Counted from the first letter of the stretch, positions 1-64,000 are shown. The stretch: DNA of 64,000 bases from an uncultured Acidobacteriota bacterium (GCA_963707795.1 OY970174.1:2208432-2272431), one strand, 5' to 3'. A program made the numbers and translations. The notes: generated from the letters alone by a model not told the origin.

Positions 1-525
1 ATAGAAAATTCGCGCCTCCGGGTCTTCCGGATGATGACCGGCCAGCTGCTCCATCGCCCGTTCGTACGCCACCGTGCGCGCACGCTGTCCGATCGTCGCG
101 GCGTCCTTGTAGAGCAGCGTGACGGCCGCGATGTAGTCGCGCTCCCGGGGCGTCGGCGGCCCGAGCGCCTGGGCCCGCTCGGCTGCCTGACGTCCCTGCT
201 CGAGCGCCGCCGCGGAACGGTAGCCGCCAAACGGGTTGCCCCACCGGCTCATGGCGATTCCCCACTGCGCCATGGCGCAGGTCGGGTCCTTCGCCAGCAC
301 ATCGTGGAACGCGTCGATGGCCGCCGAGAACCAGAACGAGTGGAGCAGGGCGACGGCGCGATCGAAGTCGTTGGCCACGGCTGGCTGGCAGGAGGTCGCG
401 AAATGCACCGAACCGGCCGTTTTCGAAGCACCCCCGGCATGTTGCTCGTGCTGCGGCATCGCGGCCGCGTCGGCATCTGCCACGGCCAGGGTCAGCAACA
501 CGACGAAGCGAATTGCAGCGTTCAT
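1..525 (-). CDS. secreted TPR-like protein, 5' part only (gene runs off the window start)
   Basis: Own translation of the minus strand from the ATG at 525-523: MNAAIRFVVLLTLAVADADAAAMPQHEQ...SCQPAVANDFDRAVALLHSFWFSAAIDAFHDVLAKDPTCAMAQWGIAMSRWGNPF... The N-terminus looks like a signal peptide. AGGAGG (complement of 530-535) lies just upstream. The frame stays open to position 1. Not in the ORF track because no stop lies in the window. Confidence 0.55.
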   Translation of the reverse strand, partial: MNAAIRFVVLLTLAVADADAAAMPQHEQHAGGASKTAGSVHFATSCQPAVANDFDRAVALLHSFWFSAAIDAFHDVLAKDPTCAMAQWGIAMSRWGNPFGGYRSAAALEQGRQAAERAQALGPPTPRERDYIAAVTLLYKDAATIGQRARTVAYERAMEQLAGHHPEDPEARIFY

Positions 526-587
526 CGGACCTCCTGACGGCACTATGCACAGCCTCGCGGTGCTCGATGTTCCGTCGTCTTCTGTCC

Positions 588-1697
588 CTAGGCTGGGACC
601 GCCTCCACCACGCTCACCACCGACTCGGTCGGCACGACACGGTTCAGGCGCAAACCCGCCTTGCCGAGTAGCGCCGCATATTCCGCCTCGGTGCGCTCCT
701 GGCCGCCCGGGATCACCAGCATCACCATGTCCTGCACCTTGCCCTGGTGCGGGGTATCGCCGGGCGGCAGCACGGTTTCCACGATCAGCAGCCGGCCATT
801 GGGCCCGAGCACCTTGCGGCAGTGGCCGAGGATGGTCAGGCACTGCTCCTCGTTCCAGTCGTGGATGATGTGCGACAGCACGTAGATGTCGCCGCCGGCA
901 GGCACCGTTTCGAAGAAATTGCCCGGCTCGATGGTCACGCGTGCGGCCACGCCGCGCGCCTCGAGCAGCGCCGGCGCATCGCGGACGACGTGCGGGCGGT
1001 CGAAGAGCACGCCACGCGGCGCGGCATGCCGCGACAGGATCGCCGCCAGCATGTTGCCGGTCGCGCCACCGACGTCCACGATCGTGGCCGCCCCGGAGAA
1101 ATCGTACGCCGCCGCGACGGCTGGCGGCTCGGCGCCGTGGAAGCCGACCATGGCCTCGCTGAAATGCGACGCGGCCTCTGGATGTTGGGCGAGATAGTCG
1201 AAAAACGGCATGCCGGCGGACTTCTCGAACGCCGTCTTGCCGGTCTGCAGCGAGTAGAGGATCTCCTCCCAGCTGTGCCAGAACGCCGGGCCGCCGAACG
1301 CCATGAGCGTCGCACGCGCCGAGCCGGGGGCGCCGGTCTTCAGCGCCTCGCCGAGCGGCGTCAGCGCGAAGCGCTGCCCGTCCCGCTCGGTGAGGATGCC
1401 CAGGCCCGCCAGCGTCCGCATCAGGCGATGCAGTGTCGGCGCATGCGTGCCAGTCGGACCGGCGAGCTCGGCGGCGCTCCGCGCGCCGCCGGCGAGATGA
1501 TCGGCGATGCCCAGCGCCGCGGCCGCGTAGACGGTGGCCGAGACCCACGCTGCGGCGCCCATCTGGATCAACTGCGCATGGGGCGGAACGGCCGGGGCAG
1601 ACGTCTCTTGCCTATCGCTCACGTGCGTCTCCTGGGAAACCTGGTGGCTGAATGCCATCGTGGCGCGGCGTTGCCCAAAGCCGAATGCCCACGGCAA
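588..1697 (-). CDS. class I SAM-dependent O-methyltransferase (family 2, COMT/CrtF-like)
   Basis: 369-aa ORF. SAM motif VDVGGATGNMLAAIL, plus LSHIIHDWNEEQC...GRLLIVETVLP typical of family-2 O-methyltransferases with an N-terminal dimerisation domain. The real start may be M14 (1658). Confidence 0.85.
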   Translation of the reverse strand: MPWAFGFGQRRATMAFSHQVSQETHVSDRQETSAPAVPPHAQLIQMGAAAWVSATVYAAAALGIADHLAGGARSAAELAGPTGTHAPTLHRLMRTLAGLGILTERDGQRFALTPLGEALKTGAPGSARATLMAFGGPAFWHSWEEILYSLQTGKTAFEKSAGMPFFDYLAQHPEAASHFSEAMVGFHGAEPPAVAAAYDFSGAATIVDVGGATGNMLAAILSRHAAPRGVLFDRPHVVRDAPALLEARGVAARVTIEPGNFFETVPAGGDIYVLSHIIHDWNEEQCLTILGHCRKVLGPNGRLLIVETVLPPGDTPHQGKVQDMVMLVIPGGQERTEAEYAALLGKAGLRLNRVVPTESVVSVVEAVPA

Positions 1698-1760
1698 TGC
1701 GCACGCTCCGGGGAGTATAGCGAGCGGCCAGCCGGCGCGTCAGAGAATCACGCAGTCCGC

Positions 1761-2138
1761 TCAGACGTGCACGATGTCGTTCTTCAGCGAATAGGCGATC
1801 GCCAGCACGTCGTTCTGCGTCTGGCCGTCGACGCCGTGGCGGCCAAGTACGGCGAGGATGTCGTCGAGTGCCGCCACATATTCCGCGGCGCTGATGTTCA
1901 TGCCCCGATGCGCGTCGCGCATCGCCCGGCCGGTGTAGTGCTGCGGACCGCCGCTGCCTGCCTCGAGAAAGGCGCACAGGTGCTTCTTCGCCACGGCCAG
2001 CTGGTCCGGCACGTCGAGGAGCGGCTGAAACCGGGCGCGGATCACCGGGTTATCCATGTGCTCGGACACGATGTCTTCGACCAGCGCCGCGATGCCGGGT
2101 GAGCCTCCGAGACGTTCGAACAACGACTTGCTCTCCAT
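1761..2138 (-). CDS. glbN: group I truncated hemoglobin
   Basis: Only the C-terminal 125 aa of the 279-aa track ORF look real: MESKSLFERLGGSPGIAALVEDIVSEHMDNPVIRARF...GGPQHYTGRAMRDAHRGMNISAAEYVAALDDIL. ATG at 2138-2136, preceded by GGAGGA. Confidence 0.85.
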   Translation of the reverse strand: MESKSLFERLGGSPGIAALVEDIVSEHMDNPVIRARFQPLLDVPDQLAVAKKHLCAFLEAGSGGPQHYTGRAMRDAHRGMNISAAEYVAALDDILAVLGRHGVDGQTQNDVLAIAYSLKNDIVHV

Positions 2139-2176
2139 GAAGTCCTCCGAGTGCCTGTCAGAAACGAGGGGAACCT

Positions 2177-2806
2177 CTATCGCCCGTCCTTTCCAGGCGA
2201 TGGCGCTGCGGGCGACGAGCCTGCAGACGATGATGTGGCCGCGGTCTGGAAGAAGAAGTCGAGCATGTCCCGGAGCGGGGCCGGGTCGCGGCGGAGCCGG
2301 GTGCGCAAGGCGGCGCCCTCCCAGCAGTTGACGAGCAGTTCCGCCATCGCCTGCGCGTCGGTCCCGGGCGGCAGGTCGCCGCCGCGAATCGCCTCCCTCA
2401 GACAGCCGGCGATTCGTCGGGCGATCTCCGAGAAGCACCACTCGACCTTGCGGCGAAAGACGTCGCTCACGCCGGACAGTTCCTGACCCAGCCCGCCGAG
2501 CAGGCAGCCGAGGTAGCCGTCGCCACGATACTTCTCTTCGCTGAGCTCGAAGAACCGGCGCACGCGCTGGAGTGGCGGGGTGTCTTCCGCGCCCAGGCAC
2601 TGGTCGAGGCCGGCGTGCACCTCGGTCATGTAGAGGTCGATGACCTGGAGCCCGAAGTCTTCCTTGCTCGCGAAGTGGTGGTAGAAGGACCCCTTGGGAA
2701 TCCTCGTGGCCTCGAGAATGGCGGTGATCCCAAGGTCGTGGTACCCGTGCCGCAGCAGGAGACCGACGCCGTGCTCGAGGAGTTGCCGCTTGGTGGCGGT
2801 GGCCAT
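2177..2806 (-). CDS. TetR/AcrR family transcriptional regulator
   Basis: N-terminal HTH KRQLLEHGVGLLLRHGYHDLGITAILEATRIPKGSFYHHFASKEDF. It is first in a co-directional string with the globin and the methyltransferase. Confidence 0.9.
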   Translation of the reverse strand: MATATKRQLLEHGVGLLLRHGYHDLGITAILEATRIPKGSFYHHFASKEDFGLQVIDLYMTEVHAGLDQCLGAEDTPPLQRVRRFFELSEEKYRGDGYLGCLLGGLGQELSGVSDVFRRKVEWCFSEIARRIAGCLREAIRGGDLPPGTDAQAMAELLVNCWEGAALRTRLRRDPAPLRDMLDFFFQTAATSSSAGSSPAAPSPGKDGR

Positions 2807-2815
2807 GATCCCTTG

Positions 2816-2833
2816 TTAGACCGACCGGTCTAA
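2816..2833. promoter_or_regulatory. putative TetR operator (perfect palindrome TTAGACCG-AC-CGGTCTAA)
   Basis: 8-bp perfect inverted arms with a 2-bp spacer, 10 nt upstream of the TetR ATG (2806). It lies in the divergent intergenic region shared with the M64 peptidase gene. Confidence 0.5.
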
Positions 2834-2929
2834 TCGGCCAGACTATGGGCCATTTCCAACCGGATTGTCAACGTCACGGGCCGGCCGCCGGTTTCTTGCT
2901 ATCATCCGCCGCGCCTCAGGATCGCTGAC

Positions 2930-4966
2930 ATGCCACATCGCATCGGCTCCATCCTCGTGCTGTTCCTGCTGACGACGACGCCCGCCCTGGCACAGCCCGC
3001 CGCGTCGTCTGCCAGCGTGCTCCTGGTCACCGTCCGGGTGCTGAGCCAGACCGAGCCGGCCGACCAGTTCGACATCCGCGACGCCAACGTGCGCAGCGGG
3101 ACACTGCCACGTCGCACCCCGCCCGACGTCGATCTTGCCGACGTGCTGGCCGGCAGCCCGGAGATCGTCGTTCTCGATCAGGAGGGGCTGGTGCTGCATC
3201 GTCAGCGCTTCACGTGGTCGCGCGTGCTGACCATCCCGCCGGCGGCGCCTGGCACCGTCAACGACGGCACGCCGAACTTCATCGTGATCCCCCAGCCCGA
3301 GGTGACGCTGGTCCTGCCCCACTATGCCGCGGCCGCCCGTGTCGAAGTGCGCCCCGCGGCGGGCGGGCAGGCGGCGGCGCGCGCGATCACCGCCGAGGTG
3401 TCATCGCCCCTCGCCGCGGTGCTCGGGACGCCCGCGCCGGTGCCGTCCGCGCCGGGCGCGCTGAACGTCCTGTTCATCGCCAGCGGGTTCACGGCCGATC
3501 GCATCGGACAGTTTCCTGGCATCGCCAGCACCGTCCAGTCGCAGCTCATGGCCGTCGAGCCGTTCCGGTCCGCCGGCGCGGCGGTGGTGTTCCGCTCCGT
3601 CCAGGCGATCACCAGCCTCGGCTGCAACCCCGCGTGCAATGGCATCGAGCGGCTGATGTGCTGCAACAACGCGCAGGTCATCAACACCGCCGCGGCCAGC
3701 GGCCTGCCCTTCGACGAGATTGTCGTCATCCACGACACTGCCACCTACGCGGGGAGCGGCTCGCGCGACATCGGCGGCTATCGCAACAACAGTTACAGCA
3801 CGTTTGCGACGGCGTACAACGGCCCGTGGACGGCGCCGATGGTCAAGCACGAGCTCGGGCACAGCTTCGGGAATCTGTGCGACGAGTACACCTACGGCAG
3901 CGAGCCGTACGTCTACAACGCGTGCGCGAACTGCCGGCCCGCGTGCAGCGACCTGTCGCCGTATGGCGCGTGTCTCGCGAGCTGCGATGCGGCGCCCAGC
4001 TTCTTTCGGCCCGAGCCCAGCATCATGCTGGATCTGCAGGTCCCTGCCTTCAACAACGCCAGCGTCCGCACGCCGGCGCCGCTCGACGGGCTTGCGACCC
4101 GGCTGACCTACTTCCTCGGCAGCGGCAGCGTGCCACCCGCGCCCACGGGCCTTCAGGCCTCGACGACCCCGACGTCGGTCACGGTGTCGTGGAGCGCCTC
4201 GCCCGGCGCGACGAGCTATCGGCTCGTCGTCGGCAGCTCGCCCGGCGCTGCCAACCTGTTCGACGGGACGGTGGGCAGCTCCACCACGGCATCGGGGCCG
4301 GTGCCGCCCGGTTTGTACTACTGGCGCGTGTACGCGGTGAATCTCGCCGGATCGAGCCCACCCTCGGCGGAGTCGCAGTTCACCATCGGGTCGTCGGTGA
4401 CGCCGCCCGGGGCGCCCGCGAGTCTGCAGGCCCAGGTCCACGGCTCGAACGTCACGCTGTCGTGGAGCGCGCCGGCGAGCGCGGTGCCGCCCTCTCCGGC
4501 CGCGGGCTACACGCTGCAGGTCGGCTCGGCGCCGGGCGCGTCGAATGTCTTCAGCAGCGCGATCGGCAACGTGGTGTCGGTCAGCGGCGCCGTGCCCGAC
4601 GGATCGTATTTCTGGCGGGTGATCGCCACCAATGCCGCCGGCAGCAGTCCGCCATCGGCGGAGAGCCAGTTCACCGTCGGCTGCGTGTCGGCACCGGGGC
4701 CGCCTGCGAGCTTCACCTACACCGTGCTGGCGCGCACCGTCACGCTGCACTGGGCCGCCCCCGCCAGCGGCGGCCCGCCGGCGCAGTACGTCCTCGAGGT
4801 GGGCAGCGCGAGCGGCTTGTCGAACCTGGCGACGATTCCCACCGCCAGCACCGCCGTGAGTCTGGCGACACCCGCGCCACCCGGTGCGTTCTACGTGCGC
4901 ATCCGGGCCCAGAACGCGTGCGGCACCGGAGCGGCATCGAACGAGCAGCTCATCGTCGTGCCGTAG
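2930..4966 (+). CDS. secreted M64-like zinc metallopeptidase with three C-terminal FN3-like repeats
   Basis: Signal peptide MPHRIGSILVLFLLTTTPALAQP. Zinc site VKHELGHSFGNLCDEY at about nt 3848-3890 (HExxH...DEY as in IgA-peptidase M64). Three ~85-90-aa repeats (nt ~4133-4963) share the pattern P..P.GL.A...V.LSW.A....Y.L.VGS.PG..N...G.YYWRV.A.N.AGSSPPSAESQFT.G. Confidence 0.8.
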   Translation: MPHRIGSILVLFLLTTTPALAQPAASSASVLLVTVRVLSQTEPADQFDIRDANVRSGTLPRRTPPDVDLADVLAGSPEIVVLDQEGLVLHRQRFTWSRVLTIPPAAPGTVNDGTPNFIVIPQPEVTLVLPHYAAAARVEVRPAAGGQAAARAITAEVSSPLAAVLGTPAPVPSAPGALNVLFIASGFTADRIGQFPGIASTVQSQLMAVEPFRSAGAAVVFRSVQAITSLGCNPACNGIERLMCCNNAQVINTAAASGLPFDEIVVIHDTATYAGSGSRDIGGYRNNSYSTFATAYNGPWTAPMVKHELGHSFGNLCDEYTYGSEPYVYNACANCRPACSDLSPYGACLASCDAAPSFFRPEPSIMLDLQVPAFNNASVRTPAPLDGLATRLTYFLGSGSVPPAPTGLQASTTPTSVTVSWSASPGATSYRLVVGSSPGAANLFDGTVGSSTTASGPVPPGLYYWRVYAVNLAGSSPPSAESQFTIGSSVTPPGAPASLQAQVHGSNVTLSWSAPASAVPPSPAAGYTLQVGSAPGASNVFSSAIGNVVSVSGAVPDGSYFWRVIATNAAGSSPPSAESQFTVGCVSAPGPPASFTYTVLARTVTLHWAAPASGGPPAQYVLEVGSASGLSNLATIPTASTAVSLATPAPPGAFYVRIRAQNACGTGAASNEQLIVVP

Positions 4967-5056
4967 GCGGTTGGGCGGCGCTTTGGTGGCAGTCAGGTTC
5001 ATCGCTTTCCATCCGGGCGTGAGACCCGCTTTCGTTCCGCTGAGGAGAAGTCACAC

Positions 5057-5350
5057 ATGCCGATCGCTGTTGTGTACAGGCCGCCGGCCATGACCGCCGA
5101 GCAGTACAAGGAGAGTTGGGGCGGGGGACCGCCGGTGTCCCCGCCGCCCGGCTTGATCTTTCACGCGGGTATCGGCGAAGGGGCCGATTTCACCACGGTC
5201 ACCGTCTGGGAATCGAGGGCGGCGTACGACGCGTTCGCGCCGATGTTCGCCCGCGTGATGAGTGACAAGGGGTTTACGTTCGGAACCCCGCAGATCCTGC
5301 CCGTTCACCACTTCCTGCCGCCCGCGGCGGTGTCGGACGGGGAGGCCTGA
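5057..5350 (+). CDS. small ABM-like (dimeric alpha/beta barrel) protein
   Basis: 97-aa ORF with GAGGAG upstream. MPIAVVYRPPAMTAEQYKESW...TVTVWESRAAYDAFAPMF resembles antibiotic-biosynthesis-monooxygenase-fold proteins. The assignment is weak. Confidence 0.5.
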   Translation: MPIAVVYRPPAMTAEQYKESWGGGPPVSPPPGLIFHAGIGEGADFTTVTVWESRAAYDAFAPMFARVMSDKGFTFGTPQILPVHHFLPPAAVSDGEA

Positions 5351-5431
5351 GAGCGCGGCCATCCTCGCCATACGCCGGCGGTCCTCCGACGCCGATACGA
5401 TGTGCGCTAAACGGCTCCCGGAGGCCGGCGT

Positions 5432-7027
5432 ATGAAGAAGGTTGCAATCGGGATCCTCGTCGTGGCGGTCGTTGCCGGCGCGTCGGTGGCGCTGCTGGCC
5501 CGCCGCGTCCTGACAGGCGACCACGTGCGCGCAGCCGTCGCCGCGCAGGCCGCCGCGGCGCTGGGCCAACCGGTGACCATCGGCGGCCTCGGCGCATCGA
5601 TCTACCCGCGCGTGACGATGGACTTGACCGATGTCGCCATCGGAGAGCCCGCCCGCGTGCAGCTGCGATCGCTGCACGTCGGGACCAGTCTTGCCGCGCT
5701 GTTCTCGCGACGGATCGAGCGCGCGGCGCTCCGCATCGACGGCGCGCGGATCCTTCTGCCGCTGCCCGATCTCGGCGGCGGGGCGAACCAGGGCACGTCC
5801 GCGGGCGAGGCCGGCGCGCGGCCGCCTGTCGACATCGTCTCCATCGACGAGATCGTGCTCCGCGACGTCGAGGTCGTGCGCGGCGATCGGATTCTTCGCG
5901 GCGACGTCGAGCTGGTGCCACAGGGCGACGGCCTGCTGCTCCGCCGCGTCGCCCTCAGCGCCGACGGCACGGCGATCGAGATGACCGGCCGCCTCACCTC
6001 GCTCAGCCCAATCGAGGGGCACGTGGACGCCGTGGCGAACGACGTGAATTTCGACCGCATGCTCGGCTTCCTGCGCGACTTCGCCGCGACGCCCGCGTCC
6101 GGCGGCGGCACCGCGGGCGCATCGAGCTCGCAAGACTCGCTGCCGGGTCTGGCCGGCACGCTGACGGTCGCCCTGAGGCTGGGCCGCGCCACGAGTGGTG
6201 GCCTGGCGTTGTCCGATCTGCGCGCCACGGCCCTGGTCACGCCGACAACGGTGACGTTGGAGCCGCTCACGCTCGGCGTGTTCGGCGGGCACTACGACGG
6301 GACCATGCATCTGACCTGGAGCGAGTCGCCGCGCTTCGGCTGGCGCGCGAAAGTCGCCGGGATCGATGCCGCGCAGCTGATGGCGTTTGCCGCATCGCCC
6401 AACACCATCAGCGGCACGCTCGGCGGCGTCATCGCGCTCGAGGGCACCGGACTCGACATGGAGACCGCGCTGCGGACCGCACAAGGCACCGCACGCGTGG
6501 ACATCGTGGATGGAGCGATCGGCGGACTGTCGCTGGTGCGGACGGTCGTGCTCGCGACGTCCGGCCGGGGAGGCTATGCAGCAAGCGCGGCCTCGGCGCT
6601 CGCGCCCGGCACCGGCCCGGCGGGCGCCGAGCGATTTTCACGTCTCGGCGCCACGCTGTCGCTGGCGTCGGGGGTCATCACCACCAACGACTTCGCCCTG
6701 GCCTCCACCGATGTGGACCTGACCGGCGCCGGCACGCTCGCCCTCGAGGGCATGACCACCAGGCTGGAAGGAGTGGTGCGGCTGTCTGAGGCGCTGTCGA
6801 AGCAGGGCGGTACCGATCTCTACCGCTACGCCCAGGAAAGCGGGCGCGTCACGCTGCCCGCCACCGTGACCGGCCCGATCGGCAACCTCGCGGTGCGCCT
6901 CGATCTCGGTGCCGCGGCCACGCGAGCCATTCGCAACCGCGCCGCCGAGGAGACGCGCAAGGCAATCGAGCGCAACGTGCCATCCAGACTGCGCGGCCTC
7001 ATCCCGAAGCGCCCCCCGGGCCGGTGA
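5432..7027 (+). CDS. AsmA family protein
   Basis: N-terminal membrane anchor MKKVAIGILVVAVVAGASVALLA, followed by a long Gly/Ala/Thr-rich beta-type region and an AsmA-like C-terminal end (LPATVTGPIGNLAVRLD). Confidence 0.7.
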   Translation: MKKVAIGILVVAVVAGASVALLARRVLTGDHVRAAVAAQAAAALGQPVTIGGLGASIYPRVTMDLTDVAIGEPARVQLRSLHVGTSLAALFSRRIERAALRIDGARILLPLPDLGGGANQGTSAGEAGARPPVDIVSIDEIVLRDVEVVRGDRILRGDVELVPQGDGLLLRRVALSADGTAIEMTGRLTSLSPIEGHVDAVANDVNFDRMLGFLRDFAATPASGGGTAGASSSQDSLPGLAGTLTVALRLGRATSGGLALSDLRATALVTPTTVTLEPLTLGVFGGHYDGTMHLTWSESPRFGWRAKVAGIDAAQLMAFAASPNTISGTLGGVIALEGTGLDMETALRTAQGTARVDIVDGAIGGLSLVRTVVLATSGRGGYAASAASALAPGTGPAGAERFSRLGATLSLASGVITTNDFALASTDVDLTGAGTLALEGMTTRLEGVVRLSEALSKQGGTDLYRYAQESGRVTLPATVTGPIGNLAVRLDLGAAATRAIRNRAAEETRKAIERNVPSRLRGLIPKRPPGR

Positions 7028-7033
7028 GCGTCG

Positions 7034-7396
7034 ATGACGCGGCTACGATGGCTGGCCCTCGTCCTGGTCGGGCTGCTCGCGATCAGCAGCCTGTCGATCA
7101 GTCCCGGCCGGACGTTCACGCTGGCAGATCGCAGCGGCGCCGCGCCCGGGCCAGCCTACGTCGCGTATACGTATGCCGGATACCGCCCGAACCCGGTTCA
7201 CCCAGTGACCTATCACGCGCGGCCTCTCGCCCTGGCGCGCTCGGACGACGCCGGCCGCATCGCCATCGACACGACCTACCATGTCCATCGTCCGTTCCCG
7301 CTCGAGACACCTCCGTCGCTCCAGGTCGAGCTCGTCTATGTGCCCCGCCTGCACAAGGGCGCGCACGCCCGTCACTCGGCGCCGACGCCGAGGTAG
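7034..7396 (+). CDS. hypothetical exported protein
   Basis: Signal-like MTRLRWLALVLVGLLAISSLS. It starts 7 nt after the asmA-like stop. No recognisable domain. Confidence 0.45.
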   Translation: MTRLRWLALVLVGLLAISSLSISPGRTFTLADRSGAAPGPAYVAYTYAGYRPNPVHPVTYHARPLALARSDDAGRIAIDTTYHVHRPFPLETPPSLQVELVYVPRLHKGAHARHSAPTPR

Positions 7397-8910
7397 ACCC
7401 GCAGCTTCTCGTCATCGAAGAGCGCCTCGGCCCTGGGCTCCCGCGTCATCAACGAGCCGACGATGCCGGCGATGAACGCCAGCGTCATGGAGATGATCGC
7501 AGGGTTGCGCAGCGGGAAGATCGCGTCCGGGTTCTTCAGCACGTCCACCCACACCGTCGGACTCAGCACGATCAGCGCCACGGACATGAGCGCGCCGGTG
7601 ATGATGGCGCACACCGCACCAGTGGTGTTGAAGCGGCGCCACACGATCGACAACAGCAGCGGCGGAAAATTGGCGCTGGCCGCCACGGCAAAGGTCAGGC
7701 CGACCATGAACGCGACGTTCTGGCCCTTGAACGAGATTCCCAGCAGCACGGCGGCCGCCCCGAACACGACCGTCGCCACCTTGGCGACGCGGACCTGCTC
7801 GGCTTCCGTCGCCCGCCCCTTGCGGACGACGTGCAGGAAGATGTCGTGCGACAGCGCGCTGGCGCCGGCGAGTGTCAGCCCCGCCACCACGGCAAGAATG
7901 GTGGCGAACGCCACCGCCGCGATGAACCCGAGAAAGGGCGTCCCGCCGAGGAGCTCGGCAACGAGCGGCGCCGCCATGTTGCCGCCGGCATCGATGCGCC
8001 GGATGGCGTCGCGGCCGAGCAGCGCGGACGCGCCAAACCCGACGATCGGAATGATCAAGTAGAAGTAGCCGATGACCCCCGTCGCGTAGAGCACCGAGGT
8101 GCGGGCGGCCTTCGCGTCGGGGACCGTGTAGAAGCGCATCAGGATATGCGGCAGGCCGAGGACGCCGAACATCAGCGCCAGGCCGAGCGACACCGCGTCG
8201 ACCGGATCGGTGATGAGGCCGCCGGGCTCGAGGGCCTCCTGGCCGTAGCGTTCGACCACGGCGCCGTAGAGCTGCGGCAGCGAGAACTGGAACTGCGCCA
8301 GGACCAGCACGGTGAGGATGGTGACCCCGCCGACGAGCAGGACGGCCTTGATGATCTGCACCCAGGTCGTGGCAATCATGCCGCCGAAGAGCACGTAGAG
8401 CAGCATCACGACGCCGACGATGGTGACGGCGGACTCGTACGGGATGCCGAACATCAGCGTCACCAGGTTGCCGGCGCCCACCATCTGCGCGATCGTGTAG
8501 AAGAGCAGCGTGAGGATGCCGCCGACCGCGGCGGCAATGCGCACCGGCGTCTGCTGCAGGCGAAAGGCGACCACATCGGCAAAGGTGAACTTGCCGAGAT
8601 TGCGCAGCGGTTCGGCGATGAAGAACATCAGCGCCGGCCACCCCACCAGCCAGCCGGTCGCGTAAATCATCCCGTCGTAGCCGCTGAGCGCCACGAGCCC
8701 GGCGATCCCCAGGAACGACGCGGCGCTCATGTAATCGCCGGCGAGGGCCAGCCCATTCTGCAGCGGGCTGATGCTGCGGCCGGCGGCATAGAAATCGGCC
8801 GTCGACCGCGTCCGCCGCGCCGCCCAGTAGGTCACGGCCAGCGTCAGCCCGACGATCAGCAGGAAAAAGGCGATTGCCGAGGCAGTCGGCGTTCCGAGTG
8901 TCGTGTCCAT
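7372..8910 (-). CDS. actP: cation/acetate symporter (sodium:solute symporter family)
   Basis: 512 aa. ...RTRSTADFYAAGRSISPLQNGLALAGDYMSAASFLGIAGLVALSGYDGMIYATGWLVGWP... is the typical ActP N-terminal region. It is preceded by a DUF485 gene, as in yjcH-actP. Confidence 0.9.
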   Translation of the reverse strand: MDTTLGTPTASAIAFFLLIVGLTLAVTYWAARRTRSTADFYAAGRSISPLQNGLALAGDYMSAASFLGIAGLVALSGYDGMIYATGWLVGWPALMFFIAEPLRNLGKFTFADVVAFRLQQTPVRIAAAVGGILTLLFYTIAQMVGAGNLVTLMFGIPYESAVTIVGVVMLLYVLFGGMIATTWVQIIKAVLLVGGVTILTVLVLAQFQFSLPQLYGAVVERYGQEALEPGGLITDPVDAVSLGLALMFGVLGLPHILMRFYTVPDAKAARTSVLYATGVIGYFYLIIPIVGFGASALLGRDAIRRIDAGGNMAAPLVAELLGGTPFLGFIAAVAFATILAVVAGLTLAGASALSHDIFLHVVRKGRATEAEQVRVAKVATVVFGAAAVLLGISFKGQNVAFMVGLTFAVAASANFPPLLLSIVWRRFNTTGAVCAIITGALMSVALIVLSPTVWVDVLKNPDAIFPLRNPAIISMTLAFIAGIVGSLMTREPRAEALFDDEKLRVYLGVGAE

Positions 8911-8929
8911 CGTCTGCTGCCGGCGTCGG

Positions 8930-9253
8930 TCAGGGGCGAAGCCGCTCGCGCAGCCGTTGCACTTCAGGATCGTAGTGGCGGTTCGCCCACAGCACGTAGA
9001 CCGCCGTCAGCGCCCACGCGAGCACGATCACCGCGGCGCCGAGCACGATCCCGAGCGTCGTCGTCGCCCCGACCCGGGTGGCGAGGAGCTCGCGCTGGGT
9101 CGCGACCAGCAGGATGAATCCGTAGTACACGATGAACAGCGTGATGGTCAGGGCGACGGAGACCCGCCAGCGCCGGACGACGAGCTGCCTGAAGTCTCTC
9201 GAGTCGAGCAGTTCTTTCGCCGTCAGGTTCACGAGTGGTGGCTCCGGAGTCAT
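8930..9253 (-). CDS. yjcH: DUF485 inner-membrane protein (YjcH-like)
   Basis: 107 aa with two TM segments. [31 protein letters not shown]. Its ATG overlaps the mmsA stop (ATGA-type overlap at 9250-9253). Confidence 0.85.
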
Positions 9254-10791
9254 CCAAGCACGGGCATCTTGAACTCGGCACCCTTGCGAATGCCGGTTGG
9301 CCAGCGCTGCGAGATCGTCTTCAACCGGGTATAGAAACGCACGCCTTCCGGACCGTGCACGTAGTGATCGCCGAACAGCGAGCGCTTCCAGCCGCCGAAC
9401 GAGTGGAAGGCCATCGGCACCGGGATCGGCACGTTGATGCCGACCATGCCCGCCTTCACCCTGGTGCTGAACACGCGGGCGGCGTCACCGTCACGCGTGA
9501 AGATGGCGGTGCCATTACCGTACTCGTGCTCGTTGACCAGCTTGAGCGCCGCCTCGAAGTCGGGCACGCGCAGCACCGACAGCACGGGCCCGAAGATCTC
9601 CTCGCGATAGATCCGCATCGACGGCGTCACGCGGTCGAACAGCGTCGCGCCGAGGAAGAACCCGGTGTCGTGCGGCGCGCTGCGGCCATCGGTCACGAGC
9701 TCGGCGCCCTCCTCGACCCCCAGCGTGACGTAGTCGCGTACCCGGTTCAGGTGCGCATCGGTCACCAGCGGACCCATCTCCGCACCCGGCTCGTCGCCGG
9801 GCGCGATCTTGAGCGTCGCCAGGCGCGCCTTCAGGCGCGAGACGAGCTCGTCGGCGAGCTGGTCGCCGACGACGACGGCCACGGAGATGGCCATGCAGCG
9901 TTCCCCGGCCGAGCCGTAGGCGGCGCCGAGCAGCGCGTCGGTCGCCTGGTCGAGGTCCGCGTCCGGCATCACGACCATGTGGTTCTTCGCGCCGCCGAGC
10001 GCCTGCACGCGCTTGCCGGTCGCGGTGCCGTGCGTGTAGATGTACTCGGCAATCGGCGTCGACCCGACGAAGCTGATCGCCTCGATGCCGGGATGCGCGA
10101 GCAACGCGTCCACCGCCTCCTTGTCGCCGTTGACGACGTTGAAGACCCCGTCGGGCAGGCCGGCTTCCTTGAGCAGCCGCGCCAACTCGAGGCTCATCGA
10201 CGGATCCTTCTCGCTCGGCTTGAGGATGAAGGTGTTGCCGCAGGCCAGGGCGACCGGGAACATCCACATCGGCACCATCGCCGGGAAGTTGAACGGCGTG
10301 ATGCCGGCGACGACGCCCAGCGGCTGACGCAGCGAATAGCTGTCGACGCCGGTGCCCACCTCCTCGGTGAACTCCCCCTTCAGCAACTGCGGGATGCCGG
10401 TTGCGAACTCGACCACCTCGATGCCGCGCTGCATTTCGCCGGCCGCGTCCGAGGCGACCTTGCCATGTTCCGAGGTGATGATCGCGGCCAACCGGGTGAG
10501 GTCGCGCTCGAGCAGCGCGCGAAAACGGTTGAGGATCCGCGCGCGGCGAAGCGGCGGCGCGGCGGCCCACTGGGGAAACGCCGCCGTGGCGGCTGCGACC
10601 GCCGCATCGACGTCGGCCTTGCCGCCGAATGCCACCCGGCGCGCGACTGCTCCGGTGGCCGGGTTGAACACCTGACCGTACCGTCCGGATGTGCCTTCGA
10701 CCGGCGTGCCGCCGATGAAGTGGGGGACGACCGGGAGTGACGTCGCGGAGTCGACGGGACTCTCGATTGCGGAGCTTTTCAATCCAGACAT
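9250..10791 (-). CDS. mmsA: CoA-acylating methylmalonate-semialdehyde dehydrogenase
   Basis: 513 aa. HFIGG...[24 protein letters not shown]...ITSEHGK...[19 protein letters not shown]...[35 protein letters not shown] matches the MmsA subfamily of aldehyde dehydrogenases. Confidence 0.9.
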
Positions 10792-11178
10792 CGTGCTGTG
10801 ACCTCTCGAAAGGGTTACGCCCGGACTTGCCGCTAGAGCTGTGCCATTGCGTCAGCCGTCGGAATCCGGAGATTGTGCTGCGGTCAACCCGAGACCAGCG
10901 TCGGGGCCGCCATGAACGGATGACCTCGAACTCTGTTCATGAATACCGTACTTCTTCGGCGACGGAACGTGAAGCTCCTGATTTCATTGGCGCGAGGCGT
11001 CCCTCAGCCCCTCGTCTGGACGGCCCGGCGGCATCCGAGGAGTAGCCAATACTACTGTCAATTCGGCGTGACCACGCCGTTTGGAGAGCCGGACCCAGCC
11101 CTTTGCCGGCGCGCGATGGTTGCGGGGCAAGCAACCTGTTGAATCCGGACGTCGCCCGGATTGCAGCTGAGGCCGACC

Positions 11179-11895
11179 TTACCGTGCCTCGACCTCTTCA
11201 CCCAACAGCCCCTCCCGGAAAAGCGCGTCCGCTGACAGCAGGAATCCTCTGACTGGTCGCACGCGCAGCGCCACCGCGGCTGACGGCAGCATCCGACCGA
11301 TCGCCGCGACCAATGCCTTTGTCGCACGCTGGTCTGAGCTGCGATCGAGCAGCCACCACAGGATCATGCCAAGGTGCGCCACGTATAGCAGGCGCCCCAG
11401 CGACTCGGCGATCGGCCCCTTCGGTGCGTCGGTCGCGCCCACGACAGCTTCCTGGAAAACGCCCTGCACGCGCTTCCTCGAGAACGCCGTGTTCTGCGCG
11501 AACACTCCCTCCTCCGCGCCGCCGACCATCATCGGCGCCAGCGCGCGCAGGGTCACACGGTGGGGGGCGAGCGCGCGCAAGCTGAGCTCCAGGGCAAAGA
11601 TGAACCGTTCCCGCCACGTGCCGCGTGGCATCCCGGCGGCCCGCTGCGCAAAGGTCTCCGACAACTCGTCGTACAGCGCGAGGACGACGGACCGCTTGTT
11701 GGGGAAGTAACGATACAAGAGCGCGGGACTCACCCCGGCCCGGGTCGCGACATCGCGCAGCGTAGCCGCGTCATAACCGCGCTCGCCAATCAGAGCGATG
11801 GCCGCCTCGTAGAGCCGAAGACGGGTCGCCTCGCCTCCCGCCGTCCGACCTGGCGGCCGGCCTCTTTTTCGGTGCTTGCTAATTTCTGTAAACAC
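11179..11895 (-). CDS. TetR/AcrR family transcriptional regulator
   Basis: HTH RLRLYEAAIALIGERGYDAATLRDVATRAGVSPALLYRYFPNKRSV. The only available start is the GTG at 11895, which lies inside the palindrome listed next. Confidence 0.85.
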   Translation of the reverse strand: MFTEISKHRKRGRPPGRTAGGEATRLRLYEAAIALIGERGYDAATLRDVATRAGVSPALLYRYFPNKRSVVLALYDELSETFAQRAAGMPRGTWRERFIFALELSLRALAPHRVTLRALAPMMVGGAEEGVFAQNTAFSRKRVQGVFQEAVVGATDAPKGPIAESLGRLLYVAHLGMILWWLLDRSSDQRATKALVAAIGRMLPSAAVALRVRPVRGFLLSADALFREGLLGEEVEAR

Positions 11896-11902
11896 GTTTA
11901 CA
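11887..11902. promoter_or_regulatory. putative TetR operator (perfect palindrome TGTAAAC-AC-GTTTACA)
   Basis: 7-bp perfect inverted arms with a 2-bp spacer, the same architecture as 2816-2833. It overlaps the TetR start codon and lies in the divergent region towards the epimerase-family gene at 12005. Confidence 0.5.
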
Positions 11903-12004
11903 TTAAACCATGGTTATCGTCATGCCACAAGGTCGCTGCGCCGTCGTGGCCGGCACGCGTCCGATTGCCGAGCGGGTTGCTGCAGCGACGACTGGGCACA
12001 CTCG

Positions 12005-12979
12005 ATGAAGGTCGTGATCCCCGGCGGCTCTGGTCAAGTCGGCACTATCCTCGCGCGTGCCTTGCAGGCCGACGGGCACGACGTCGTAGTGCTCAGCCGT
12101 CAGCCGCAGGGCTCCCGGCCGTGGCGCACCGTTGCCTGGGATGGCGCCTCTCCTGGTCCCTGGATGGGGGAAGTCGATGGCAGCGAGGTGGTGATCAACC
12201 TCGCCGGTCGCAGCGTGAACTGCCGATACACGCGCCACCATCGGCAAGAGATCCTGGCTTCCAGAGTGACGTCCACGCGCGCGGTGGGCGTCGCCATCGC
12301 GCGGGCGCGCCGGCCGCCTCGAGTCTGGCTCCAGGCCGGCACGGCGACGATCTACGCGCATCGCCTTGACGCGCCGAACGACGAGGCTACCGGCGTGATC
12401 GGCGGCCAGGAGCCCGGCGCACCACGCAGCTGGAATTTCAGCATCGACGTGGCGCGGGCATGGGAGCGGGCCTTGAATGAATCCGACACCCCCAGGACGC
12501 GCAAGGTCGCACTGCGGTCAGCGATGACGATGAGCCCCGATGCGGGAGGCATTTTCGACACGCTTCTGACGCTGGTCAGGCGCGGCCTTGGCGGCGCGGC
12601 CGGCGACGGACGTCAGTTCGTGTCCTGGACTCACTTCGAGGACTTCGTCCGCGCCATCTACTGGCTCATCGACCACGACGAGGTCGCTGGCGCGGTGAAC
12701 ATCGCTGCCCCCTCTCCACTCCCGAACGTGGAGTTCATGCGGACGCTGCGCGAGGCATCCGGCACGCGCGTCGCCTTGCCCGCGACCAGGTGGATGCTCG
12801 AAATCGGCGCGGTATTCATGCGGACGGAGACCGAGCTGATTCTCAAGAGTCGGCGGGTGGTGCCCGGCCGTCTGCTTCACGGAGGCTTCGTTTTCAGGTA
12901 CCCGACCTGGGAGGCTGCCGCTCGCGACCTGTGCCGGCGATGGTCGGCGGCGCACCGGCGTCAATCGGTGGCTGCCTGA
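12005..12979 (+). CDS. TIGR01777/YfcH-like NAD-dependent epimerase/dehydratase family protein (DUF1731 C-terminus)
   Basis: The real start is the ATG at 12005 (MKVVIPGGSGQVGTILARALQADGHDVVVLSR, Rossmann GxxGxxG). C-terminal ...LLHGGFVFRYPTWEAAARDL is typical of DUF1731. Confidence 0.85.
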   Translation: MKVVIPGGSGQVGTILARALQADGHDVVVLSRQPQGSRPWRTVAWDGASPGPWMGEVDGSEVVINLAGRSVNCRYTRHHRQEILASRVTSTRAVGVAIARARRPPRVWLQAGTATIYAHRLDAPNDEATGVIGGQEPGAPRSWNFSIDVARAWERALNESDTPRTRKVALRSAMTMSPDAGGIFDTLLTLVRRGLGGAAGDGRQFVSWTHFEDFVRAIYWLIDHDEVAGAVNIAAPSPLPNVEFMRTLREASGTRVALPATRWMLEIGAVFMRTETELILKSRRVVPGRLLHGGFVFRYPTWEAAARDLCRRWSAAHRRQSVAA

Positions 12980-13129
12980 CAGGCACACGTAACGCACGGT
13001 GCGTATGCCAGCCCGAGGCCGACCTGTGGCACCGCTGGATTCTGGGTCGTGTACACGCGATTCGCCCCAGTTCGCCAGATCGTGCAAGATGGGCCGTCCG
13101 GTCACTGCCTCTGACGGGATGCCAAAACA

Positions 13130-14080
13130 ATGGCGGCAGCACTGCTCTCTCTCGACATCACGCCGAAGACGCCGGCAGCTCGGGAGAAGCTCGTGCGCGC
13201 CCTCCAAGCACTCGCCGCTGATGACGCCAACCTGGAGGTTCGGGCAGGCGTCGCACTCGACTGCACGGTCATCGGCGCCACCAGCGAGGCGCATCTCGAA
13301 CAGATCATCGACCGCTTGACGCGGGAGTTCGAGGTCGAGGCACACGTAGGCCGGCCCACGGTCACGTACCTGGAAACAGTGACGCGGGTAGCCGAGGGCA
13401 GTGCCAGGCATGTGAGGAAGGCCCATGAACAAAGGGAGTACGCTCACGTCTCCCTACGCCTGTATCCCGCAGAGACAGGAAGCGGCTATCGCTTCGAGGA
13501 CACCACGCTCGGCGGGGCGTTTCCGAAGCGCTTCTTGCCATCGATCGAGAGCGGCATCCGGGAGGCGATGGCGAACGGGATCCTGCACGGATATCCGATC
13601 GTCGACGTCCGAGTCGAAGTCCACGACGGGTCGCACCACGATACCGACTCGACAGATGCCGCCTTCAAAACGGCGGCGGCGGTGGCTTTCCAAGAGGCGG
13701 CGAAGAGGGCCCGGCCCATCGTGTTGGAGCCGGTCATGCAGGTCGTCGTCGGGGCGGACACCAGCCACGTCAAGGCTGTCCTCGAGGATCTCCTGATGCG
13801 GAGGGGCGACATGCAAGCGCGGACGCACCAACACGGCCAGGAGGTCATCACCGCGCGCGTGCCGCTCTCGGAGCTGTTCGGGTTCGAGGGGCAGCTCCGA
13901 GCACAGACACACGGACACGCGTCCTGCTCAATCCAGTTTGCTTGCTACCAGCCTGTCGTCGATGGCTCTGCGGACGATGACCGCATGTCTGGCGTTGGCA
14001 CGCCACGCCGGCCAGCGTCAGATCCTCGCGCCGATGCGGCGGCCGTTCCCGAGCCCGGCGACACCGAAACCGACGCCTGA
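13130..14080 (+). CDS. EF-G-like protein consisting only of domains III-V (no GTPase domain)
   Basis: 316 aa. DITPKT...LVRALQALAADDANLEV...GATSEAHLEQIIDRLTREFEVEAHVGRPTVTYLETV...YAHVSLRLYPAETGSGYRFEDTTLGGAFPKRFLPSIESGIREAMANGILHGYPIVDVRVEVHDGSHHDTDSTDAAFKTAA...LEPVMQVVVG...ARVPLSELFGFEGQLRAQTHGHA aligns by eye to EF-G domains III, IV and V. An in-frame stop sits at 13112-13114, and only 150 nt separate it from the previous gene. Confidence 0.75.
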   Translation: MAAALLSLDITPKTPAAREKLVRALQALAADDANLEVRAGVALDCTVIGATSEAHLEQIIDRLTREFEVEAHVGRPTVTYLETVTRVAEGSARHVRKAHEQREYAHVSLRLYPAETGSGYRFEDTTLGGAFPKRFLPSIESGIREAMANGILHGYPIVDVRVEVHDGSHHDTDSTDAAFKTAAAVAFQEAAKRARPIVLEPVMQVVVGADTSHVKAVLEDLLMRRGDMQARTHQHGQEVITARVPLSELFGFEGQLRAQTHGHASCSIQFACYQPVVDGSADDDRMSGVGTPRRPASDPRADAAAVPEPGDTETDA

Positions 14081-14362
14081 GCACCGTGCTGCAGCGCTGG
14101 CAGCGAACCGAGCCAGCAGCCGTCTCCCTGCTGCGACGAGGGGCCTGCGGCAAGTTGCTGACTCGCCGGCGATTACACGGATCTCCGTCGAACCATCGGT
14201 CCCCGAACGCCCGAACCCTTGCTGATCAGAATTACTCCTGCGTGAGCCAACTGCGCGCCGCCGCCGAGTCGATCACGGGAAATTTCGAGGTTGCCTGCGC
14301 GGCAGCCGCCAAAGCCAATGATTGCGATGCTCTGGTGACACCCGATCCCGACGGGTACCCCG

Positions 14363-14812
14363 ATGCATTCCTGTACGTGCCTCTCGCGGGCATTCAACGG
14401 CCCGTCGGTCGGCGGCCACATGACTCTCGGTCCCCAGCCGGCCGCCGGGTGGCGCGGATTGTGGTCGAGTCGTATGATTCGCCCGAGGGATCCGCCCGCC
14501 GCGGAGCCGCTCGTCGAGCGACTGGCCCGGGCAAGAGCCCCGCAGAAGCGTGGCCGCGCGCTGACGTTCATGGCACTCGACGAGGCGCTCGCCCCGGCCG
14601 CCGAGGCACCCGCCGCGATCGAGCGGCTCGGGCGCGCGCTCGACCGGCTCGCCTCGTTGGACCCGCGACCGGCCGAGTTCGTCGATCTCAAGTTCTTCTG
14701 CGGCTTCGCGTCTGGCGACATCGCCGCGCTGCGCGGCGTGTTTGGGCGCACGGTACCGCGCGACGGGGCCAAGGCGCGGGTGGTTCTGCACGACTCGCTG
14801 ATCGAAGACTGA
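14363..14812 (+). CDS. ECF-type sigma factor (TIGR02999/ECF43-like), only the region-4 half clearly present
   Basis: ...PLVERLARARAPQKRGRA..MALDEA....LGRALDRLASLDPRPAEFVDLKFFCGFASGDIAALRGVFGRTVPRDGAKARVVL matches the C-terminal half of kinase-associated ECF sigmas. The expected sigma-2 region is not intact. Faint remnants (VSQLRAAAES..., DAFLYVPL) lie in another frame at ~14240-14400. Confidence 0.55.
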   Translation: MHSCTCLSRAFNGPSVGGHMTLGPQPAAGWRGLWSSRMIRPRDPPAAEPLVERLARARAPQKRGRALTFMALDEALAPAAEAPAAIERLGRALDRLASLDPRPAEFVDLKFFCGFASGDIAALRGVFGRTVPRDGAKARVVLHDSLIED

Positions 14813-14860
14813 CGGTCGCCCGTCGGGTTGTCGTCCTCGATTGCGATCTATGGATGACGG

Positions 14861-17605
14861 ATGCGCGACATAGACCCGACCATCTGGCGGGAGCTGAGCC
14901 CGTTGCTCGACCGCGCGCTCGACATCGACGCGGCCGGGCGCGAGGCGTTTCTCGCCGGCGTCCGCGCCGAGCGTCCGGCTGTCGCTCCGCTCCTCGAGCA
15001 CCTGCTCGGCGAGCACGATCGGCTGCTGCACTCCCCGTTTCTCGAATCGCCGCCTCTCTCGAGCCAGGGCCCTGCCCCGACGCTGGCGGGTTCCGTCATC
15101 GGCGCCTACGCGCTCGAGGCCCCGCTCGGCATGGGCGGAATGGGCGCGGTCTGGCGCGCGCGCCGAATCGACGGCCGATACGAAGGCTCGGTCGCGATCA
15201 AGCTGCTGCACCTCGCGGTCCTCGAGCGGGGCGCCGACCGCTTCAGGCGCGAAGGAACGCTGCTCGCGCGGCTGTCGCATCCGTACATCGCGCGCCTCCT
15301 CGACGCCGGCGTCAGCGCGTCGGGGCAGCCCTATCTGGTGCTGGAACATGTCGATGGCGTGCCCATCGATCGCTACGCGGACGACCACCGGCTCGATGTT
15401 CGCGGGCGCCTCGGGCTCTTCCTGCAGGTCGCCGACGCGGTCGCGCACGCGCATGCGCACCTGATCGTGCACCGCGACATCAAACCGTCGAACGTGCTGG
15501 TGACCGCCGACGGCCAGGTCAAGCTGCTCGATTTCGGCGTCGCCAAGCTGCTCGACCAGGGCGCCGAGGCCGGACTCCCGACTCCGCTCACCCGCGAGGC
15601 CGGCGGGGCCCTGACGCCCGAGTACGCGGCGCCGGAACAGCTCACGGGTGCGCCGGTGTCGACCGCGACCGATGTCTACGCGCTCGGCGTGCTGCTCTTC
15701 GGGCTGCTCACCGGACGGCATCCAGCCGGATCGGGGCTCGGATCGCAGGCGGACCTGGTGCGGGCGATCGTCGACACGCCGCCACCTCGTCTTTCGGAGA
15801 CCGCCGACGAGCCGCGCGTGCGACGCCTGCTGCGCGGTGACCTCGACACCATCGCCGGCACGGCCATCAAAAAGGCTCCGAGCGACCGCTATCCATCGGT
15901 CACGCTCCTCGCGGACGATGTCCGGCGCCACCTGCGGCACGAGCCGATCAGCGCGCGGCCGGACACGCTGGCGTATCGCGCCGCGAAGTTCGTGCGCCGG
16001 CACCGCTGGCCGGTCGCCGCGGCCCTGGTCACGTTCGCGATGCTCTCGACCGGCCTCTATGTCGCCAATCGCGAGCGGCTGATCGCGGAGAGCCGCTTCC
16101 GGCAGCTGCGCCAACTCTCGCAGCAGGTCTTCGACCTGGACGCCCGCATCCGCAGCCTGCCGGGCTCGACCGAGGCGCGGCAGGCGCTGGTGGCGGCGTC
16201 GCTCGAGTATCTGGAGGGTCTGGCCCGTGATGCCGAACGCGATCTGGATCTGCTGCAGGAGGTCAGCGACGGGTATGCCCGCGTGGCCGGCATCCAGGGC
16301 GTGCCGACGCAGCCCAGTCTGGGCAACCTCGCCCAGGCCGAGGCGAGCCTCGCCAAGGCCGACGCGCTCGCCGACACGATCCTCGCGTCCCGGCCTCGCG
16401 ATCAGCGGGCGCTCGAGCGATCGGCGTTCGTCGCGCACGACCGCATGATCGTCGCGCAATCGGCGCGTCGCGAGGAGGATGCGCTGACACATGCCAGCCA
16501 GGCCGCCGGCCGGATGGACCGCGTGCTGGCGGACGGCGGGCCCAGCGACAGCGCGCGCAATGCGGCCTCCATTTTCTACGGCAATCTGGCCCTCGCCTAC
16601 GTCAACATGCGCCACTACGACCACGGGATTCGCCACGCGAGCCGGCAGGCCGATGTGACCGCGGCCTTGGCGTCGACGCCGGAGCGGAGGAACTCCGCGC
16701 GCGGCCTCGGGCTCAGCGTGCTCGCCAACGCGCGGCGCCTGCAAGGCGACCTCGAGGGCGCGCTGACGGCGATCCGGGAGGCTCGCGCACTCGCCGATCG
16801 ATCCACGACGGCGAACGAGTGGCAGCGCATGTTCGACCGGTACGGGATTCTGCTGCGCGAGGGCTTCATCCTCGGCGAGGACCGCGCCGTCAGCCTCGAG
16901 CGACCGGCTGAGGCGATCGTCCCGCTGCGTGAGGCGTTCGAGATGACCGAGGCCCTGGCGCGTCGCGACCCGAACGACTTCACCAGCCGCAGCCGCGTCG
17001 CCACCTCCGGACGCGAGCTGGCCGACATCCTGCGCTGGCGCGATCCGCAGGCGGCGCTCCTCGTCTACGACGTGGCGATCGGCCGGCTCGCAGAAATCCG
17101 GAACAGCGTGACCGCGCGCCGGGACCGCGCGCTGATCCTCGCCAACTCGTCGTACGCGCTGCGCCGTCTCGGGCGATCCGCCGACGCGCGGCGACGAGTG
17201 GATGAAGCCGTGACGATCCTCGGCGAGACCGGGGACTATCCGTCCGATCGGATCGGCGTGGACGCCGAGCTCCACACGGTGCTCCAGGCGCGCGCGGATC
17301 ATCTCGCGGCCAGCGGGGACACCAAGGCCGCCACCGGCGAGTACGAGCTGCTGCTCTCGCGCGTCTCCGCGGCCCAGCCCGACAGCGACAACGACCTGCG
17401 CACGGCCTACCAGGTCTCGTTGCTGTACGAGAACCTGGCGGGGCTTTATCGCGCGACCGGCGCCGTCGCGCTGGCCGACCGCCTGGATAGCAAACGGCTG
17501 GCCCTGTGGGACCACTGGAGCCGGAAACTCCCCGGCAATGTCTTCGTGCTCCGGCGGCTCCGGGTCGCGGGATCCGAACCTCCGCCCGCGGCCGCCCGGC
17601 CGTAG
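14861..17605 (+). CDS. Ser/Thr protein kinase with TM segment and large C-terminal TPR-like domain
   Basis: 914 aa. Kinase motifs GMGGMGAVWRA, AIKLL, HRDIKPSNVLV, DFGVAKL, APEQ. TM segment WPVAAALVTFAMLSTGLYV. Helical-repeat C-terminus. It lies immediately downstream of the ECF sigma. Confidence 0.9.
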   Translation: MRDIDPTIWRELSPLLDRALDIDAAGREAFLAGVRAERPAVAPLLEHLLGEHDRLLHSPFLESPPLSSQGPAPTLAGSVIGAYALEAPLGMGGMGAVWRARRIDGRYEGSVAIKLLHLAVLERGADRFRREGTLLARLSHPYIARLLDAGVSASGQPYLVLEHVDGVPIDRYADDHRLDVRGRLGLFLQVADAVAHAHAHLIVHRDIKPSNVLVTADGQVKLLDFGVAKLLDQGAEAGLPTPLTREAGGALTPEYAAPEQLTGAPVSTATDVYALGVLLFGLLTGRHPAGSGLGSQADLVRAIVDTPPPRLSETADEPRVRRLLRGDLDTIAGTAIKKAPSDRYPSVTLLADDVRRHLRHEPISARPDTLAYRAAKFVRRHRWPVAAALVTFAMLSTGLYVANRERLIAESRFRQLRQLSQQVFDLDARIRSLPGSTEARQALVAASLEYLEGLARDAERDLDLLQEVSDGYARVAGIQGVPTQPSLGNLAQAEASLAKADALADTILASRPRDQRALERSAFVAHDRMIVAQSARREEDALTHASQAAGRMDRVLADGGPSDSARNAASIFYGNLALAYVNMRHYDHGIRHASRQADVTAALASTPERRNSARGLGLSVLANARRLQGDLEGALTAIREARALADRSTTANEWQRMFDRYGILLREGFILGEDRAVSLERPAEAIVPLREAFEMTEALARRDPNDFTSRSRVATSGRELADILRWRDPQAALLVYDVAIGRLAEIRNSVTARRDRALILANSSYALRRLGRSADARRRVDEAVTILGETGDYPSDRIGVDAELHTVLQARADHLAASGDTKAATGEYELLLSRVSAAQPDSDNDLRTAYQVSLLYENLAGLYRATGAVALADRLDSKRLALWDHWSRKLPGNVFVLRRLRVAGSEPPPAAARP

Positions 17606-17777
17606 TCAGCGCGCTCAGCGCGGGGTCCGATCTTCGTCGGGTTCAGGGCGGGACTTGCGATGTCCTGCAGCGGCCTGTCACGTGGGGCCGGAACGCCACC
17701 ACCGTGGGATAAGCACCGGAGGTGTGAATCCCTCTCGAGGACCCACGCCACTCTTTTGCTCGGGCGATCAGCCGGCA

Positions 17778-19196
17778 CTACTGCGGGCCCTGGACGAACG
17801 GCCGCAGTCGAACGACTCGAAGACTGAGCGGTGTCTCGCCCTCGCTGATTTCGACCGGCACAGCCGCTGCGCGTGCGCGCTCCATCAGGTCTGCGTCACC
17901 GGTCAAGCGATACGGTTCCACATCGATCGCGACGGCGAGATACGAGCCCGGTAGAACTCGGTCCATCGCGTAGTACGAGACGCCGCCACGTCCTCGGTTC
18001 TTCTGCGTGGCGCGATATCCCCAGCCCAGCGGATCGATCTCGGCTGCATCCCGTGGCATCAGCAACACGGAACCAGTCAGATAAGGGTTGCCTTCCTCAT
18101 CGGTGACGGCTGCCATGAGCGTTCCGGTCCGGTCCGTGACGACGACCCTCACGTCCGTGACATCGACGCCAGGCTTGATATTGAGATTCGGTCCGGCGAG
18201 TACCTCGTTGGGTCCGTCAACGGATTGGATCGCCCAGTTGAACACCAGACCCATGGACTGGATTCGTCTGAGGCCGTACAGATCGCTGAATCGAAACGTT
18301 CCGTCCGCTTCAACCTCGGCGTCGAGTGAGGCGAAGTCGAATTCGCGCCCGACGGCCGTTGCCCTGATTCTTCCCAGCTTCGCACTGCGCGGCCATGGCG
18401 CAGGCCCTCCACCGGCCCATTCCAACCGGCCCGAGACCGTCGCTCCCCGCGCCGTAGTGACGTTAATACCCGCGATCGATGCGTCCGTCACTTCGACGGC
18501 GACCTCCGCGATCTCGAGTGGACGCCCGCGCCGTGTGCGTCCATTCGTCACGGTCAAGATATACGCTCCGGCCGGGACCCGCGACAGAGAGAACGCACCA
18601 TCCTGCGCGACCCTTGCGGTAGCGACCATCCTCGTCATGTACCCACTCAGAATGCCTGTGTACCCGACCGTTGCCGGTCCGCCGCGCAGCCAAATGTCAA
18701 AACTACCGGCGGCCTCGCCAGTCGATGTGTTGGCGACGCCACTGACCTCCATCAAGCGGATGGGCGTGACACGGATTGACACTGACTGTTCCTTGCCGGC
18801 CTCGACGACGATCGGCTGTGCGTCGGCGAGAGAAGTGGTGGCCGGATTGTAGGTCCGCATGTATCCGGTCGAGGCCTGCGCCGGGACCCTCGACTGCATC
18901 GTCACGGCGACGACATAGCGACCGGGTGGAAGCGAGTGCAACCGGAATTGGCCTCGGTCGTCGCTTTCGTCAGGATTGCCCGTGGGGATTTCGTAGTACG
19001 GTCCTGCCCACTTCTTGCGCCGGCCGACAGCCTGAACCCGAGCGCCGACAATCGCCGTACCGGATCCGTCCGTGACGATACCCGTAAGAACGCCGGTCGA
19101 CGTCGCAGGCGTTTGAACTGCGCGCACTTCGATGGCCGCTGCGGCAGTCACGGCGAGAATGCACAAGGTCCCAACGCCCCATACACGCATGGTCAT
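17778..19196 (-). CDS. secreted CarboxypepD_reg-like (carboxypeptidase regulatory-like) repeat protein
   Basis: Signal peptide MTMRVWGVGTLCILAVTAAAA. GVLTGIVTDGSGTAIVGARVQAV...LPPGRYVV is the typical repeat. Its ATG overlaps the stop of the upstream gene by 1 nt (TGATG at 19194-19198). Confidence 0.75.
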   Translation of the reverse strand: MTMRVWGVGTLCILAVTAAAAIEVRAVQTPATSTGVLTGIVTDGSGTAIVGARVQAVGRRKKWAGPYYEIPTGNPDESDDRGQFRLHSLPPGRYVVAVTMQSRVPAQASTGYMRTYNPATTSLADAQPIVVEAGKEQSVSIRVTPIRLMEVSGVANTSTGEAAGSFDIWLRGGPATVGYTGILSGYMTRMVATARVAQDGAFSLSRVPAGAYILTVTNGRTRRGRPLEIAEVAVEVTDASIAGINVTTARGATVSGRLEWAGGGPAPWPRSAKLGRIRATAVGREFDFASLDAEVEADGTFRFSDLYGLRRIQSMGLVFNWAIQSVDGPNEVLAGPNLNIKPGVDVTDVRVVVTDRTGTLMAAVTDEEGNPYLTGSVLLMPRDAAEIDPLGWGYRATQKNRGRGGVSYYAMDRVLPGSYLAVAIDVEPYRLTGDADLMERARAAAVPVEISEGETPLSLRVVRLRPFVQGPQ

Positions 19197-20537
19197 CAGT
19201 ACCTGCTCGGTCTCACTACGACCTTCAGGACCGGAACTCCCGCGGACGCAGTGAACGGCGCCATCGCAACATGGACTTCGCGGGTCCGGACGTCCGCTCC
19301 CACGTAGCGCGTCACATGAACATCGTATTTTCCGCCCTCGACGACACTGAAAGCGAAACGACCATCGTCGCCCGTGACGAATCGCGGCCCGATGATGTTC
19401 GGCCCCTCAGTGTTGTCGCGGAGAGCGACCCTTGCGTCCGCCACGGGCCGGCCTGCTTCGTCGACGACCACACCCTCAGCGGTGACCAGCCGGATGTTGT
19501 CTGGGATCACGAAATCCCGGATGCGCACGCGGTCACTGACGGACACGACGACCCTTGCTGCGCCCGTTGGCTCCGCCACGCCCGGGTAGAACACGCGGGG
19601 GAATGTAAGCTGGCCGTCGTGACCGCGGATGAAGTTGAAGCCAAGTGACGTACTCGCCCGGTGCAACGAGTCGAAGCTCGAACGTGCCATCCGCTGCTGT
19701 CCACGCCTGAACACGGTTGCCGCTCCCACCCGGCTTGTCGACGTCGGCGGTCGGTACAAGATCGAGAGGCAGGCCGCGGATGCCGCCTCCGCGACCGTCG
19801 ACCACGCGGCCCATGACTCGGCTGTCGTACCTGACGTAGAGCACGGGCGCGCCGCAGCCGCGAGGGTCGTTGATCGTCACGTTGAGCGGGACGCCGGCAT
19901 AGCCCTGCGGCGCCCTGGCGACAACCTCGTACTCGCCGACCGGCAAGCCAGTCAGCTCGAACCCACCGCGATTGTCGGCGCGCGTCGAGACTGTGCGACC
20001 CTCGCCCGTCGCCGTAACTGTAACGCCGGGCATCGGCTGCAACTCACGATCTGCGCGGCGGGGCCACTCCCACAACTGCACTCGACCGGCGACACTCGCC
20101 AGGTCGCCCGGCCTGATCGCCGCGAGCGACCGCAGGTAAGTCAGATCTTCGGCCGCGTTCGCCACCGGCCGCGTGCGGGAACAGATGCTCGTTGACAGCT
20201 GGCCCGTTGACGATCCATGAGCGTACACGACGTACGACTCGCCCATTCGGAACGGGTACCCGCAATCGGTCTGGCCGTATCCGGTAACGACCGTGACCTG
20301 CGAGAGCTGGAACCCGCGGAATGCTTCGACAACGGCGAACTGCACGAGCCGCCCGCCCATCGAGGACGAATCGATGGACACGACGTGCCCGACGAAGACT
20401 GCGTCAGCACGCCAGGCTGCGTCGCAGGGCAACCCCGGGCCGCCGCACGAGCAGGCATCGGCAGATTTTGGCGAGAGGCCGATCACGCAGACGGCGAGCG
20501 CCGCAAGGAGGGTTCGAACACTCATGAATCTGAACAT
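19196..20537 (-). pseudogene. secreted TIMP/NTR-like domain protein fused to CarboxypepD_reg-like repeats; apparent frameshift near 19645
   Basis: Two track ORFs (19533-20666 and 19196-19759) join as ...FELRLVAPGEYV|TSLGFNFIRGHDGQLTFPRVFYPG. The start is M at 20537 or 20525 (MFRFMSVRTLLAALAVCVIGLSPKSADA|CSCGGPGLPCDAAWRADAVFVGHVV...). See the finding on this gene. Confidence 0.7.
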
Positions 20538-20815
20538 TGACTGCAATTGAGATACCCCAGAGTTGACGCACAATTCCACCCGGGCGGACGCCGCCCATCT
20601 ACAATCGTGCCCGGAACGACGACATGTGTGACGGAGGACTAAGCCCTCACGTAATCCTCTCGACATTTGACACCGCGCCGGCGCCTTTGGCCGTCACCGG
20701 CGTCCTGTGTCAGTTTTTTCGCGAGGGTACCGGCGACCTCATGGTCCAAACAACGCTGGTTGGCGGGTGCGTGCAGCCAGCGGTAGTTGCAGGTGTGGAG
20801 CGGCGCAGCATAAAG

Positions 20816-21973
20816 CTACGAAGCACTGCCGTCCTTGGCGCGCTTGGTCGCTCGTAGTGAGCGCTCGTAGTGCGGCGCCACTTCGGACCACCGTTCAACA
20901 AATCCAGGTCCAGTGTGAAGCACTTGTTCGAATGCCTCCATGGCCTCGTCGTGTCGACCGAGGATACTGAGCGCCACCCCGCGGCCCGCCGTACATGACA
21001 CCCATGGAGATGAAGGGAGTCGATCGGTCTCAGGAGCGAGACATTCGACCATTCGTTCGAACGCAGCGAGTGCCGCTGCACCATCGTTCATCTTTACGTA
21101 GACGGTGGCGAGCGCGCCAAGAGCCCTCAGGTCATTCGGCGCAGCGTCCACTGCCGCCCTGGCCACTCGAAGCGCTTCATCGAGGCGGCTGGCCTCCGCT
21201 AACACACCGGCCAGCACCGCCCGTGACGATGGAGTATCCGGATTCGACGCGCACGTGTCGCGCGCAATCGCGATGGCCTCGTCATAGCGATCCTGACCTG
21301 CCAGCACCGTCGCCAGCAACTCCTTGACGTCCGCAGACCGAGGGGCCCGCAGGAGTGCATCGCGCAGCACATGTTCGGCCTCGTCCAACCGATTCAGCTC
21401 GTACAACGTACACGCAAGACTGAGTGCGTGACTCACGCTCGGGCCCAGCCGCATGGCACGTTCCTGGACAGGCGCCGCATCTTTCCAGCGACCCAGCCGA
21501 GCCAGCACCGCGCCCAGATTCCCCCAGGATTCGGCGTCTGACGGATTGAGCTGCGCTGCGCGCTGGTATGCATCCGCAGACTCTTCGAAACGTCGAAGAG
21601 TTTCGAGGCTCACGCCGTAGTTATGGAAGAACTCGGCAGTTCCAGATCCCGCCAGCCGTATCGCCTCGCAAAACGCTTCGACCGCCTCGTCGTGGCGCGC
21701 CTCCTCTTGCAGCCCGCAAGCCAAAAGGTAATAACCTCCAGCCGACGGCGACTGCTTCAGCAGGTTCTGGAAGCCGACAATCGCATCCGTTCGTCGGCCC
21801 GGAACCTCCAGCAGACACCACGCGCGCTGGAACTGAACGTGCGAATCATCTGGTCGGATGCGGAGCGCGCGCTCGTAGGAGTTGGCGGCAGCCTCATACC
21901 GGTGCAGGCGGATGAGCAGGTTGGCCAGTCGGTAGTGAAACTGCTCTCGCGCGTCGCGCCAGATCACCATCAC
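20816..21973 (-). CDS. TPR repeat protein (5' end probably truncated by the IS remnant)
   Basis: 385 aa of consecutive 34-aa repeats (...[20 protein letters not shown]..., ...[32 protein letters not shown]...). The ORF opens exactly where the IS3-like sequence begins. Confidence 0.8.
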
Positions 21974-21984
21974 AGCGTATATCG

Positions 21985-22793
21985 ACCAGACGTGGCATCT
22001 TGTCCACGCCCGTGCCGCTCATCTCGCGAGGTTGCACCCGAGTCGGGCGCGCGTTCAGAGCGCGCTGCAGCTCCGCATTCGGGAGATCGCGTACCCGCGA
22101 CCGCGCTTTGGCTACCAGCGCATCTGGGTGATGCGGCGCGTGAAGGCTGGCCGATCAATCGGAAGCGCGTGCGGCGGTTGTATCGCCTCGACGGCTTGCA
22201 GGTACGGATGCGCGTGCGGCGACGGAAGCACATGGCGTTGCACCACGGGCCGGCGCCGATCCAGCGGGGCCGACCGCGCGCTGGAGCATGGATTTCGTCC
22301 ACGACGCGTTCGCCGACGGCCGTCGTTTCGTGTGCTCACGGTGGTCGATCAGTGGAGTCGGCAAAATCCGTTGCTGGAGGTGGCCTCAAGCATGTCCGGG
22401 ATGACCGTCGGACAGGGGTTAGATCGCGTGCTCGCCGGCCCACGGGTGCCGCGCTCGATCACCGTCGATCACGGCACCGAATTCATGTCGCGGGCGCTGG
22501 AGGATTGGGCCTATCGGCGCGGCGTGCAGCTGGATTTCATCCGGCCCGGGAAACCCGTGGAAAACGCGTTCATTGAAGCGTTTAACGGGCGCCTGCGCCA
22601 TGAGTGCTTGAACGTCCACCAGTTGACGTCGCTCGCCGATGCGCAAGCCAAGATTGAGGCGTGGCGCGTCGACTACAATCAGCGACGGCCGCACAGCTCG
22701 CTCGGGCATCTGACACCGGACGAAAACGCCGAACAGCGTCAGAATCGGGTCGTCGAAGAAGTCGCTTTTTCTAGCTTAGAACTGTCTCGTTAA
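21985..22793 (+). mobile_element. IS3-family (IS407-like) transposase OrfB remnant, N-terminally truncated and frameshifted
   Basis: Reading across three frames gives ...[23 protein letters not shown] / [31 protein letters not shown] / [18 protein letters not shown] / [12 protein letters not shown]...[52 protein letters not shown]...[24 protein letters not shown] (DDE/rve core). There is no OrfA. Shifts are near 22140, 22260 and 22325. Confidence 0.85.
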
Positions 22794-22803
22794 GGGACCA
22801 ACG

Positions 22804-23109
22804 TCAATCAGTGGAACAGTCTCCGGTGGAATGGTCTGCTTGACAGGGAAGCGTACGTTCGCACGACCCCGAGAGCGCGCCACTCTCACCCGCCCGGAGA
22901 CACAGCTCGGCCGTGCCGGTGATGCTGTCGCCCGTCTGGAAGCTCGTGCGATCGACCGTGAACCGCAGCTCGAACTGGCCGTCGATCGCGCTCGCCGTCA
23001 CCGGCTCCGGCGCGACATCCGCGGGCGTCGTCGTGCCCGGCCCGCACGCCGCGAACGCCAAGGCGAGCGCCGTCAGCAAGCCGAGCCGATTGGCCTTTGA
23101 TCGAGCCAC
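22804..23109 (-). CDS. lipoprotein, 3' end possibly replaced by IS-derived sequence
   Basis: Lipobox LTALALAFAAC. 101 aa. The ORF ends 11 nt from the transposase stop. Confidence 0.5.
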   Translation of the reverse strand: MARSKANRLGLLTALALAFAACGPGTTTPADVAPEPVTASAIDGQFELRFTVDRTSFQTGDSITGTAELCLRAGESGALSGSCERTLPCQADHSTGDCSTD

Positions 23110-23241
23110 GCCCGAACGATACGGTCCCAGCCGACCAGGGTCCGCCCGCCAAAGGTCATCCCGGTCACCCCGGTCGACAGGCCTCGTCGTGGCTAGCCCG
23201 CGCGTTCGCGGGGGTCGCGAGCCGGCGCCGCTTCGTTGTCG

Positions 23242-23835
23242 TCATCGCGGCAGTGGGTTCGGTCCGGTCGCGGTCACCAGGCGCTGGGGGACCCAGTCGT
23301 CGACGTGGTGGAACCCGTCGATCTGGTCGCCGTGAAGTTCGGCGGACGCCTGCAGCGAGAGGCGATAGAACTTCACGTGCGTGAAGTCTTCGAACAGGAT
23401 GTAGACGGGGTCGGGGGTGCTGTGCGGGCCCTGAAACTGCTGGCCCGTCAGGACCGGCTTGTGGGTCTCGACGAAGGCGTCGAACGTGTCGCCCACGACG
23501 ACGCCGAGATGCTCGAGGCCCATCTTGTAAACGCGCTGGTGCACCGGCGGAATGAGTTCGATCATCGGAACCGCCTTGCCGTCGAGGACCTCGAGCGGCT
23601 CGGCCGGCAGGATCAGAGAGATCGGCCGGCCGTTCCAAACGTTCTCCCGGTTCGCGGCCGCGTGGCGCTCCAGCAGAGTCCGGACGTGCACGTACTGGTC
23701 CCACTCGGGTACGCGGAAGGCCAGGTGGCTGAGCGCGTACGGGGCGATGTCGATGCCGCGCGTCAGCAGGCGGTCGCGCTGCTGTGCCGCGAACGCCCGG
23801 TAGTCGCCGATGATCTCCGCTATTGGGTCGGACAT
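23242..23835 (-). CDS. YecM-like VOC-superfamily metalloprotein
   Basis: 197 aa. LSHLAFRV....NGRPISLILPAEPLEV....MIELIPP....GLEHLGVVVG....HVKFYRLSL follows the pattern I recall for E. coli YecM. Moderate confidence. Confidence 0.55.
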   Translation of the reverse strand: MSDPIAEIIGDYRAFAAQQRDRLLTRGIDIAPYALSHLAFRVPEWDQYVHVRTLLERHAAANRENVWNGRPISLILPAEPLEVLDGKAVPMIELIPPVHQRVYKMGLEHLGVVVGDTFDAFVETHKPVLTGQQFQGPHSTPDPVYILFEDFTHVKFYRLSLQASAELHGDQIDGFHHVDDWVPQRLVTATGPNPLPR

Positions 23836-24156
23836 CTCGCTCCTCTCGGTCAGGGCGACGTCACGTGAGGCGGATCGACAGGCGTCCCCCGCCTCGACCC
23901 GAGCAGGCCGAAGCCCGTCACGTCCGTGGCGGCCCGGACGGGATTTCCGACGCGGCGCGGTTGAGCCGGCTTATGTGCTCGATCGCCGCCGCCATGTCCG
24001 CCTCGGCACGAGCAGGCCGCCAGTGAACTTCGTTTCGTCGATGGTCGCATCCGACGGAATTCGCATCGCATCTCCGGCCAGCTCAAAGAGTGCCTGTCTG
24101 AACATCAGAATAGCGCGGCCGTTGGCCAGAGCAAAACCGGCCCGCCGTACACTCAA

Positions 24157-24178
24157 ACGGGGCGCCGCAACGCCCCGT
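24157..24178 (-). terminator. GC-rich hairpin, possible original tRNA-fMet terminator displaced by the island
   Basis: ACGGGGCG-CCGCAA-CGCCCCGT (8-bp stem), 31 nt beyond the distal att repeat on the tRNA strand. The tail is only TTGAGTGT, so it is weak as an intrinsic terminator. Confidence 0.3.
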
Positions 24179-24209
24179 GAGCCTCGAACGGTTGTCAGCC
24201 TTTTGTCAG

Positions 24210-24238
24210 CCGACAGTTGAAAGTGTTGGTTGCGGGGG
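24210..24238. repeat. distal att-type direct repeat (orphan tRNA-fMet 3' end)
   Basis: CCGACAGTTGAAAGTGTTGGTTGCGGGGG is identical to 35622-35650. The flanking bases differ on both sides. Confidence 0.95.
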
Positions 24239-24385
24239 CTCGCAACCCGCTGAATTTGGAATTCTCCTGGTCGGCCGCGTAAACCCTCCGCGCGAGTAGT
24301 CGAAGCGCTCGTCTGATATTCTGCCTGGGACGCGACAGTCGTCGCCGCTCGGGTTCTGGCGACCGCTCCCGTGCAGGGCTAACAA

Positions 24386-24898
24386 GTGTTCTCCGTTCCA
24401 TTCGAGTTCAAGTGTTCGGCATGTGGCCGCGACCCTGCCGCGGCCGGCTGGAGCTTGTGTGCCCTCTGCGGCGGGTTCTTCTGCGGCGATCATCTGGTCG
24501 TGAAGAAGGGCGTGTCGACATGTGACTCGTGTGCCGTAGAGCGCGAGCCACGCGAGGCATCGGGCGGAGTATCCGCCGAGGATGAGGCTCGCGTCGTTTC
24601 GCTGGTTCGCGCGGACGTCGAGGCCACCATCGGCGCTGGACATGATGACGCGATCATCGAAGCGGCCGCGCGGCGTCGACTGTATGCGGACGTTCCCGCG
24701 CAGTATGTCGGCGACGTCGTTGATGACGTCCAGCAGTATTTCCATGACGCGTTTGTCGACACCACGTGGCCGGCGTGTCCGCATCATCCGAACCACCCGC
24801 TGTGGTTCTCTGACGGGTGGTGGCGCTGTGAACGCATCGAAGAGCCCATCGCCAGACTCGGGGCGCTCTTTGGCGTAAACCAGGAGCGCGAGGGTTGA
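24386..24898 (+). CDS. hypothetical zinc-ribbon protein
   Basis: 170 aa, GTG start. N-terminal CSACG...CALCGGFFCGDH...CDSC Cys cluster. C-terminal TTWPACPHHPNHPLWFSDGWWRCE motif. Intact frame. Low-GC stretch upstream. Confidence 0.55.
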   Translation: MFSVPFEFKCSACGRDPAAAGWSLCALCGGFFCGDHLVVKKGVSTCDSCAVEREPREASGGVSAEDEARVVSLVRADVEATIGAGHDDAIIEAAARRRLYADVPAQYVGDVVDDVQQYFHDAFVDTTWPACPHHPNHPLWFSDGWWRCERIEEPIARLGALFGVNQEREG

Positions 24899-25266
24899 CG
24901 CTTTGGGCAGTCATCTTCGCGGCTGCAGCAGGCATCGTCGCGTTCTTCGCTTGGGCGAACCGTCAGACGGCGAAAGCCCATGCGCGATTTACGGCCAATG
25001 ACGTCGAGATTGCTCTCGCTGAACTCTTGGACCCTGACGCGCCGACCCATGACACCTGGGATCTGTTTCTGGGATGGCCGATTGATGACCCGCACCTCGA
25101 GTCCGTTCGCCAGGAGTGCTTGAAGATCTGCCGCGAATGTCCGCCGGTTCCGGGTAAGGACATCAACGAAGAGGGCGAGACACGCGTTGCTGCGCTCCTA
25201 GCGGACCTGCGGCGCCACAGCAACTCGGGCAGCGGCGGTGCCGATGCTTTCTCGACCTCCGAATGA
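24895..25266 (+). CDS. hypothetical membrane-anchored protein
   Basis: 123 aa. Its TTG start overlaps the previous TGA (TTGA at 24895-24898). N-terminal TM segment LWAVIFAAAAGIVAFFAWA. No known domain. Confidence 0.5.
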   Translation: MTLWAVIFAAAAGIVAFFAWANRQTAKAHARFTANDVEIALAELLDPDAPTHDTWDLFLGWPIDDPHLESVRQECLKICRECPPVPGKDINEEGETRVAALLADLRRHSNSGSGGADAFSTSE

Positions 25267-25368
25267 AACACCCGACGGTTCGGCGCTTCGTAGGCACGTA
25301 CCATTGCAGATTGGGCCGAGCGGCGGTTCTGGTTCACAATAGAAGCTCGGTCGCCGGAGCCGTTTACC

Positions 25369-25600
25369 ATGCCGCAGCTAACGCGCATCACTCGTGACCC
25401 CGCCGTAATGGGCGGAAAGCCGTGCATTCGCGGCATGCGCGTCACGGTCGGCACAGTCGTCGGCCTCGTCGCCGCAGGACGCACTCGGGACGAGATTCTC
25501 CGCGAGAACCCCTACCTGGAGGCAGAGGACATAGCGGAGGCCCTGTCCTACGCCGCCTGGCGGGGTGGAGGAAGTCGAAGTTCCGCTGCGCCAGCCGTGA
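25369..25600 (+). pseudogene. DUF433 antitoxin-like protein (tail frameshifted at a G-run)
   Basis: MPQLTRITRDPAVMGGKPCIRGMRVTVGTVVGLVAAGRTRDEILRENPYLEAEDIAEALSYAAWR is DUF433. Removing one G from GGGG (25562-25565) restores ...RVEEVEVPLRQP-TGA at 25598-25600, overlapping the next gene's GTG. Confidence 0.65.
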
Positions 25601-25958
25601 AGCTTCTCGTGGATATGAACCTGTCCCCACGCTGGGTCGAGCGTTTGGTGCGTCACGGGTTCGAGGGCGTCCACTGGTCGACTATATCGGTGCTGCCAGC
25701 GCGCGCGACGTCGAGATCCTGACGTGGGCGAGCGAGCATGCGTTGGTCCTCATCACGAACGACCTGGACTTCTCGGCAATCCTCGCGGCCAGCGCTGGCG
25801 CCTCGCCGAGCGTCGTGCAAATTCGAGCCCAGGACCTGCTCTCCGATGAGGCGGTGAGCACCGTCGCCAGGGCACTCGAAGTACATCGTGAGGACATCGA
25901 GCGAGGCGCACTTCTGTCGATTGATGAAGGCGGGACGCGCGTAAGGATGCTGCCTCTC
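25597..25958 (+). pseudogene. DUF5615 (PIN-like) toxin-like protein, frameshifted near 25680
   Basis: VKLLVDMNLSPRWVERLVRHGFEGVHWS | IGAASARDVEILTWASEHALVLITNDLDFSAILAASAGASPSVVQIR...GTRVRMLPL is read from two frames. The natural stop appears to be lost. Confidence 0.6.
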
Positions 25959-26289
25959 AAGGGTTCGCACGGTGCCCTCGTAGCTGCAATCCCACTCCGC
26001 TCCGCAGGCTCTCGTCCCACCCTTGGTGGACGCACCGGCGCGACGGCACGCTGGACGGTGCGCACGCTCACCGCGCAGCCGCGACCGGCGAGCAACTGCT
26101 TCACTACCACCGCATCGCCCTCAGCCTCGACTTGAAAGAGCGTCTGCGCCGTCGCCTGATCGTCCGCGGACAGCCGACGCGTGGACAGCCGACGCGCGGA
26201 CGGCCGAACCTGCACACCGGCCACGGCGCCGCGCCGGGAGCGCCGCACCGTATTACGTATGCGCCGAGATAGTCGCCGCCCAGGCGTCA

Positions 26290-26972
26290 CGTGCGATCGA
26301 CTCCCTTCAAAGAAGTCTGACCGAGCACGGGATCGGGCACCGGTGGGACGACGATTACGTATCGGTCAAGACAGATGCTGGCCTGCTTCTCGACCTTCTG
26401 GGCCGGTTGGATCAACCGAGTTCCACGCCAGTGCTCGAGAACACCATCGGAGCGGCTGAGCCCTGGGTCAAGTTGTGGGGTGCGTTGGGATTGATCCGTA
26501 GCGGAGAGACTCGTCGCTCGGGAAGTCTTCCGGCAAATCGCCGAATGGCCTGAGTGCCGAATTACTCTGGCACGACAGCTCCAAGCGTTGGATCGATCGG
26601 AACTGTTTCCTGCCGACTTCTCGAACCAGCCGAGCCTGGCTGAAGCGGCGATGGTGGATTGGCTTCTTTACCCAACCGAGCTGGGACGAGCCCCCGACGA
26701 GATAAGGCAGTTGGAATCGCTTCCCGATTGAAACAGATGACGGTGTCGCCGACTTGTACGTCTTTGCCTTCAGGACCCACCCGCCACACTGGTTAGCCGA
26801 CAAGGATTGGGTCGTTGGCGTGGCCGGACCGTTCCTGGCGAGCGACCAGCCGACATTCGAGAGTCTCGGCGCCACCTTCAGTCAGTTCGAGAGCTTGTCC
26901 GTTAGACCGCTCGAGGAGCATGTGGAGACGCTGCGCAGATCCGTCGAAGGCATTTCCGGATCGGGAAGTTGA
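26290..26972 (+). pseudogene. decayed gene of unknown function (three frames)
   Basis: Pieces ...LLLDLLGRLDQPSSTPVLENTIG.., ..VAREVFRQIAEWPECRITLARQLQALDRSELFPADFSNQPSLAEAAMVDWLLYPTELGRAPDEIRQLESLP.., ..ETDDGVADLYVFAFRTHPPHWLADKDWVVGVAGPF.. read continuously only after shifts near 26495 and 26725. The 5' limit is uncertain. Confidence 0.35.
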
Positions 26973-27052
26973 CGCTGGGATCGTTCGCAGCCGGCGCCCT
27001 GGGAGCGTCGATGCGAGCGCCGGAAATACACCTATGCGCTCCCGAACGCCGC

Positions 27053-27406
27053 TTAAGCTGAGGCCGCGAGCGACTCCAGCCTCTTGAGCGTGTCGGGGTA
27101 TTTCCGCACTAGCCAGATCAACGCGGCAGCCTGCTCGTTCGGCTTGCTACGTCCCTGTTCCCACCGCTCGAGGGTGCGGGGGTTCACGCCAATCTTGAAC
27201 GCGAACACCTGGCGTGACATCTTGAGCGCCTCGCGCGTCTCACGGACAACGTCCGCGTCGATTGGCGGAACAGCGATCGGCTTCACTGCTCTGGTCTTCA
27301 ATGTGAGCCGACCTTCGCGGTGATCGCGCATGGCTTCCACGCCCGACATGAGCTCACGGAAGAGGCTGCGCTTCTTCCGAGCCACCGGTTGCTTCTTTAC
27401 TGCCAT
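27053..27406 (-). CDS. HigA-like XRE-family HTH antitoxin
   Basis: Start at MAVKKQ (27406). ...VRETREALKMSRQVFAFKIGVNPRTLERWEQGRSKPNEQAAALIWLVRKYPDTL. It starts 4 nt after the toxin stop. Confidence 0.75.
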   Translation of the reverse strand: MAVKKQPVARKKRSLFRELMSGVEAMRDHREGRLTLKTRAVKPIAVPPIDADVVRETREALKMSRQVFAFKIGVNPRTLERWEQGRSKPNEQAAALIWLVRKYPDTLKRLESLAASA

Positions 27407-27410
27407 AGTT

Positions 27411-27776
27411 TCATTTCCTTCGTCGGCGCCGTACGGCACGCCGCGCAAGTTCGACCTCGAGAGCCGCCTTCAAAGCCCGTTTCTCAGCGGCGCTCAGGTC
27501 GGCCATTTCGTCCTTGTCGTAGAGCGTCATCAGCCAGATCTGAGCGTCTGCCGAAAGGTGGTAGTAGATCACCCTGAGGCCACCACGCTTGCCCTTGCCT
27601 CGGCGCCGATCGGCCCATCGCAGCTTACGAAAACCGCCGGTGCCCGGCATGACATCGCCCGCCTCCGGATCCCCGGCTAGGAACAGCTGCAACGCTCGAT
27701 ATTCATCGTCCTCCAGGTAGCCCGCGACAATCGCTGTGAACGTCGGGGCCTCGATGAACTCCAGGCGATCGATCAC
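27411..27776 (-). CDS. RelE/ParE-superfamily (HigB-like) toxin
   Basis: C-terminal 121 aa of the track ORF: VIDRLEFIEAPTFTAIVAGYLEDDEYRALQLFLAGDPEAGDVMPGTGGFRKLRWADRRRGKGKRGGLRVIYYHLSADAQIWLMTLYDKDEMADLS. Toxin-first order. The GTG start at 27776 is uncertain. Confidence 0.7.
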   Translation of the reverse strand: MIDRLEFIEAPTFTAIVAGYLEDDEYRALQLFLAGDPEAGDVMPGTGGFRKLRWADRRRGKGKRGGLRVIYYHLSADAQIWLMTLYDKDEMADLSAAEKRALKAALEVELARRAVRRRRRK

Positions 27777-27796
27777 GCGATCTCGAGCGCCACTTT

Positions 27797-27955
27797 GCTT
27801 CGCTCCGGCTTCCAGGCGTTGATGCGCGACGCGTTGAACGGGCGGTTTGATGTCTGTACTCGCGGAGACCCTGGACCGTTTCAGCCGGGACCAGGAGGAC
27901 ACAGCAGGACTCTTCAAGCGTCTCACCTTCGCCGGCGTGAACATCGTCACGCTCG
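27797..27955 (+). pseudogene. fragment of a second serine-recombinase catalytic domain
   Basis: About 160 bp, roughly 80 percent identical by eye to 34111-34268 of the recombinase gene (LRSGFQALMRDALN.RFDV...LDRFSRDQEDTAGLFKRLTFAGVNIVTL). Contains one extra nt and is truncated at both ends. Confidence 0.8.
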
Positions 27956-27989
27956 ACCTCCGCGCGCACGAATTCGCGCTTACCGGCCA

Positions 27990-28379
27990 GAGACCTCGAT
28001 TGCCGAGAAGACCGAGGCGATGGTGCGGCTCGCGCTCGCGAACAGCCGGATGAAAGACTTCTTCGACATCCACCGCCTGGCCGACACTCGAACGTTCGAC
28101 GGTGAAACGATGAGGCTCGCAGTCGCGGCGACGTTCACGCGAAGGGGCATCGAGATCCCGGACGAACGTCCGCTCGCGCTGACCAGCGATTTCGCGGATG
28201 ACGCTCAGAAGAAGATTCAATGGGCAGCATTCGTTCGACGTGCACGACGGCCCGACCTTGCGGACCTGTTGGCCATCATTGCGACCCTTGATCGTTTTCT
28301 CTGGCCCGTGCTTCAAGCGGCCGCTCGAGGGGAACCATGGCCGCACATATGGTCGAACGGCGCGTGGAAACGACAGTAG
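27990..28379 (+). pseudogene. C-terminal fragment of an AbiEii/AbiGii-family nucleotidyltransferase toxin
   Basis: ETSIAEKTEAMVRLALANSRMKDFFDIHRLADTRTFDGETMRLAVAATFTRRGIEIPDERPLALTSDFADDAQKKIQWAAFVRRA is the conserved C-terminal third of the family. The N-terminal ~170 aa are absent, and it is fused in-frame to the recombinase fragment. Confidence 0.7.
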
Positions 28380-28389
28380 CGGCGTTCGC

Positions 28390-28914
28390 TCAGCACGATT
28401 CAGCTGTCACGTCGTCGTGAGCTTCGGCCTCGGTCGTGAAGCGCTTCACGAGAGGCTGGAGGCGTCCACTGAAGGTCAAGCCCCTTGCGGAGCCGAGCGA
28501 CCGCTCGGCGTCTGGCGCTCGTGAACGATCTGACGTTGCCGAGGAGTGGCCTTGGGTTTCGGCGCCACTCTGTTCTGCGACGACGGTGATTCTGGCTGAT
28601 TTCCTTGAACGCGGCTTTCGCCGAATCACGATCTCGACATCCTGGTCGAGCGCCGTCAACAGGTTCATCAGGCGTTCGACGGAGTAGCCCGCCAACTTGT
28701 AGTGACGAAGCGCGGAGACCTTCGGTTGGGTCACTCCCAGCACCTTGGCCGCGTCGGCCTGCGAGAGCTTGCGCCCGTCCAGCACCTGATTGAGCGCATA
28801 AGCCAGGCGAAGCTTAGCCTGTCGCCCGACGGCGTCTGGAAACCCAAGATCCGCGAACACGTTTCCGGTGCCCCGAGTGACCCGTTCTCGCCGTTCAGCA
28901 CTTCGACCTGCCAT
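28390..28914 (-). CDS. XRE-family HTH protein (orphan antitoxin-like)
   Basis: GTGNVFADLGFPDAVGRQAKLRLAYALNQVLDGRKLSQADAAKVLGVTQPKVSALRHYKLAGYSVERLMNLLTALDQDVEIVI. No partner toxin lies upstream. The last ~70 aa look like read-through. Confidence 0.65.
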   Translation of the reverse strand: MAGRSAERRERVTRGTGNVFADLGFPDAVGRQAKLRLAYALNQVLDGRKLSQADAAKVLGVTQPKVSALRHYKLAGYSVERLMNLLTALDQDVEIVIRRKPRSRKSARITVVAEQSGAETQGHSSATSDRSRAPDAERSLGSARGLTFSGRLQPLVKRFTTEAEAHDDVTAESC

Positions 28915-29022
28915 CTCGCTCCCTATACTCGGACTTCGCGATTATTCCAGTTCTGGGATGGTCAGACAACCGCTTCTGGTGTGGTCCACTCGGTATACTG
29001 GACTGTCACTGTCTCGACGCAC

Positions 29023-30414
29023 ATGCTCCTGACCATCCGAACGACTCACCAGCCGGCCACCGATCTCGGATTCCTGCTGCACAAGCACCCGAGCACGTGC
29101 ACACGCGGGAGTTCCCCTTCGGCAACGCCACGGTCTTCTACCCGGAGGCCAGTGAGGAATCGTGCACGGCGGCCGTGCTTCTCGACGTCGATCCGGTCGG
29201 CATGGTTCGTGGCCGAGGCGGCAAGGGCGGCGCCGAGGACCAGTACGTCAACGACCGGCCGTACGTCGCGTCGTCTCTACTCTCGGTCGTGATTTCGCGC
29301 TGGTTCAACTCCGCGCTGGGTGGCCGATGCGAGCGGAAACCCGATCTTGCGGCTTCTGAAATTGCCGCTCGAGGCGCGGCTCGCGGCCGTTCCCTGCCGT
29401 GGAGGCGAATCGTTCCTCCGCGCGTTGTTCGAGCCACTCGGCTACACGGTTGAAGCAACGCGCCACGAACTCGACGAGAGCATGCCGGCGCTCGGCCCGA
29501 GCCGGCTGTTCACGGTCACATTGCGAGCGGCCCGGCGGTTGAGCGACCTGCTCACGCACCTGTACGTGCTCGTCCCGGTTCGAGATGACCAGAAGCACTA
29601 CTGGGTTGGCGACGACGAAGTCGAGAAGCTGCTTCGTCATGGGCAAGGCTGGCTCGATAGCCATCCCGCGCGAGACGCCATCGTCTCTCGATACCTCGTG
29701 CACCAGCGAGGTCTGGTTCGTGACGCTATCGCGCGGCTGACGGCAGAGGAACAGCCCGAAGAGGAAACCGCAGCCGCTCAGAAGGACGAACAGGAAGCGT
29801 CGATCGAGCGCACGATCAGCCTGAACGAACGCCGCCTCGACGCCGTGTTCGAAGTACTGAAGGCCTCGGGCGCGTCCCGTGTGCTCGATCTGGGGTGTGG
29901 CGAAGGCAAGCTGCTTCGCCGCCTCCTGGCCGATCATCAGTTCGCGGAGATCGTCGGCATGGACGTGTCCGGCCGGGTTCTCGATCTGGCGGAATCGCGC
30001 TTGAAGCTCGAACGCCTTGCGCCGAAGCAGCGCGAGCGCATTCGCTTGATGCACGGCTCACTGATGTATCGCGACCCCCGGCTGAGCGGCTTCGACGCCG
30101 CCGCCGTCGTGGAAGTCATCGAACATCTCGACCAGCCTCGGCTGCGTGCCTTCGAACGGGTGCTCTTCGAATCTGCGCGCCCGGGAACCATCGTCCTGAC
30201 GACGCCGAACGCCGAATACAACGTGAAGTGGCCATCACTCCCGGCGGGACAGTTCCGTCACCAGGATCACCGCTTCGAGTGGACGCGCGCAGAGTTCCAG
30301 AGCTGGGCGAATGACGTGGCATCCCGGTTCGGCTATGCGGTGACCTATCGGCCTGTCGGCGATGAGGACACCACGGTTGGCCCTCCCACGCAGATGGCGG
30401 TGTTCGCCCGATGA
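29023..30414 (+). pseudogene. hen1: Hen1 3'-terminal RNA ribose 2'-O-methyltransferase (two frame corrections needed)
   Basis: MLLTIRTTHQPATDLGFLLHKHP | EHVHTREFPFGNATVFYPEASEESCTAAVLLDVDPVG...SALGGRCERKPDLAA | KLPLEARLAAVPCRGGESFLRALFEPLGY...VLDLGCGEGKLLRRLL...VVEVIEHLD. Shifts are near 29090 and 29358. Confidence 0.8.
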
Positions 30415-32958
30415 CCTTCACGATTCCCGAACTCTCCCTGGTGGTCCTGATCGGACCGTCGGGTTGCGGCAAGTCGACGTTCGCCAGAAAGCACTTCACG
30501 CCAACCGAGGTGATGTCGTCCGACGGATTCCGCGCGCTCGTGTCCGACGACGAGAACGACCAAGCGTCGACCGACGACGCTTTTGCCGCCCTGCATTTCG
30601 TGGCTGCGCGCAGGCTGGCGCGCGGAAAGCTCACCGTTGTCGATGCAACCAACGTTCAGCCCGAAGCCCGCAAGCCGCTCGTAGCGATTGCACGCGAATA
30701 CCACGTTCTGCCGGTAGCCATCGTGCTCGACCTGCCGGAGCGCGTCTGCCACGAACGCAATCGTTCGCGGCCAGACCGCGACTTCGGCCCACACGTGATT
30801 CGGAACCAGCGGAGCCAGCTGCATCGCTCCCTGCGTGGCCTCGGACGCGAAGGCTTCCGCCACGTGCACGTGCTCAAGTCGCAGGAAGAAGTTGATACCG
30901 CCGTCATCGAGCGGCAGCCGCTCTGGAACAACCGCAAGCGTGAGACGCGGTCCATTCGACATCATCGGCGACGTACATGGGTGCTGCGACGAACTCGAAC
31001 AGTTGTTGCAGCAACTCGGATACGAGAAGAACGACGGCGGACCATGGACGCATCCCGGGTGGTCGCAAAGCGATCTTCGTCGGTGACCTGGTGGACCGCG
31101 GGCCGCGCATCGTCGACACGCTCAGGACCGTGATGTCGATGTCAGCGGCCGGTAGCGCCCTCAGCGTGCCCGGGAACCACGATATCAAGCTGAAACGCAA
31201 GCTCGAGGGGCGCGACGTGCACCGTCTCGCACGGGCTTGACCGCACGCTGGCGGAACTCGAACAGCAGACGCCGGAGTTCCGCGCCGAAGTACAGCAGTT
31301 TCTCGACGGCCTGGTGAGTCACTACGTGTTCGACGGCGGCCAACTCGTGGTCGCGCACGCCGGCATGAAGGCGGAAATGCAGGGGTGCGGGTCGGCCAGG
31401 GTGCGGGACTTCGCTCTTTTCGGTGAAACGACAGGTGAGACCGACGAGTTCGGGCTGCCCGTCCGCTACAACTGGGCGGCCGAGTACCGCGGACCTGCCA
31501 GCGTGGTCTACGGCCACACGCCCGTTCCTGAGCCCGAATGGCTCAATCGCACCATCAACATCGATACCGGGTGCGTGTTCGGCGGCAAGCTCACGGCCCT
31601 GCGCTGGCCCGAGAAGGAGCTCGTCTCGGTTCCGGCCCGGCAGACGTACGCGGACCCGGTTCGCCCGTTCATGCCGCCGGCGGCCTCGCCGCTGAGCGCC
31701 CAGCAGGCGAACGATGACCTCCTGGACATCGAGGACGTGCGGGGGAAGAAGCTCGTCACGACTCGGCTGCACCGAAGCGTGACAATCCGCGAGGAGAACG
31801 CGGCGGCTGCACTGGAGGTGATGAGCCGATTCGCGGCGAATCCGAAGTGGCTGATCTATCTCCCGCCGACGATGTCGCCAAGCGAGACCAGCAAGGCCGA
31901 GGGTCTGCTCGAGCATCCCGCCGAGGCGTTTTCGTACTATCGAACCAACAGCGTATCGACGGTCGTCGTTGAGCAGAAGCACATGGGCTCCCGCGCCATC
32001 GTCATCGTGTGCCGGGACCAGGGACGTCGCCCGTGCGCGATTCGGTGTCCTCGAAGACGAGGATGGCATCTGCTATACACGCACTGGTCGTCGGTTCTTT
32101 GAGAATGCGGCGCTGGAGCGTGAGCTGCTGGCGACCGTGCGGACCGCCCTCGACGCATCGGGGTTCTGGGAGCGGCTGAACACCGATTGGGTGTGCCTCG
32201 ACTGCGAGCTGATGCCATGGTCGGCGAAGGCGCTCGAGCTTGTTCGGCAACAGTACGCGTCGGTTGGTACAGCCGCTCGCGTGGGCCCGGGCGAAACCGT
32301 GCGGGCGCTCGAGACCGCCGGCGCGCGCGGTATCGACATCGGGGCTCTCCTCGAACGTCACAAGGTTCGTCTGGAGCTTGCCGAACGGTTTGCGAGGTCG
32401 TATCGCAACTATTGCTGGCCCGTCGAGTCGCTGCGGGACATCCGCATCGCCCCGTTCCACGTGATGGCCACCGAAGGCGCTGTGCACGCCGGCAAGGATC
32501 ACGTCTGGCACATGAACGCGATCGGCAGCTTTGTCGAGGAGGGAGACGGCCTCCTGATGCGCACGCCCTATCAGGTCGTGAACCTCGCTGATCCCGCCAG
32601 CAAGACAGCAGCAACCGGCTGGTGGGTGAACCTGACCGCGACTGGCGGTGAGGGCGCGGTCGTCAAGCCGTTGCAGTTCGTGGCGACCAGGTCTCGTGGC
32701 CTGTTGCAGCCAGCGGTGAAGTGCCGCGGGCGTGAGTATCTGCGGATTATCTACGGGCCTGAGTACACCCTGCCCGAGCATCTCGAGAGGCTGCGGGAGC
32801 GGGGGCTGTCGGGTAAGCGATCGCTGGCCCTTCGGGAGTTCGCGTTGGGGATCGAAGGCCTCGAACGATTCGTGCAGCGAGAACCTCTCAGACGTGTTCA
32901 CGAGTGCGTGTTCGGTGTTCTCGCACTCGAGAGCGAGCCAGTCGATCCGCGCCTGTAG
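30411..32958 (+). pseudogene. pnkp: polynucleotide kinase-phosphatase Pnkp (four frame corrections needed)
   Basis: ATG overlaps the hen1 TGA (ATGA). Kinase P-loop LIGPSGCGKST. Phosphoesterase motifs PFDIIGDVHGC, FVGDLVDRGP, GNHD, VYGHTP. Ligase-like C-terminal domain VVVEQKHMGSRAIVIVCRD...YTRTGRRFF...CLDCELMPWS. Shifts are near 30950, 31055, 31221 and 32021. Confidence 0.8.
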
Positions 32959-33224
32959 CAGAAGCTTTCTCTCCTTCTGGATGCGCCAGGAGCAAACGCA
33001 AGCGAAGAAAAAGAGGGGGGAACACAGACTCGGGAGCAGTGGTCCCCCTTTGCTCGTGCGCGGTTCGCCGAATCAATGAGCCACGAGAGGAAGGTGATTG
33101 AGTCAATCGGTGAACTAGCGATGTTCTTTGCAATCAGCCACTTCACCACTGTTCAATCGGGCGGCGCTGTTTGCCGCCCGTGTCGCAGTCGGCGCAGTTG
33201 TCGGCAGCAGTGGTGGAGGCATCT

Positions 33225-33300
33225 GGGGCGTGAGCGACCCCCATTTGCGCTGCCCCCTTCATGGTCCCACGCCCAGTCCGTAGGGGGTCGCTCACGCCCC
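33225..33300. repeat. perfect 18-bp inverted repeat with 40-nt spacer in a ~1-kb gene-poor stretch
   Basis: GGGGCGTGAGCGACCCCC (33225-33242) and GGGGGTCGCTCACGCCCC (33283-33300). Confidence 0.9.
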
Positions 33301-33957
33301 AGACGCATGTCTCGTTCGTCCGGAGGAACTGCGCATGTCCCGTCGCTGTCGAGTGCGCCGACATGAGCCGCCGCGTGCGCGCCAGCCGTTCACCGGTTCG
33401 ATCCGCACGGCTGTCAGGTTTCGCCGGGAACTTGCGTTCATTAAAGGTGAGCGCGCACTCGCTCTGAATCCTGAACTGCGGCGGCCGACGATCGCCGCCT
33501 CCTGCCTCTCTTCCACCAGCGCGCCTCGATCGCCTTGCGACGTTCGCCGACGTGCGGCGACGGTCGCGTGCACGGCGGCCATCACGACGCGAGATTGTCC
33601 GGCGGTCCACGGCTCGGTCAAGCCACTCCGCTTCGCTCCGTCCGCTTCGCGGCTTCGGGCTTGACCGAACCGCGGCTCCGCCGGGTTCTCGCAATTACGT
33701 GATGGCCTCCAGGCTGACCGTCGCACTCACGCGGAACGAATCGATTCATCCTCGAAGGAGTCGCGGCGTTATGATCCGATCTCGAGAGCGGCGCAATCGA
33801 CGACGCGCGACGGTGCGCGAGGCCTCGTCCGACGCGACGATCGTTGCGACGAACCGCTGCGAGCGCTCGTTCGCACGCTCGCTCGGCAAGCCGCACGCGA
33901 GCTCTTCGCGCGGGAGCTGACGACGCAACGACAGGATCGACCTGAGGTGACAGTGCA

Positions 33958-35570
33958 ATGAAGGTTGCGATCTACGCGCGGTACTCCTCGGACAACCAAC
34001 GCGACGCCTCGATCGCGGACCAGCTCCGCATCTGCCGCGAGTTCGCCGCTCGCCAGGGCTGGACGGTCGTTCAGGAGTTCACCGATCACGCGATCTCCGG
34101 CGCGACGCTGCTGCGCTCCGGCTTCCAGGCGCTGATGCGCGACGCGTTGAACCGCCGCTTCGACGTCGTGCTCGCCGAATCGCTGGACCGCTTCAGCCGC
34201 GATCAGGAAGACACCGCCGGTCTCTTCAAGCGCCTCACCTTCGCCGGCGTCAACATCGTCACGCTCGCCGAAGGCGACATCACGCATCTGCACATCGGGT
34301 TCAAAGGGACGATGAACGCGCTGTTCCTGAAGGACCTCGCCGAGAAGACGCATCGAGGACTGCGTGGGCGCGTGGAGAGCGGCAAGGCTGGCGGCGGGCT
34401 CTGTTATGGCTACCGCGTGGTGAAATCGCTGGCCGGTGGCACCGCTCACGACGGGCGAACGAGCGATCGAACCAGGGGAAGCTGCGATCGTGGAACGCAT
34501 CTTCCGGGAGTACGTCGCAGGAATCGCGCCGAAAGCGATTGCGAAGCGGCTGAATCAGGACGGGATCGCCGGACCGTTCGGCGGAACGTGGAGTCCAAGC
34601 ACGATTCACGGGAACTCGAAACGTGGTACGGGCATCCTGAACAACGAGCTCTACGTCGGGCGTCTGATCTGGAACCGACTGCGTTACGTGAAGAATCCGG
34701 ACACCGGCAAACGCATCTCGCGGCTGAATCCGAAGGCAGAGTGGATCACCAAGGAGATTCCGTCCCTCCGGATAGTGAGCGACGAACTCTGGAACGCCGC
34801 GAAGGACCGTCAGAGCGCAACGCGACGAACGATCACACGCACCGGCAACATCGGCTTCGCAAGGCGGCCTCAGTATCTGTTCTCAGGGCTGTCGAAATGC
34901 GGCGTCTGCGGCGCTGGTTTCATCATGGCCGGCCGGAATCGGCTCGCATGCTTCGGCGCTCGCGAGAAAGGCACCTGCGACAACCGCCTCACCATCAGGC
35001 GTGACGAGGTCGAGAGGCGAGTTCTGAAGGCGCTCGAGGAGAAGCTCCTGAACCAGGAACTCTTCGAGGAGTTCTGCGAAGAATTCACGCGCGAGATGAA
35101 CCGGCTGCGAATGGAACACCGCGCCAGTCTGTCCGCGGCGGAACGCGAGATCGAGCGGATCGAAGTCCGGCGCAAGAAGCTGATCGAGATGGTGATGGAA
35201 CGGCGTGGCGCCTTCAGAGGTGAAGGACGAGCTGAACGCGAATGCAGCCAGACGGCGAGGAACTGAAAGCGACAGCTCGCAGCCACGGACGAGCCGCCAC
35301 CGCTGCTGCATCCGGAGATGGCCGGCTCTACCGCCGAAAAGGTCACAGCAGCTGGCGACAGGCCCTGGAGCATCCAGAGACCCGCACGGAAGCCTCTGAG
35401 GCGCTTCGTGGCCTGATGGACGCCATCGTCCTGACGCCGGACCAGGGCGAACTTCAAATCGAGCTGAAAGGGAATCTGGCGGCGATGCTGGGGGCCGCCC
35501 ACCCGCCTTCGCGCGCGCATAGAACGCAAGCGCGCGTACGGCGCGTCCGCCGTAGCTTTAACGGAGGCGG
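33958..35570 (+). pseudogene. large serine recombinase (resolvase domain + recombinase domain + zinc ribbon), multiply frameshifted
   Basis: MKVAIYARYSSDNQRDASIADQLRICREFAARQGWTVVQEFTDHAISGA...LDRFSRDQEDTAGL... (catalytic Ser in YARYSS). It continues in other frames: ...GERAIEPGEAAIVERIFREYVAGIAPKAIAKRLN...LSKCGVCGAGF...C...C..., APSEVKDELNANAARR, EELKA, ATDEPPPLLHPEMA, ALEHPETRTEASEALRGLMDAIVLTPDQGELQIELKG. At least 6 indels are needed. The 3' end is uncertain. Confidence 0.85.
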
Positions 35571-35605
35571 AAAATGCGAAGAGGTCGCCAGAAACGGGCG
35601 ACCTC
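35571..35605 (-). terminator. rho-independent-type terminator downstream of tRNA-fMet (island-borne)
   Basis: GAGGTCGCC-N7-GGCGACCTC (35581-35605, 9-bp perfect stem), followed on the minus strand by TTCGCATTTT (35580-35571). Confidence 0.6.
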
Positions 35606-35621
35606 TCGCTGCAAGTTGTGA

Positions 35622-35638
35622 CCGACAGTTGAAAGTGT

Positions 35639-35650
<12 letters not shown>
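35622..35650. repeat. proximal att-type direct repeat (overlaps the tRNA-fMet 3' end)
   Basis: Identical to 24210-24238. Positions 35639-35650 are the last 12 nt of the tRNA. Confidence 0.95.
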
Positions 35651-35715
<65 letters not shown>

Positions 35716-35894
35716 ACACTGAAGAAATGAATTATACCACGGCCACGCCACCCACGCCCACACCACCCACGCCCATTCCCCTCGACCGAGTGATTCGCCG
35801 GGTGACCAGGCCATGCTTCAAGCGGGAGCGTCGCGTCCTGCTGCTCGCCGGCGCCTGTGCCCGGCGCGCCGCCGGCCGGGCGCGGGTCGAGTCC

Positions 35895-36509
35895 CTACGT
35901 TCGCGCCGGCGCGGCCCGCGCCGCGCGACTCGCCTGGCGCCTGGTCACGGCGCGCACGACCCGCGCGCCGAGCAGCACCCCCACCACCGCGGCATAGATC
36001 ATCGGATCGGTGACGTCGAGCTTCACCTTCCACCAGTAGTGGATCACGCCGAGAATCGCCGTCGCGTACACCAGCCTGTGCAGCAGGGTCCAGCGCCGCC
36101 CGCCGAGCCGCCGGATCCAGCCCTTCGTGGAGGTGAGCGCCAGCGGAATCATCAGCACGAATCCGGTGAACCCCACGGTGATGTAAGGCCGCTTGACGAT
36201 GTCTTCCCACAGGCCGTCGAACATCAACGACCGGTCGAGGATGAAGTAGATCAGGAAGTGGATGCTGCCGTAGAAGAACGCGAACAGGCCGACCATCCGA
36301 CGCACCGAGATGATCGGGTTCCACCCGGTGAGCCATCGCACCGGGGTGATCGCGATGGTGACGACGATCAGCCGCAGCGTCCAGATGCCGGTGGTGTTGG
36401 TGATGGTCTCGATCGGGTTGGCGCCCAGGTCGCCCATGAACCCGCGCGCCACCAGCCACGCCAGCGGCGCCAGCGCGGCGACGAACACGGCGGGCTTCAG
36501 GAAGACCAC
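35895..36509 (-). CDS. msrQ: protein-methionine-sulfoxide reductase heme-binding subunit MsrQ
   Basis: 204 aa, GTG start. ...ANPIETITNTTGIWTLRLIVVTIAITP...VRRMVGLFAFFYGSIHFLIYFILD...RPYITVGFTGFVLMIPLALTS...WTLLHRLVYATAILGVIHYWW is the typical YedZ/MsrQ pattern. Confidence 0.9.
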   Translation of the reverse strand: MVFLKPAVFVAALAPLAWLVARGFMGDLGANPIETITNTTGIWTLRLIVVTIAITPVRWLTGWNPIISVRRMVGLFAFFYGSIHFLIYFILDRSLMFDGLWEDIVKRPYITVGFTGFVLMIPLALTSTKGWIRRLGGRRWTLLHRLVYATAILGVIHYWWKVKLDVTDPMIYAAVVGVLLGARVVRAVTRRQASRAARAAPART

Positions 36510-36513
36510 GGGA

Positions 36514-36548
36514 ACGAAGGACGAAGGACGAAGGACGAAGAACGGAAC
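36514..36548. repeat. heptanucleotide tandem repeat (ACGAAGG x4 plus one degenerate unit) in the msrP-msrQ spacer
   Basis: ACGAAGG ACGAAGG ACGAAGG ACGAAGA ACGGAAC. A second motif, CGTTCGGC, occurs three times at 36617-36647. Confidence 0.85.
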
Positions 36549-36716
36549 CGGGAACGTGGAACGGCGGAAGGGAACGAAGAACCGGTCGGGGTAATCCGAG
36601 CGGTCCAGCGGTCCGAGCGTTCGGCGTCGGCGTTCGGCACGTTCGGCAGGCTCGAGGCGTGCATTCCGATCGGATCCGGTGCGTGGTTCGCTACCAACGA
36701 CAACTGGCGCTCCCGG

Positions 36717-37680
<964 letters not shown>

Positions 37681-37804
37681 GGTCTCTCTCGATCATACCA
37701 GCCCGGCGCCGCACGCACGACCGCGCGGAACGAGGCCCTCTCGACCTTTGATGCCGGAGCCGGCGTGAAGGAGTCGGGCCGGCGTACGATACCGTTGGCC
37801 CGTC

Positions 37805-38464
37805 ATGGAGCAGGATCGAGCCGCCGACATCCTGTCACTGCTGTCGCACGAACTGCGCGGTCCGCTGGGCGTGATCCGCGGCTACCTGAAGCTCCTCGAA
37901 CAGGCGTCGCCCGCGTTGACCGACGCGCAGCAGCGTGCGGTGGCAGCGGCGCTGAAAGCCAGCGACCGCACCGCGGAACTGTTGACGCAGACCAGCCTGC
38001 TGGCGAACGTGCAGCGTGGCACCGTGGTGCTCGCCCGTCGGACCGTGGCGTTGGCGGACGTCCTCACCAACGCGGTCGCCGAGGCATCGCGCACATCCGG
38101 CAAGGGTTTGACCTTCGAGCCACGTGACCTGCCGCCGGCACGGATCGACGTTGACCCGGCAGTGCTGTCCAATGCCCTCGCCAACCTCATGACGGCCGTC
38201 GTACGCGCACGGCCGTCCGACCCGGTGATCGCCGTCACTGCCGCGCGCGATGTCCGCGACGGCACCGCCGGGGTCGCGACGCGCGTCGCCCCGCCGGAGA
38301 CGACGCAGGCCGACCCGCATGCGGTCGACATCACCCGCGGCGGCCACGGACTCGACCTCCCCATCGCCGGCGCGCTCATCGCGGCCCAGGGCGGAAGCCT
38401 CCACGAACTGCGCGAGGGCTCGCGATTCGCCGGCGTGGTAGTGTGGTTGCCCACCACGCCGTGA
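37805..38464 (+). CDS. small soluble histidine-kinase-like protein (HisKA + HATPase-like)
   Basis: H-box LSLLSHELRGPLGVIRGYLKLL. C-terminal GGHGLDLPIAGALIAAQGGSL. No sensor or TM region. Confidence 0.65.
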   Translation: MEQDRAADILSLLSHELRGPLGVIRGYLKLLEQASPALTDAQQRAVAAALKASDRTAELLTQTSLLANVQRGTVVLARRTVALADVLTNAVAEASRTSGKGLTFEPRDLPPARIDVDPAVLSNALANLMTAVVRARPSDPVIAVTAARDVRDGTAGVATRVAPPETTQADPHAVDITRGGHGLDLPIAGALIAAQGGSLHELREGSRFAGVVVWLPTTP

Positions 38465-39138
38465 CCAACCCGGTTTTCCTGCGCATGGCCTGCCTGGCGC
38501 TCCTGCTGAGCGGCCTCACCGTGCCGGCGCGCGCCCAGATGCGCCTGGCCGACGCGTCCGACCGCGCGGCGTTCCGATCGTGGTTCGTGCTGCTCGCCGA
38601 TGCACAGTTCGAGCGCGCCGCGGCGGAAGTCATCGACTGCGCGGCGCTGGTCCGCTTCGCCTTTCGCGAGGCGCTGCGCGCGCACACGCCGGAGTGGGCC
38701 CGGCAGGTGGCGCTCCCCGTGGCGCCGCCGTTCCCCGACGTGCGGTCGGGGCCGCCGCCCGACGCGCGGGGCTGGCCACTCTTCCGCGTCGCGGCCACCC
38801 CGCCGCGCTACGCCGAGTTCGCCGACGCACGCACGCTGATCGCCCTCAACACCCGGCGCATCAGCCGCGACTCGACCAGGCTGCAACCGGGCGACCTGCT
38901 CTACTTCCACCAGCCCGAGCAGCGCCAGCCCGATCACCTGATGGTGTTCGTCGGCCGCTCGTTCTTCGAGCCGGCGCATGCCGACTGGATCGTTTACCAC
39001 ACGGGCGCGAGCGACGAGGGGCCGGGCGAGGTGCGCAAGGTCCGGCTCGCCGACCTCCTGCGTCATCCGGCCGCGCGCTGGCGGCCGGTGCCCACCAACC
39101 CGCAGTTCGCCGGCATCTTCCGGTTCACCGCGCTGTGA
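38443..39138 (+). CDS. DUF1175 (YfaT-like) protein
   Basis: Signal MACLALLLSGLTVPARA. ...FRSWFVLLADAQF...DCAALVRFAFREAL...LQPGDLLYFHQPEQRQPDHLMVFVG...WIVYHTG. Its TGA overlaps the GTG of the A2M gene (GTGA at 39135-39138). An alternative start is M at 38485. Confidence 0.7.
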   Translation: MVAHHAVTNPVFLRMACLALLLSGLTVPARAQMRLADASDRAAFRSWFVLLADAQFERAAAEVIDCAALVRFAFREALRAHTPEWARQVALPVAPPFPDVRSGPPPDARGWPLFRVAATPPRYAEFADARTLIALNTRRISRDSTRLQPGDLLYFHQPEQRQPDHLMVFVGRSFFEPAHADWIVYHTGASDEGPGEVRKVRLADLLRHPAARWRPVPTNPQFAGIFRFTAL

Positions 39139-42100
39139 CACCGCACGCGAGAGGCGTCATCGGACCGGCCGTCGCGACCCGGTCGCACGCCATCGTGGCG
39201 GCGACGCTGCTGCCCTTCGTGGCCGCCACGATCCTGCTCGTGCCGGCAATCGCCGCCGCGCAGGAGCCTGCGACGGAGGTCACGCCGGCCTTCTCGCTGT
39301 CGAGCAGCGAGATCTTCACCACGCGCGATCCGGCGTCGTTCAACCTGACGTTCCGCCGCGTCACGCAGCTGGATTTTCGCGTGTACCGCGTGCGCGACCC
39401 GTTCCAGTTCTTCGCCGGCCTGCGCGACCCGCACCAGCTGGGCAGCGAGGAGCAGCCGGTTCCGCTCGAGCGGAGCTGGATCGAGCGGCTGGCGGAGTGG
39501 AAGACGACGCGCCGGCGCGAGATCCGCGGGTTCTTCCGCGGCCAGGTGAGCGCCGGCTATCGCGTGCAGCGCCGGGCGGCGCAGGACCGCCAGCAGATTG
39601 CCCGCCGCGTCGTGCTCGACGCGGCGTCGTTCGCGCAGGTGCCGCTCATCAACCCCGATCAGCTGGTCGTCGCGTGGCGCGAGATGCTGCCCGATCATCG
39701 CGATGCGGAGTACCGCCGCGTGCCGCTCGAGATCGACCAGCCCGGCGTCTACCTGGTCGAGGCCGTGTCCCACCTCCTCCGCGCCTACACCATCGTCATC
39801 GTCTCCGACCTCGGCCTGGTCACCAAGGTGGCGCCCGGGCAGATGCTGCTGTTCGCCGCGGATCGGTTCAGCGGCGAGCCGACGTCCGGCTGCGACGTGC
39901 AGGTGCTCGCCAACCAGCAGCCGATCGGCAGCGGCCGGACGGATGCGGACGGCGTCCTCGCGCTCGCCCTGCCCGAGGTCAAGGCCGACGCGATCGTCGG
40001 CGTCGCCCGGTGCGGCGACCAGGTGGCGGCGACCGACCCGGGCGGCTGGTTCGCCAGCATGCCGGTGCGCGAGCTGGCCGGCTACGTGTACACCGACAAG
40101 CCGGTCTATCGTCCCGGGCACACCGTCCACCTCAAGGCGATCGTGCGCTGGCGCGAGCGCGACGCGCTCGTGCCCTTCGACCGGCCCGAGGTCGAGGTCC
40201 GGGTCAGCGACACGCAGGACAAGGTCGTGTTCCGGCGGACGATGGCGGTGGACGGGTTCGGCGCCGTGGCCGCGTCGTTTCCGGTGCCCGCGTCGGCGGC
40301 GCTCGGGGCCTACAGCGTCCGCGTCGCGACGGGCGAGTACGAGGCGCAAGGCGCCTTCGAGGTGCAGGAATACCGGCGACCCGAGTTCGAGGTGATGCTG
40401 ACCCCGTCGAGCCGATTCGTCGTGCAGGGAGACGAGGCGGTGGCGTCGGTGCAGGCGCGGTACTACTTCGGCCAGCCGGTGGCACACGCGCGCGTCCGCT
40501 ACGTCGTGAACCAGCAGGCGTACTTCTCGCCATTCCGCTGGAATGACGAGGCCGAGGGCGACGCAGGCGGCGGGTTCTGGTACGGCGGCGACCAGACGAT
40601 CGAGGGGGAGCTCAGGCTCGACGCCCAGGGACGCGGCGAGATCCGCGTGCCGTCGCCCGTGGACGAACACGGACGCGACGTGAGCCTGCGGATCGAAGCC
40701 CAGGTGACCGATGCCAGCAGCCGCGAGGTCAGCGGCAGCACCGTCGTGCATGCCACCTACGGCGGCTTCCTGCTCTCGACGCGCGTGGGCGGCTACATCT
40801 TTGGCCCCTCGCAGCCGGTGCCGGTCGCGGTGCGCGCGCTCGACTATGCCGGCAACCCGCAGCCGGGCGTCGCGATCACGTTCGTGCTCGAACAGCTGAC
40901 CTATCCGTCCGGCTCCTATGGCGACCCGGCCGCCGCGGCGGTGGGGCGCAGCAGCGCGACGACCGGTGCCGACGGGTCGGCGAGCGCGTCGGTCACGCTG
41001 CCGTCCACGCCGGGTGCGTATCGCGTGCGCACGATCGCCACGGCCGGTGACCGGGAGATCGGCGACACAGCGTGGCTCTGGGTTCCCGGTGCGCAGGACG
41101 CCGCGGCCGACGAGGGCGATCGCTACCTCGAGCTCATCGCCGACAAGCGTTCGTACGCGCCGGGCGACACCGCGCGACTGATCGTGCGCGGCGAGCCGGT
41201 GTCGGGGCCGATGCTGGCGACCAAGGAAGGCCAGCAGGTCTCGTGGCACCGCCTGCTCCGGCCGGCAGCGTCGGACGCGATCGAAGTGCCGATCGAGGCG
41301 GCGGATGTCGGCGACATCCAGGTGAACATCACCTTCATGCGCGAGGGCCGGCTGTACCGCGCGGAGCGGCGGCTATCGGTCCCCGCGACCGACCGGATGC
41401 TGCAGATCGCGCTCACGCCCGATCGGGCCACCGCCAAGCCGAGCGAGCCCGGCGTCTTCACCGTCCAGGTCACCGACGCGACCGGCGCGCCGGTCAGCGC
41501 CCAGGTGAGCCTCGGCGTCATCGACGAAGCGGTCTATGCCATCCGCGCCGACACCACGCCGGATCCGGTCCGCTTCTTCTACCGCCGCGAGTACAGCCGC
41601 GTCGGGACCAGCTTCTCGCGCGACTACTACTTCACCGGCTTCTCGGGCAGCGAGCGGCTGCAGCTCGCGGGACGCCGGCGGCGGCCGGCGACGCTGGCCG
41701 ACTTCAAGGGCGACGCGCCCATCCAGCCGCAGGTCCGCAAGGAGTTCCCCGACGCCATCTACTGGCTGAGCGACCTGGTGACCGATGCCGGGGGGCAGGC
41801 CAGGGTCTCGATCAAATATCCGGATGCGCTGACGACCTGGCGGCTGACCGCGCGCGCGGTGACCCGGGACACGCGCGCCGGCGTTGCCATCGCGCGCACG
41901 ACCACGACCAAAGATCTCATCGTCCGCGTCATCACCCCGCGGTTCCTGACCGAAGGCGACAGAATCGTGCTGCCCACGATCGCGCACAACTACCTGCCGG
42001 ACGCCAGGCAGACGCGTGTGTCGCTCACCACGAGCGGTCTGGACACCGATGCGGCCGGCGGCGCGGCGCTCGCCCCGACGAGCGGCATGCTGGCGAGCGG

Positions 42101-43863
42101 CGCCGAGCGGCGAGACGACTGGCGACTTCGCGCCAACACCGTCTGGTACGGCAACGATGACGGCGACGGCAAGCACCGACACGGACGTGGATGCGGTGGA
42201 GCTGTCCATTCCGGTGCTGCCGTACGGACTGCGGCGTGACGCGGGGACCAGCGGCGCGCTGGCCGGCGCCGGCGAACACACGACCGAGGTGACGATCCCG
42301 GCCTCGGCCAACCCGGCCTCGCGCGCCGTGACGGTGTCGCTGGCGCCCTCGCTGGCCGGGTCGCTCCTCGGCGCGCTCGACTTCCTCACCACCTACCCCT
42401 ACGGGTGCACCGAGCAGACGCTGTCGAGCTTCGTGCCGAACCTGATGGTGACGCGCGCGCTCGCGCAACTGAAACTGGCGCCCGCCGAACGGCTGTCGGT
42501 GCTCGACCGGCAGGTGCAGGAAGGGCTCCGGCGCCTCGGCGACCTGCAGCATGACGAGGGGGGATGGGGGTGGTGGAAGACCGACCAGGATCACCCGTTC
42601 ATGACCGCGTATGCGATCTACGGTCTGACCGAAGCCGCGCGGGCCGGCTACCCGGTCGACCAGCAGCGCGTGGAGAACGGCGCCCGCGCCCTGGCGGCGA
42701 TGTACGACCAGTTCCCGCGTGCCGAACCCGATCTCAAGGCGTACGTCGTGTACGTGCTGGCGCGCGCGCGGCCGGGCGACGATCACACCGCGAAGCGCAA
42801 CGATTTGTGGGAGGCGCGCAGCCGGATGTCCTCGTACGGCCGCGCGTTGCTCCTGCTCGTCCTCGATGACGCGAAGGACGCGCGCGGCGGTGAGCTGGCT
42901 CGCGCGCTGATCACGGAGGCGCAGACGCGCGGCGACCTCACCTGGTGGGCCTCGGATCGCGACCCGCTGCTGTTCGACTTCGCCGACACGTCGGTCGAGG
43001 CGACGGCGACGGCGCTGCATGCACTCGCGCGCCGCGACCCGGGGAACGCGCTGATCGATCGCGGCGTTCGCTGGCTGATGCTCAATCGCCGCGCCGGCTA
43101 CTGGGGATCCACCAAGCAGACGGCGATGGCACTGTACGGCCTGCTGGAGGTGCTGCAGGCGCGGCAGGAGACGCCGCAGGCCTTCTCCGTCGAGGTGCAC
43201 GTCAACGGCGTGCTGGCCGGCACCCATGCGTTCGCGGCCGATGCGTTCACGGCGGCGGACCCGATCGTCGTCTCCGCGGCCGGCCGCGACGGGGTGAACA
43301 GCGTGCGGCTGGTCAAGAGCGGCGGCGGCACCGTGTACTGGGCGGCGCGGGCCACGTATCACGACACGCAGGGCGCCCAGGCACGAAGCGGCAGCCGGGA
43401 GCTCGCCATCGCCCGCCGCTACGCGCGGCTCGTGCCCACACGCCTGCGCGAACGGATCGTGTATCGCGAGGAGGCGTTCGACGGACGCGTCAGCCCCGGC
43501 GACGTGCTCACCGTGCGCCTCACGGTGGCGGGCGCGAAGGACTGGCGCTATCTGATGATCGAAGATCCGCTGCCGGCAGGCGTCGAGGCCATCCAGGATA
43601 CGACCGCCTATCCGATGGAGCGCGACGACCGCTGGCGCTGGTGGTGGGGATCGCAGGTGGAATATCGCGACAACCGCACCGTGTTCTTCCAGGAGCGGTT
43701 CGACGAGGGGCGCTACGAGTTCGTCTATCTCGTGAAGGCGATCTCGTCCGGCGAGTTCCGCGCCATGCCGGCGCAGGTGGCGCCGATGTACGTGCCGGAC
43801 GTCGCGGCGTCCTCCGAGCCGCAGACGCTCACCGTGCTGCTGCCCGCTGCGGGGGGCCAGTGA
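39135..43863 (+). CDS. bacterial alpha-2-macroglobulin family protein with CTEQ thioester motif (apparent frameshift near 42140)
   Basis: Signal ...AATLLPFVAATILLVPAIAAAQE, then repeated MG-type beta domains. Joins as ...ERRDDWRLRAN | SGTATMTATASTDTDVDAVELSIPVLPYG.... Thioester YPYGCTEQTL (CTEQ at 42406-42417). ...HDEGGWGWW... The part of the track ORF upstream of 39135 is a GC artefact overlapping DUF1175. Confidence 0.85.
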
Positions 43864-44600
43864 CGCGCACGATGGTGACGCTCACCGCCTGGCTGGCGCT
43901 GGGCAGCGCGGCGCTGGCCGGGCTGTTCTGGCTGTTCCTCACCACCCCGGAATCGAACGCGCTGACCGTCGCGGCATCGGCGGTGCTGGCGGCAGCCATG
44001 CTCGTCGTGGCCGCCGTCACCGTCAACGCCGCGGTGCTCGTGGCGCGCGGGCGCGCGCTGGCGCCGGCGATCACGGCCGGGCTGCGCGGCCTGCCCTGGT
44101 TCATCGTCGCCGCCCTCCCCGCGCTCGTCGCCTGGCTGCTCGTCGCACAGGCCGATGGCTGGATCGATCGGCACAGCGGCGAGATCAGCGCGTGGTTCAT
44201 CGCGCGGTTCGGCTGGGCCGACGTCACGCCGCTCTTCCACGTGCAGCACTGGGTCAGCCGATGGATTCGCTGGGTGGCGGTGCCGCTGGCCGCGCTGGGC
44301 CTGCTTGCCGCGCTGCTGCACGCCGGCGCGCGATCACTCACCCGCGTTCAGTGGCTCCGGCACGCATGGCACTGGCGGCGGCTGGCGCTGGCGTCGCTCG
44401 TCGTGGCGCTGCTGTTCCTCGGCCCGTGGCAGCTCACGGCGTGGCGCCCGGCGCTGCCGGCGACCTGGATCGAGCCGGCGGTGGCCCTCGTCCGGCTCGG
44501 CGCGGTGGCGGTGCTGGCGCTCATCGGCAGCGCGCTGCTGGTCTCACTGGCCGTGCGCCCCATGGCGATCGACCGGGCTGGCGGCGCGCACGATGGCTGA
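43860..44600 (+). CDS. hypothetical polytopic membrane protein
   Basis: GTG overlaps the A2M TGA (GTGA at 43860-43863). There are 5-6 hydrophobic segments (LTAWLALGSAALAGLFWLFL, AVLAAAMLVVAAVTV, ...). Confidence 0.55.
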   Translation: MTRTMVTLTAWLALGSAALAGLFWLFLTTPESNALTVAASAVLAAAMLVVAAVTVNAAVLVARGRALAPAITAGLRGLPWFIVAALPALVAWLLVAQADGWIDRHSGEISAWFIARFGWADVTPLFHVQHWVSRWIRWVAVPLAALGLLAALLHAGARSLTRVQWLRHAWHWRRLALASLVVALLFLGPWQLTAWRPALPATWIEPAVALVRLGAVAVLALIGSALLVSLAVRPMAIDRAGGAHDG

Positions 44601-44603
44601 CAA

Positions 44604-46994
44604 TCAGCGCACGTCCTGCCACGCCTTGCCGCCGGCCACCGCGCGGCGGAAGCACGCCTCGGCGCGCGCGTAGGCGGTGCGGTGCGCGCCGGCCGACAGC
44701 GGCCGGAGGAACTCGGCATCGGCCGGGCAGGCCGTGCGGCCGGGCAACCCGGGCACGATCAGCGAGGCGCCGCCCACGCCGGCCTCGGCGAAGTACAACG
44801 CAGCGCCTTCGCGCACCCAGAGCGGCCGCTCGGCGAGCACGCTGTCCACCAGCGCGTGCGCCACTTCATGACGGATGGTGCGTTCGACCTGCCCCTGCTG
44901 CCGGAGCATCGTGATCGGGAGCAGGTCGATGGTCTGCCCCTCGGTCGCCCCCGAGACCCACCACGGCTGACCGGTGGATCGCCCGAACGCCTCAACGGTC
45001 GGATGCACGGTGACGCGGATCGTCGCCGGCACCGGCACCCCCGCGCGGGCGGCAATCCGGTCGCGCGCGGCCCGGATCAGGTTCGCCACGAACGCGCGCT
45101 CGCGCTCTTCCGACGCCGGCAATGCAACCAGCACGTCCGCCGGCCGCGGGTCGGCAGGCGGGCCGCCGGGCGGTTCAGGGCGCCCCGGGGCAGGCACCGG
45201 AACCGGCACCGGCGAGGCCGGAACGGCGGCGCCGGCAACGCGCGACGCGGCGCGATAGGCATCCACGCGCAAGCCGGGGAAGTAGAACGCCAGGATGTCG
45301 GCGGCAGCAGCGCCCGCGCGCGCGCGCTGGCCCGCGCCGATCACGCACAACCCGACGCCGTGGCCGAACCCACGCCCCGCGAACGCGTAGCCGGCACCCG
45401 TGCGGCGCACGTCGAAGGCCGTGCTCTTGATGCGCTGCCACCCGCTGGTCCGCCCGACCGCCATGCGAAAGTCGTGGCCGGAGATCTCCGCGGGCGTGAA
45501 CCCGTCGATGCGCAGCCGGACGACACGCGACGAGGCGTTGCGTTCGACGACGCGGAGGTCGCGCAGGCGATCGCCGCGGTGGCCGGCGGCGCGCAGGGCC
45601 CGTTCCAGCGCCTCGGCGCCAAGCTCGCTCGTCCACTTCGGCTCCTGGCCGCAGGCATCGTCGGGACGCGAGCGGGCCGCATAGTCGACGGCGCCCGGCC
45701 ACACGGCCGAGGCGAGTTCCGAGTGGCCGCCGCAGGATGCGGAATAGAAGACGCTCGCCGGCTGGCCGTCGTGCAGCAGCAGCCGCCCGGCCGTCGCGTT
45801 CGCCGCCCGCCGCGCCGCCGCGGTGGACGGGCGCATCACCTGGCAGTGCGTGGTGTCACAGAGGTCGTAGTTCTCGCGCCGGTGCCGGCGCAGGTTGGCG
45901 AGGGCGAAGGTGCGCGCCGTGACCGCGAGCGCCTGCTGTGCCGCGTCGCTGGCGGTCGGCTCGCCTTCGGCGGTGACGACGCGCGCGATGTAGTCCTCGA
46001 GATCGAGCTGCAGGATGCGGCCGTTCGCGGCGGTGCCGATCCGGATCGTCTGGGTCGCGGCCGGCGGCGTTGCGGGCGGCGGCGCTGCCGTTGCCGCAAA
46101 CGGTGCCGCTCGTGCGGCCGCCGTGCCCGGCGCCGCGCCTCTGGCCGCAAGCAGGTCGGCCGCAATCGCGGCCGCGTCGAGGCCCGCCGCGCCGGGCGCC
46201 ACGACCACGATGCCCCGCGTCGGCCGGGTCGCGGGCTCGAGCGCGACGACCAGGCCCATCCACGACCCACCCGGCATCGGCGCCGTGCCGGTCTTGGCGA
46301 ACGCCGCGACGCGGCGCGCGCCCAGCGCCCGCGCCGACCCGTAGTCGGCGGCGCCGCGCAGCCCCTCGCGCAGGATTCGGCGGGCGCCCTCGCCCACCGC
46401 CAGGGGCGCGGCCCCCTCGAATCCCGCGAGCCGGACGATCAGGTCGAGCATCGCGCGCGGCGTCATGCGCGGGCCGTCGAGGCCGACGAGCGCCGCCGCG
46501 AAGTTGGCCGCGGCCGCGACCGGCGGCAGCCCGAGCCGCGCGCGCACGCCGTTGATCACGGTCCGCGGCAGCCGCGGCGCCAGCGACACGAAGAAGCCGT
46601 TGCAGGAATGCGCCAGCGCCTCGGCGGGCGACAGGGGGCGCTTCAGGTCGGGATGGGCGCAGACGTAGCGGCGGCCCTCCACGGTCACCGCGCGCACGCA
46701 CACGTGCCTGGTGTCCGCGTCCACGACCTGGCTTTCGACGGCGGCCACCAGCGTCAGCGCCTTGATCACCGACCCCGGCAGGACCGGCGTGTCGAGGACG
46801 TCGCGGCGCTGCTCGACCTGCTCGGCGGGATGGGCGAGCGTTCGGATCAGGTAGGCGGCGCCCGGCTGCGCCCGCACGACCGTTGGCCCCAGCGCCCCGC
46901 CCGACAGGGCGATGATGCCGCCGAGCAGCAGCCAGACCGCGGCGCCCGTGGGACCGGTCACAGCTTCGTCTTGCAACCCGGGCGGCAACGGCAC
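44604..46994 (-). CDS. tri-domain cell-wall enzyme: PBP-type transpeptidase/beta-lactamase fold + SpoIID/LytB domain + MA-clan HExxH peptidase domain
   Basis: N-terminal SxxK (PGSVIKAL), SxN (HSCNGF), KTG (AKTGTA). Middle DYIARVVTAEGEP...ALAVTARTFAL...YDLCDTTHCQV...FYSASCGGHSE...GRGFGHGVGLCVIGA. C-terminal ...RTIRHEVAHALVD...WVREGAALYF. Confidence 0.75.
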   Translation of the reverse strand: MPLPPGLQDEAVTGPTGAAVWLLLGGIIALSGGALGPTVVRAQPGAAYLIRTLAHPAEQVEQRRDVLDTPVLPGSVIKALTLVAAVESQVVDADTRHVCVRAVTVEGRRYVCAHPDLKRPLSPAEALAHSCNGFFVSLAPRLPRTVINGVRARLGLPPVAAAANFAAALVGLDGPRMTPRAMLDLIVRLAGFEGAAPLAVGEGARRILREGLRGAADYGSARALGARRVAAFAKTGTAPMPGGSWMGLVVALEPATRPTRGIVVVAPGAAGLDAAAIAADLLAARGAAPGTAAARAAPFAATAAPPPATPPAATQTIRIGTAANGRILQLDLEDYIARVVTAEGEPTASDAAQQALAVTARTFALANLRRHRRENYDLCDTTHCQVMRPSTAAARRAANATAGRLLLHDGQPASVFYSASCGGHSELASAVWPGAVDYAARSRPDDACGQEPKWTSELGAEALERALRAAGHRGDRLRDLRVVERNASSRVVRLRIDGFTPAEISGHDFRMAVGRTSGWQRIKSTAFDVRRTGAGYAFAGRGFGHGVGLCVIGAGQRARAGAAAADILAFYFPGLRVDAYRAASRVAGAAVPASPVPVPVPAPGRPEPPGGPPADPRPADVLVALPASEERERAFVANLIRAARDRIAARAGVPVPATIRVTVHPTVEAFGRSTGQPWWVSGATEGQTIDLLPITMLRQQGQVERTIRHEVAHALVDSVLAERPLWVREGAALYFAEAGVGGASLIVPGLPGRTACPADAEFLRPLSAGAHRTAYARAEACFRRAVAGGKAWQDVR

Positions 46995-47374
46995 GGGATG
47001 GTCTTGTCGCCCTCGGTGTTGTAGTCGTAGGTCAGCTCTTCACCGGCGGCGATGTTCCGCGCGGCGCGGATCCAGATGATCTTGTCCACGACGTCCACCC
47101 AGCAATTCGGCTTGCACGAATGGTTGATGAAGCGCGCGACGTTGCCGCCCACGTTGGCGTCGCGGCTCCACGCGCGGTTGACGCGGAAGACCCAGATGCA
47201 GCCCTTGCGCAGGTAGCGATCTTCGCGGTTCTCGCTCTGCTTGTTGGAGATGAGCTCGCCGGCGTAGTCGATGATGCGCTTGTTCTTGTTGATCGGCTCG
47301 AGCGCGAACACGCCGAAGCCGTGCAGCTTCGATCGGCGGCGTCGAATTTTCGGAGCGATGACAGGACGACTCAT
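46958..47374 (-). CDS. SET-domain protein (lysine methyltransferase fold)
   Basis: Start at MSRPVI (47374). ...KLHGFGVFALEPINKNKRIIDYAGELIS...RFINHSCKPNC...IAAGEELTYDY...IPCRCRPGCKTKL (NHSCxPN, ELTYDY and post-SET Cys motifs). Confidence 0.85.
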   Translation of the reverse strand: MSRPVIAPKIRRRRSKLHGFGVFALEPINKNKRIIDYAGELISNKQSENREDRYLRKGCIWVFRVNRAWSRDANVGGNVARFINHSCKPNCWVDVVDKIIWIRAARNIAAGEELTYDYNTEGDKTIPCRCRPGCKTKL

Positions 47375-47482
47375 GCAGCGGGGGCAATTGTAACGCGATC
47401 GCCGTGCCGCGCCCGCGGCGCACGTCCCGCACACCGCGTCGTGATAGAGTCTCCGCCGGTAACGAACCGTGGAGGTGCCCCC

Positions 47483-48658
47483 GTGCGCGCTGTCTCGACC
47501 CTACTCGCACTCGCGCTGACGACGGCGTACACCGCGCCGGTCGCCGCACAGAACCGCCAGACGATTCCAGGTCCCATGCCGAACCTTCCCTTCAGCGCCG
47601 CGGTCCGCGCCGACGGCCTCGTCTACGTGGCCGGCTCGCTCTCCGCCGAGGGCGATATCCGTGCGCAGACCCGGAAGACGATCGAGGACATGAGCCAGGT
47701 GCTGCAGAAGGCCGGCTCCAGCCTGGCGCAGGTGGCGTCGGTGCACGTCTACCTCACCCGCGCCGACGATTTCGCGGCGATGAACGAGGTGTACCGTACC
47801 TTCTGGCCGAAAGACCCGCCGGTGCGCACGACGATCGTCGCCGACCTGGTCATCCCCGGCGCGCTGGTGGAGATCTCGATGGTCGCGGTACCGACGGGCG
47901 GCGAACGCGCCGTCATCCATCCCGCCGACTGGATCAAATCGCCCAACCCGTACAGCTACGGGATCAAGTCCGGCGACTGGCTGTTCCTCTCCGGCCTGGT
48001 CTCGCGCAACGGCAAGGACAACTCCGTGGTCGAAGGCGACCTGCCGACACAGACGCGGACCGTGCTCGACAACGCCGGTCAGATCCTCAAGGCCGCCGGC
48101 CTGTCGTTCGAGCACGTCGTCTCGTCCCGCGTGTTCATCACCGACGGGTCGAAGTTCCAGGAGATGAACAAGGTCTACCAGACCTATTTCCCCAAGGATC
48201 CGCCGGCGCGCGCCACCGTGGTCGCGCCCCTGATGGGCCCGCAGTACCAGGTCGAGATCACGCTGACCGCGTCGCGGCTGCCCAAAGAGGCGCTCACCAC
48301 GCCGATGGCCGACGGCACGCCGGGCAAGCCCAACCCGGTGCTGAGCAGCGCCATCAAGGTCGGCAACCGGCTCTACCTCTCCGGCCTGCTCGGCAACACC
48401 GCCACGAACAAGGGTGACACCGAGGCGCAGACTGTCGAGCTGCTGGCCCGGGTCGGCCGCACGCTCAAGGCCGCCGGGTTCGACTGGTCGCACGTCGTCG
48501 ACGGCATCGTCTACATCACCGACGTGAAGAACTTCGACGCCATGAACCGCGGCTACCGCACCGTCTTCAGCAAGGACTTCCCCGCCCGGGCCACGGTACG
48601 GACCGGACTGGTGGCTGCTGACGGGCTGGTCGAGATCATGTTCGTCGCGGCTCGCTGA
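47483..48658 (+). CDS. secreted protein with three tandem RidA/YjgF/RutC-family domains
   Basis: GTG at 47483 with GGAGGTG upstream. Signal VRAVSTLLALALTTAYTAPVAAQ. Three ~120-aa units each carry ..G..LY/VF.SG.......D...QT...L......L.AAG......V....Y/F.TD...F..MN..Y...F....PAR.T...... Confidence 0.8.
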   Translation: MRAVSTLLALALTTAYTAPVAAQNRQTIPGPMPNLPFSAAVRADGLVYVAGSLSAEGDIRAQTRKTIEDMSQVLQKAGSSLAQVASVHVYLTRADDFAAMNEVYRTFWPKDPPVRTTIVADLVIPGALVEISMVAVPTGGERAVIHPADWIKSPNPYSYGIKSGDWLFLSGLVSRNGKDNSVVEGDLPTQTRTVLDNAGQILKAAGLSFEHVVSSRVFITDGSKFQEMNKVYQTYFPKDPPARATVVAPLMGPQYQVEITLTASRLPKEALTTPMADGTPGKPNPVLSSAIKVGNRLYLSGLLGNTATNKGDTEAQTVELLARVGRTLKAAGFDWSHVVDGIVYITDVKNFDAMNRGYRTVFSKDFPARATVRTGLVAADGLVEIMFVAAR

Positions 48659-48727
48659 GGGCCGGACCCGGGGGGGACGGCAGCCCGCCGCGCAGAATGT
48701 CCGCGCGCTGATGCTACGCTATCAATC

Positions 48728-49741
48728 ATGGAAGGCGTGGTTCGCGCGTGGGGCAAGATTCTCACCGGGTATCGTCCGAACCTCTCGATCGAAATCACTC
48801 GGGAATGCCCGCTGCGCTGCCCGGGATGCTATGCCTACGGCGACGAGCACCTCGGCGGCGGCATCACGCTGCGTGACGTGCGCGACCTCAAGGGCCAGGC
48901 GCTGGTGGACGGCGTCCTCGGCCTGGTCGATCGGCACCGCCCGCTGCACCTCTCGCTCGTCGGCGGCGAACCGCTGGTCCGCTATCGCGAGCTGAACACG
49001 CTGCTGCCGATCCTCGCCAATCGCGGGGTCTACACCCAGGTCGTGACCAGCGCGGTGCGGCCGATTCCGCCGGAGTGGGCCAGCCTGCGGCGGCTGCAGA
49101 TCTGCGTGTCGATCGACGGGCTCCAGCCCGAGCACGACGCACGGCGCACGCCGGCGACCTACGACCGGATCCTCAAGCACATCGCCGGGCATCGCATCAC
49201 CGTGCACTGCACCGTCACGCGCCAGCAGGTGCAGCGGCCGGGCTACCTCGACGAGTTCGTGCGCTACTGGTCGGCCAACCCGGACACGCGGACGATCTGG
49301 ATCAGCCTCTACACGCCGCAAGTCGGCGAGCAGTCGGCGGAGTGCCTGACCGCCGACGATCGCCGCGCCGTGATCGCCACCCTGCACGCGATGCGCCACC
49401 GCTATCCGAAGCTGCAGATGCCGGGCGGGCTGATCGACGCGCTCGGCGAGCCGCCGGCCTCGCCCGACGAATGCATCTTCGCCCGGACGACCGAGTGCTA
49501 CTCCGCGGATTTCGTGCAGCGCATCACGCCGTGCCAGTTCGGCGGCACGCCCGACTGCTCGCAGTGCGGGTGCATGGCGTCGGCGGGCCTCGCCGCGGTG
49601 GGCCGGCATCGCCTGAGCGGGCTGGTGGCCATCGAGGGCATCTTCAACGCTTCGCTCGCCATCGGCACGCAGGTGCGGGCCGTGCGCGAGGCGATGACGC
49701 CGTCCCGGGGCCACGAGGCCGCCGGCACCCCGTCGGCGTAG
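48728..49741 (+). CDS. radical SAM protein with C-terminal Cys cluster
   Basis: SIEITRECPLRCPGCYAYG (CxxxCxxC). LSLVGGEPL. C-terminal ...CQFGGTPDCSQCGCMAS, distantly reminiscent of HpnH/DUF3463-type ends. Substrate unknown. Confidence 0.7.
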   Translation: MEGVVRAWGKILTGYRPNLSIEITRECPLRCPGCYAYGDEHLGGGITLRDVRDLKGQALVDGVLGLVDRHRPLHLSLVGGEPLVRYRELNTLLPILANRGVYTQVVTSAVRPIPPEWASLRRLQICVSIDGLQPEHDARRTPATYDRILKHIAGHRITVHCTVTRQQVQRPGYLDEFVRYWSANPDTRTIWISLYTPQVGEQSAECLTADDRRAVIATLHAMRHRYPKLQMPGGLIDALGEPPASPDECIFARTTECYSADFVQRITPCQFGGTPDCSQCGCMASAGLAAVGRHRLSGLVAIEGIFNASLAIGTQVRAVREAMTPSRGHEAAGTPSA

Positions 49742-49867
49742 TCATCGCCCCCCAGGACGCTCGTTCGTGGGACCGGCCGTGGGACCACCTCCGGCCTGGC
49801 CCTCGCCGCGGTCACCGCCATCGGCCCCACCGTCAACGCCGGCGCCCCGCTCGACGTCCAAGCGGCC

Positions 49868-52276
49868 ATGGAGAGACTGTGGCAGGACGTCCGGCACGGC
49901 GTCACCCTGCTGTGGCGGTTTCCCGCCGTCACCATCCCGGCGCTGCTGGCGCTCGCGCTCGGCACCGGCGTCAACACCGCCCTGTTCAGCGTCGTCAATG
50001 CGGTCCTGCTGACGCCGCTGCCCTTCCCTGATTCCGGCGCACTCGTCCAGGTGTGGCGCACGGAGCTGCCGCGGCTGCAGTACGGATCGGCGTCGTATCC
50101 ACGGTACGTGGACTGGCGGACCAGCAACCGCGCGTTCGCCGAGATGGGCGCTTACGGGCCGGCCGGGCTGACGTTGACGACGGTGGACGGCCCACCGGAG
50201 CGGCTGGCCGGGGCGCGCGCGACGGCCTCGTTCTTTCGCACCTTGGCGGCGCCGCCCGTGGCTGGCCGCCACATCGCAGACGACGAGGACCGCCCGGGAG
50301 GCGCCCGCGTCATCGTCATCGGCGAGCAACTGTGGCGACGGCGTTTCGGCGGCGATCCGCGGCTGCTGGGCTCGACGCTGCGGATCGACGGCGCGCCGCA
50401 CACCGTCATTGGCATCGCCCCGGCGGCCTATGCCGAGATGTGGCGCGTCGAGGCCTGGGTCCCGCTGGCGAGGGCGGTCGATCCGGCCTCCCGCGAGTCG
50501 AACTTCCTCGTCGTCGTCGGGCGGCTGCGGGAGCAGCAGTCGATCGAGCGGGCGCAGGAGGCCATGACCCAGCTCGCGGGGGAGCTTGCGCGCGAGTATC
50601 CGGCGGACCGGTACGGGTTCTTCATGATGCCGCTGCACGAGGTGCTGACGCGCGGGCCGCGTCAGGCGCTGTGGATTCTTCTCGCCGCCACCGCACTCGT
50701 GCTCCTGATCGCGTGCGCCAACGTCGCCAACCTGCTGCTGGTACGAGGGGTGGCCCGGCAGAGGGAGATGGCCGTGCGCACCGCGCTCGGCGCCGGCCGC
50801 CGGCGACTGGTCCGCCAGTTGGTCACGGAAGTGGTCCTGCTCACGGTCACGGGCGGCCTGCTTGGCGTGGCGCTGGCGAGCGGGTTGCTCCGCGTGTTCG
50901 CGCTGGTGGCGCCGCAGAACTTCCCGCGCCTCGGCGCCATCGCGCTCGACGGGCGGGTCCTGGCGGTGTCGTTCTCCGTCGCCGTCCTCGCCGGCTTCAT
51001 CGCCGCGCTGCTGCCGGCGGTGCACACCGCGAGAATCCAACCCTCGGACGCCCTGCGCGACGGCTCCCGCGGGGCCACAGCCCGGCGCGCACGCCGCATC
51101 GGCCGTGCGCTGGTGGTCGGCGAGATCGCGGCGGCGGTCGTGCTGGTGGCGACCGCGGGGCTCACCATCCGCAGCCTGCAGCAACTGACACGGCAGGACC
51201 TCGGACTGAACACTCGTGACGTGCTGACCTTCACCGTCAGCCTGACGGACGCCCGCCAGCAGGATGCCGCAGCCGTCGCCCGGTTCTTCCGCACCATCGA
51301 GGAGCGGCTGCGGAGCGTGGCGGGCGTGCAGGCGGTCGGCGCCATCAACATGCTGCCGCTGGCGCAGACCGGCATGAACGGACCGGTGCGCGTACCGGAC
51401 CGCGTCATCAGGCCGGAGGAGTCGCCGCTGGCCGAGCTGCGGACGGTGACCCCGGGCTATTTCGCGACGGTGGGCATGCCGATCGCCGCCGGCCGGGCGC
51501 CGGACGCGCGCGACGTCGCGGACGGGCCACCAGTCGTCGCCATCAACGAAACGCTGGCCGGGCACCTGTGGCCGGGCGAGCCGCCAGCGGCGATCGTCGG
51601 ACGCCAGCTCGGGCTCGGCTTCGACGGCGGCAGTGGCTTCCGCGAAGTGGTGGGGATCACGCGCGACGTGCGGTCGCGACGTCCCGATGCGCCACCCGAC
51701 GCGGAAACCTACGTGCCGCACGCACAGATGCCGCTGCCATCGATGGCGTTCACCGTCCGGGCCATCGGTGATCCTACGGCCGTGGCGCCGGCGATCCGCG
51801 CCGAGCTGGCACAAATCGACTCGTCTGTGCCGATGGCCGCGGTGCGGACCTTCGAGGACGTGGTCGCGACGGCGACGCGGACGTCACGGCTCTACTCGGT
51901 CCTCACCGGGCTGTTCGGGCTGCTCGCAGCCGCGCTCGCCATCGTCGGAATCTACAGCGTGATGTCGTACACCGTGGCACAGCGCACGCGCGAGCTGGCG
52001 ATCCGGTCGGCGCTCGGCGCATCGCACGCCGGGCTGCTGCGGCTGGTGCTGCGCGAGGGCTTCATCATGAGCATCGCCGGCATCGGCTGCGGCCTGGCGG
52101 CCGGGCTGGGTGCCGCGCGGCTGGTCCGCGCGCTGCTCTACCAGATCAGCCCGAGCGACCCGGCCGTGTTCGTCCTGACCGCCGCGGCGGTGGCGCTCGC
52201 GGCGGTGCTCGGCTACCTGGTGCCGGCCATCCGCGCGTCGCGCGTCGCGCCGGCGACCGCCCTGCGGGCCGAATGA
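49868..52276 (+). CDS. ADOP-family duplicated FtsX/MacB-type ABC transporter permease
   Basis: 802 aa. MERLWQDVRHGVTLLWRFPAVTIPALLALALGTGVNTALFSVVNAVLL.PLPFPDS..LV.VW is the characteristic N-terminus. Two FtsX-like 4-TM halves. Confidence 0.85.
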   Translation: MERLWQDVRHGVTLLWRFPAVTIPALLALALGTGVNTALFSVVNAVLLTPLPFPDSGALVQVWRTELPRLQYGSASYPRYVDWRTSNRAFAEMGAYGPAGLTLTTVDGPPERLAGARATASFFRTLAAPPVAGRHIADDEDRPGGARVIVIGEQLWRRRFGGDPRLLGSTLRIDGAPHTVIGIAPAAYAEMWRVEAWVPLARAVDPASRESNFLVVVGRLREQQSIERAQEAMTQLAGELAREYPADRYGFFMMPLHEVLTRGPRQALWILLAATALVLLIACANVANLLLVRGVARQREMAVRTALGAGRRRLVRQLVTEVVLLTVTGGLLGVALASGLLRVFALVAPQNFPRLGAIALDGRVLAVSFSVAVLAGFIAALLPAVHTARIQPSDALRDGSRGATARRARRIGRALVVGEIAAAVVLVATAGLTIRSLQQLTRQDLGLNTRDVLTFTVSLTDARQQDAAAVARFFRTIEERLRSVAGVQAVGAINMLPLAQTGMNGPVRVPDRVIRPEESPLAELRTVTPGYFATVGMPIAAGRAPDARDVADGPPVVAINETLAGHLWPGEPPAAIVGRQLGLGFDGGSGFREVVGITRDVRSRRPDAPPDAETYVPHAQMPLPSMAFTVRAIGDPTAVAPAIRAELAQIDSSVPMAAVRTFEDVVATATRTSRLYSVLTGLFGLLAAALAIVGIYSVMSYTVAQRTRELAIRSALGASHAGLLRLVLREGFIMSIAGIGCGLAAGLGAARLVRALLYQISPSDPAVFVLTAAAVALAAVLGYLVPAIRASRVAPATALRAE

Positions 52277-52324
52277 CACGCGCACCGGCCGATCGGGCCG
52301 CGGCGCCTTTGGTAACGTTGGCGC

Positions 52325-52906
52325 ATGGCATGGAGCGCGGCGGCGTGGCTCATCAGCGTGGCGGCCGTCGTCGTGTCGGGCGCCGCGGCGTGGCGCGACG
52401 GGTGCTGGGTGCGGCGGCCCGGCCTGGACATGGGATTCGCGAACCACGGCGGCATGTGGGGCGACCTGCTGCTGCTGCCGATTGCCAACGCCGTCATCGT
52501 GCCGCACCTGTCGGTCGGCCCGTGGATCGGCGGCGCGCTGCTGGCATCGGCCCTGGCGTCCGCGTGGGTGCACGTCCACTGGTATCGCGGCTCGCACGCG
52601 GCGCACTCGTGCGAGCACATGTGGCCGCGGCGGCAGCATGGCGGCTGGGCCCGCGACCTGTCGCCGGCCGGCTGGCTGCACGTCGCGTACGTGACCGGCG
52701 AGCTGACGCTGCTCATCGGCTTCCTCGTGCACCCGATGCCAGCGCCGGTGGTGCTGATCGTCGCCGCGGTGTTCACCCTTCACGTGCCGATCGGGCTGCT
52801 GCAGCCGCGATGGTTCCTCACCGGCCGCGTGGCGTCGCTGGCGCAGCAGCCGCTGCTCGTCCCGTGTCTGGCCGCGCTGTGGATCGTGGCGGCAATCAAG
52901 CTGTGA
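52325..52906 (+). CDS. hypothetical membrane protein
   Basis: 193 aa with about 5 hydrophobic segments and several conserved-looking His/Trp residues. No domain recognised. Confidence 0.5.
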   Translation: MAWSAAAWLISVAAVVVSGAAAWRDGCWVRRPGLDMGFANHGGMWGDLLLLPIANAVIVPHLSVGPWIGGALLASALASAWVHVHWYRGSHAAHSCEHMWPRRQHGGWARDLSPAGWLHVAYVTGELTLLIGFLVHPMPAPVVLIVAAVFTLHVPIGLLQPRWFLTGRVASLAQQPLLVPCLAALWIVAAIKL

Positions 52907-52945
52907 CGGGCACAGGGCGGCCCACGACGCGGGCCGCCGTCTCGT

Positions 52946-55900
52946 TCAGTGGAAATCGTGTGATTCGATCGCCGACCCGGCGGCGAGGCCGTCGAGCCGG
53001 AACACCCGCTCGGCCCTGATCGCCGTGACGCCGTCCTGCGTCTGCACGATGCCCTCGACGATGAGGAACGGGGCTTCGACCAGGGTCAACCGCTCCTGAT
53101 CGTAGAAGTCGGGCCGGACGATGATGTTGGCGACGCCGGTTTCGTCCTCCAGGGTGAGGAACACGAAACCTTTCGCGGTCCCGGGACGCTGCCGCGTGAT
53201 GACCATGCCGGCGGTGCGCACGCGGCGGCCGGTACGCTCGCGCGGCAGGTCGATCGCCCGGAGGACGCCTCGCATCGAGAGCTCATGGCGGCGGAAGCTC
53301 ATCGGATGCGGGCCAATGGTGAGGCTGGTGCCGGCATAGTCGGCCACCAGGCGCTCGCCGGCGGTCATCGGCGCCAGCGGGGAGGCCAGCGCCAGGGACG
53401 CCTCCGCCTCCGCTCTCTCTGCCGTCGCGTCCGCCGCCCCTTCGACCGCCGCGGCCTGCCGTTCACCATCGTCTTGATCGAACAACTCCCCGGCCGGGCG
53501 AATGACGCGCTCGACCTGCCACAACGCGGAGCGGCGATCCATCCCGAACGAGTTCAGCGCCCCGGTCTCGGCGAGGACCCGGATCTCGTCACGGCGCAGC
53601 TTGACGCGGCGAGCCAGGTCGTCCGCCGACGCAAACCGGCGCGGCGCGGCCGTGTCTTCGCGCCACTGGTGCGAACAGACGTTGCAGAAACACTCGTCGC
53701 CGCGTTCGATCATCGACGGGTCGTCACAGCCGCACTTGCGGCACACGCTGGCTGCCGGCGCCGGGCGCGCCTCGACGTGCGGCGTGCGGGCGATCGCGCG
53801 TCCGGCTTCCTCGCGCAGGCCGCTGATGTAGCGCAGGCCGAGGCGGATGATGCCGCCGGGCGTGACGGTGCAGTCCCACTCGGAGAGCTGGACGTCGATG
53901 GGCGCGAAGCGGACGCCGCGGCGCTGCGCGTCCTTGACCAGCGTGGCCGGGTGATAGAACCCCATCGGCTGGTTGTTGAGCAGCGCCGTGTAAAACGCTG
54001 CCGGGAAATGGGTCTTCAGGTACGCGCTGGCGTACGCGAGCAGGGCAAAGCTGGCGGCGTGGGATTCGGGGAACCCGTACAGCGCGAACGACGTGATCGA
54101 CAGCACGATCCGGTCGGCGGCCTCGGGCGTGATGCCGTGGCGGGCCATCCCCTCGCGCAGGTGCACCTCGAGCTGGCGCATCCGCTTCTCGGATCGCTTG
54201 AACCCCATCGCCCGCCGCAATTCCTCGGCTTGTCCGCCGCTGAAGCCGGCGACGACCATCGCCATCCGCAGCAGTTGCTCCTGGAACAACGGCACGCCGA
54301 GCGTCCGCTTCAGCACGGGCTCGAGCAGCGGATGGTCGTAGACGACCGGCGCACGGCCGGCGCGGCGATCGAGGTACGGGTGCACCATCTGTCCGACGAT
54401 GGGGCCGGGGCGGATGATCGCGACCTGGACGACGAGGTCGTAGAAGCACGCCGGCTTGAGCCGCGGCAGGGTGGCCATCTGCGCCCGCGACTCGACCTGG
54501 AAGACCCCGATGGTGTCGGCCGCCTGCAGCAGGCGGTAGACCGCCTCGTCCTGCGGCAGGTGCGCCAGATCCACGCGCGCGGCCGCCGGCGCAGGCGCGG
54601 CAGCGACGGCCGGTGTCTCGGCGCCGGCGGGCGCGGCCGGCCGGTTGACCAGGGCGATCGCGTCCTGCAGCACCGCCATCATGCCCAGCCCGAGCAGGTC
54701 CACCTTGATCAGCCCCATGGCGGCGCAGTCGTCCTTGTCCCACTGCACCACGACCCGCCCGGGCATGCTCGCGTTCTCGAGCGGCACGACCGACGACAGA
54801 TCGCCCTTGCAGATGACCATGCCGCCGGAATGCTGGCCCAGGTGCCGCGGCAGGTCCTGCATCTGATACCAGAGCCGGGCGAAGTGCTGCACGCGCCGAT
54901 CGCCCGGATCGAACCCGGCCGCCGCCAGGTTGCGGCCGATCGTGTCGGCGGGGTCGACGAACTCGAACTGGTTCATCACCTTCGCCAGCCGATCGATCAA
55001 CGGCAGCTCGAGGCCCAGCGACTTCCCCACTTCGCGCGCCGCGCTGCGGCCGCGATAGGTGATGACGTTGGCCGTCATCCCGGCGCCGTGCGCGCCGTAT
55101 TTCTCGTAGACGTACTGGATCACCCGCTCGCGGCGATCCCCGCTCGGCAGATCGATGTCGATGTCCGGCCACTCGCCGCGCTCCTCGGACAGGAATCGCT
55201 CGAACAGCAGCTCCATGCCGACCGGATCGACGGCGGTGATGCCGAGGCTGTAACAGACGGCGCTGTTGGCCGCCGATCCGCGGCCCTGCACGAGGATGTC
55301 CTGCTGGCGGCAGAAATTGACGATGTCCCAGACGATGAGGAAGTAGCCGGCGAGATCGAGCTTCTCGATGAGATCGAGCTCGCGGGCGACCTGCGCGCGG
55401 GCGCGGTCGTGAAACGGCCGGTAGCGATCGCGGGCGCCCACCTCCGTGATCTTGCGCAGGAAGGACGCCTCGGTGTCGCCAGGCGGCACCGGATACGGCG
55501 GGAACCGGTAGCCGAGATCGCTCATCGTGAACTGCAGCCGGTCGGCGAGCTCGAGCGACGCGCGGATCGCCTCCGGGCGATCGGCAAAGAGCCGCACCAT
55601 CTGCGCCGGCGGCTTCAGGTAGCGCTCGGCGTTGGCGGCCAGCCGCCGCCCCGCCGCCGCCAGCGTCGTGTGCTCGCGGATCGTCGTGAGCACGTCGAAG
55701 AGCGGGCGGTCCTCCGGCGCCGCGAAGCGCACGCCCCCGGTGGCCACGACCGGGACGCGAAAGGCCTCGGCGAGACACGCCAGCGTGTCGTTGTCCTCCT
55801 CCTGATCGCGGCGGAGATGGCGCTGCAGCTCGACGAACACGTTGGCCCGGCCGAACAGGGCGACGAGCTGATCGAGCAGGCCGCCGACGCCGTCCCGTTC

Positions 55901-56311
55901 CGCCAGCAGCAGCGATCGCCCGGGCAAGGCGACCAGCCCGCCGGTGAACCCGTGGAAGTCCTCGAGCGTGAGCGCGCCGGCGCCTTTCGGCGCGCGCAGC
56001 TTCATGCGCGTCACCAGCCGGCACAAGTTGCGCCAGCCGTCGGCGGTTTCGACCAGGACCGGCAGGACCCACGGCAGGAGCGGCGGGCGGGCGCGCGCGA
56101 CGCTCAGCTCGGCGCCGATGAGGGCACGCAGCCCGGCCGCGCGCGCCGCCTGGTGCCAGCGCGGTGCGCCGTAGACCCCGTCACGATCGAGCAGCGCCAG
56201 CGCCGGATACCCCAACGCCGCCGCGCGGGCGATGAGCGTTTCCGGCAGCGACGCGCCACGCAGGAACGAGAACGCGGAGGACGCGTGGAGCTCGACGTAC
56301 ATCCCGGTCAC
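52946..56311 (-). CDS. dnaE2: error-prone DNA polymerase III alpha-like subunit DnaE2 (ImuC)
   Basis: 1121 aa. MYVELHASSAFSFLRGASLPE (PHP domain) ... GRGSAANSAVCYSLGITAVDP...PDIDIDL...; last gene of the imuA-imuB-dnaE2 string. Confidence 0.93.
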   Translation of the reverse strand: MTGMYVELHASSAFSFLRGASLPETLIARAAALGYPALALLDRDGVYGAPRWHQAARAAGLRALIGAELSVARARPPLLPWVLPVLVETADGWRNLCRLVTRMKLRAPKGAGALTLEDFHGFTGGLVALPGRSLLLAERDGVGGLLDQLVALFGRANVFVELQRHLRRDQEEDNDTLACLAEAFRVPVVATGGVRFAAPEDRPLFDVLTTIREHTTLAAAGRRLAANAERYLKPPAQMVRLFADRPEAIRASLELADRLQFTMSDLGYRFPPYPVPPGDTEASFLRKITEVGARDRYRPFHDRARAQVARELDLIEKLDLAGYFLIVWDIVNFCRQQDILVQGRGSAANSAVCYSLGITAVDPVGMELLFERFLSEERGEWPDIDIDLPSGDRRERVIQYVYEKYGAHGAGMTANVITYRGRSAAREVGKSLGLELPLIDRLAKVMNQFEFVDPADTIGRNLAAAGFDPGDRRVQHFARLWYQMQDLPRHLGQHSGGMVICKGDLSSVVPLENASMPGRVVVQWDKDDCAAMGLIKVDLLGLGMMAVLQDAIALVNRPAAPAGAETPAVAAAPAPAAARVDLAHLPQDEAVYRLLQAADTIGVFQVESRAQMATLPRLKPACFYDLVVQVAIIRPGPIVGQMVHPYLDRRAGRAPVVYDHPLLEPVLKRTLGVPLFQEQLLRMAMVVAGFSGGQAEELRRAMGFKRSEKRMRQLEVHLREGMARHGITPEAADRIVLSITSFALYGFPESHAASFALLAYASAYLKTHFPAAFYTALLNNQPMGFYHPATLVKDAQRRGVRFAPIDVQLSEWDCTVTPGGIIRLGLRYISGLREEAGRAIARTPHVEARPAPAASVCRKCGCDDPSMIERGDECFCNVCSHQWREDTAAPRRFASADDLARRVKLRRDEIRVLAETGALNSFGMDRRSALWQVERVIRPAGELFDQDDGERQAAAVEGAADATAERAEAEASLALASPLAPMTAGERLVADYAGTSLTIGPHPMSFRRHELSMRGVLRAIDLPRERTGRRVRTAGMVITRQRPGTAKGFVFLTLEDETGVANIIVRPDFYDQERLTLVEAPFLIVEGIVQTQDGVTAIRAERVFRLDGLAAGSAIESHDFH

Positions 56312-56335
56312 CAGTGAGCCGCCGCGCGACCCGCA

Positions 56336-58111
56336 CTAATCCACGACCCCGTCGATGAACCACTGGCCCACGTCACGCTCGACGAACAGGCGATAGACGA
56401 CGCCGTCGGCCAGCGCGACGTCCCATTCGTCACGATCCCAGCAGGACGGCGACAGAGCCAGGTGCGACGGGTGCGGCAGGTGCGACGGGTGCGGCAGGTG
56501 CGACGGGTGCGACGGGTGCGCGGGTGCGGTGTCGTTCCACCATTCGCCGGATGTGCGCCAGGGGCCGGCGGCCTGGAGGACCGAACCGCCGGTGAGGCCG
56601 CGGCGGTCGGGGGTGACGCGGACGGGGCGGCCGTCGTGGAGGTGGACGCGGGCGGGGACGGGCAGGCGGAACCGGCGCAGGGCACTCGACGGGGCGGTCG
56701 CCGCGGGCCGGGGGGTGGGAGCGCCGGCAGGCGGCAGCGCGAAGGGCTCCATGGCGAACACTCCCGATCGCCACGAGTCGAGCACGCGCGGCGAGCCGAC
56801 GTGCGTGTGGCCCATCAACGCCGACAGGCGCGCCAGGAGCGTGGACACCTGCTCGGGCGACGGCTGCGCCCGCTCGAAGAGCCGCCACTGGGTCACGCGG
56901 GCGGGCGTCGGCTCGACGAGCACGCGCACACGATCGATCGCGGCTGGCGGCGGATGCGATTCCAGATCGAGCAGGATCAGCGTGCGCAGCGTCTTCGGAT
57001 CGCGCATCGGCGCCGGCAACTCCAGCGCGCGCGCATGCACGGCTTTGGTCACCAGCCGCAAATGCGTGTGCAACACCGCCGCCCCGCGGCCGGCACGCGC
57101 CAGCCGCTCGGCCAGCGGCTCGAGCAGCCGGCCGAGCACGAACGACAGCGGCTCGAGCCCCTCGATCGGCCACTCGAGATCGAGCGACCCCTCGAACGGC
57201 TCCTCCGGGATCCACGGCACCAGCGGACCGGTGTCGTCCCCGCGCGCCAGCCGCTGCCACGACACCCCGCGCGCGCCGAGCCGCTCGTAAACGTCCCCCG
57301 CCGGCAACGCCGCCAGGGCACCGCAGGTCCTGATCCCCCAGCGGCGGAGGATTGAGGAAACGGGTGCGACGGGTGCGACGGGTGCGACAGGTGCGGCAGG
57401 TGCGGTGACCGTTTCCGTGGCGCGGCGCAGGCGGCGGCTCGCCGCGGCGGCATGCGCGTCGCGCGGGTGCTTCCAGCCACCACCTCCGTGCGTGGCACGC
57501 GCGGCGTCGGACGCGCGCTCGAGCGACGCCTGGAAATACGGCAGCGCATCGGACATCTCCGCGACGTGCGGCGGAGTCGTCGACGTGCCGGCCGGCGTCT
57601 CACGCGAATAGCCGGCCGCTCCGCGAGTGGCAGCCGCTGGTCGATCGCCGGTCGCTCGGCGAGTGGCAGCCGTCCCTCGATCGTCGATCGCCCGACGCAT
57701 TGCAGCCGCTGGGATGGCCGGGGCCAGACGCAGGCGGTCGAAATCTTCCAGCACGGAAACCGGCTGCGCGGCGAGCACCTCGCGCATGTCATCCGCCGAC
57801 ACCACGGTCAGCCCGGCACGACCCAGTGCCAGCAGCGCCGCGGCCGTCTGCGTCGGCGCCACCGCGATGCGCGCCGGGCCACCGGCCCGGCCATCCACGG
57901 GCCCGTGTCCCGGCACGGACACGGGGAGACGGTCGGCACAGGCCCGCCGCAACTGCTCGCCAATCTCGCGCGGCGAGCCCAGCAGCCGCGACAGGCCGCT
58001 GATGTCGAGCATCACCAGCGACCCCACCACTTCGAAGCGCGGCGTGAAGTCCTGGGCGACGGCCACCAGCGCGTCCACGGATGCGGCGCGCGCATACAGG
58101 CAGGCAAACAT
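56336..58111 (-). CDS. imuB: ImuB (Y-family polymerase-like, mutagenesis cassette)
   Basis: The real start is M55 of the track ORF (MFACLYARAAS..., ATG at 58111). C-terminal ...GPWRTSGEWW...RDEWDVALADGVVYRLFVERDVGQWFIDGVVD is typical of ImuB. Carries two nonamer tandem-repeat inserts. Confidence 0.85.
   Translation of the reverse strand: MFACLYARAASVDALVAVAQDFTPRFEVVGSLVMLDISGLSRLLGSPREIGEQLRRACADRLPVSVPGHGPVDGRAGGPARIAVAPTQTAAALLALGRAGLTVVSADDMREVLAAQPVSVLEDFDRLRLAPAIPAAAMRRAIDDRGTAATRRATGDRPAAATRGAAGYSRETPAGTSTTPPHVAEMSDALPYFQASLERASDAARATHGGGGWKHPRDAHAAAASRRLRRATETVTAPAAPVAPVAPVAPVSSILRRWGIRTCGALAALPAGDVYERLGARGVSWQRLARGDDTGPLVPWIPEEPFEGSLDLEWPIEGLEPLSFVLGRLLEPLAERLARAGRGAAVLHTHLRLVTKAVHARALELPAPMRDPKTLRTLILLDLESHPPPAAIDRVRVLVEPTPARVTQWRLFERAQPSPEQVSTLLARLSALMGHTHVGSPRVLDSWRSGVFAMEPFALPPAGAPTPRPAATAPSSALRRFRLPVPARVHLHDGRPVRVTPDRRGLTGGSVLQAAGPWRTSGEWWNDTAPAHPSHPSHLPHPSHLPHPSHLALSPSCWDRDEWDVALADGVVYRLFVERDVGQWFIDGVVD
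56462..56524. repeat. 9-bp tandem repeat (7 units of GTGCGACGG/GTGCGGCAG) inside imuB, encoding (HPS/HLP)n
   Basis: GTGCGACGG GTGCGGCAG GTGCGACGG GTGCGGCAG GTGCGACGG GTGCGACGG GTGCGCGGG. Translated on the minus strand as AHPSHPSHLPHPSHLPHPSHL. Confidence 0.9.
57363..57407. repeat. second array of the same 9-bp unit (5 units) inside imuB, read in a different frame, encoding (APV)n
   Basis: GTGCGACGG GTGCGACGG GTGCGACAG GTGCGGCAG GTGCGGTGA. Translated as TAPAAPVAPVAPVAPV. The phase relative to the imuB frame differs by 1 nt from the 56462 array. Confidence 0.9.
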
Positions 58112-58115
58112 GGCG

Positions 58116-59000
58116 CTACTCCCCCACCACGACGTCACGCGCGATCGTGTGCAGCGCCACCGTCCCGTGCACCGCCCGGCGCGGCGAGGACAGGCGGGTG
58201 GTGATCGACAACCCCGACAGCCGGCGGTTGCGATCGTGCGACCCCGACCAGCGCGCACCCGTCGGCCCGGCAATGCCGATCCGGTCCGGCCCCACCGGGC
58301 CGGTCGCGATCGTCACCCCGCCGGCACTGCGGGCGAGCGGCACCGGCCCCATCACCAGACATGCCGTGTCGGTGCCTTCGACGATGCGCTGCAGGCGAAG
58401 CCAGGTGGTGAGCGGGACGCGGCGGAGCCCGGCGATCGGCACGTCGGCCCCGTCCCATACGACCGCCGTGCACACCCCGGACTGCAGGACGAGGTTGAGC
58501 GCCTTCAGCGCGCGATCGATCGTCCGCTCGAGGAGCGTGCCCGGTCCCTCGACGGCGCGGGCGCCCGGCAGCCACGCCGGATCGACCGCCGCCGTCGTCC
58601 TGGTGATCGCCTGCCCGCGCACCCAGAGCAGACGCGAGAGATCGATGCCGCACGCCGTGGCACTCGCGGGATCGAACCGGTCGAAGGTATCGATGAGCGC
58701 CACCGCCTCGCCGCGGGCCGTGGCCGCACCAAGCCACGCCCACGCCAGGCTGGTGCGCCCCGACGACACCGGTCCGACCAGCTCCGAGATCTGCCCACGG
58801 CGCAACCCCCCGGCCAGCCGGGTGTCGAGCGCGGACAGCCCGAACGGCGCCAGCGTGTCCGTCCCGGTGTCTCCGGGGAGCGCGGTGGTCAGGGTGCGAT
58901 CGAGCTTGCGCTCCCGCAGCAGCGCTTCGAGACGGCCGTACGCGGTCTGCGCTGTGGTGAGGGCCGGCGCCGGGAGGGTGGTCGGGGAAACGGAGGCCAT
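58116..59000 (-). CDS. imuA: ImuA (RecA/SulA-fold mutagenesis protein)
   Basis: 294 aa. ...GLSALDTRLAGGLRRGQISELVGPVSSGRTSLAWAWLGAATARGEAVALID... (degenerate RecA-like P-loop region). Its stop lies 4 nt before the imuB ATG. Confidence 0.75.
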   Translation of the reverse strand: MASVSPTTLPAPALTTAQTAYGRLEALLRERKLDRTLTTALPGDTGTDTLAPFGLSALDTRLAGGLRRGQISELVGPVSSGRTSLAWAWLGAATARGEAVALIDTFDRFDPASATACGIDLSRLLWVRGQAITRTTAAVDPAWLPGARAVEGPGTLLERTIDRALKALNLVLQSGVCTAVVWDGADVPIAGLRRVPLTTWLRLQRIVEGTDTACLVMGPVPLARSAGGVTIATGPVGPDRIGIAGPTGARWSGSHDRNRRLSGLSITTRLSSPRRAVHGTVALHTIARDVVVGE

Positions 59001-59013
59001 GGGTCAGGTCCTT

Positions 59014-59063
59014 TTCGTCAGACTTTCGCCATTGGTTATAGGAGAATAAAAAGCGAAAGTCAA
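59014..59063 (-). promoter_or_regulatory. putative imuA promoter with overlapping operator repeats
   Basis: On the minus strand, TTGACT (59063-59058) - 17 nt - TATAAC (59040-59035). The 9-bp perfect inverted repeat GACTTTCGC/GCGAAAGTC (59021-59029 and 59053-59061) brackets the -35 and the start region. TTCG-N7-TTCG direct repeat at 59014-59028. AAGGA RBS before the ATG at 59000. Confidence 0.55.
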
Positions 59064-59100
59064 GCCGCGTCCTGACCCGACCTGCTAGGATCCATCCGTC

Positions 59101-60336
59101 TTGCTCGCCCTCGTAGTTCAGGCTGGACGCCGGGTGGCGGCGGCCCTGGCGTATCGCGACTTTCGCCTGCTGTGGTTCGGCGCGCTCGTGTCCAGCATCG
59201 GGACCTGGATGCAGAAGGTGGCGCAGGCGTGGCTGATCGTCACGCTCAGCGGCAGCGCGTCGGCCTTCTTCCTCGGGCTCGACTCGTTCGTCGGCGAGGT
59301 GCCGATCCTGCTCTTCACGCTCATCGGCGGGGTCGTGGCCGATCGGCGCAACCGCCGCCACCTGCTGCTCATGTCCCAGGGCGTGCAGATGACCGTCGCC
59401 TTCACGCTCGCCGCGCTGGTCTTCACCGAGAGCATCACCATCTGGCTGATCCTCGTGCTCTCGTTCATCACCGGCGTCGCCCAGGCGTTCGGCGGCCCGG
59501 CGTATCAGTCGCTCATCCCGTCGCTCATCCCCAAGGAGCACCTGCCGAACGCGATCGCGCTCAACTCGATCCAGTTCAACCTGGCGCGTGTGATCGGGCC
59601 GCTGGTGGCCGGGGCCATGCTCACCGCCTTCGGGATGATCGCCTGCTTCGGTCTCAACGGCATCTCGTTCCTCTTCGTCATCGCCGCGATCGTCGCGCTG
59701 CACGTGGCGCACGTCCCGCCGAGCGGCGTGTCGAGCATGCGCGCGCAGCTGACCGGCGGCCTGCGCTACGTGCGCGGCCAGCCGCAGCTGGTCACGCTGA
59801 CCATTCTCGGCTTCATCTCGGCGTTTCTCGGTCTGCCGATCCTGACGTTCCTCCCGGTCATCACCAAGGACGTGTTCCAGCAGGACGTCGGCCTCTACAC
59901 CCAGTTCATGACGCTGGCCGGCGCCGGCGCCGTGCTCGGCGCGCTGGGCGTCGCCTGGATTGGCAAGCACCGGCACATGGGGTTGATGCTGCTGGTCATG
60001 CAGGCGCTGCTCGGGCTGGTGACGATCGCCTTTTCGCTCTCCACCACCATCTGGCTCAGCCAGTTGCTGCTGTTCATCGGCGGAGCGCTGCTGGTCACCT
60101 GTTTCTCGATGACGACGTCGCTGGTGCAGTTATTGGCGCCGCACGAGCTGCGCGGGCGCGTGGTGAGCATCTACATGGTGGCGTTCCGCGGCGGCTCGCC
60201 GCTGGGCGGGTTGATCAGCGGGTGGCTGGTCACCCAGATCGGCTCGGCGCCGGCCGTCCTCGCCCTCAACGGCGCCCTGCTCACCCTGGTCGCGCTCGCC
60301 GCGATGACCCGCGATCACGGCCTGCGCGAGATCTGA
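59101..60336 (+). CDS. MFS transporter (EntS/MFS_3-like)
   Basis: 411 aa, about 12 TM segments. AYRDFRLLWFGALVSSIGTWMQKVAQAWLI...GGVVADRRNRR. The TTG start is uncertain. Confidence 0.8.
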   Translation: MLALVVQAGRRVAAALAYRDFRLLWFGALVSSIGTWMQKVAQAWLIVTLSGSASAFFLGLDSFVGEVPILLFTLIGGVVADRRNRRHLLLMSQGVQMTVAFTLAALVFTESITIWLILVLSFITGVAQAFGGPAYQSLIPSLIPKEHLPNAIALNSIQFNLARVIGPLVAGAMLTAFGMIACFGLNGISFLFVIAAIVALHVAHVPPSGVSSMRAQLTGGLRYVRGQPQLVTLTILGFISAFLGLPILTFLPVITKDVFQQDVGLYTQFMTLAGAGAVLGALGVAWIGKHRHMGLMLLVMQALLGLVTIAFSLSTTIWLSQLLLFIGGALLVTCFSMTTSLVQLLAPHELRGRVVSIYMVAFRGGSPLGGLISGWLVTQIGSAPAVLALNGALLTLVALAAMTRDHGLREI

Positions 60337-60376
60337 CCGCACCGCTGCCGCGGCGCGCGACGGCACGGCGGCCCGA

Positions 60377-63233
60377 TCACTTCACCTGTTCGTACTCGCG
60401 CCGCGCCTGCACCAGGATGGCCACGTCGGGATCGGCGTCCTTCCACAGCGCGAAGAAATCCTGATACGCCGCGCGGCTGGCGGCGCGGTTGCCCGCCATG
60501 GCGGCGGCGCGCGCGAGGCCGACACGGGCGAGGGCGTTGAGGACGGAGAGGGGATCGACGCCGGGACGCTCGATGATGCGCGTGAACTCGCCGGCGGCAT
60601 CCTGACCCCGGCCGCTGGCCAGGTAGGCGAGCCCGCGCGTGTAGGAAATCGTCAGGCCGCTGGCCAGGCCGAACTCGTAGACGCGCGCCGGCTCGAGCGC
60701 GGCGATGGCGCGCTCGGGCTGCTGGCGCTGCAGGTCGACCATCGCCACCATCACCGGCACGATGGCTCCCTGCACGATGCCCGGTCCGGTCCACCGCCGC
60801 GACAGGGCCGCGCTCTCCCGCGCGGCCTCTTCCACATCGCCGACGAGCGCGAGGGTCGCCGTCAGGGACGGTCCCGGATCGGTGAACAGCGTCTCGTCAT
60901 AGAGCGCTTGCGCCGCGCGCAGGCTCTGGCGCGCCGCCGCCACGTTGCCCGCCCACGCTTCCCCCGCCGCCCACTCGATCTGATAGGTGAACGCGGCGTC
61001 GCGGCGGTCACGCGCCAGTGCCAGCGCGGTCGCACGGCGCAGCTCGTCGCGGCCGCTGGCGAAGCGCCCGCGCGTCGCCAGGATCTGGGCATCGGTGTAG
61101 GCCGAGTTCGCCTCGTAGGGCTGCCCTTTCGCGGCCGCCGTCACGCGGTCGAGCGTCGCCTGATCGCGCTGGAGGAGGGCGATGGTCTTGAGATAGAAGG
61201 CGTCGCCGGGAGTCTGGATCCCGCGCGCCGCGGCTGCCTCGAGCGTGGCACGAGCTTCGTCGAGGCGATTGAGCGCCCGGTAGGCGACGGCGAGATTGCG
61301 ATACGCGAAGGGGAGATCCGGCTTCACCCGGATGGCGTCGGCGCTCTCCCGGACGGCGTTCTCGAACTGGCCGATCGTGTTGTAGAGGGACGCCAGATTG
61401 TTGTACGGCACGCTGTCGCGCGGGTAGGTCGTGCGGTACTGCTCGTAGGCGGCAATCGTCTTCGCCACGTCGTCGGCGACATCCAGGTAGTAGTGCGCGG
61501 TGATGTACAGGCGCTCGCGATCGGTGACGCGGTCGCGCAGCTCGAAGGCGCGCTCGCGGTTGCGGATCAGTTCCTGCGAGCTGGGGCCGCGCGTGTTCAT
61601 GAAGGCCGTCGCCACGCGCGCGTAGGCCAGCGCGAAGTTCGGATCGAGCTCGATCGCACGCTCGTAGAACGGGATGGCCTTGAGCTCGAGCCCCTGGGCA
61701 CGCAGCCGCTCGCCCTGGCTGAACGACTTGAGCGCCTCGAGCGAGGAAGTCGTCGCCTGCTCGATGGGCGTGTCGAAGCGCGCCACCGAGCTCAGCGACT
61801 CGCCCAGCGTGCGGCGCAGGTCGGCGGCCGCCGCCCCGAGCTGGGGCAGAACCTGCTCCGTGCTCGCGGCGGTCACCTGCGACCGCGCCAGCGTGTCGCC
61901 GGTGGCGCAGTTCACCGCGTTCAACGCCAGCACGTACTGCTGCCCGAGGGCGGAGATGGTGCCTTCGATGAGCGCCTTCACCGCCAGCCGCTCGCAGGCC
62001 TCACGCGCCACCGGACCGGTCAGCCGCTCGTCCGGGCGGCGCTGCATGTACTGCAGCGTCTCGCGGACCTTCTGCTCCGACACGATGTCGAGGAACGGCG
62101 ACTGCTGCAGGTCGACCGCCAGCGCCTGCTTGAGCGCATCGTCGAAGACCGCGTCGCCGGTGGTATTGACGATGTCGGCGAGGAGCACCGAATCGCGCTC
62201 GGTCAGCGCCGGTGCGCGCCGGGCGTAAAAGAAGACCCCGGCGGCCGCCATCACCAGCACCGCGGCGATGGCCGGCAGCGTCCAGCGGCGCACCCTCCCG
62301 CCCGCGGCGGCCGGACGCACGGCGCCGCTCGATGACGCGCCCGCGGCCACGGCGCCGCTGCGCCCGGAATCGGTGTCGCGCTTGAGGCGCTTGAGATCCG
62401 CGCGCAGCTCGGCCGCGGTCTGGTAGCGCACGTCACGGTCCTTCTCCAGCGCCTTGTTGAGAATCCGCTCGAGCTCCACCGGCACGCCGGGGTTGAGGCG
62501 CACCGGTGAGGTCGGCGCCTGGTGCAGGATGGCGTCGAAGATCACCGCCGACGTGCGGCCCGAGAATGCCTGGTGGCCGGTGGCCATCTCGTAGAGCACC
62601 AGACCGAACGAGAACAGGTCGGTGCGCGCGTCGAGATCCTGACCGCGCGCCTGCTCGGGCGACATGTAGGCAACCGTGCCGAGGGTGACGCCGGGATCGG
62701 TCAGGTTGGCTACCGTCGGACCGTCGGGCACGGTCGGCGACGCAGACGCCTCGGTGGGTTCGGTGGTGAGTTTGGCGAGCCCGAAGTCGAGAATCTTGGC
62801 GTGCCCGCGATCGGTGACGAACACGTTCGCCGGCTTGATGTCGCGGTGGATGATCCCGCGAGTGTGCGCGGCATCCAGCGCGTCGGCGATCTGCCCCCCG
62901 ATCTCCAGCAGCCGCTCGGTGTCCATCGGCCGGCCGGCGATGTGGTGCTTGAGGGTGTGCCCCTCGAGCAGCTCCATCACGATGTACTGCTGGCCGTCGG
63001 TACTCGCCGATGTCGTAGATCGTGCAGATGTGCGGGTGGTTGAGCGCCGACGCCGCGCGTGCCTCGCGCTGGAAGCGGTCCACGGACTGGGCGTTGCCCG
63101 ACAGCGCCGGCGGCAGGAACTTGAGCGCCACCGATCGCCCAAGCCGCACGTCCTCGGCCCGGTAGACGACGCCCATGCCGCCGCCGCCGAGATGATCGAG
63201 GACGCGGTAGTGAGAGATCGTGTGACCGATCAT
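60377..63233 (-). CDS. Ser/Thr protein kinase with TM segment and C-terminal TPR domain (apparent 1-nt insertion near 63000)
   Basis: [40 protein letters not shown]...[15 protein letters not shown] | [16 protein letters not shown]...[13 protein letters not shown]...DFGLAKL... is read from two track ORFs. TM segment [18 protein letters not shown]. Multiple TPRs follow. Confidence 0.88.
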
Positions 63234-63348
63234 GCGCCCTGAAATTATACGGGGTCGGCTGCAGCCTGGCGCGGATGCCCGCGGCTGCACGCCCCCGGGC
63301 CTGCGCGTCGGCGCCCGCGTGACCGGGACGAGGTCCGCGCCGCGCCGT

Positions 63349-64000
63349 TCAGGACGACGTCACGGTGAGCGTCGCGGTCGACTCCGTCCCGCGCGCGAGG
63401 CGGAACGTGAACCGGACGGACCCCAGGCGAAGCGCATCGCCGTCGGCGAGCGGCGTCGGCCCGCCGATCTTCGTGTCGCCAACCCAGGTGCCGTTCTTGC
63501 TGCCCAGGTCCTCGACCCACGCGCGCCCGGACACCACGATTCGCGCGTGGCGGCGCGAGATGGTCGCCGCGTCGATGACGATGACCTCGTCGCCGGCGCG
63601 GCCGAGCACGTTCTCGCCCTCGTGCAGCGGCACCCTGCGGTTCGGGGCGACCAGCCAGGCGAGGACCCGCACCGACGCCGCCGGCGAGTCGTCGATCGCG
63701 GCCGCGTCGCCACCGAACGCATAGCCGACGCCGTGCACGGTCCGAATGAGCGCCTGGCGCTGGCCATCGTCACCCAACGCCTGGCGGATGTCGAAGACGA
63801 GACGCTGCACGCTGGACTCGGCCACGAACGTGTCCGGCCACAGGTGCGCGTGGATGGCCGCCGACGACACGACGGCGGGCCGCTGGCTCAGGAGCAGGAG
63901 GAGCAGGTCGAACGCCTTGCGCGTGAGGTGGATGGGTTCCGATCCCTTCCAGATCTGCCGCGTGATTCCGTCGATGCGAATCTCACCACATTGCACGCGC
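63349..64000 (-). CDS. OmpR/PhoB-type winged-helix DNA-binding domain + FHA domain protein (5' end may lie beyond the window)
   Basis: ...[34 protein letters not shown]...[14 protein letters not shown]...[11 protein letters not shown] (trans_reg_C), then [27 protein letters not shown]...[12 protein letters not shown] (FHA). The only in-window start is the GTG at 63996. Confidence 0.8.

Follow-up and report, generated by a model that had tools for sequence, protein, structure and literature searches.

A canonical Hen1-Pnkp RNA-repair operon inside a tRNA-Met-integrated element, with frame breaks most likely introduced by assembly

The window, that is, the whole 64,000-nucleotide stretch analysed here, encodes at 29023-32958 a complete Hen1 and, after it, a Pnkp of three domains. 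Together they make up a canonical two-gene bacterial Hen1-Pnkp RNA-repair operon of an already well-known kind. The family heals, seals and 2'-O-methylates RNA cut by ribotoxins. The two open reading frames (ORFs) are adjacent and co-oriented, thereby forming an operon-like cassette, and the hen1 TGA overlaps the pnkp ATG in an ATGA at 30411-30414. The order hen1 then pnkp on one strand recurs in nearly all of 80 related loci with sufficient upstream sequence. The genes are as follows:

29023-30414, + strand: hen1, with a predicted N-terminal Pnkp-ligase-activating domain and a predicted C-terminal 3'-terminal ribose 2'-O-methyltransferase (Pfam, TIGR04074 and PDB matches)
[quoted passage not shown]

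Pfam domains were distributed over several ORF pieces. Hen1_L was spread over three of them (profile positions 1-30, 27-117 and 114-241), and the SAM methyltransferase domains Methyltransf_12/23/25 lay within 29320-30414. The module order in Pnkp was AAA_33 (kinase, within 30411-31133), Metallophos (within 30977-31240) and PNKP_ligase, the last in two pieces (profile positions 1-73 in 31314-32102 and 72-377 in 31969-32958). The NCBI equivalog models TIGR04075 (bacter_Pnkp) and TIGR04074 (bacter_Hen1) were used as the identity test; frame-corrected Pnkp scored 1392 bits over positions 1-851 of 851 (cut-off 750), and frame-corrected Hen1 scored 694 bits (cut-off 340). Every solved kinase, phosphatase, ligase, Hen1-N and methyltransferase domain of C. 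thermocellum was matched with E values of 1e-64 to 1e-169. Pnkp matched PDB entries 4gp6, 4j6o and 4drf on query residues 1-170, 171-419 and 439-851, respectively, and Hen1 matched 4dqz (residues 1-228, E 9e-81) and 3jwh (residues 257-463, E 2e-75); the C. gingivalis Hen1 structure 4xrp matched only weakly (E 2e-9).

The translations contain MLLTIRTTHQPATDLGFLLHKHP, VLDLGCGEGKLL and VVEVIEHLD, together with GPSGCGKST, DIIGDVHGC, GDLVDRGP, GNHD and EQKHMGSRA, and the corrected Pnkp additionally carries AHAG and GHTP. The metal and phosphate ligands of the C. thermocellum Pnkp phosphatase are D187, H189, D233, R237, N263, H264, H323 and H376 (PMC3675462). The kinase P-loop, the phosphatase ligands and the ligase motif-I lysine are present in the window protein, as matched by motif context, with residue-level alignment for the ligase domain only. 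The motifs, the Hen1 and Pnkp domains and the ATGA overlap described in an earlier note on this DNA were thus all found, and a profile search of the frame-corrected proteins recovered the proposed domain architecture with both equivalog cut-offs passed. A promoter and terminator scan gave nothing informative, and a megablast search of PLSDB for a plasmid copy of the cassette returned only a trivial 39-bp match.

The open frames are not uninterrupted as assembled, and six 1-nt indels break the cassette. These breaks were placed by frameshift-aware dynamic-programming alignment of protein to DNA, with the intact homologues of locus L001 as references; plain tblastn was replaced because it spanned the out-of-frame stretches and masked the shifts. 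The breaks are as follows:

hen1 (+ strand): 1-nt deletion near 29092 (GG to G) and 1-nt insertion near 29361, net zero
pnkp (+ strand): 1-nt insertions near 30948, 31054, 31220 and 32016-32022

Two corrections in Hen1 and four in Pnkp had been counted in the earlier note, and the alignment bore out this count, with positions 29092, 29361, 30948, 31054, 31220 and 32016 against the 29090, 29358, 30950, 31055, 31221 and 32021 read originally. The site at 32016-32022 is a change of GG to GGG relative to contigs L084 and L085. Only part of the indels fall in short homopolymers: two do so clearly (near 29092 and at 32016-32022) and perhaps two more, a point against assembly error. The corrected frames hold no in-frame stop codon and none derived from substitution, and after correction the identity to L001 was 90% for Hen1 and 87% for Pnkp at the amino acid level.

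The cassette lies in an 11.4-kb low-GC element (24239-35650), which is delimited by a direct repeat and adjoins a tRNA gene:

24210-24238, no strand assigned: left direct repeat, 29 nt, perfect, att-like (repeat search)
35622-35650, no strand assigned: right direct repeat, ending in 12 nt that form the 3' end of tRNA-Met (repeat search)
35639-35715, - strand: tRNA-Met (CAT), the integration target (ARAGORN; Rfam RF00005, 66.3 bits)
33958-35500, + strand: large serine recombinase with Resolvase, Recombinase and Zn_ribbon_recom domains (Pfam), adjoining the tRNA

The 29-nt repeat had two matches in the window, against 0.00 expected by chance. GC content was 0.62-0.65 within the element versus 0.70-0.75 in the flanks; the region of 17.6-24.2 kb, outside the repeat, is likewise low in GC. 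A codon model trained on the chromosome labelled most of 23.9-35.8 kb as non-coding. The recombinase is frameshifted near 34400-34480, where the Pfam matches are divided between two overlapping ORFs that differ in frame, and by eye again near 35200-35260; its counterpart in the conspecific contig L083 has 419 aa. L083 carries the same element at the same tRNA with an extra IS, and in L085 pnkp lies about 370 bp from the tRNA. Neither an empty target site nor an excised form was seen among the relatives compared (L083 and L085). A tyrosine integrase, sought to explain the long att repeat, was not found in the Pfam-scanned ORFs, and Pfam gave no matches on the ORFs of 26.0-27.0 kb and of the 32.96-33.96 kb spacer. 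Rfam found only the tRNA in the whole window. The proposal that the cassette sits on a tRNA-linked island is upheld by the 29-nt repeat at the tRNA-Met 3' end, the serine recombinase and the lower GC.

Several toxin-type genes share the element with the cassette:

25369-25958, + strand: DUF433 antitoxin-like gene (Pfam DUF433, E 1e-23), then a DUF5615 (PIN-like) gene
27053-27776, - strand: HigBA-like toxin-antitoxin (TA) pair, RelE-family toxin at 27411-27776, then HTH_3/MqsA-like antitoxin at 27053-27448
27770-28379, + strand: Resolvase-AbiEii remnant, a fusion of a resolvase N-domain fragment (27770-27955) and AbiEii, of which the C-terminal ~45% is left (27957-28379)
28390-28914, - strand: HTH_37 (Xre/HigA-like) DNA-binding protein, divergent from hen1 (Pfam PF13744, E 1.6e-26)

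A frameshift near 25690 divides DUF5615, with profile positions 2-30 in one frame and 29-108 in another. The RelE toxin matched PF06296 weakly, at 22.6 bits and below the 27-bit cut-off, and its antitoxin matched HTH_3 (E 1.4e-7), MqsA_antitoxin (E 4.9e-5) and, below the cut-off, TIGR03830 (E 1.7e-8). The resolvase fragment (27770-27955) is 86% identical to 34083-34267, the AbiEii piece covers Pfam profile positions 128-226 of 238 and PADLOC positions 166-293 of 299, and the fusion is likewise called in L083. For the HTH_37 protein, a regulatory role or that of an orphan antitoxin is possible; its gene occupies the same place in L083, and a homologue lies downstream of pnkp at locus L052. Beyond the AbiEii remnant, PADLOC gave weak or partial matches only (RmrA on the antitoxin; mad2/mad3 on the pieces of the Hen1 methyltransferase and the Pnkp kinase), and no match points to a defence system. 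The toxin-type calls made earlier for these neighbours were broadly right.

Compared with the Pnkp-Hen1 system of C. thermocellum and Anabaena variabilis (TIGR04075, TIGR04074; PMC3675462), the window has the same co-oriented hen1-pnkp cassette, the same domain order (Hen1-N and methyltransferase, then kinase-phosphatase-ligase) and the same catalytic motifs; it differs in its Acidobacteriota-like host and in the six 1-nt indels of the assembled sequence. Pnkp1-Rnl-Hen1 of Capnocytophaga gingivalis is a three-protein RNA repair complex with a separate ligase, Rnl (PMC4411300). The chemistry of healing, 2'-O-methylation and sealing and the Hen1 partner are alike, whereas the window ligase is fused to the kinase-phosphatase. 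The element resembles tRNA-targeted integrative elements in its direct repeat at a tRNA 3' end, recombinase by the tRNA, low GC, TA modules and remnants, but its recombinase is of the large serine type in place of the usual tyrosine integrase. RNA-processing genes are enriched around long tRNA arrays (PMC8421152). Locus L043 fits this pattern, with 25 tRNA genes on one side of hen1-pnkp, 5 on the other and RtcB in the vicinity; the window differs in that a single tRNA-Met serves as the integration site.

The earlier note proposed that Hen1-Pnkp and the toxin genes beside it that would target RNA (RelE/HigB-like, DUF5615 and AbiEii) move together as an RNA-damage/RNA-repair unit; on this reading the two would be functionally linked. 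Co-residence within the 11.4-kb span between the direct repeats is consistent with this proposal, as are a DUF433/DUF5615 pair directly downstream of pnkp at L076, the HTH_37 gene near pnkp at L052, the placement of hen1-pnkp at L043 beside RtcB, a 30-gene tRNA array and HipA, and the late induction of Anabaena hen1-pnkP in translational stress alongside toxin RNases (PMC8421152). The wider comparison argues against it. In a survey of 80 species-representative hen1-pnkp loci from other species, no TA, Abi or integrase/recombinase family featured in the list of the 25 commonest neighbour families (two nearest ORFs per side), and tblastn with the element's own proteins matched at two loci only, namely L052 (HTH_37) and L076 (the DUF433/DUF5615 pair). 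A tRNA lay within 10 kb at 4 of the 80 loci; these closest species copies stand in ordinary chromosomal contexts, in contrast to the window cassette. L001 and L081, the closest intact copies (~82% nucleotide identity), are homologous to the window only over 29022-32958/60, that is, over the two repair genes, with unrelated flanks and no tRNA within 10 kb. In addition, AbiEii is a catalytically headless fragment, and RelE-type toxins cleave ribosome-bound mRNA, not the stable RNA usually taken as the Hen1-Pnkp substrate. There is no conserved linkage between the cassette and toxin genes, and the absence of recurring linkage in the survey and in the L001 and L081 flanks tells against a module moving together, a reading that we consider very unlikely. 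The TA genes and remnants are better described as the usual clutter of integrative elements; a role as dedicated repair partners is not supported.

The frameshifts themselves are quite probably assembly artefacts. Conspecific contig L083 shares the tRNA-Met site with the window and matches it in blocks at 99-100% identity; its hen1 and pnkp have four and nine frameshifts, respectively, with no stop codons, and a codon-level comparison found no codon in common with the window shifts, the nearest pair being at Pnkp codons 211 and 214. Close relatives from short reads are unbroken. L084 and L085 are short-read JGI contigs, with Illumina presumed. Over 1.6 kb, L084 (90% nucleotide identity) shows 165 substitutions relative to the window and a single indel, the GG to GGG frameshift. 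The dN/dS values were 0.05-0.08 against L083 and L001 and 0.07-0.10 against L084 and L085, with 0.07 over 313 codons past the last shift; these values demonstrate purifying selection on hen1-pnkp. The same type of lesion is found outside the element. Chromosomal msrP in the window has an additional C at 37118, whereas the ~99%-identical L083 encodes an intact 320-aa MsrP; an alpha-2-macroglobulin gene has a shift near 42176 in the window. In near-identical blocks of the two contigs, 1-nt indels and substitutions occur at about equal frequency. Indels concentrate where the two strains diverge, as in the alpha-2-macroglobulin gene of L083, in which 55 frameshifts were counted relative to the open frame of the window; this is the pattern expected of a mixed-read consensus and not of evolution. 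A search for chimeric-consensus junctions at the shift sites by sliding identity revealed some mosaicism and no clear coincidence with switches between relatives, and this candidate was rejected. The second CarboxypepD_reg gene (19196-20666) was checked for frameshifts against paralogues of 24-28% identity, at which the alignment is unreliable; the neighbouring 472-aa gene is intact.

Alternatively, the frameshifts could be real, making hen1, pnkp, the recombinase and DUF5615 very recent pseudogenes in a decaying, immobilised island. The element holds six frameshifts in the 3.9 kb of hen1-pnkp and at least two more (recombinase and DUF5615), against two confirmed and about three possible ones in roughly 46 kb of chromosomal sequence, a density at least tenfold that of the flanks of this assembly. 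Such an excess is not explained by a uniform error rate, and we attribute it to mixed strains as its presumed local cause. The Resolvase-AbiEii fusion, an old remnant common to L083, is undoubtedly decayed and makes some decay of element cargo plausible, and the loss of the recombinase in the relative L085 suggests that the element is degenerating in this lineage. The lesions in hen1-pnkp are nevertheless all 1-nt indels, with no nonsense codon among them, dN/dS stays at 0.05-0.10 throughout, including the stretch that would go untranslated, and two genes hit six times independently would ordinarily also show tens of neutral substitutions and some stops. L083 carries an entirely different set of 13 shifts, and conserved chromosomal msrP shows the same lesion type against a ~99%-identical contig. 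Pseudogenisation appears unlikely. A biological meaning of the breaks, as programmed frameshifting or as separate domain proteins of the kind found in Pnkp1-Rnl-Hen1 systems, can draw on the natural occurrence of split systems with separate Pnkp1, Rnl and Hen1 (PMC4411300). The lesions lie inside domains, however, one directly after the ligase motif-I lysine at EQKHMGSRA and others in the phosphatase metal-binding core; corrected Pnkp runs end to end on the fused equivalog model (1-851 of 851), and close relatives are unbroken. The non-conserved break positions in the window and L083 effectively refute this reading, which can be given almost no credence. The earlier note had called the cassette either dead or mis-sequenced. 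The 1-nt indels, missing stops, low dN/dS and L083 pattern favour mis-sequencing, and death of the genes is the less favoured outcome.

Taken as a whole, we regard as probable an account in which a canonical operon rides as a passenger in a tRNA-Met element, with artefactual breaks and TA clutter around it. By analogy with characterised family members, Pnkp would phosphorylate the 5'-OH of broken RNA and strip the 2',3'-cyclic phosphate, Hen1 would 2'-O-methylate the 3'-terminal ribose, and the Pnkp ligase, switched on by the Hen1 N-terminal domain, would then seal the break, leaving a methylated junction that withstands re-cleavage. The host genome is probably an Acidobacteriota, of a Vicinamibacteria-like kind. 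The operon would be passenger cargo of the 11.4-kb element integrated at the tRNA-Met 3' end, and the six breaks most likely arose as consensus errors when a metagenome was assembled from long reads, mixed strains or both. On that basis, hen1 and pnkp themselves are probably unbroken and functional. We infer, besides the artefactual origin of the indels, a long-read source and active enzymes.

Pnkp-Hen1 is biochemically and structurally characterised and known from many phyla, and the scientific stakes at this locus are therefore small. The more general lesson concerns data quality: in the window and L083, the 1-nt indels gather in regions that vary between strains and make intact genes look like pseudogenes, so that pseudogene calls on islands in such assemblies are not trustworthy without the reads. 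It is conceivable, though quite unlikely, that selection maintains Hen1-Pnkp as true cargo of a small integrative element targeting tRNA-Met, providing the host with portable immunity to tRNA- or rRNA-cutting ribotoxins, including those on the same or competing elements; L043, with its tRNA array, RtcB, Hen1-Pnkp and HipA, would be another form of such a 'translation-apparatus protection island'. If the placement of the cassette on a tRNA-integrated element were adaptive, it would illustrate, in a modest way, the horizontal spread of RNA repair as immunity against ribotoxins.

The cassette belongs to the known Pnkp-Hen1 family (PMC3675462), and at the level of sequence its membership of this RNA-repair family is established in all respects but uninterrupted frames, on the basis of equivalog scores, matches to solved domains and catalytic motifs. 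In the ORF listing and Pfam matches, Hen1_L is broken into three ORF pieces (profile positions 1-30, 27-117 and 114-241) that occupy two frames, with SAM methyltransferase domains after it. The pnkp start overlaps hen1 as ATGA (30411-30414), and pnkp comprises AAA_33 kinase, Metallophos and PNKP_ligase domains over five ORF pieces. The domain description and peptide motifs quoted in the earlier note were all present. Its proposed HMM search of the frame-corrected proteins recovered both architectures over the full length of the NCBI equivalog models and above their cut-offs: Pnkp scored 1392 bits on TIGR04075 bacter_Pnkp (cut-off 750, positions 1-851 of 851), and Hen1 scored 694 bits on TIGR04074 bacter_Hen1 (cut-off 340). 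The corrected proteins also matched all solved C. thermocellum or Anabaena domains, with E values from 1e-64 to 1e-169:

Kinase, PDB 4gp6
Phosphatase, PDB 4j6o
Ligase, PDB 4drf/3ty8
Hen1-N, PDB 4dqz
MTase, PDB 3jwh

In the corrected translation the P-loop is present, as are the KHMG lysine motif of the ligase and the ligand motifs of the phosphatase; the Cth active-site residues are listed in PMC3675462. The window Pnkp is of the fused-ligase type, unlike the Pnkp1-Rnl-Hen1 type (PMC4411300).

Frame breaks were mapped by frameshift-aware protein-to-DNA alignment of the window with the proteins of L001, an uncultured Acidobacteriota MAG with an intact hen1-pnkp (82% nucleotide identity to the window).

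Near 29092, hen1, 1-nt deletion
Near 29361, hen1, 1-nt insertion
Near 30948, pnkp, 1-nt insertion
Near 31054, pnkp, 1-nt insertion
Near 31220, pnkp, 1-nt insertion
32016-32022, pnkp, 1-nt insertion, GG to GGG relative to L084, a JGI contig of a relative

This alignment reproduced the earlier count of two frame corrections in Hen1 and four in Pnkp. The deletion and insertion in hen1 sum to zero net shift; in pnkp, the first three insertions jointly regain the frame and the fourth leaves it shifted. A codon-length difference from L001 at Pnkp residue 423 is real, because it also occurs in L081 (another close intact copy), L084 and L085 (a second JGI contig). After correction, no in-frame stop codons remained, and identity to L001 was 90% for Hen1 and 87% for Pnkp.

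Whereas the earlier note had considered the cassette either dead or mis-sequenced, the evidence leans towards the second: the six breaks are probably an assembly artefact, and a very recent real inactivation is unlikely. Each of the six lesions adds or removes one nucleotide, and no stop codon has arisen by substitution. Strong purifying selection on hen1-pnkp throughout is indicated by dN/dS values of 0.05-0.08 against L001 and the conspecific ENA contig L083 (ERZ25039516:contig_48190), and of 0.07-0.10 against the short-read (presumed Illumina) contigs L084 and L085. The value was still 0.07 over the 313 codons 3' of the last frameshift, a stretch that a real and old shift would have left untranslated. 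Across 1.6 kb, L084 and the window differ by 165 substitutions and a single indel, the frameshifting GG to GGG. Moreover, hen1 and pnkp of L083 carry 4 and 9 frameshifts and no stop codons, and these share no codon with the shifts of the window (nearest pair, Pnkp codons 211 and 214). Recoding or a functional split of the genes, as an account of the same breaks, has negligible probability.

The density of shifts favours real inactivation: it reaches about 1.5 per kb in the element, the 11.4-kb insert carrying the cassette, whereas a three-periodic codon HMM gave 2 confirmed shifts and about 3 possible ones for the ~46 kb of chromosome in the window, so errors are not uniform across the window. 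However, the element is also the part of the locus most divergent between strains (~84% identity to L083 vs 92% overall for the flank), which could explain the local excess if the consensus is one of mixed strains. Judged from their sequences, the window and L083 are one species, with blocks at 35.6-38.5 kb and 44-45 kb that are 99-100% identical and in which 1-nt indels are about as common as substitutions. Divergent blocks are indel-dense, with up to ~11 1-nt indels per kb in L083, whose alpha-2-macroglobulin gene has 33 + 22 frameshifts (55) against the open frame of the window. Such clustering of indels where co-occurring strains differ is expected of a mixed long-read consensus. Two chromosomal genes of the window show damage like that of the cassette, and their lesions were counted for the artefact:

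36691-37680, minus strand, msrP; +1 C at 37118 breaks the frame and the true C-terminus is encoded in another frame; MsrP is intact (320 aa) in L083, a ~99%-identical contig
~39180-43863, large bacterial alpha-2-macroglobulin gene; single frame change near 42176, just 5' of the thioester CTEQ motif

As a separate observation, window 35600-46433 is a mosaic relative to L083, in which 99-100% blocks alternate with 84-90% blocks; this resembles mixed-strain consensus error or strain-level recombination.

The element is delimited by a perfect 29-nt direct repeat (24210-24238 and 35622-35650; chance matches expected, 0.00) whose overlap with tRNA-Met on the minus strand (35639-35715) covers the final 12 nt of the tRNA. 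Within the element GC is 0.62-0.65, compared with 0.70-0.75 on either side, and the contents are as follows:

Two ORFs without family
DUF433 and a frameshifted DUF5615
RelE-family toxin (weak match) and HTH_3/MqsA-like antitoxin
Resolvase fragment fused to the C-terminal ~45% of AbiEii
HTH_37 gene, divergently transcribed
hen1-pnkp
Large serine recombinase, frameshifted, adjoining the tRNA

Two stretches of ~1 kb within it (32959-33957 and 26023-27000) gave no Pfam or Rfam match; 33475-33555 is 90% identical to L085. The AbiEii piece lacks the catalytic half. It is fused to a 186-nt duplicate (27770-27955) of part of the serine recombinase gene (34083-34267; 86% identity, 1-nt offset), and since this fusion is also called in L083, it is an old rearrangement. 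Low GC also extends beyond the repeat at 17.6-24.2 kb, a region of CarboxypepD_reg proteins, a TPR protein, an IS3-type transposase and YecM. The IS3-family transposase (HTH_21 + rve/rve_3; 21623-22790), outside the repeat-bounded element, lies in two overlapping ORFs, a split that may be the programmed -1 frameshift usual for IS3 elements.

In L083, the same tRNA-Met/msrQ site is likewise occupied by this element, together with an additional IS that the window lacks:

L083:11709-12866, IS-type transposase (HTH_38 + rve, 385 aa), between tRNA-Met and the serine recombinase

In L085 (JGI 3300081524 contig, 1612-2090), the same tRNA-Met follows pnkp within ~370 bp, with neither the serine recombinase nor a counterpart of window ~33556-35409. 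The element thus has a recombinase-less form, presumably fixed.

The earlier proposal that the cassette and RNA toxins move together as an RNA-damage/RNA-repair module was not borne out. The homology of L001 and L081, the closest intact copies, to the window is confined to 29022-32958/60, with unrelated flanks and no tRNA within 10 kb; because these loci share just the two genes, what is inherited or transferred as a unit is the two-gene cassette. Of 80 species-representative loci, nearly all with enough sequence on the upstream side have hen1 5' of pnkp and in the same orientation. The survey of related pairs suggested in the earlier note found a tRNA within 10 kb in 4/80 (L011, L025, L043 and L073) and recurrence of element genes in 2/80. 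Pfam was run on the two nearest ORFs each side (119 upstream, 144 downstream), and no TA, Abi or integrase family was among the 25 most frequent per side. The most frequent were mainly lineage-specific (DUF697 GTPases, Rce1-like, Uma2, mechanosensitive-channel and TPR proteins); cyanobacterial loci contributed DUF697/dynamin-like GTPases (9) and Rce1-like proteins (7) upstream and Uma2 (8) downstream, and RtcB was among the two nearest upstream ORFs in 4 loci. Searching the 80 loci by tblastn with the element's proteins yielded these homologues and no further ones:

L052:11675-12034, HTH_37 homologue, ~750 nt 3' of pnkp, Bryobacteraceae MAG
L076:5761-6347, DUF433/DUF5615 pair, directly 3' of pnkp, Verrucomicrobiota MAG

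In L073, a Gemmatimonadaceae MAG, a tRNA-Asp, -Tyr, -Arg and -His cluster (2381-2876) lies ~4 kb 5' of hen1. Colicins E5 and D cleave these tRNA species, a match that may be coincidence. The most notable side observation was L043:429-20639 (PLHW01000044.1, Acidobacteriaceae MAG bog_205):

L043:429-5878, array of 25 tRNA genes
L043:4424-5767, RtcB, inside the array
L043:6984-10933, hen1-pnkp
L043:20180-20639, a further 5 tRNA genes

An HNH endonuclease lies just 5' of its hen1, with a cytidine-deaminase-like protein, an EEP nuclease and HipA downstream. Long tRNA arrays are associated with RNA-repair genes (PMC8421152), and this neighbourhood, a 'tRNA back-up' together with two systems for RNA repair, fits those reported there for tRNA L-arrays.

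That toxin RNases and RNA repair are physiologically connected in general has been proposed before (PMC8421152). The toxin-repair co-location in the element is specific to one lineage (the window, L083 and in part L085), given the survey, the tblastn search, the L001/L081 comparison and the truncation of AbiEii, and the toxin genes beside hen1-pnkp are best read as ordinary island clutter. The sole unusual aspect is that this cassette sits in a tRNA-Met-integrated element with a serine recombinase and a long att-like repeat.
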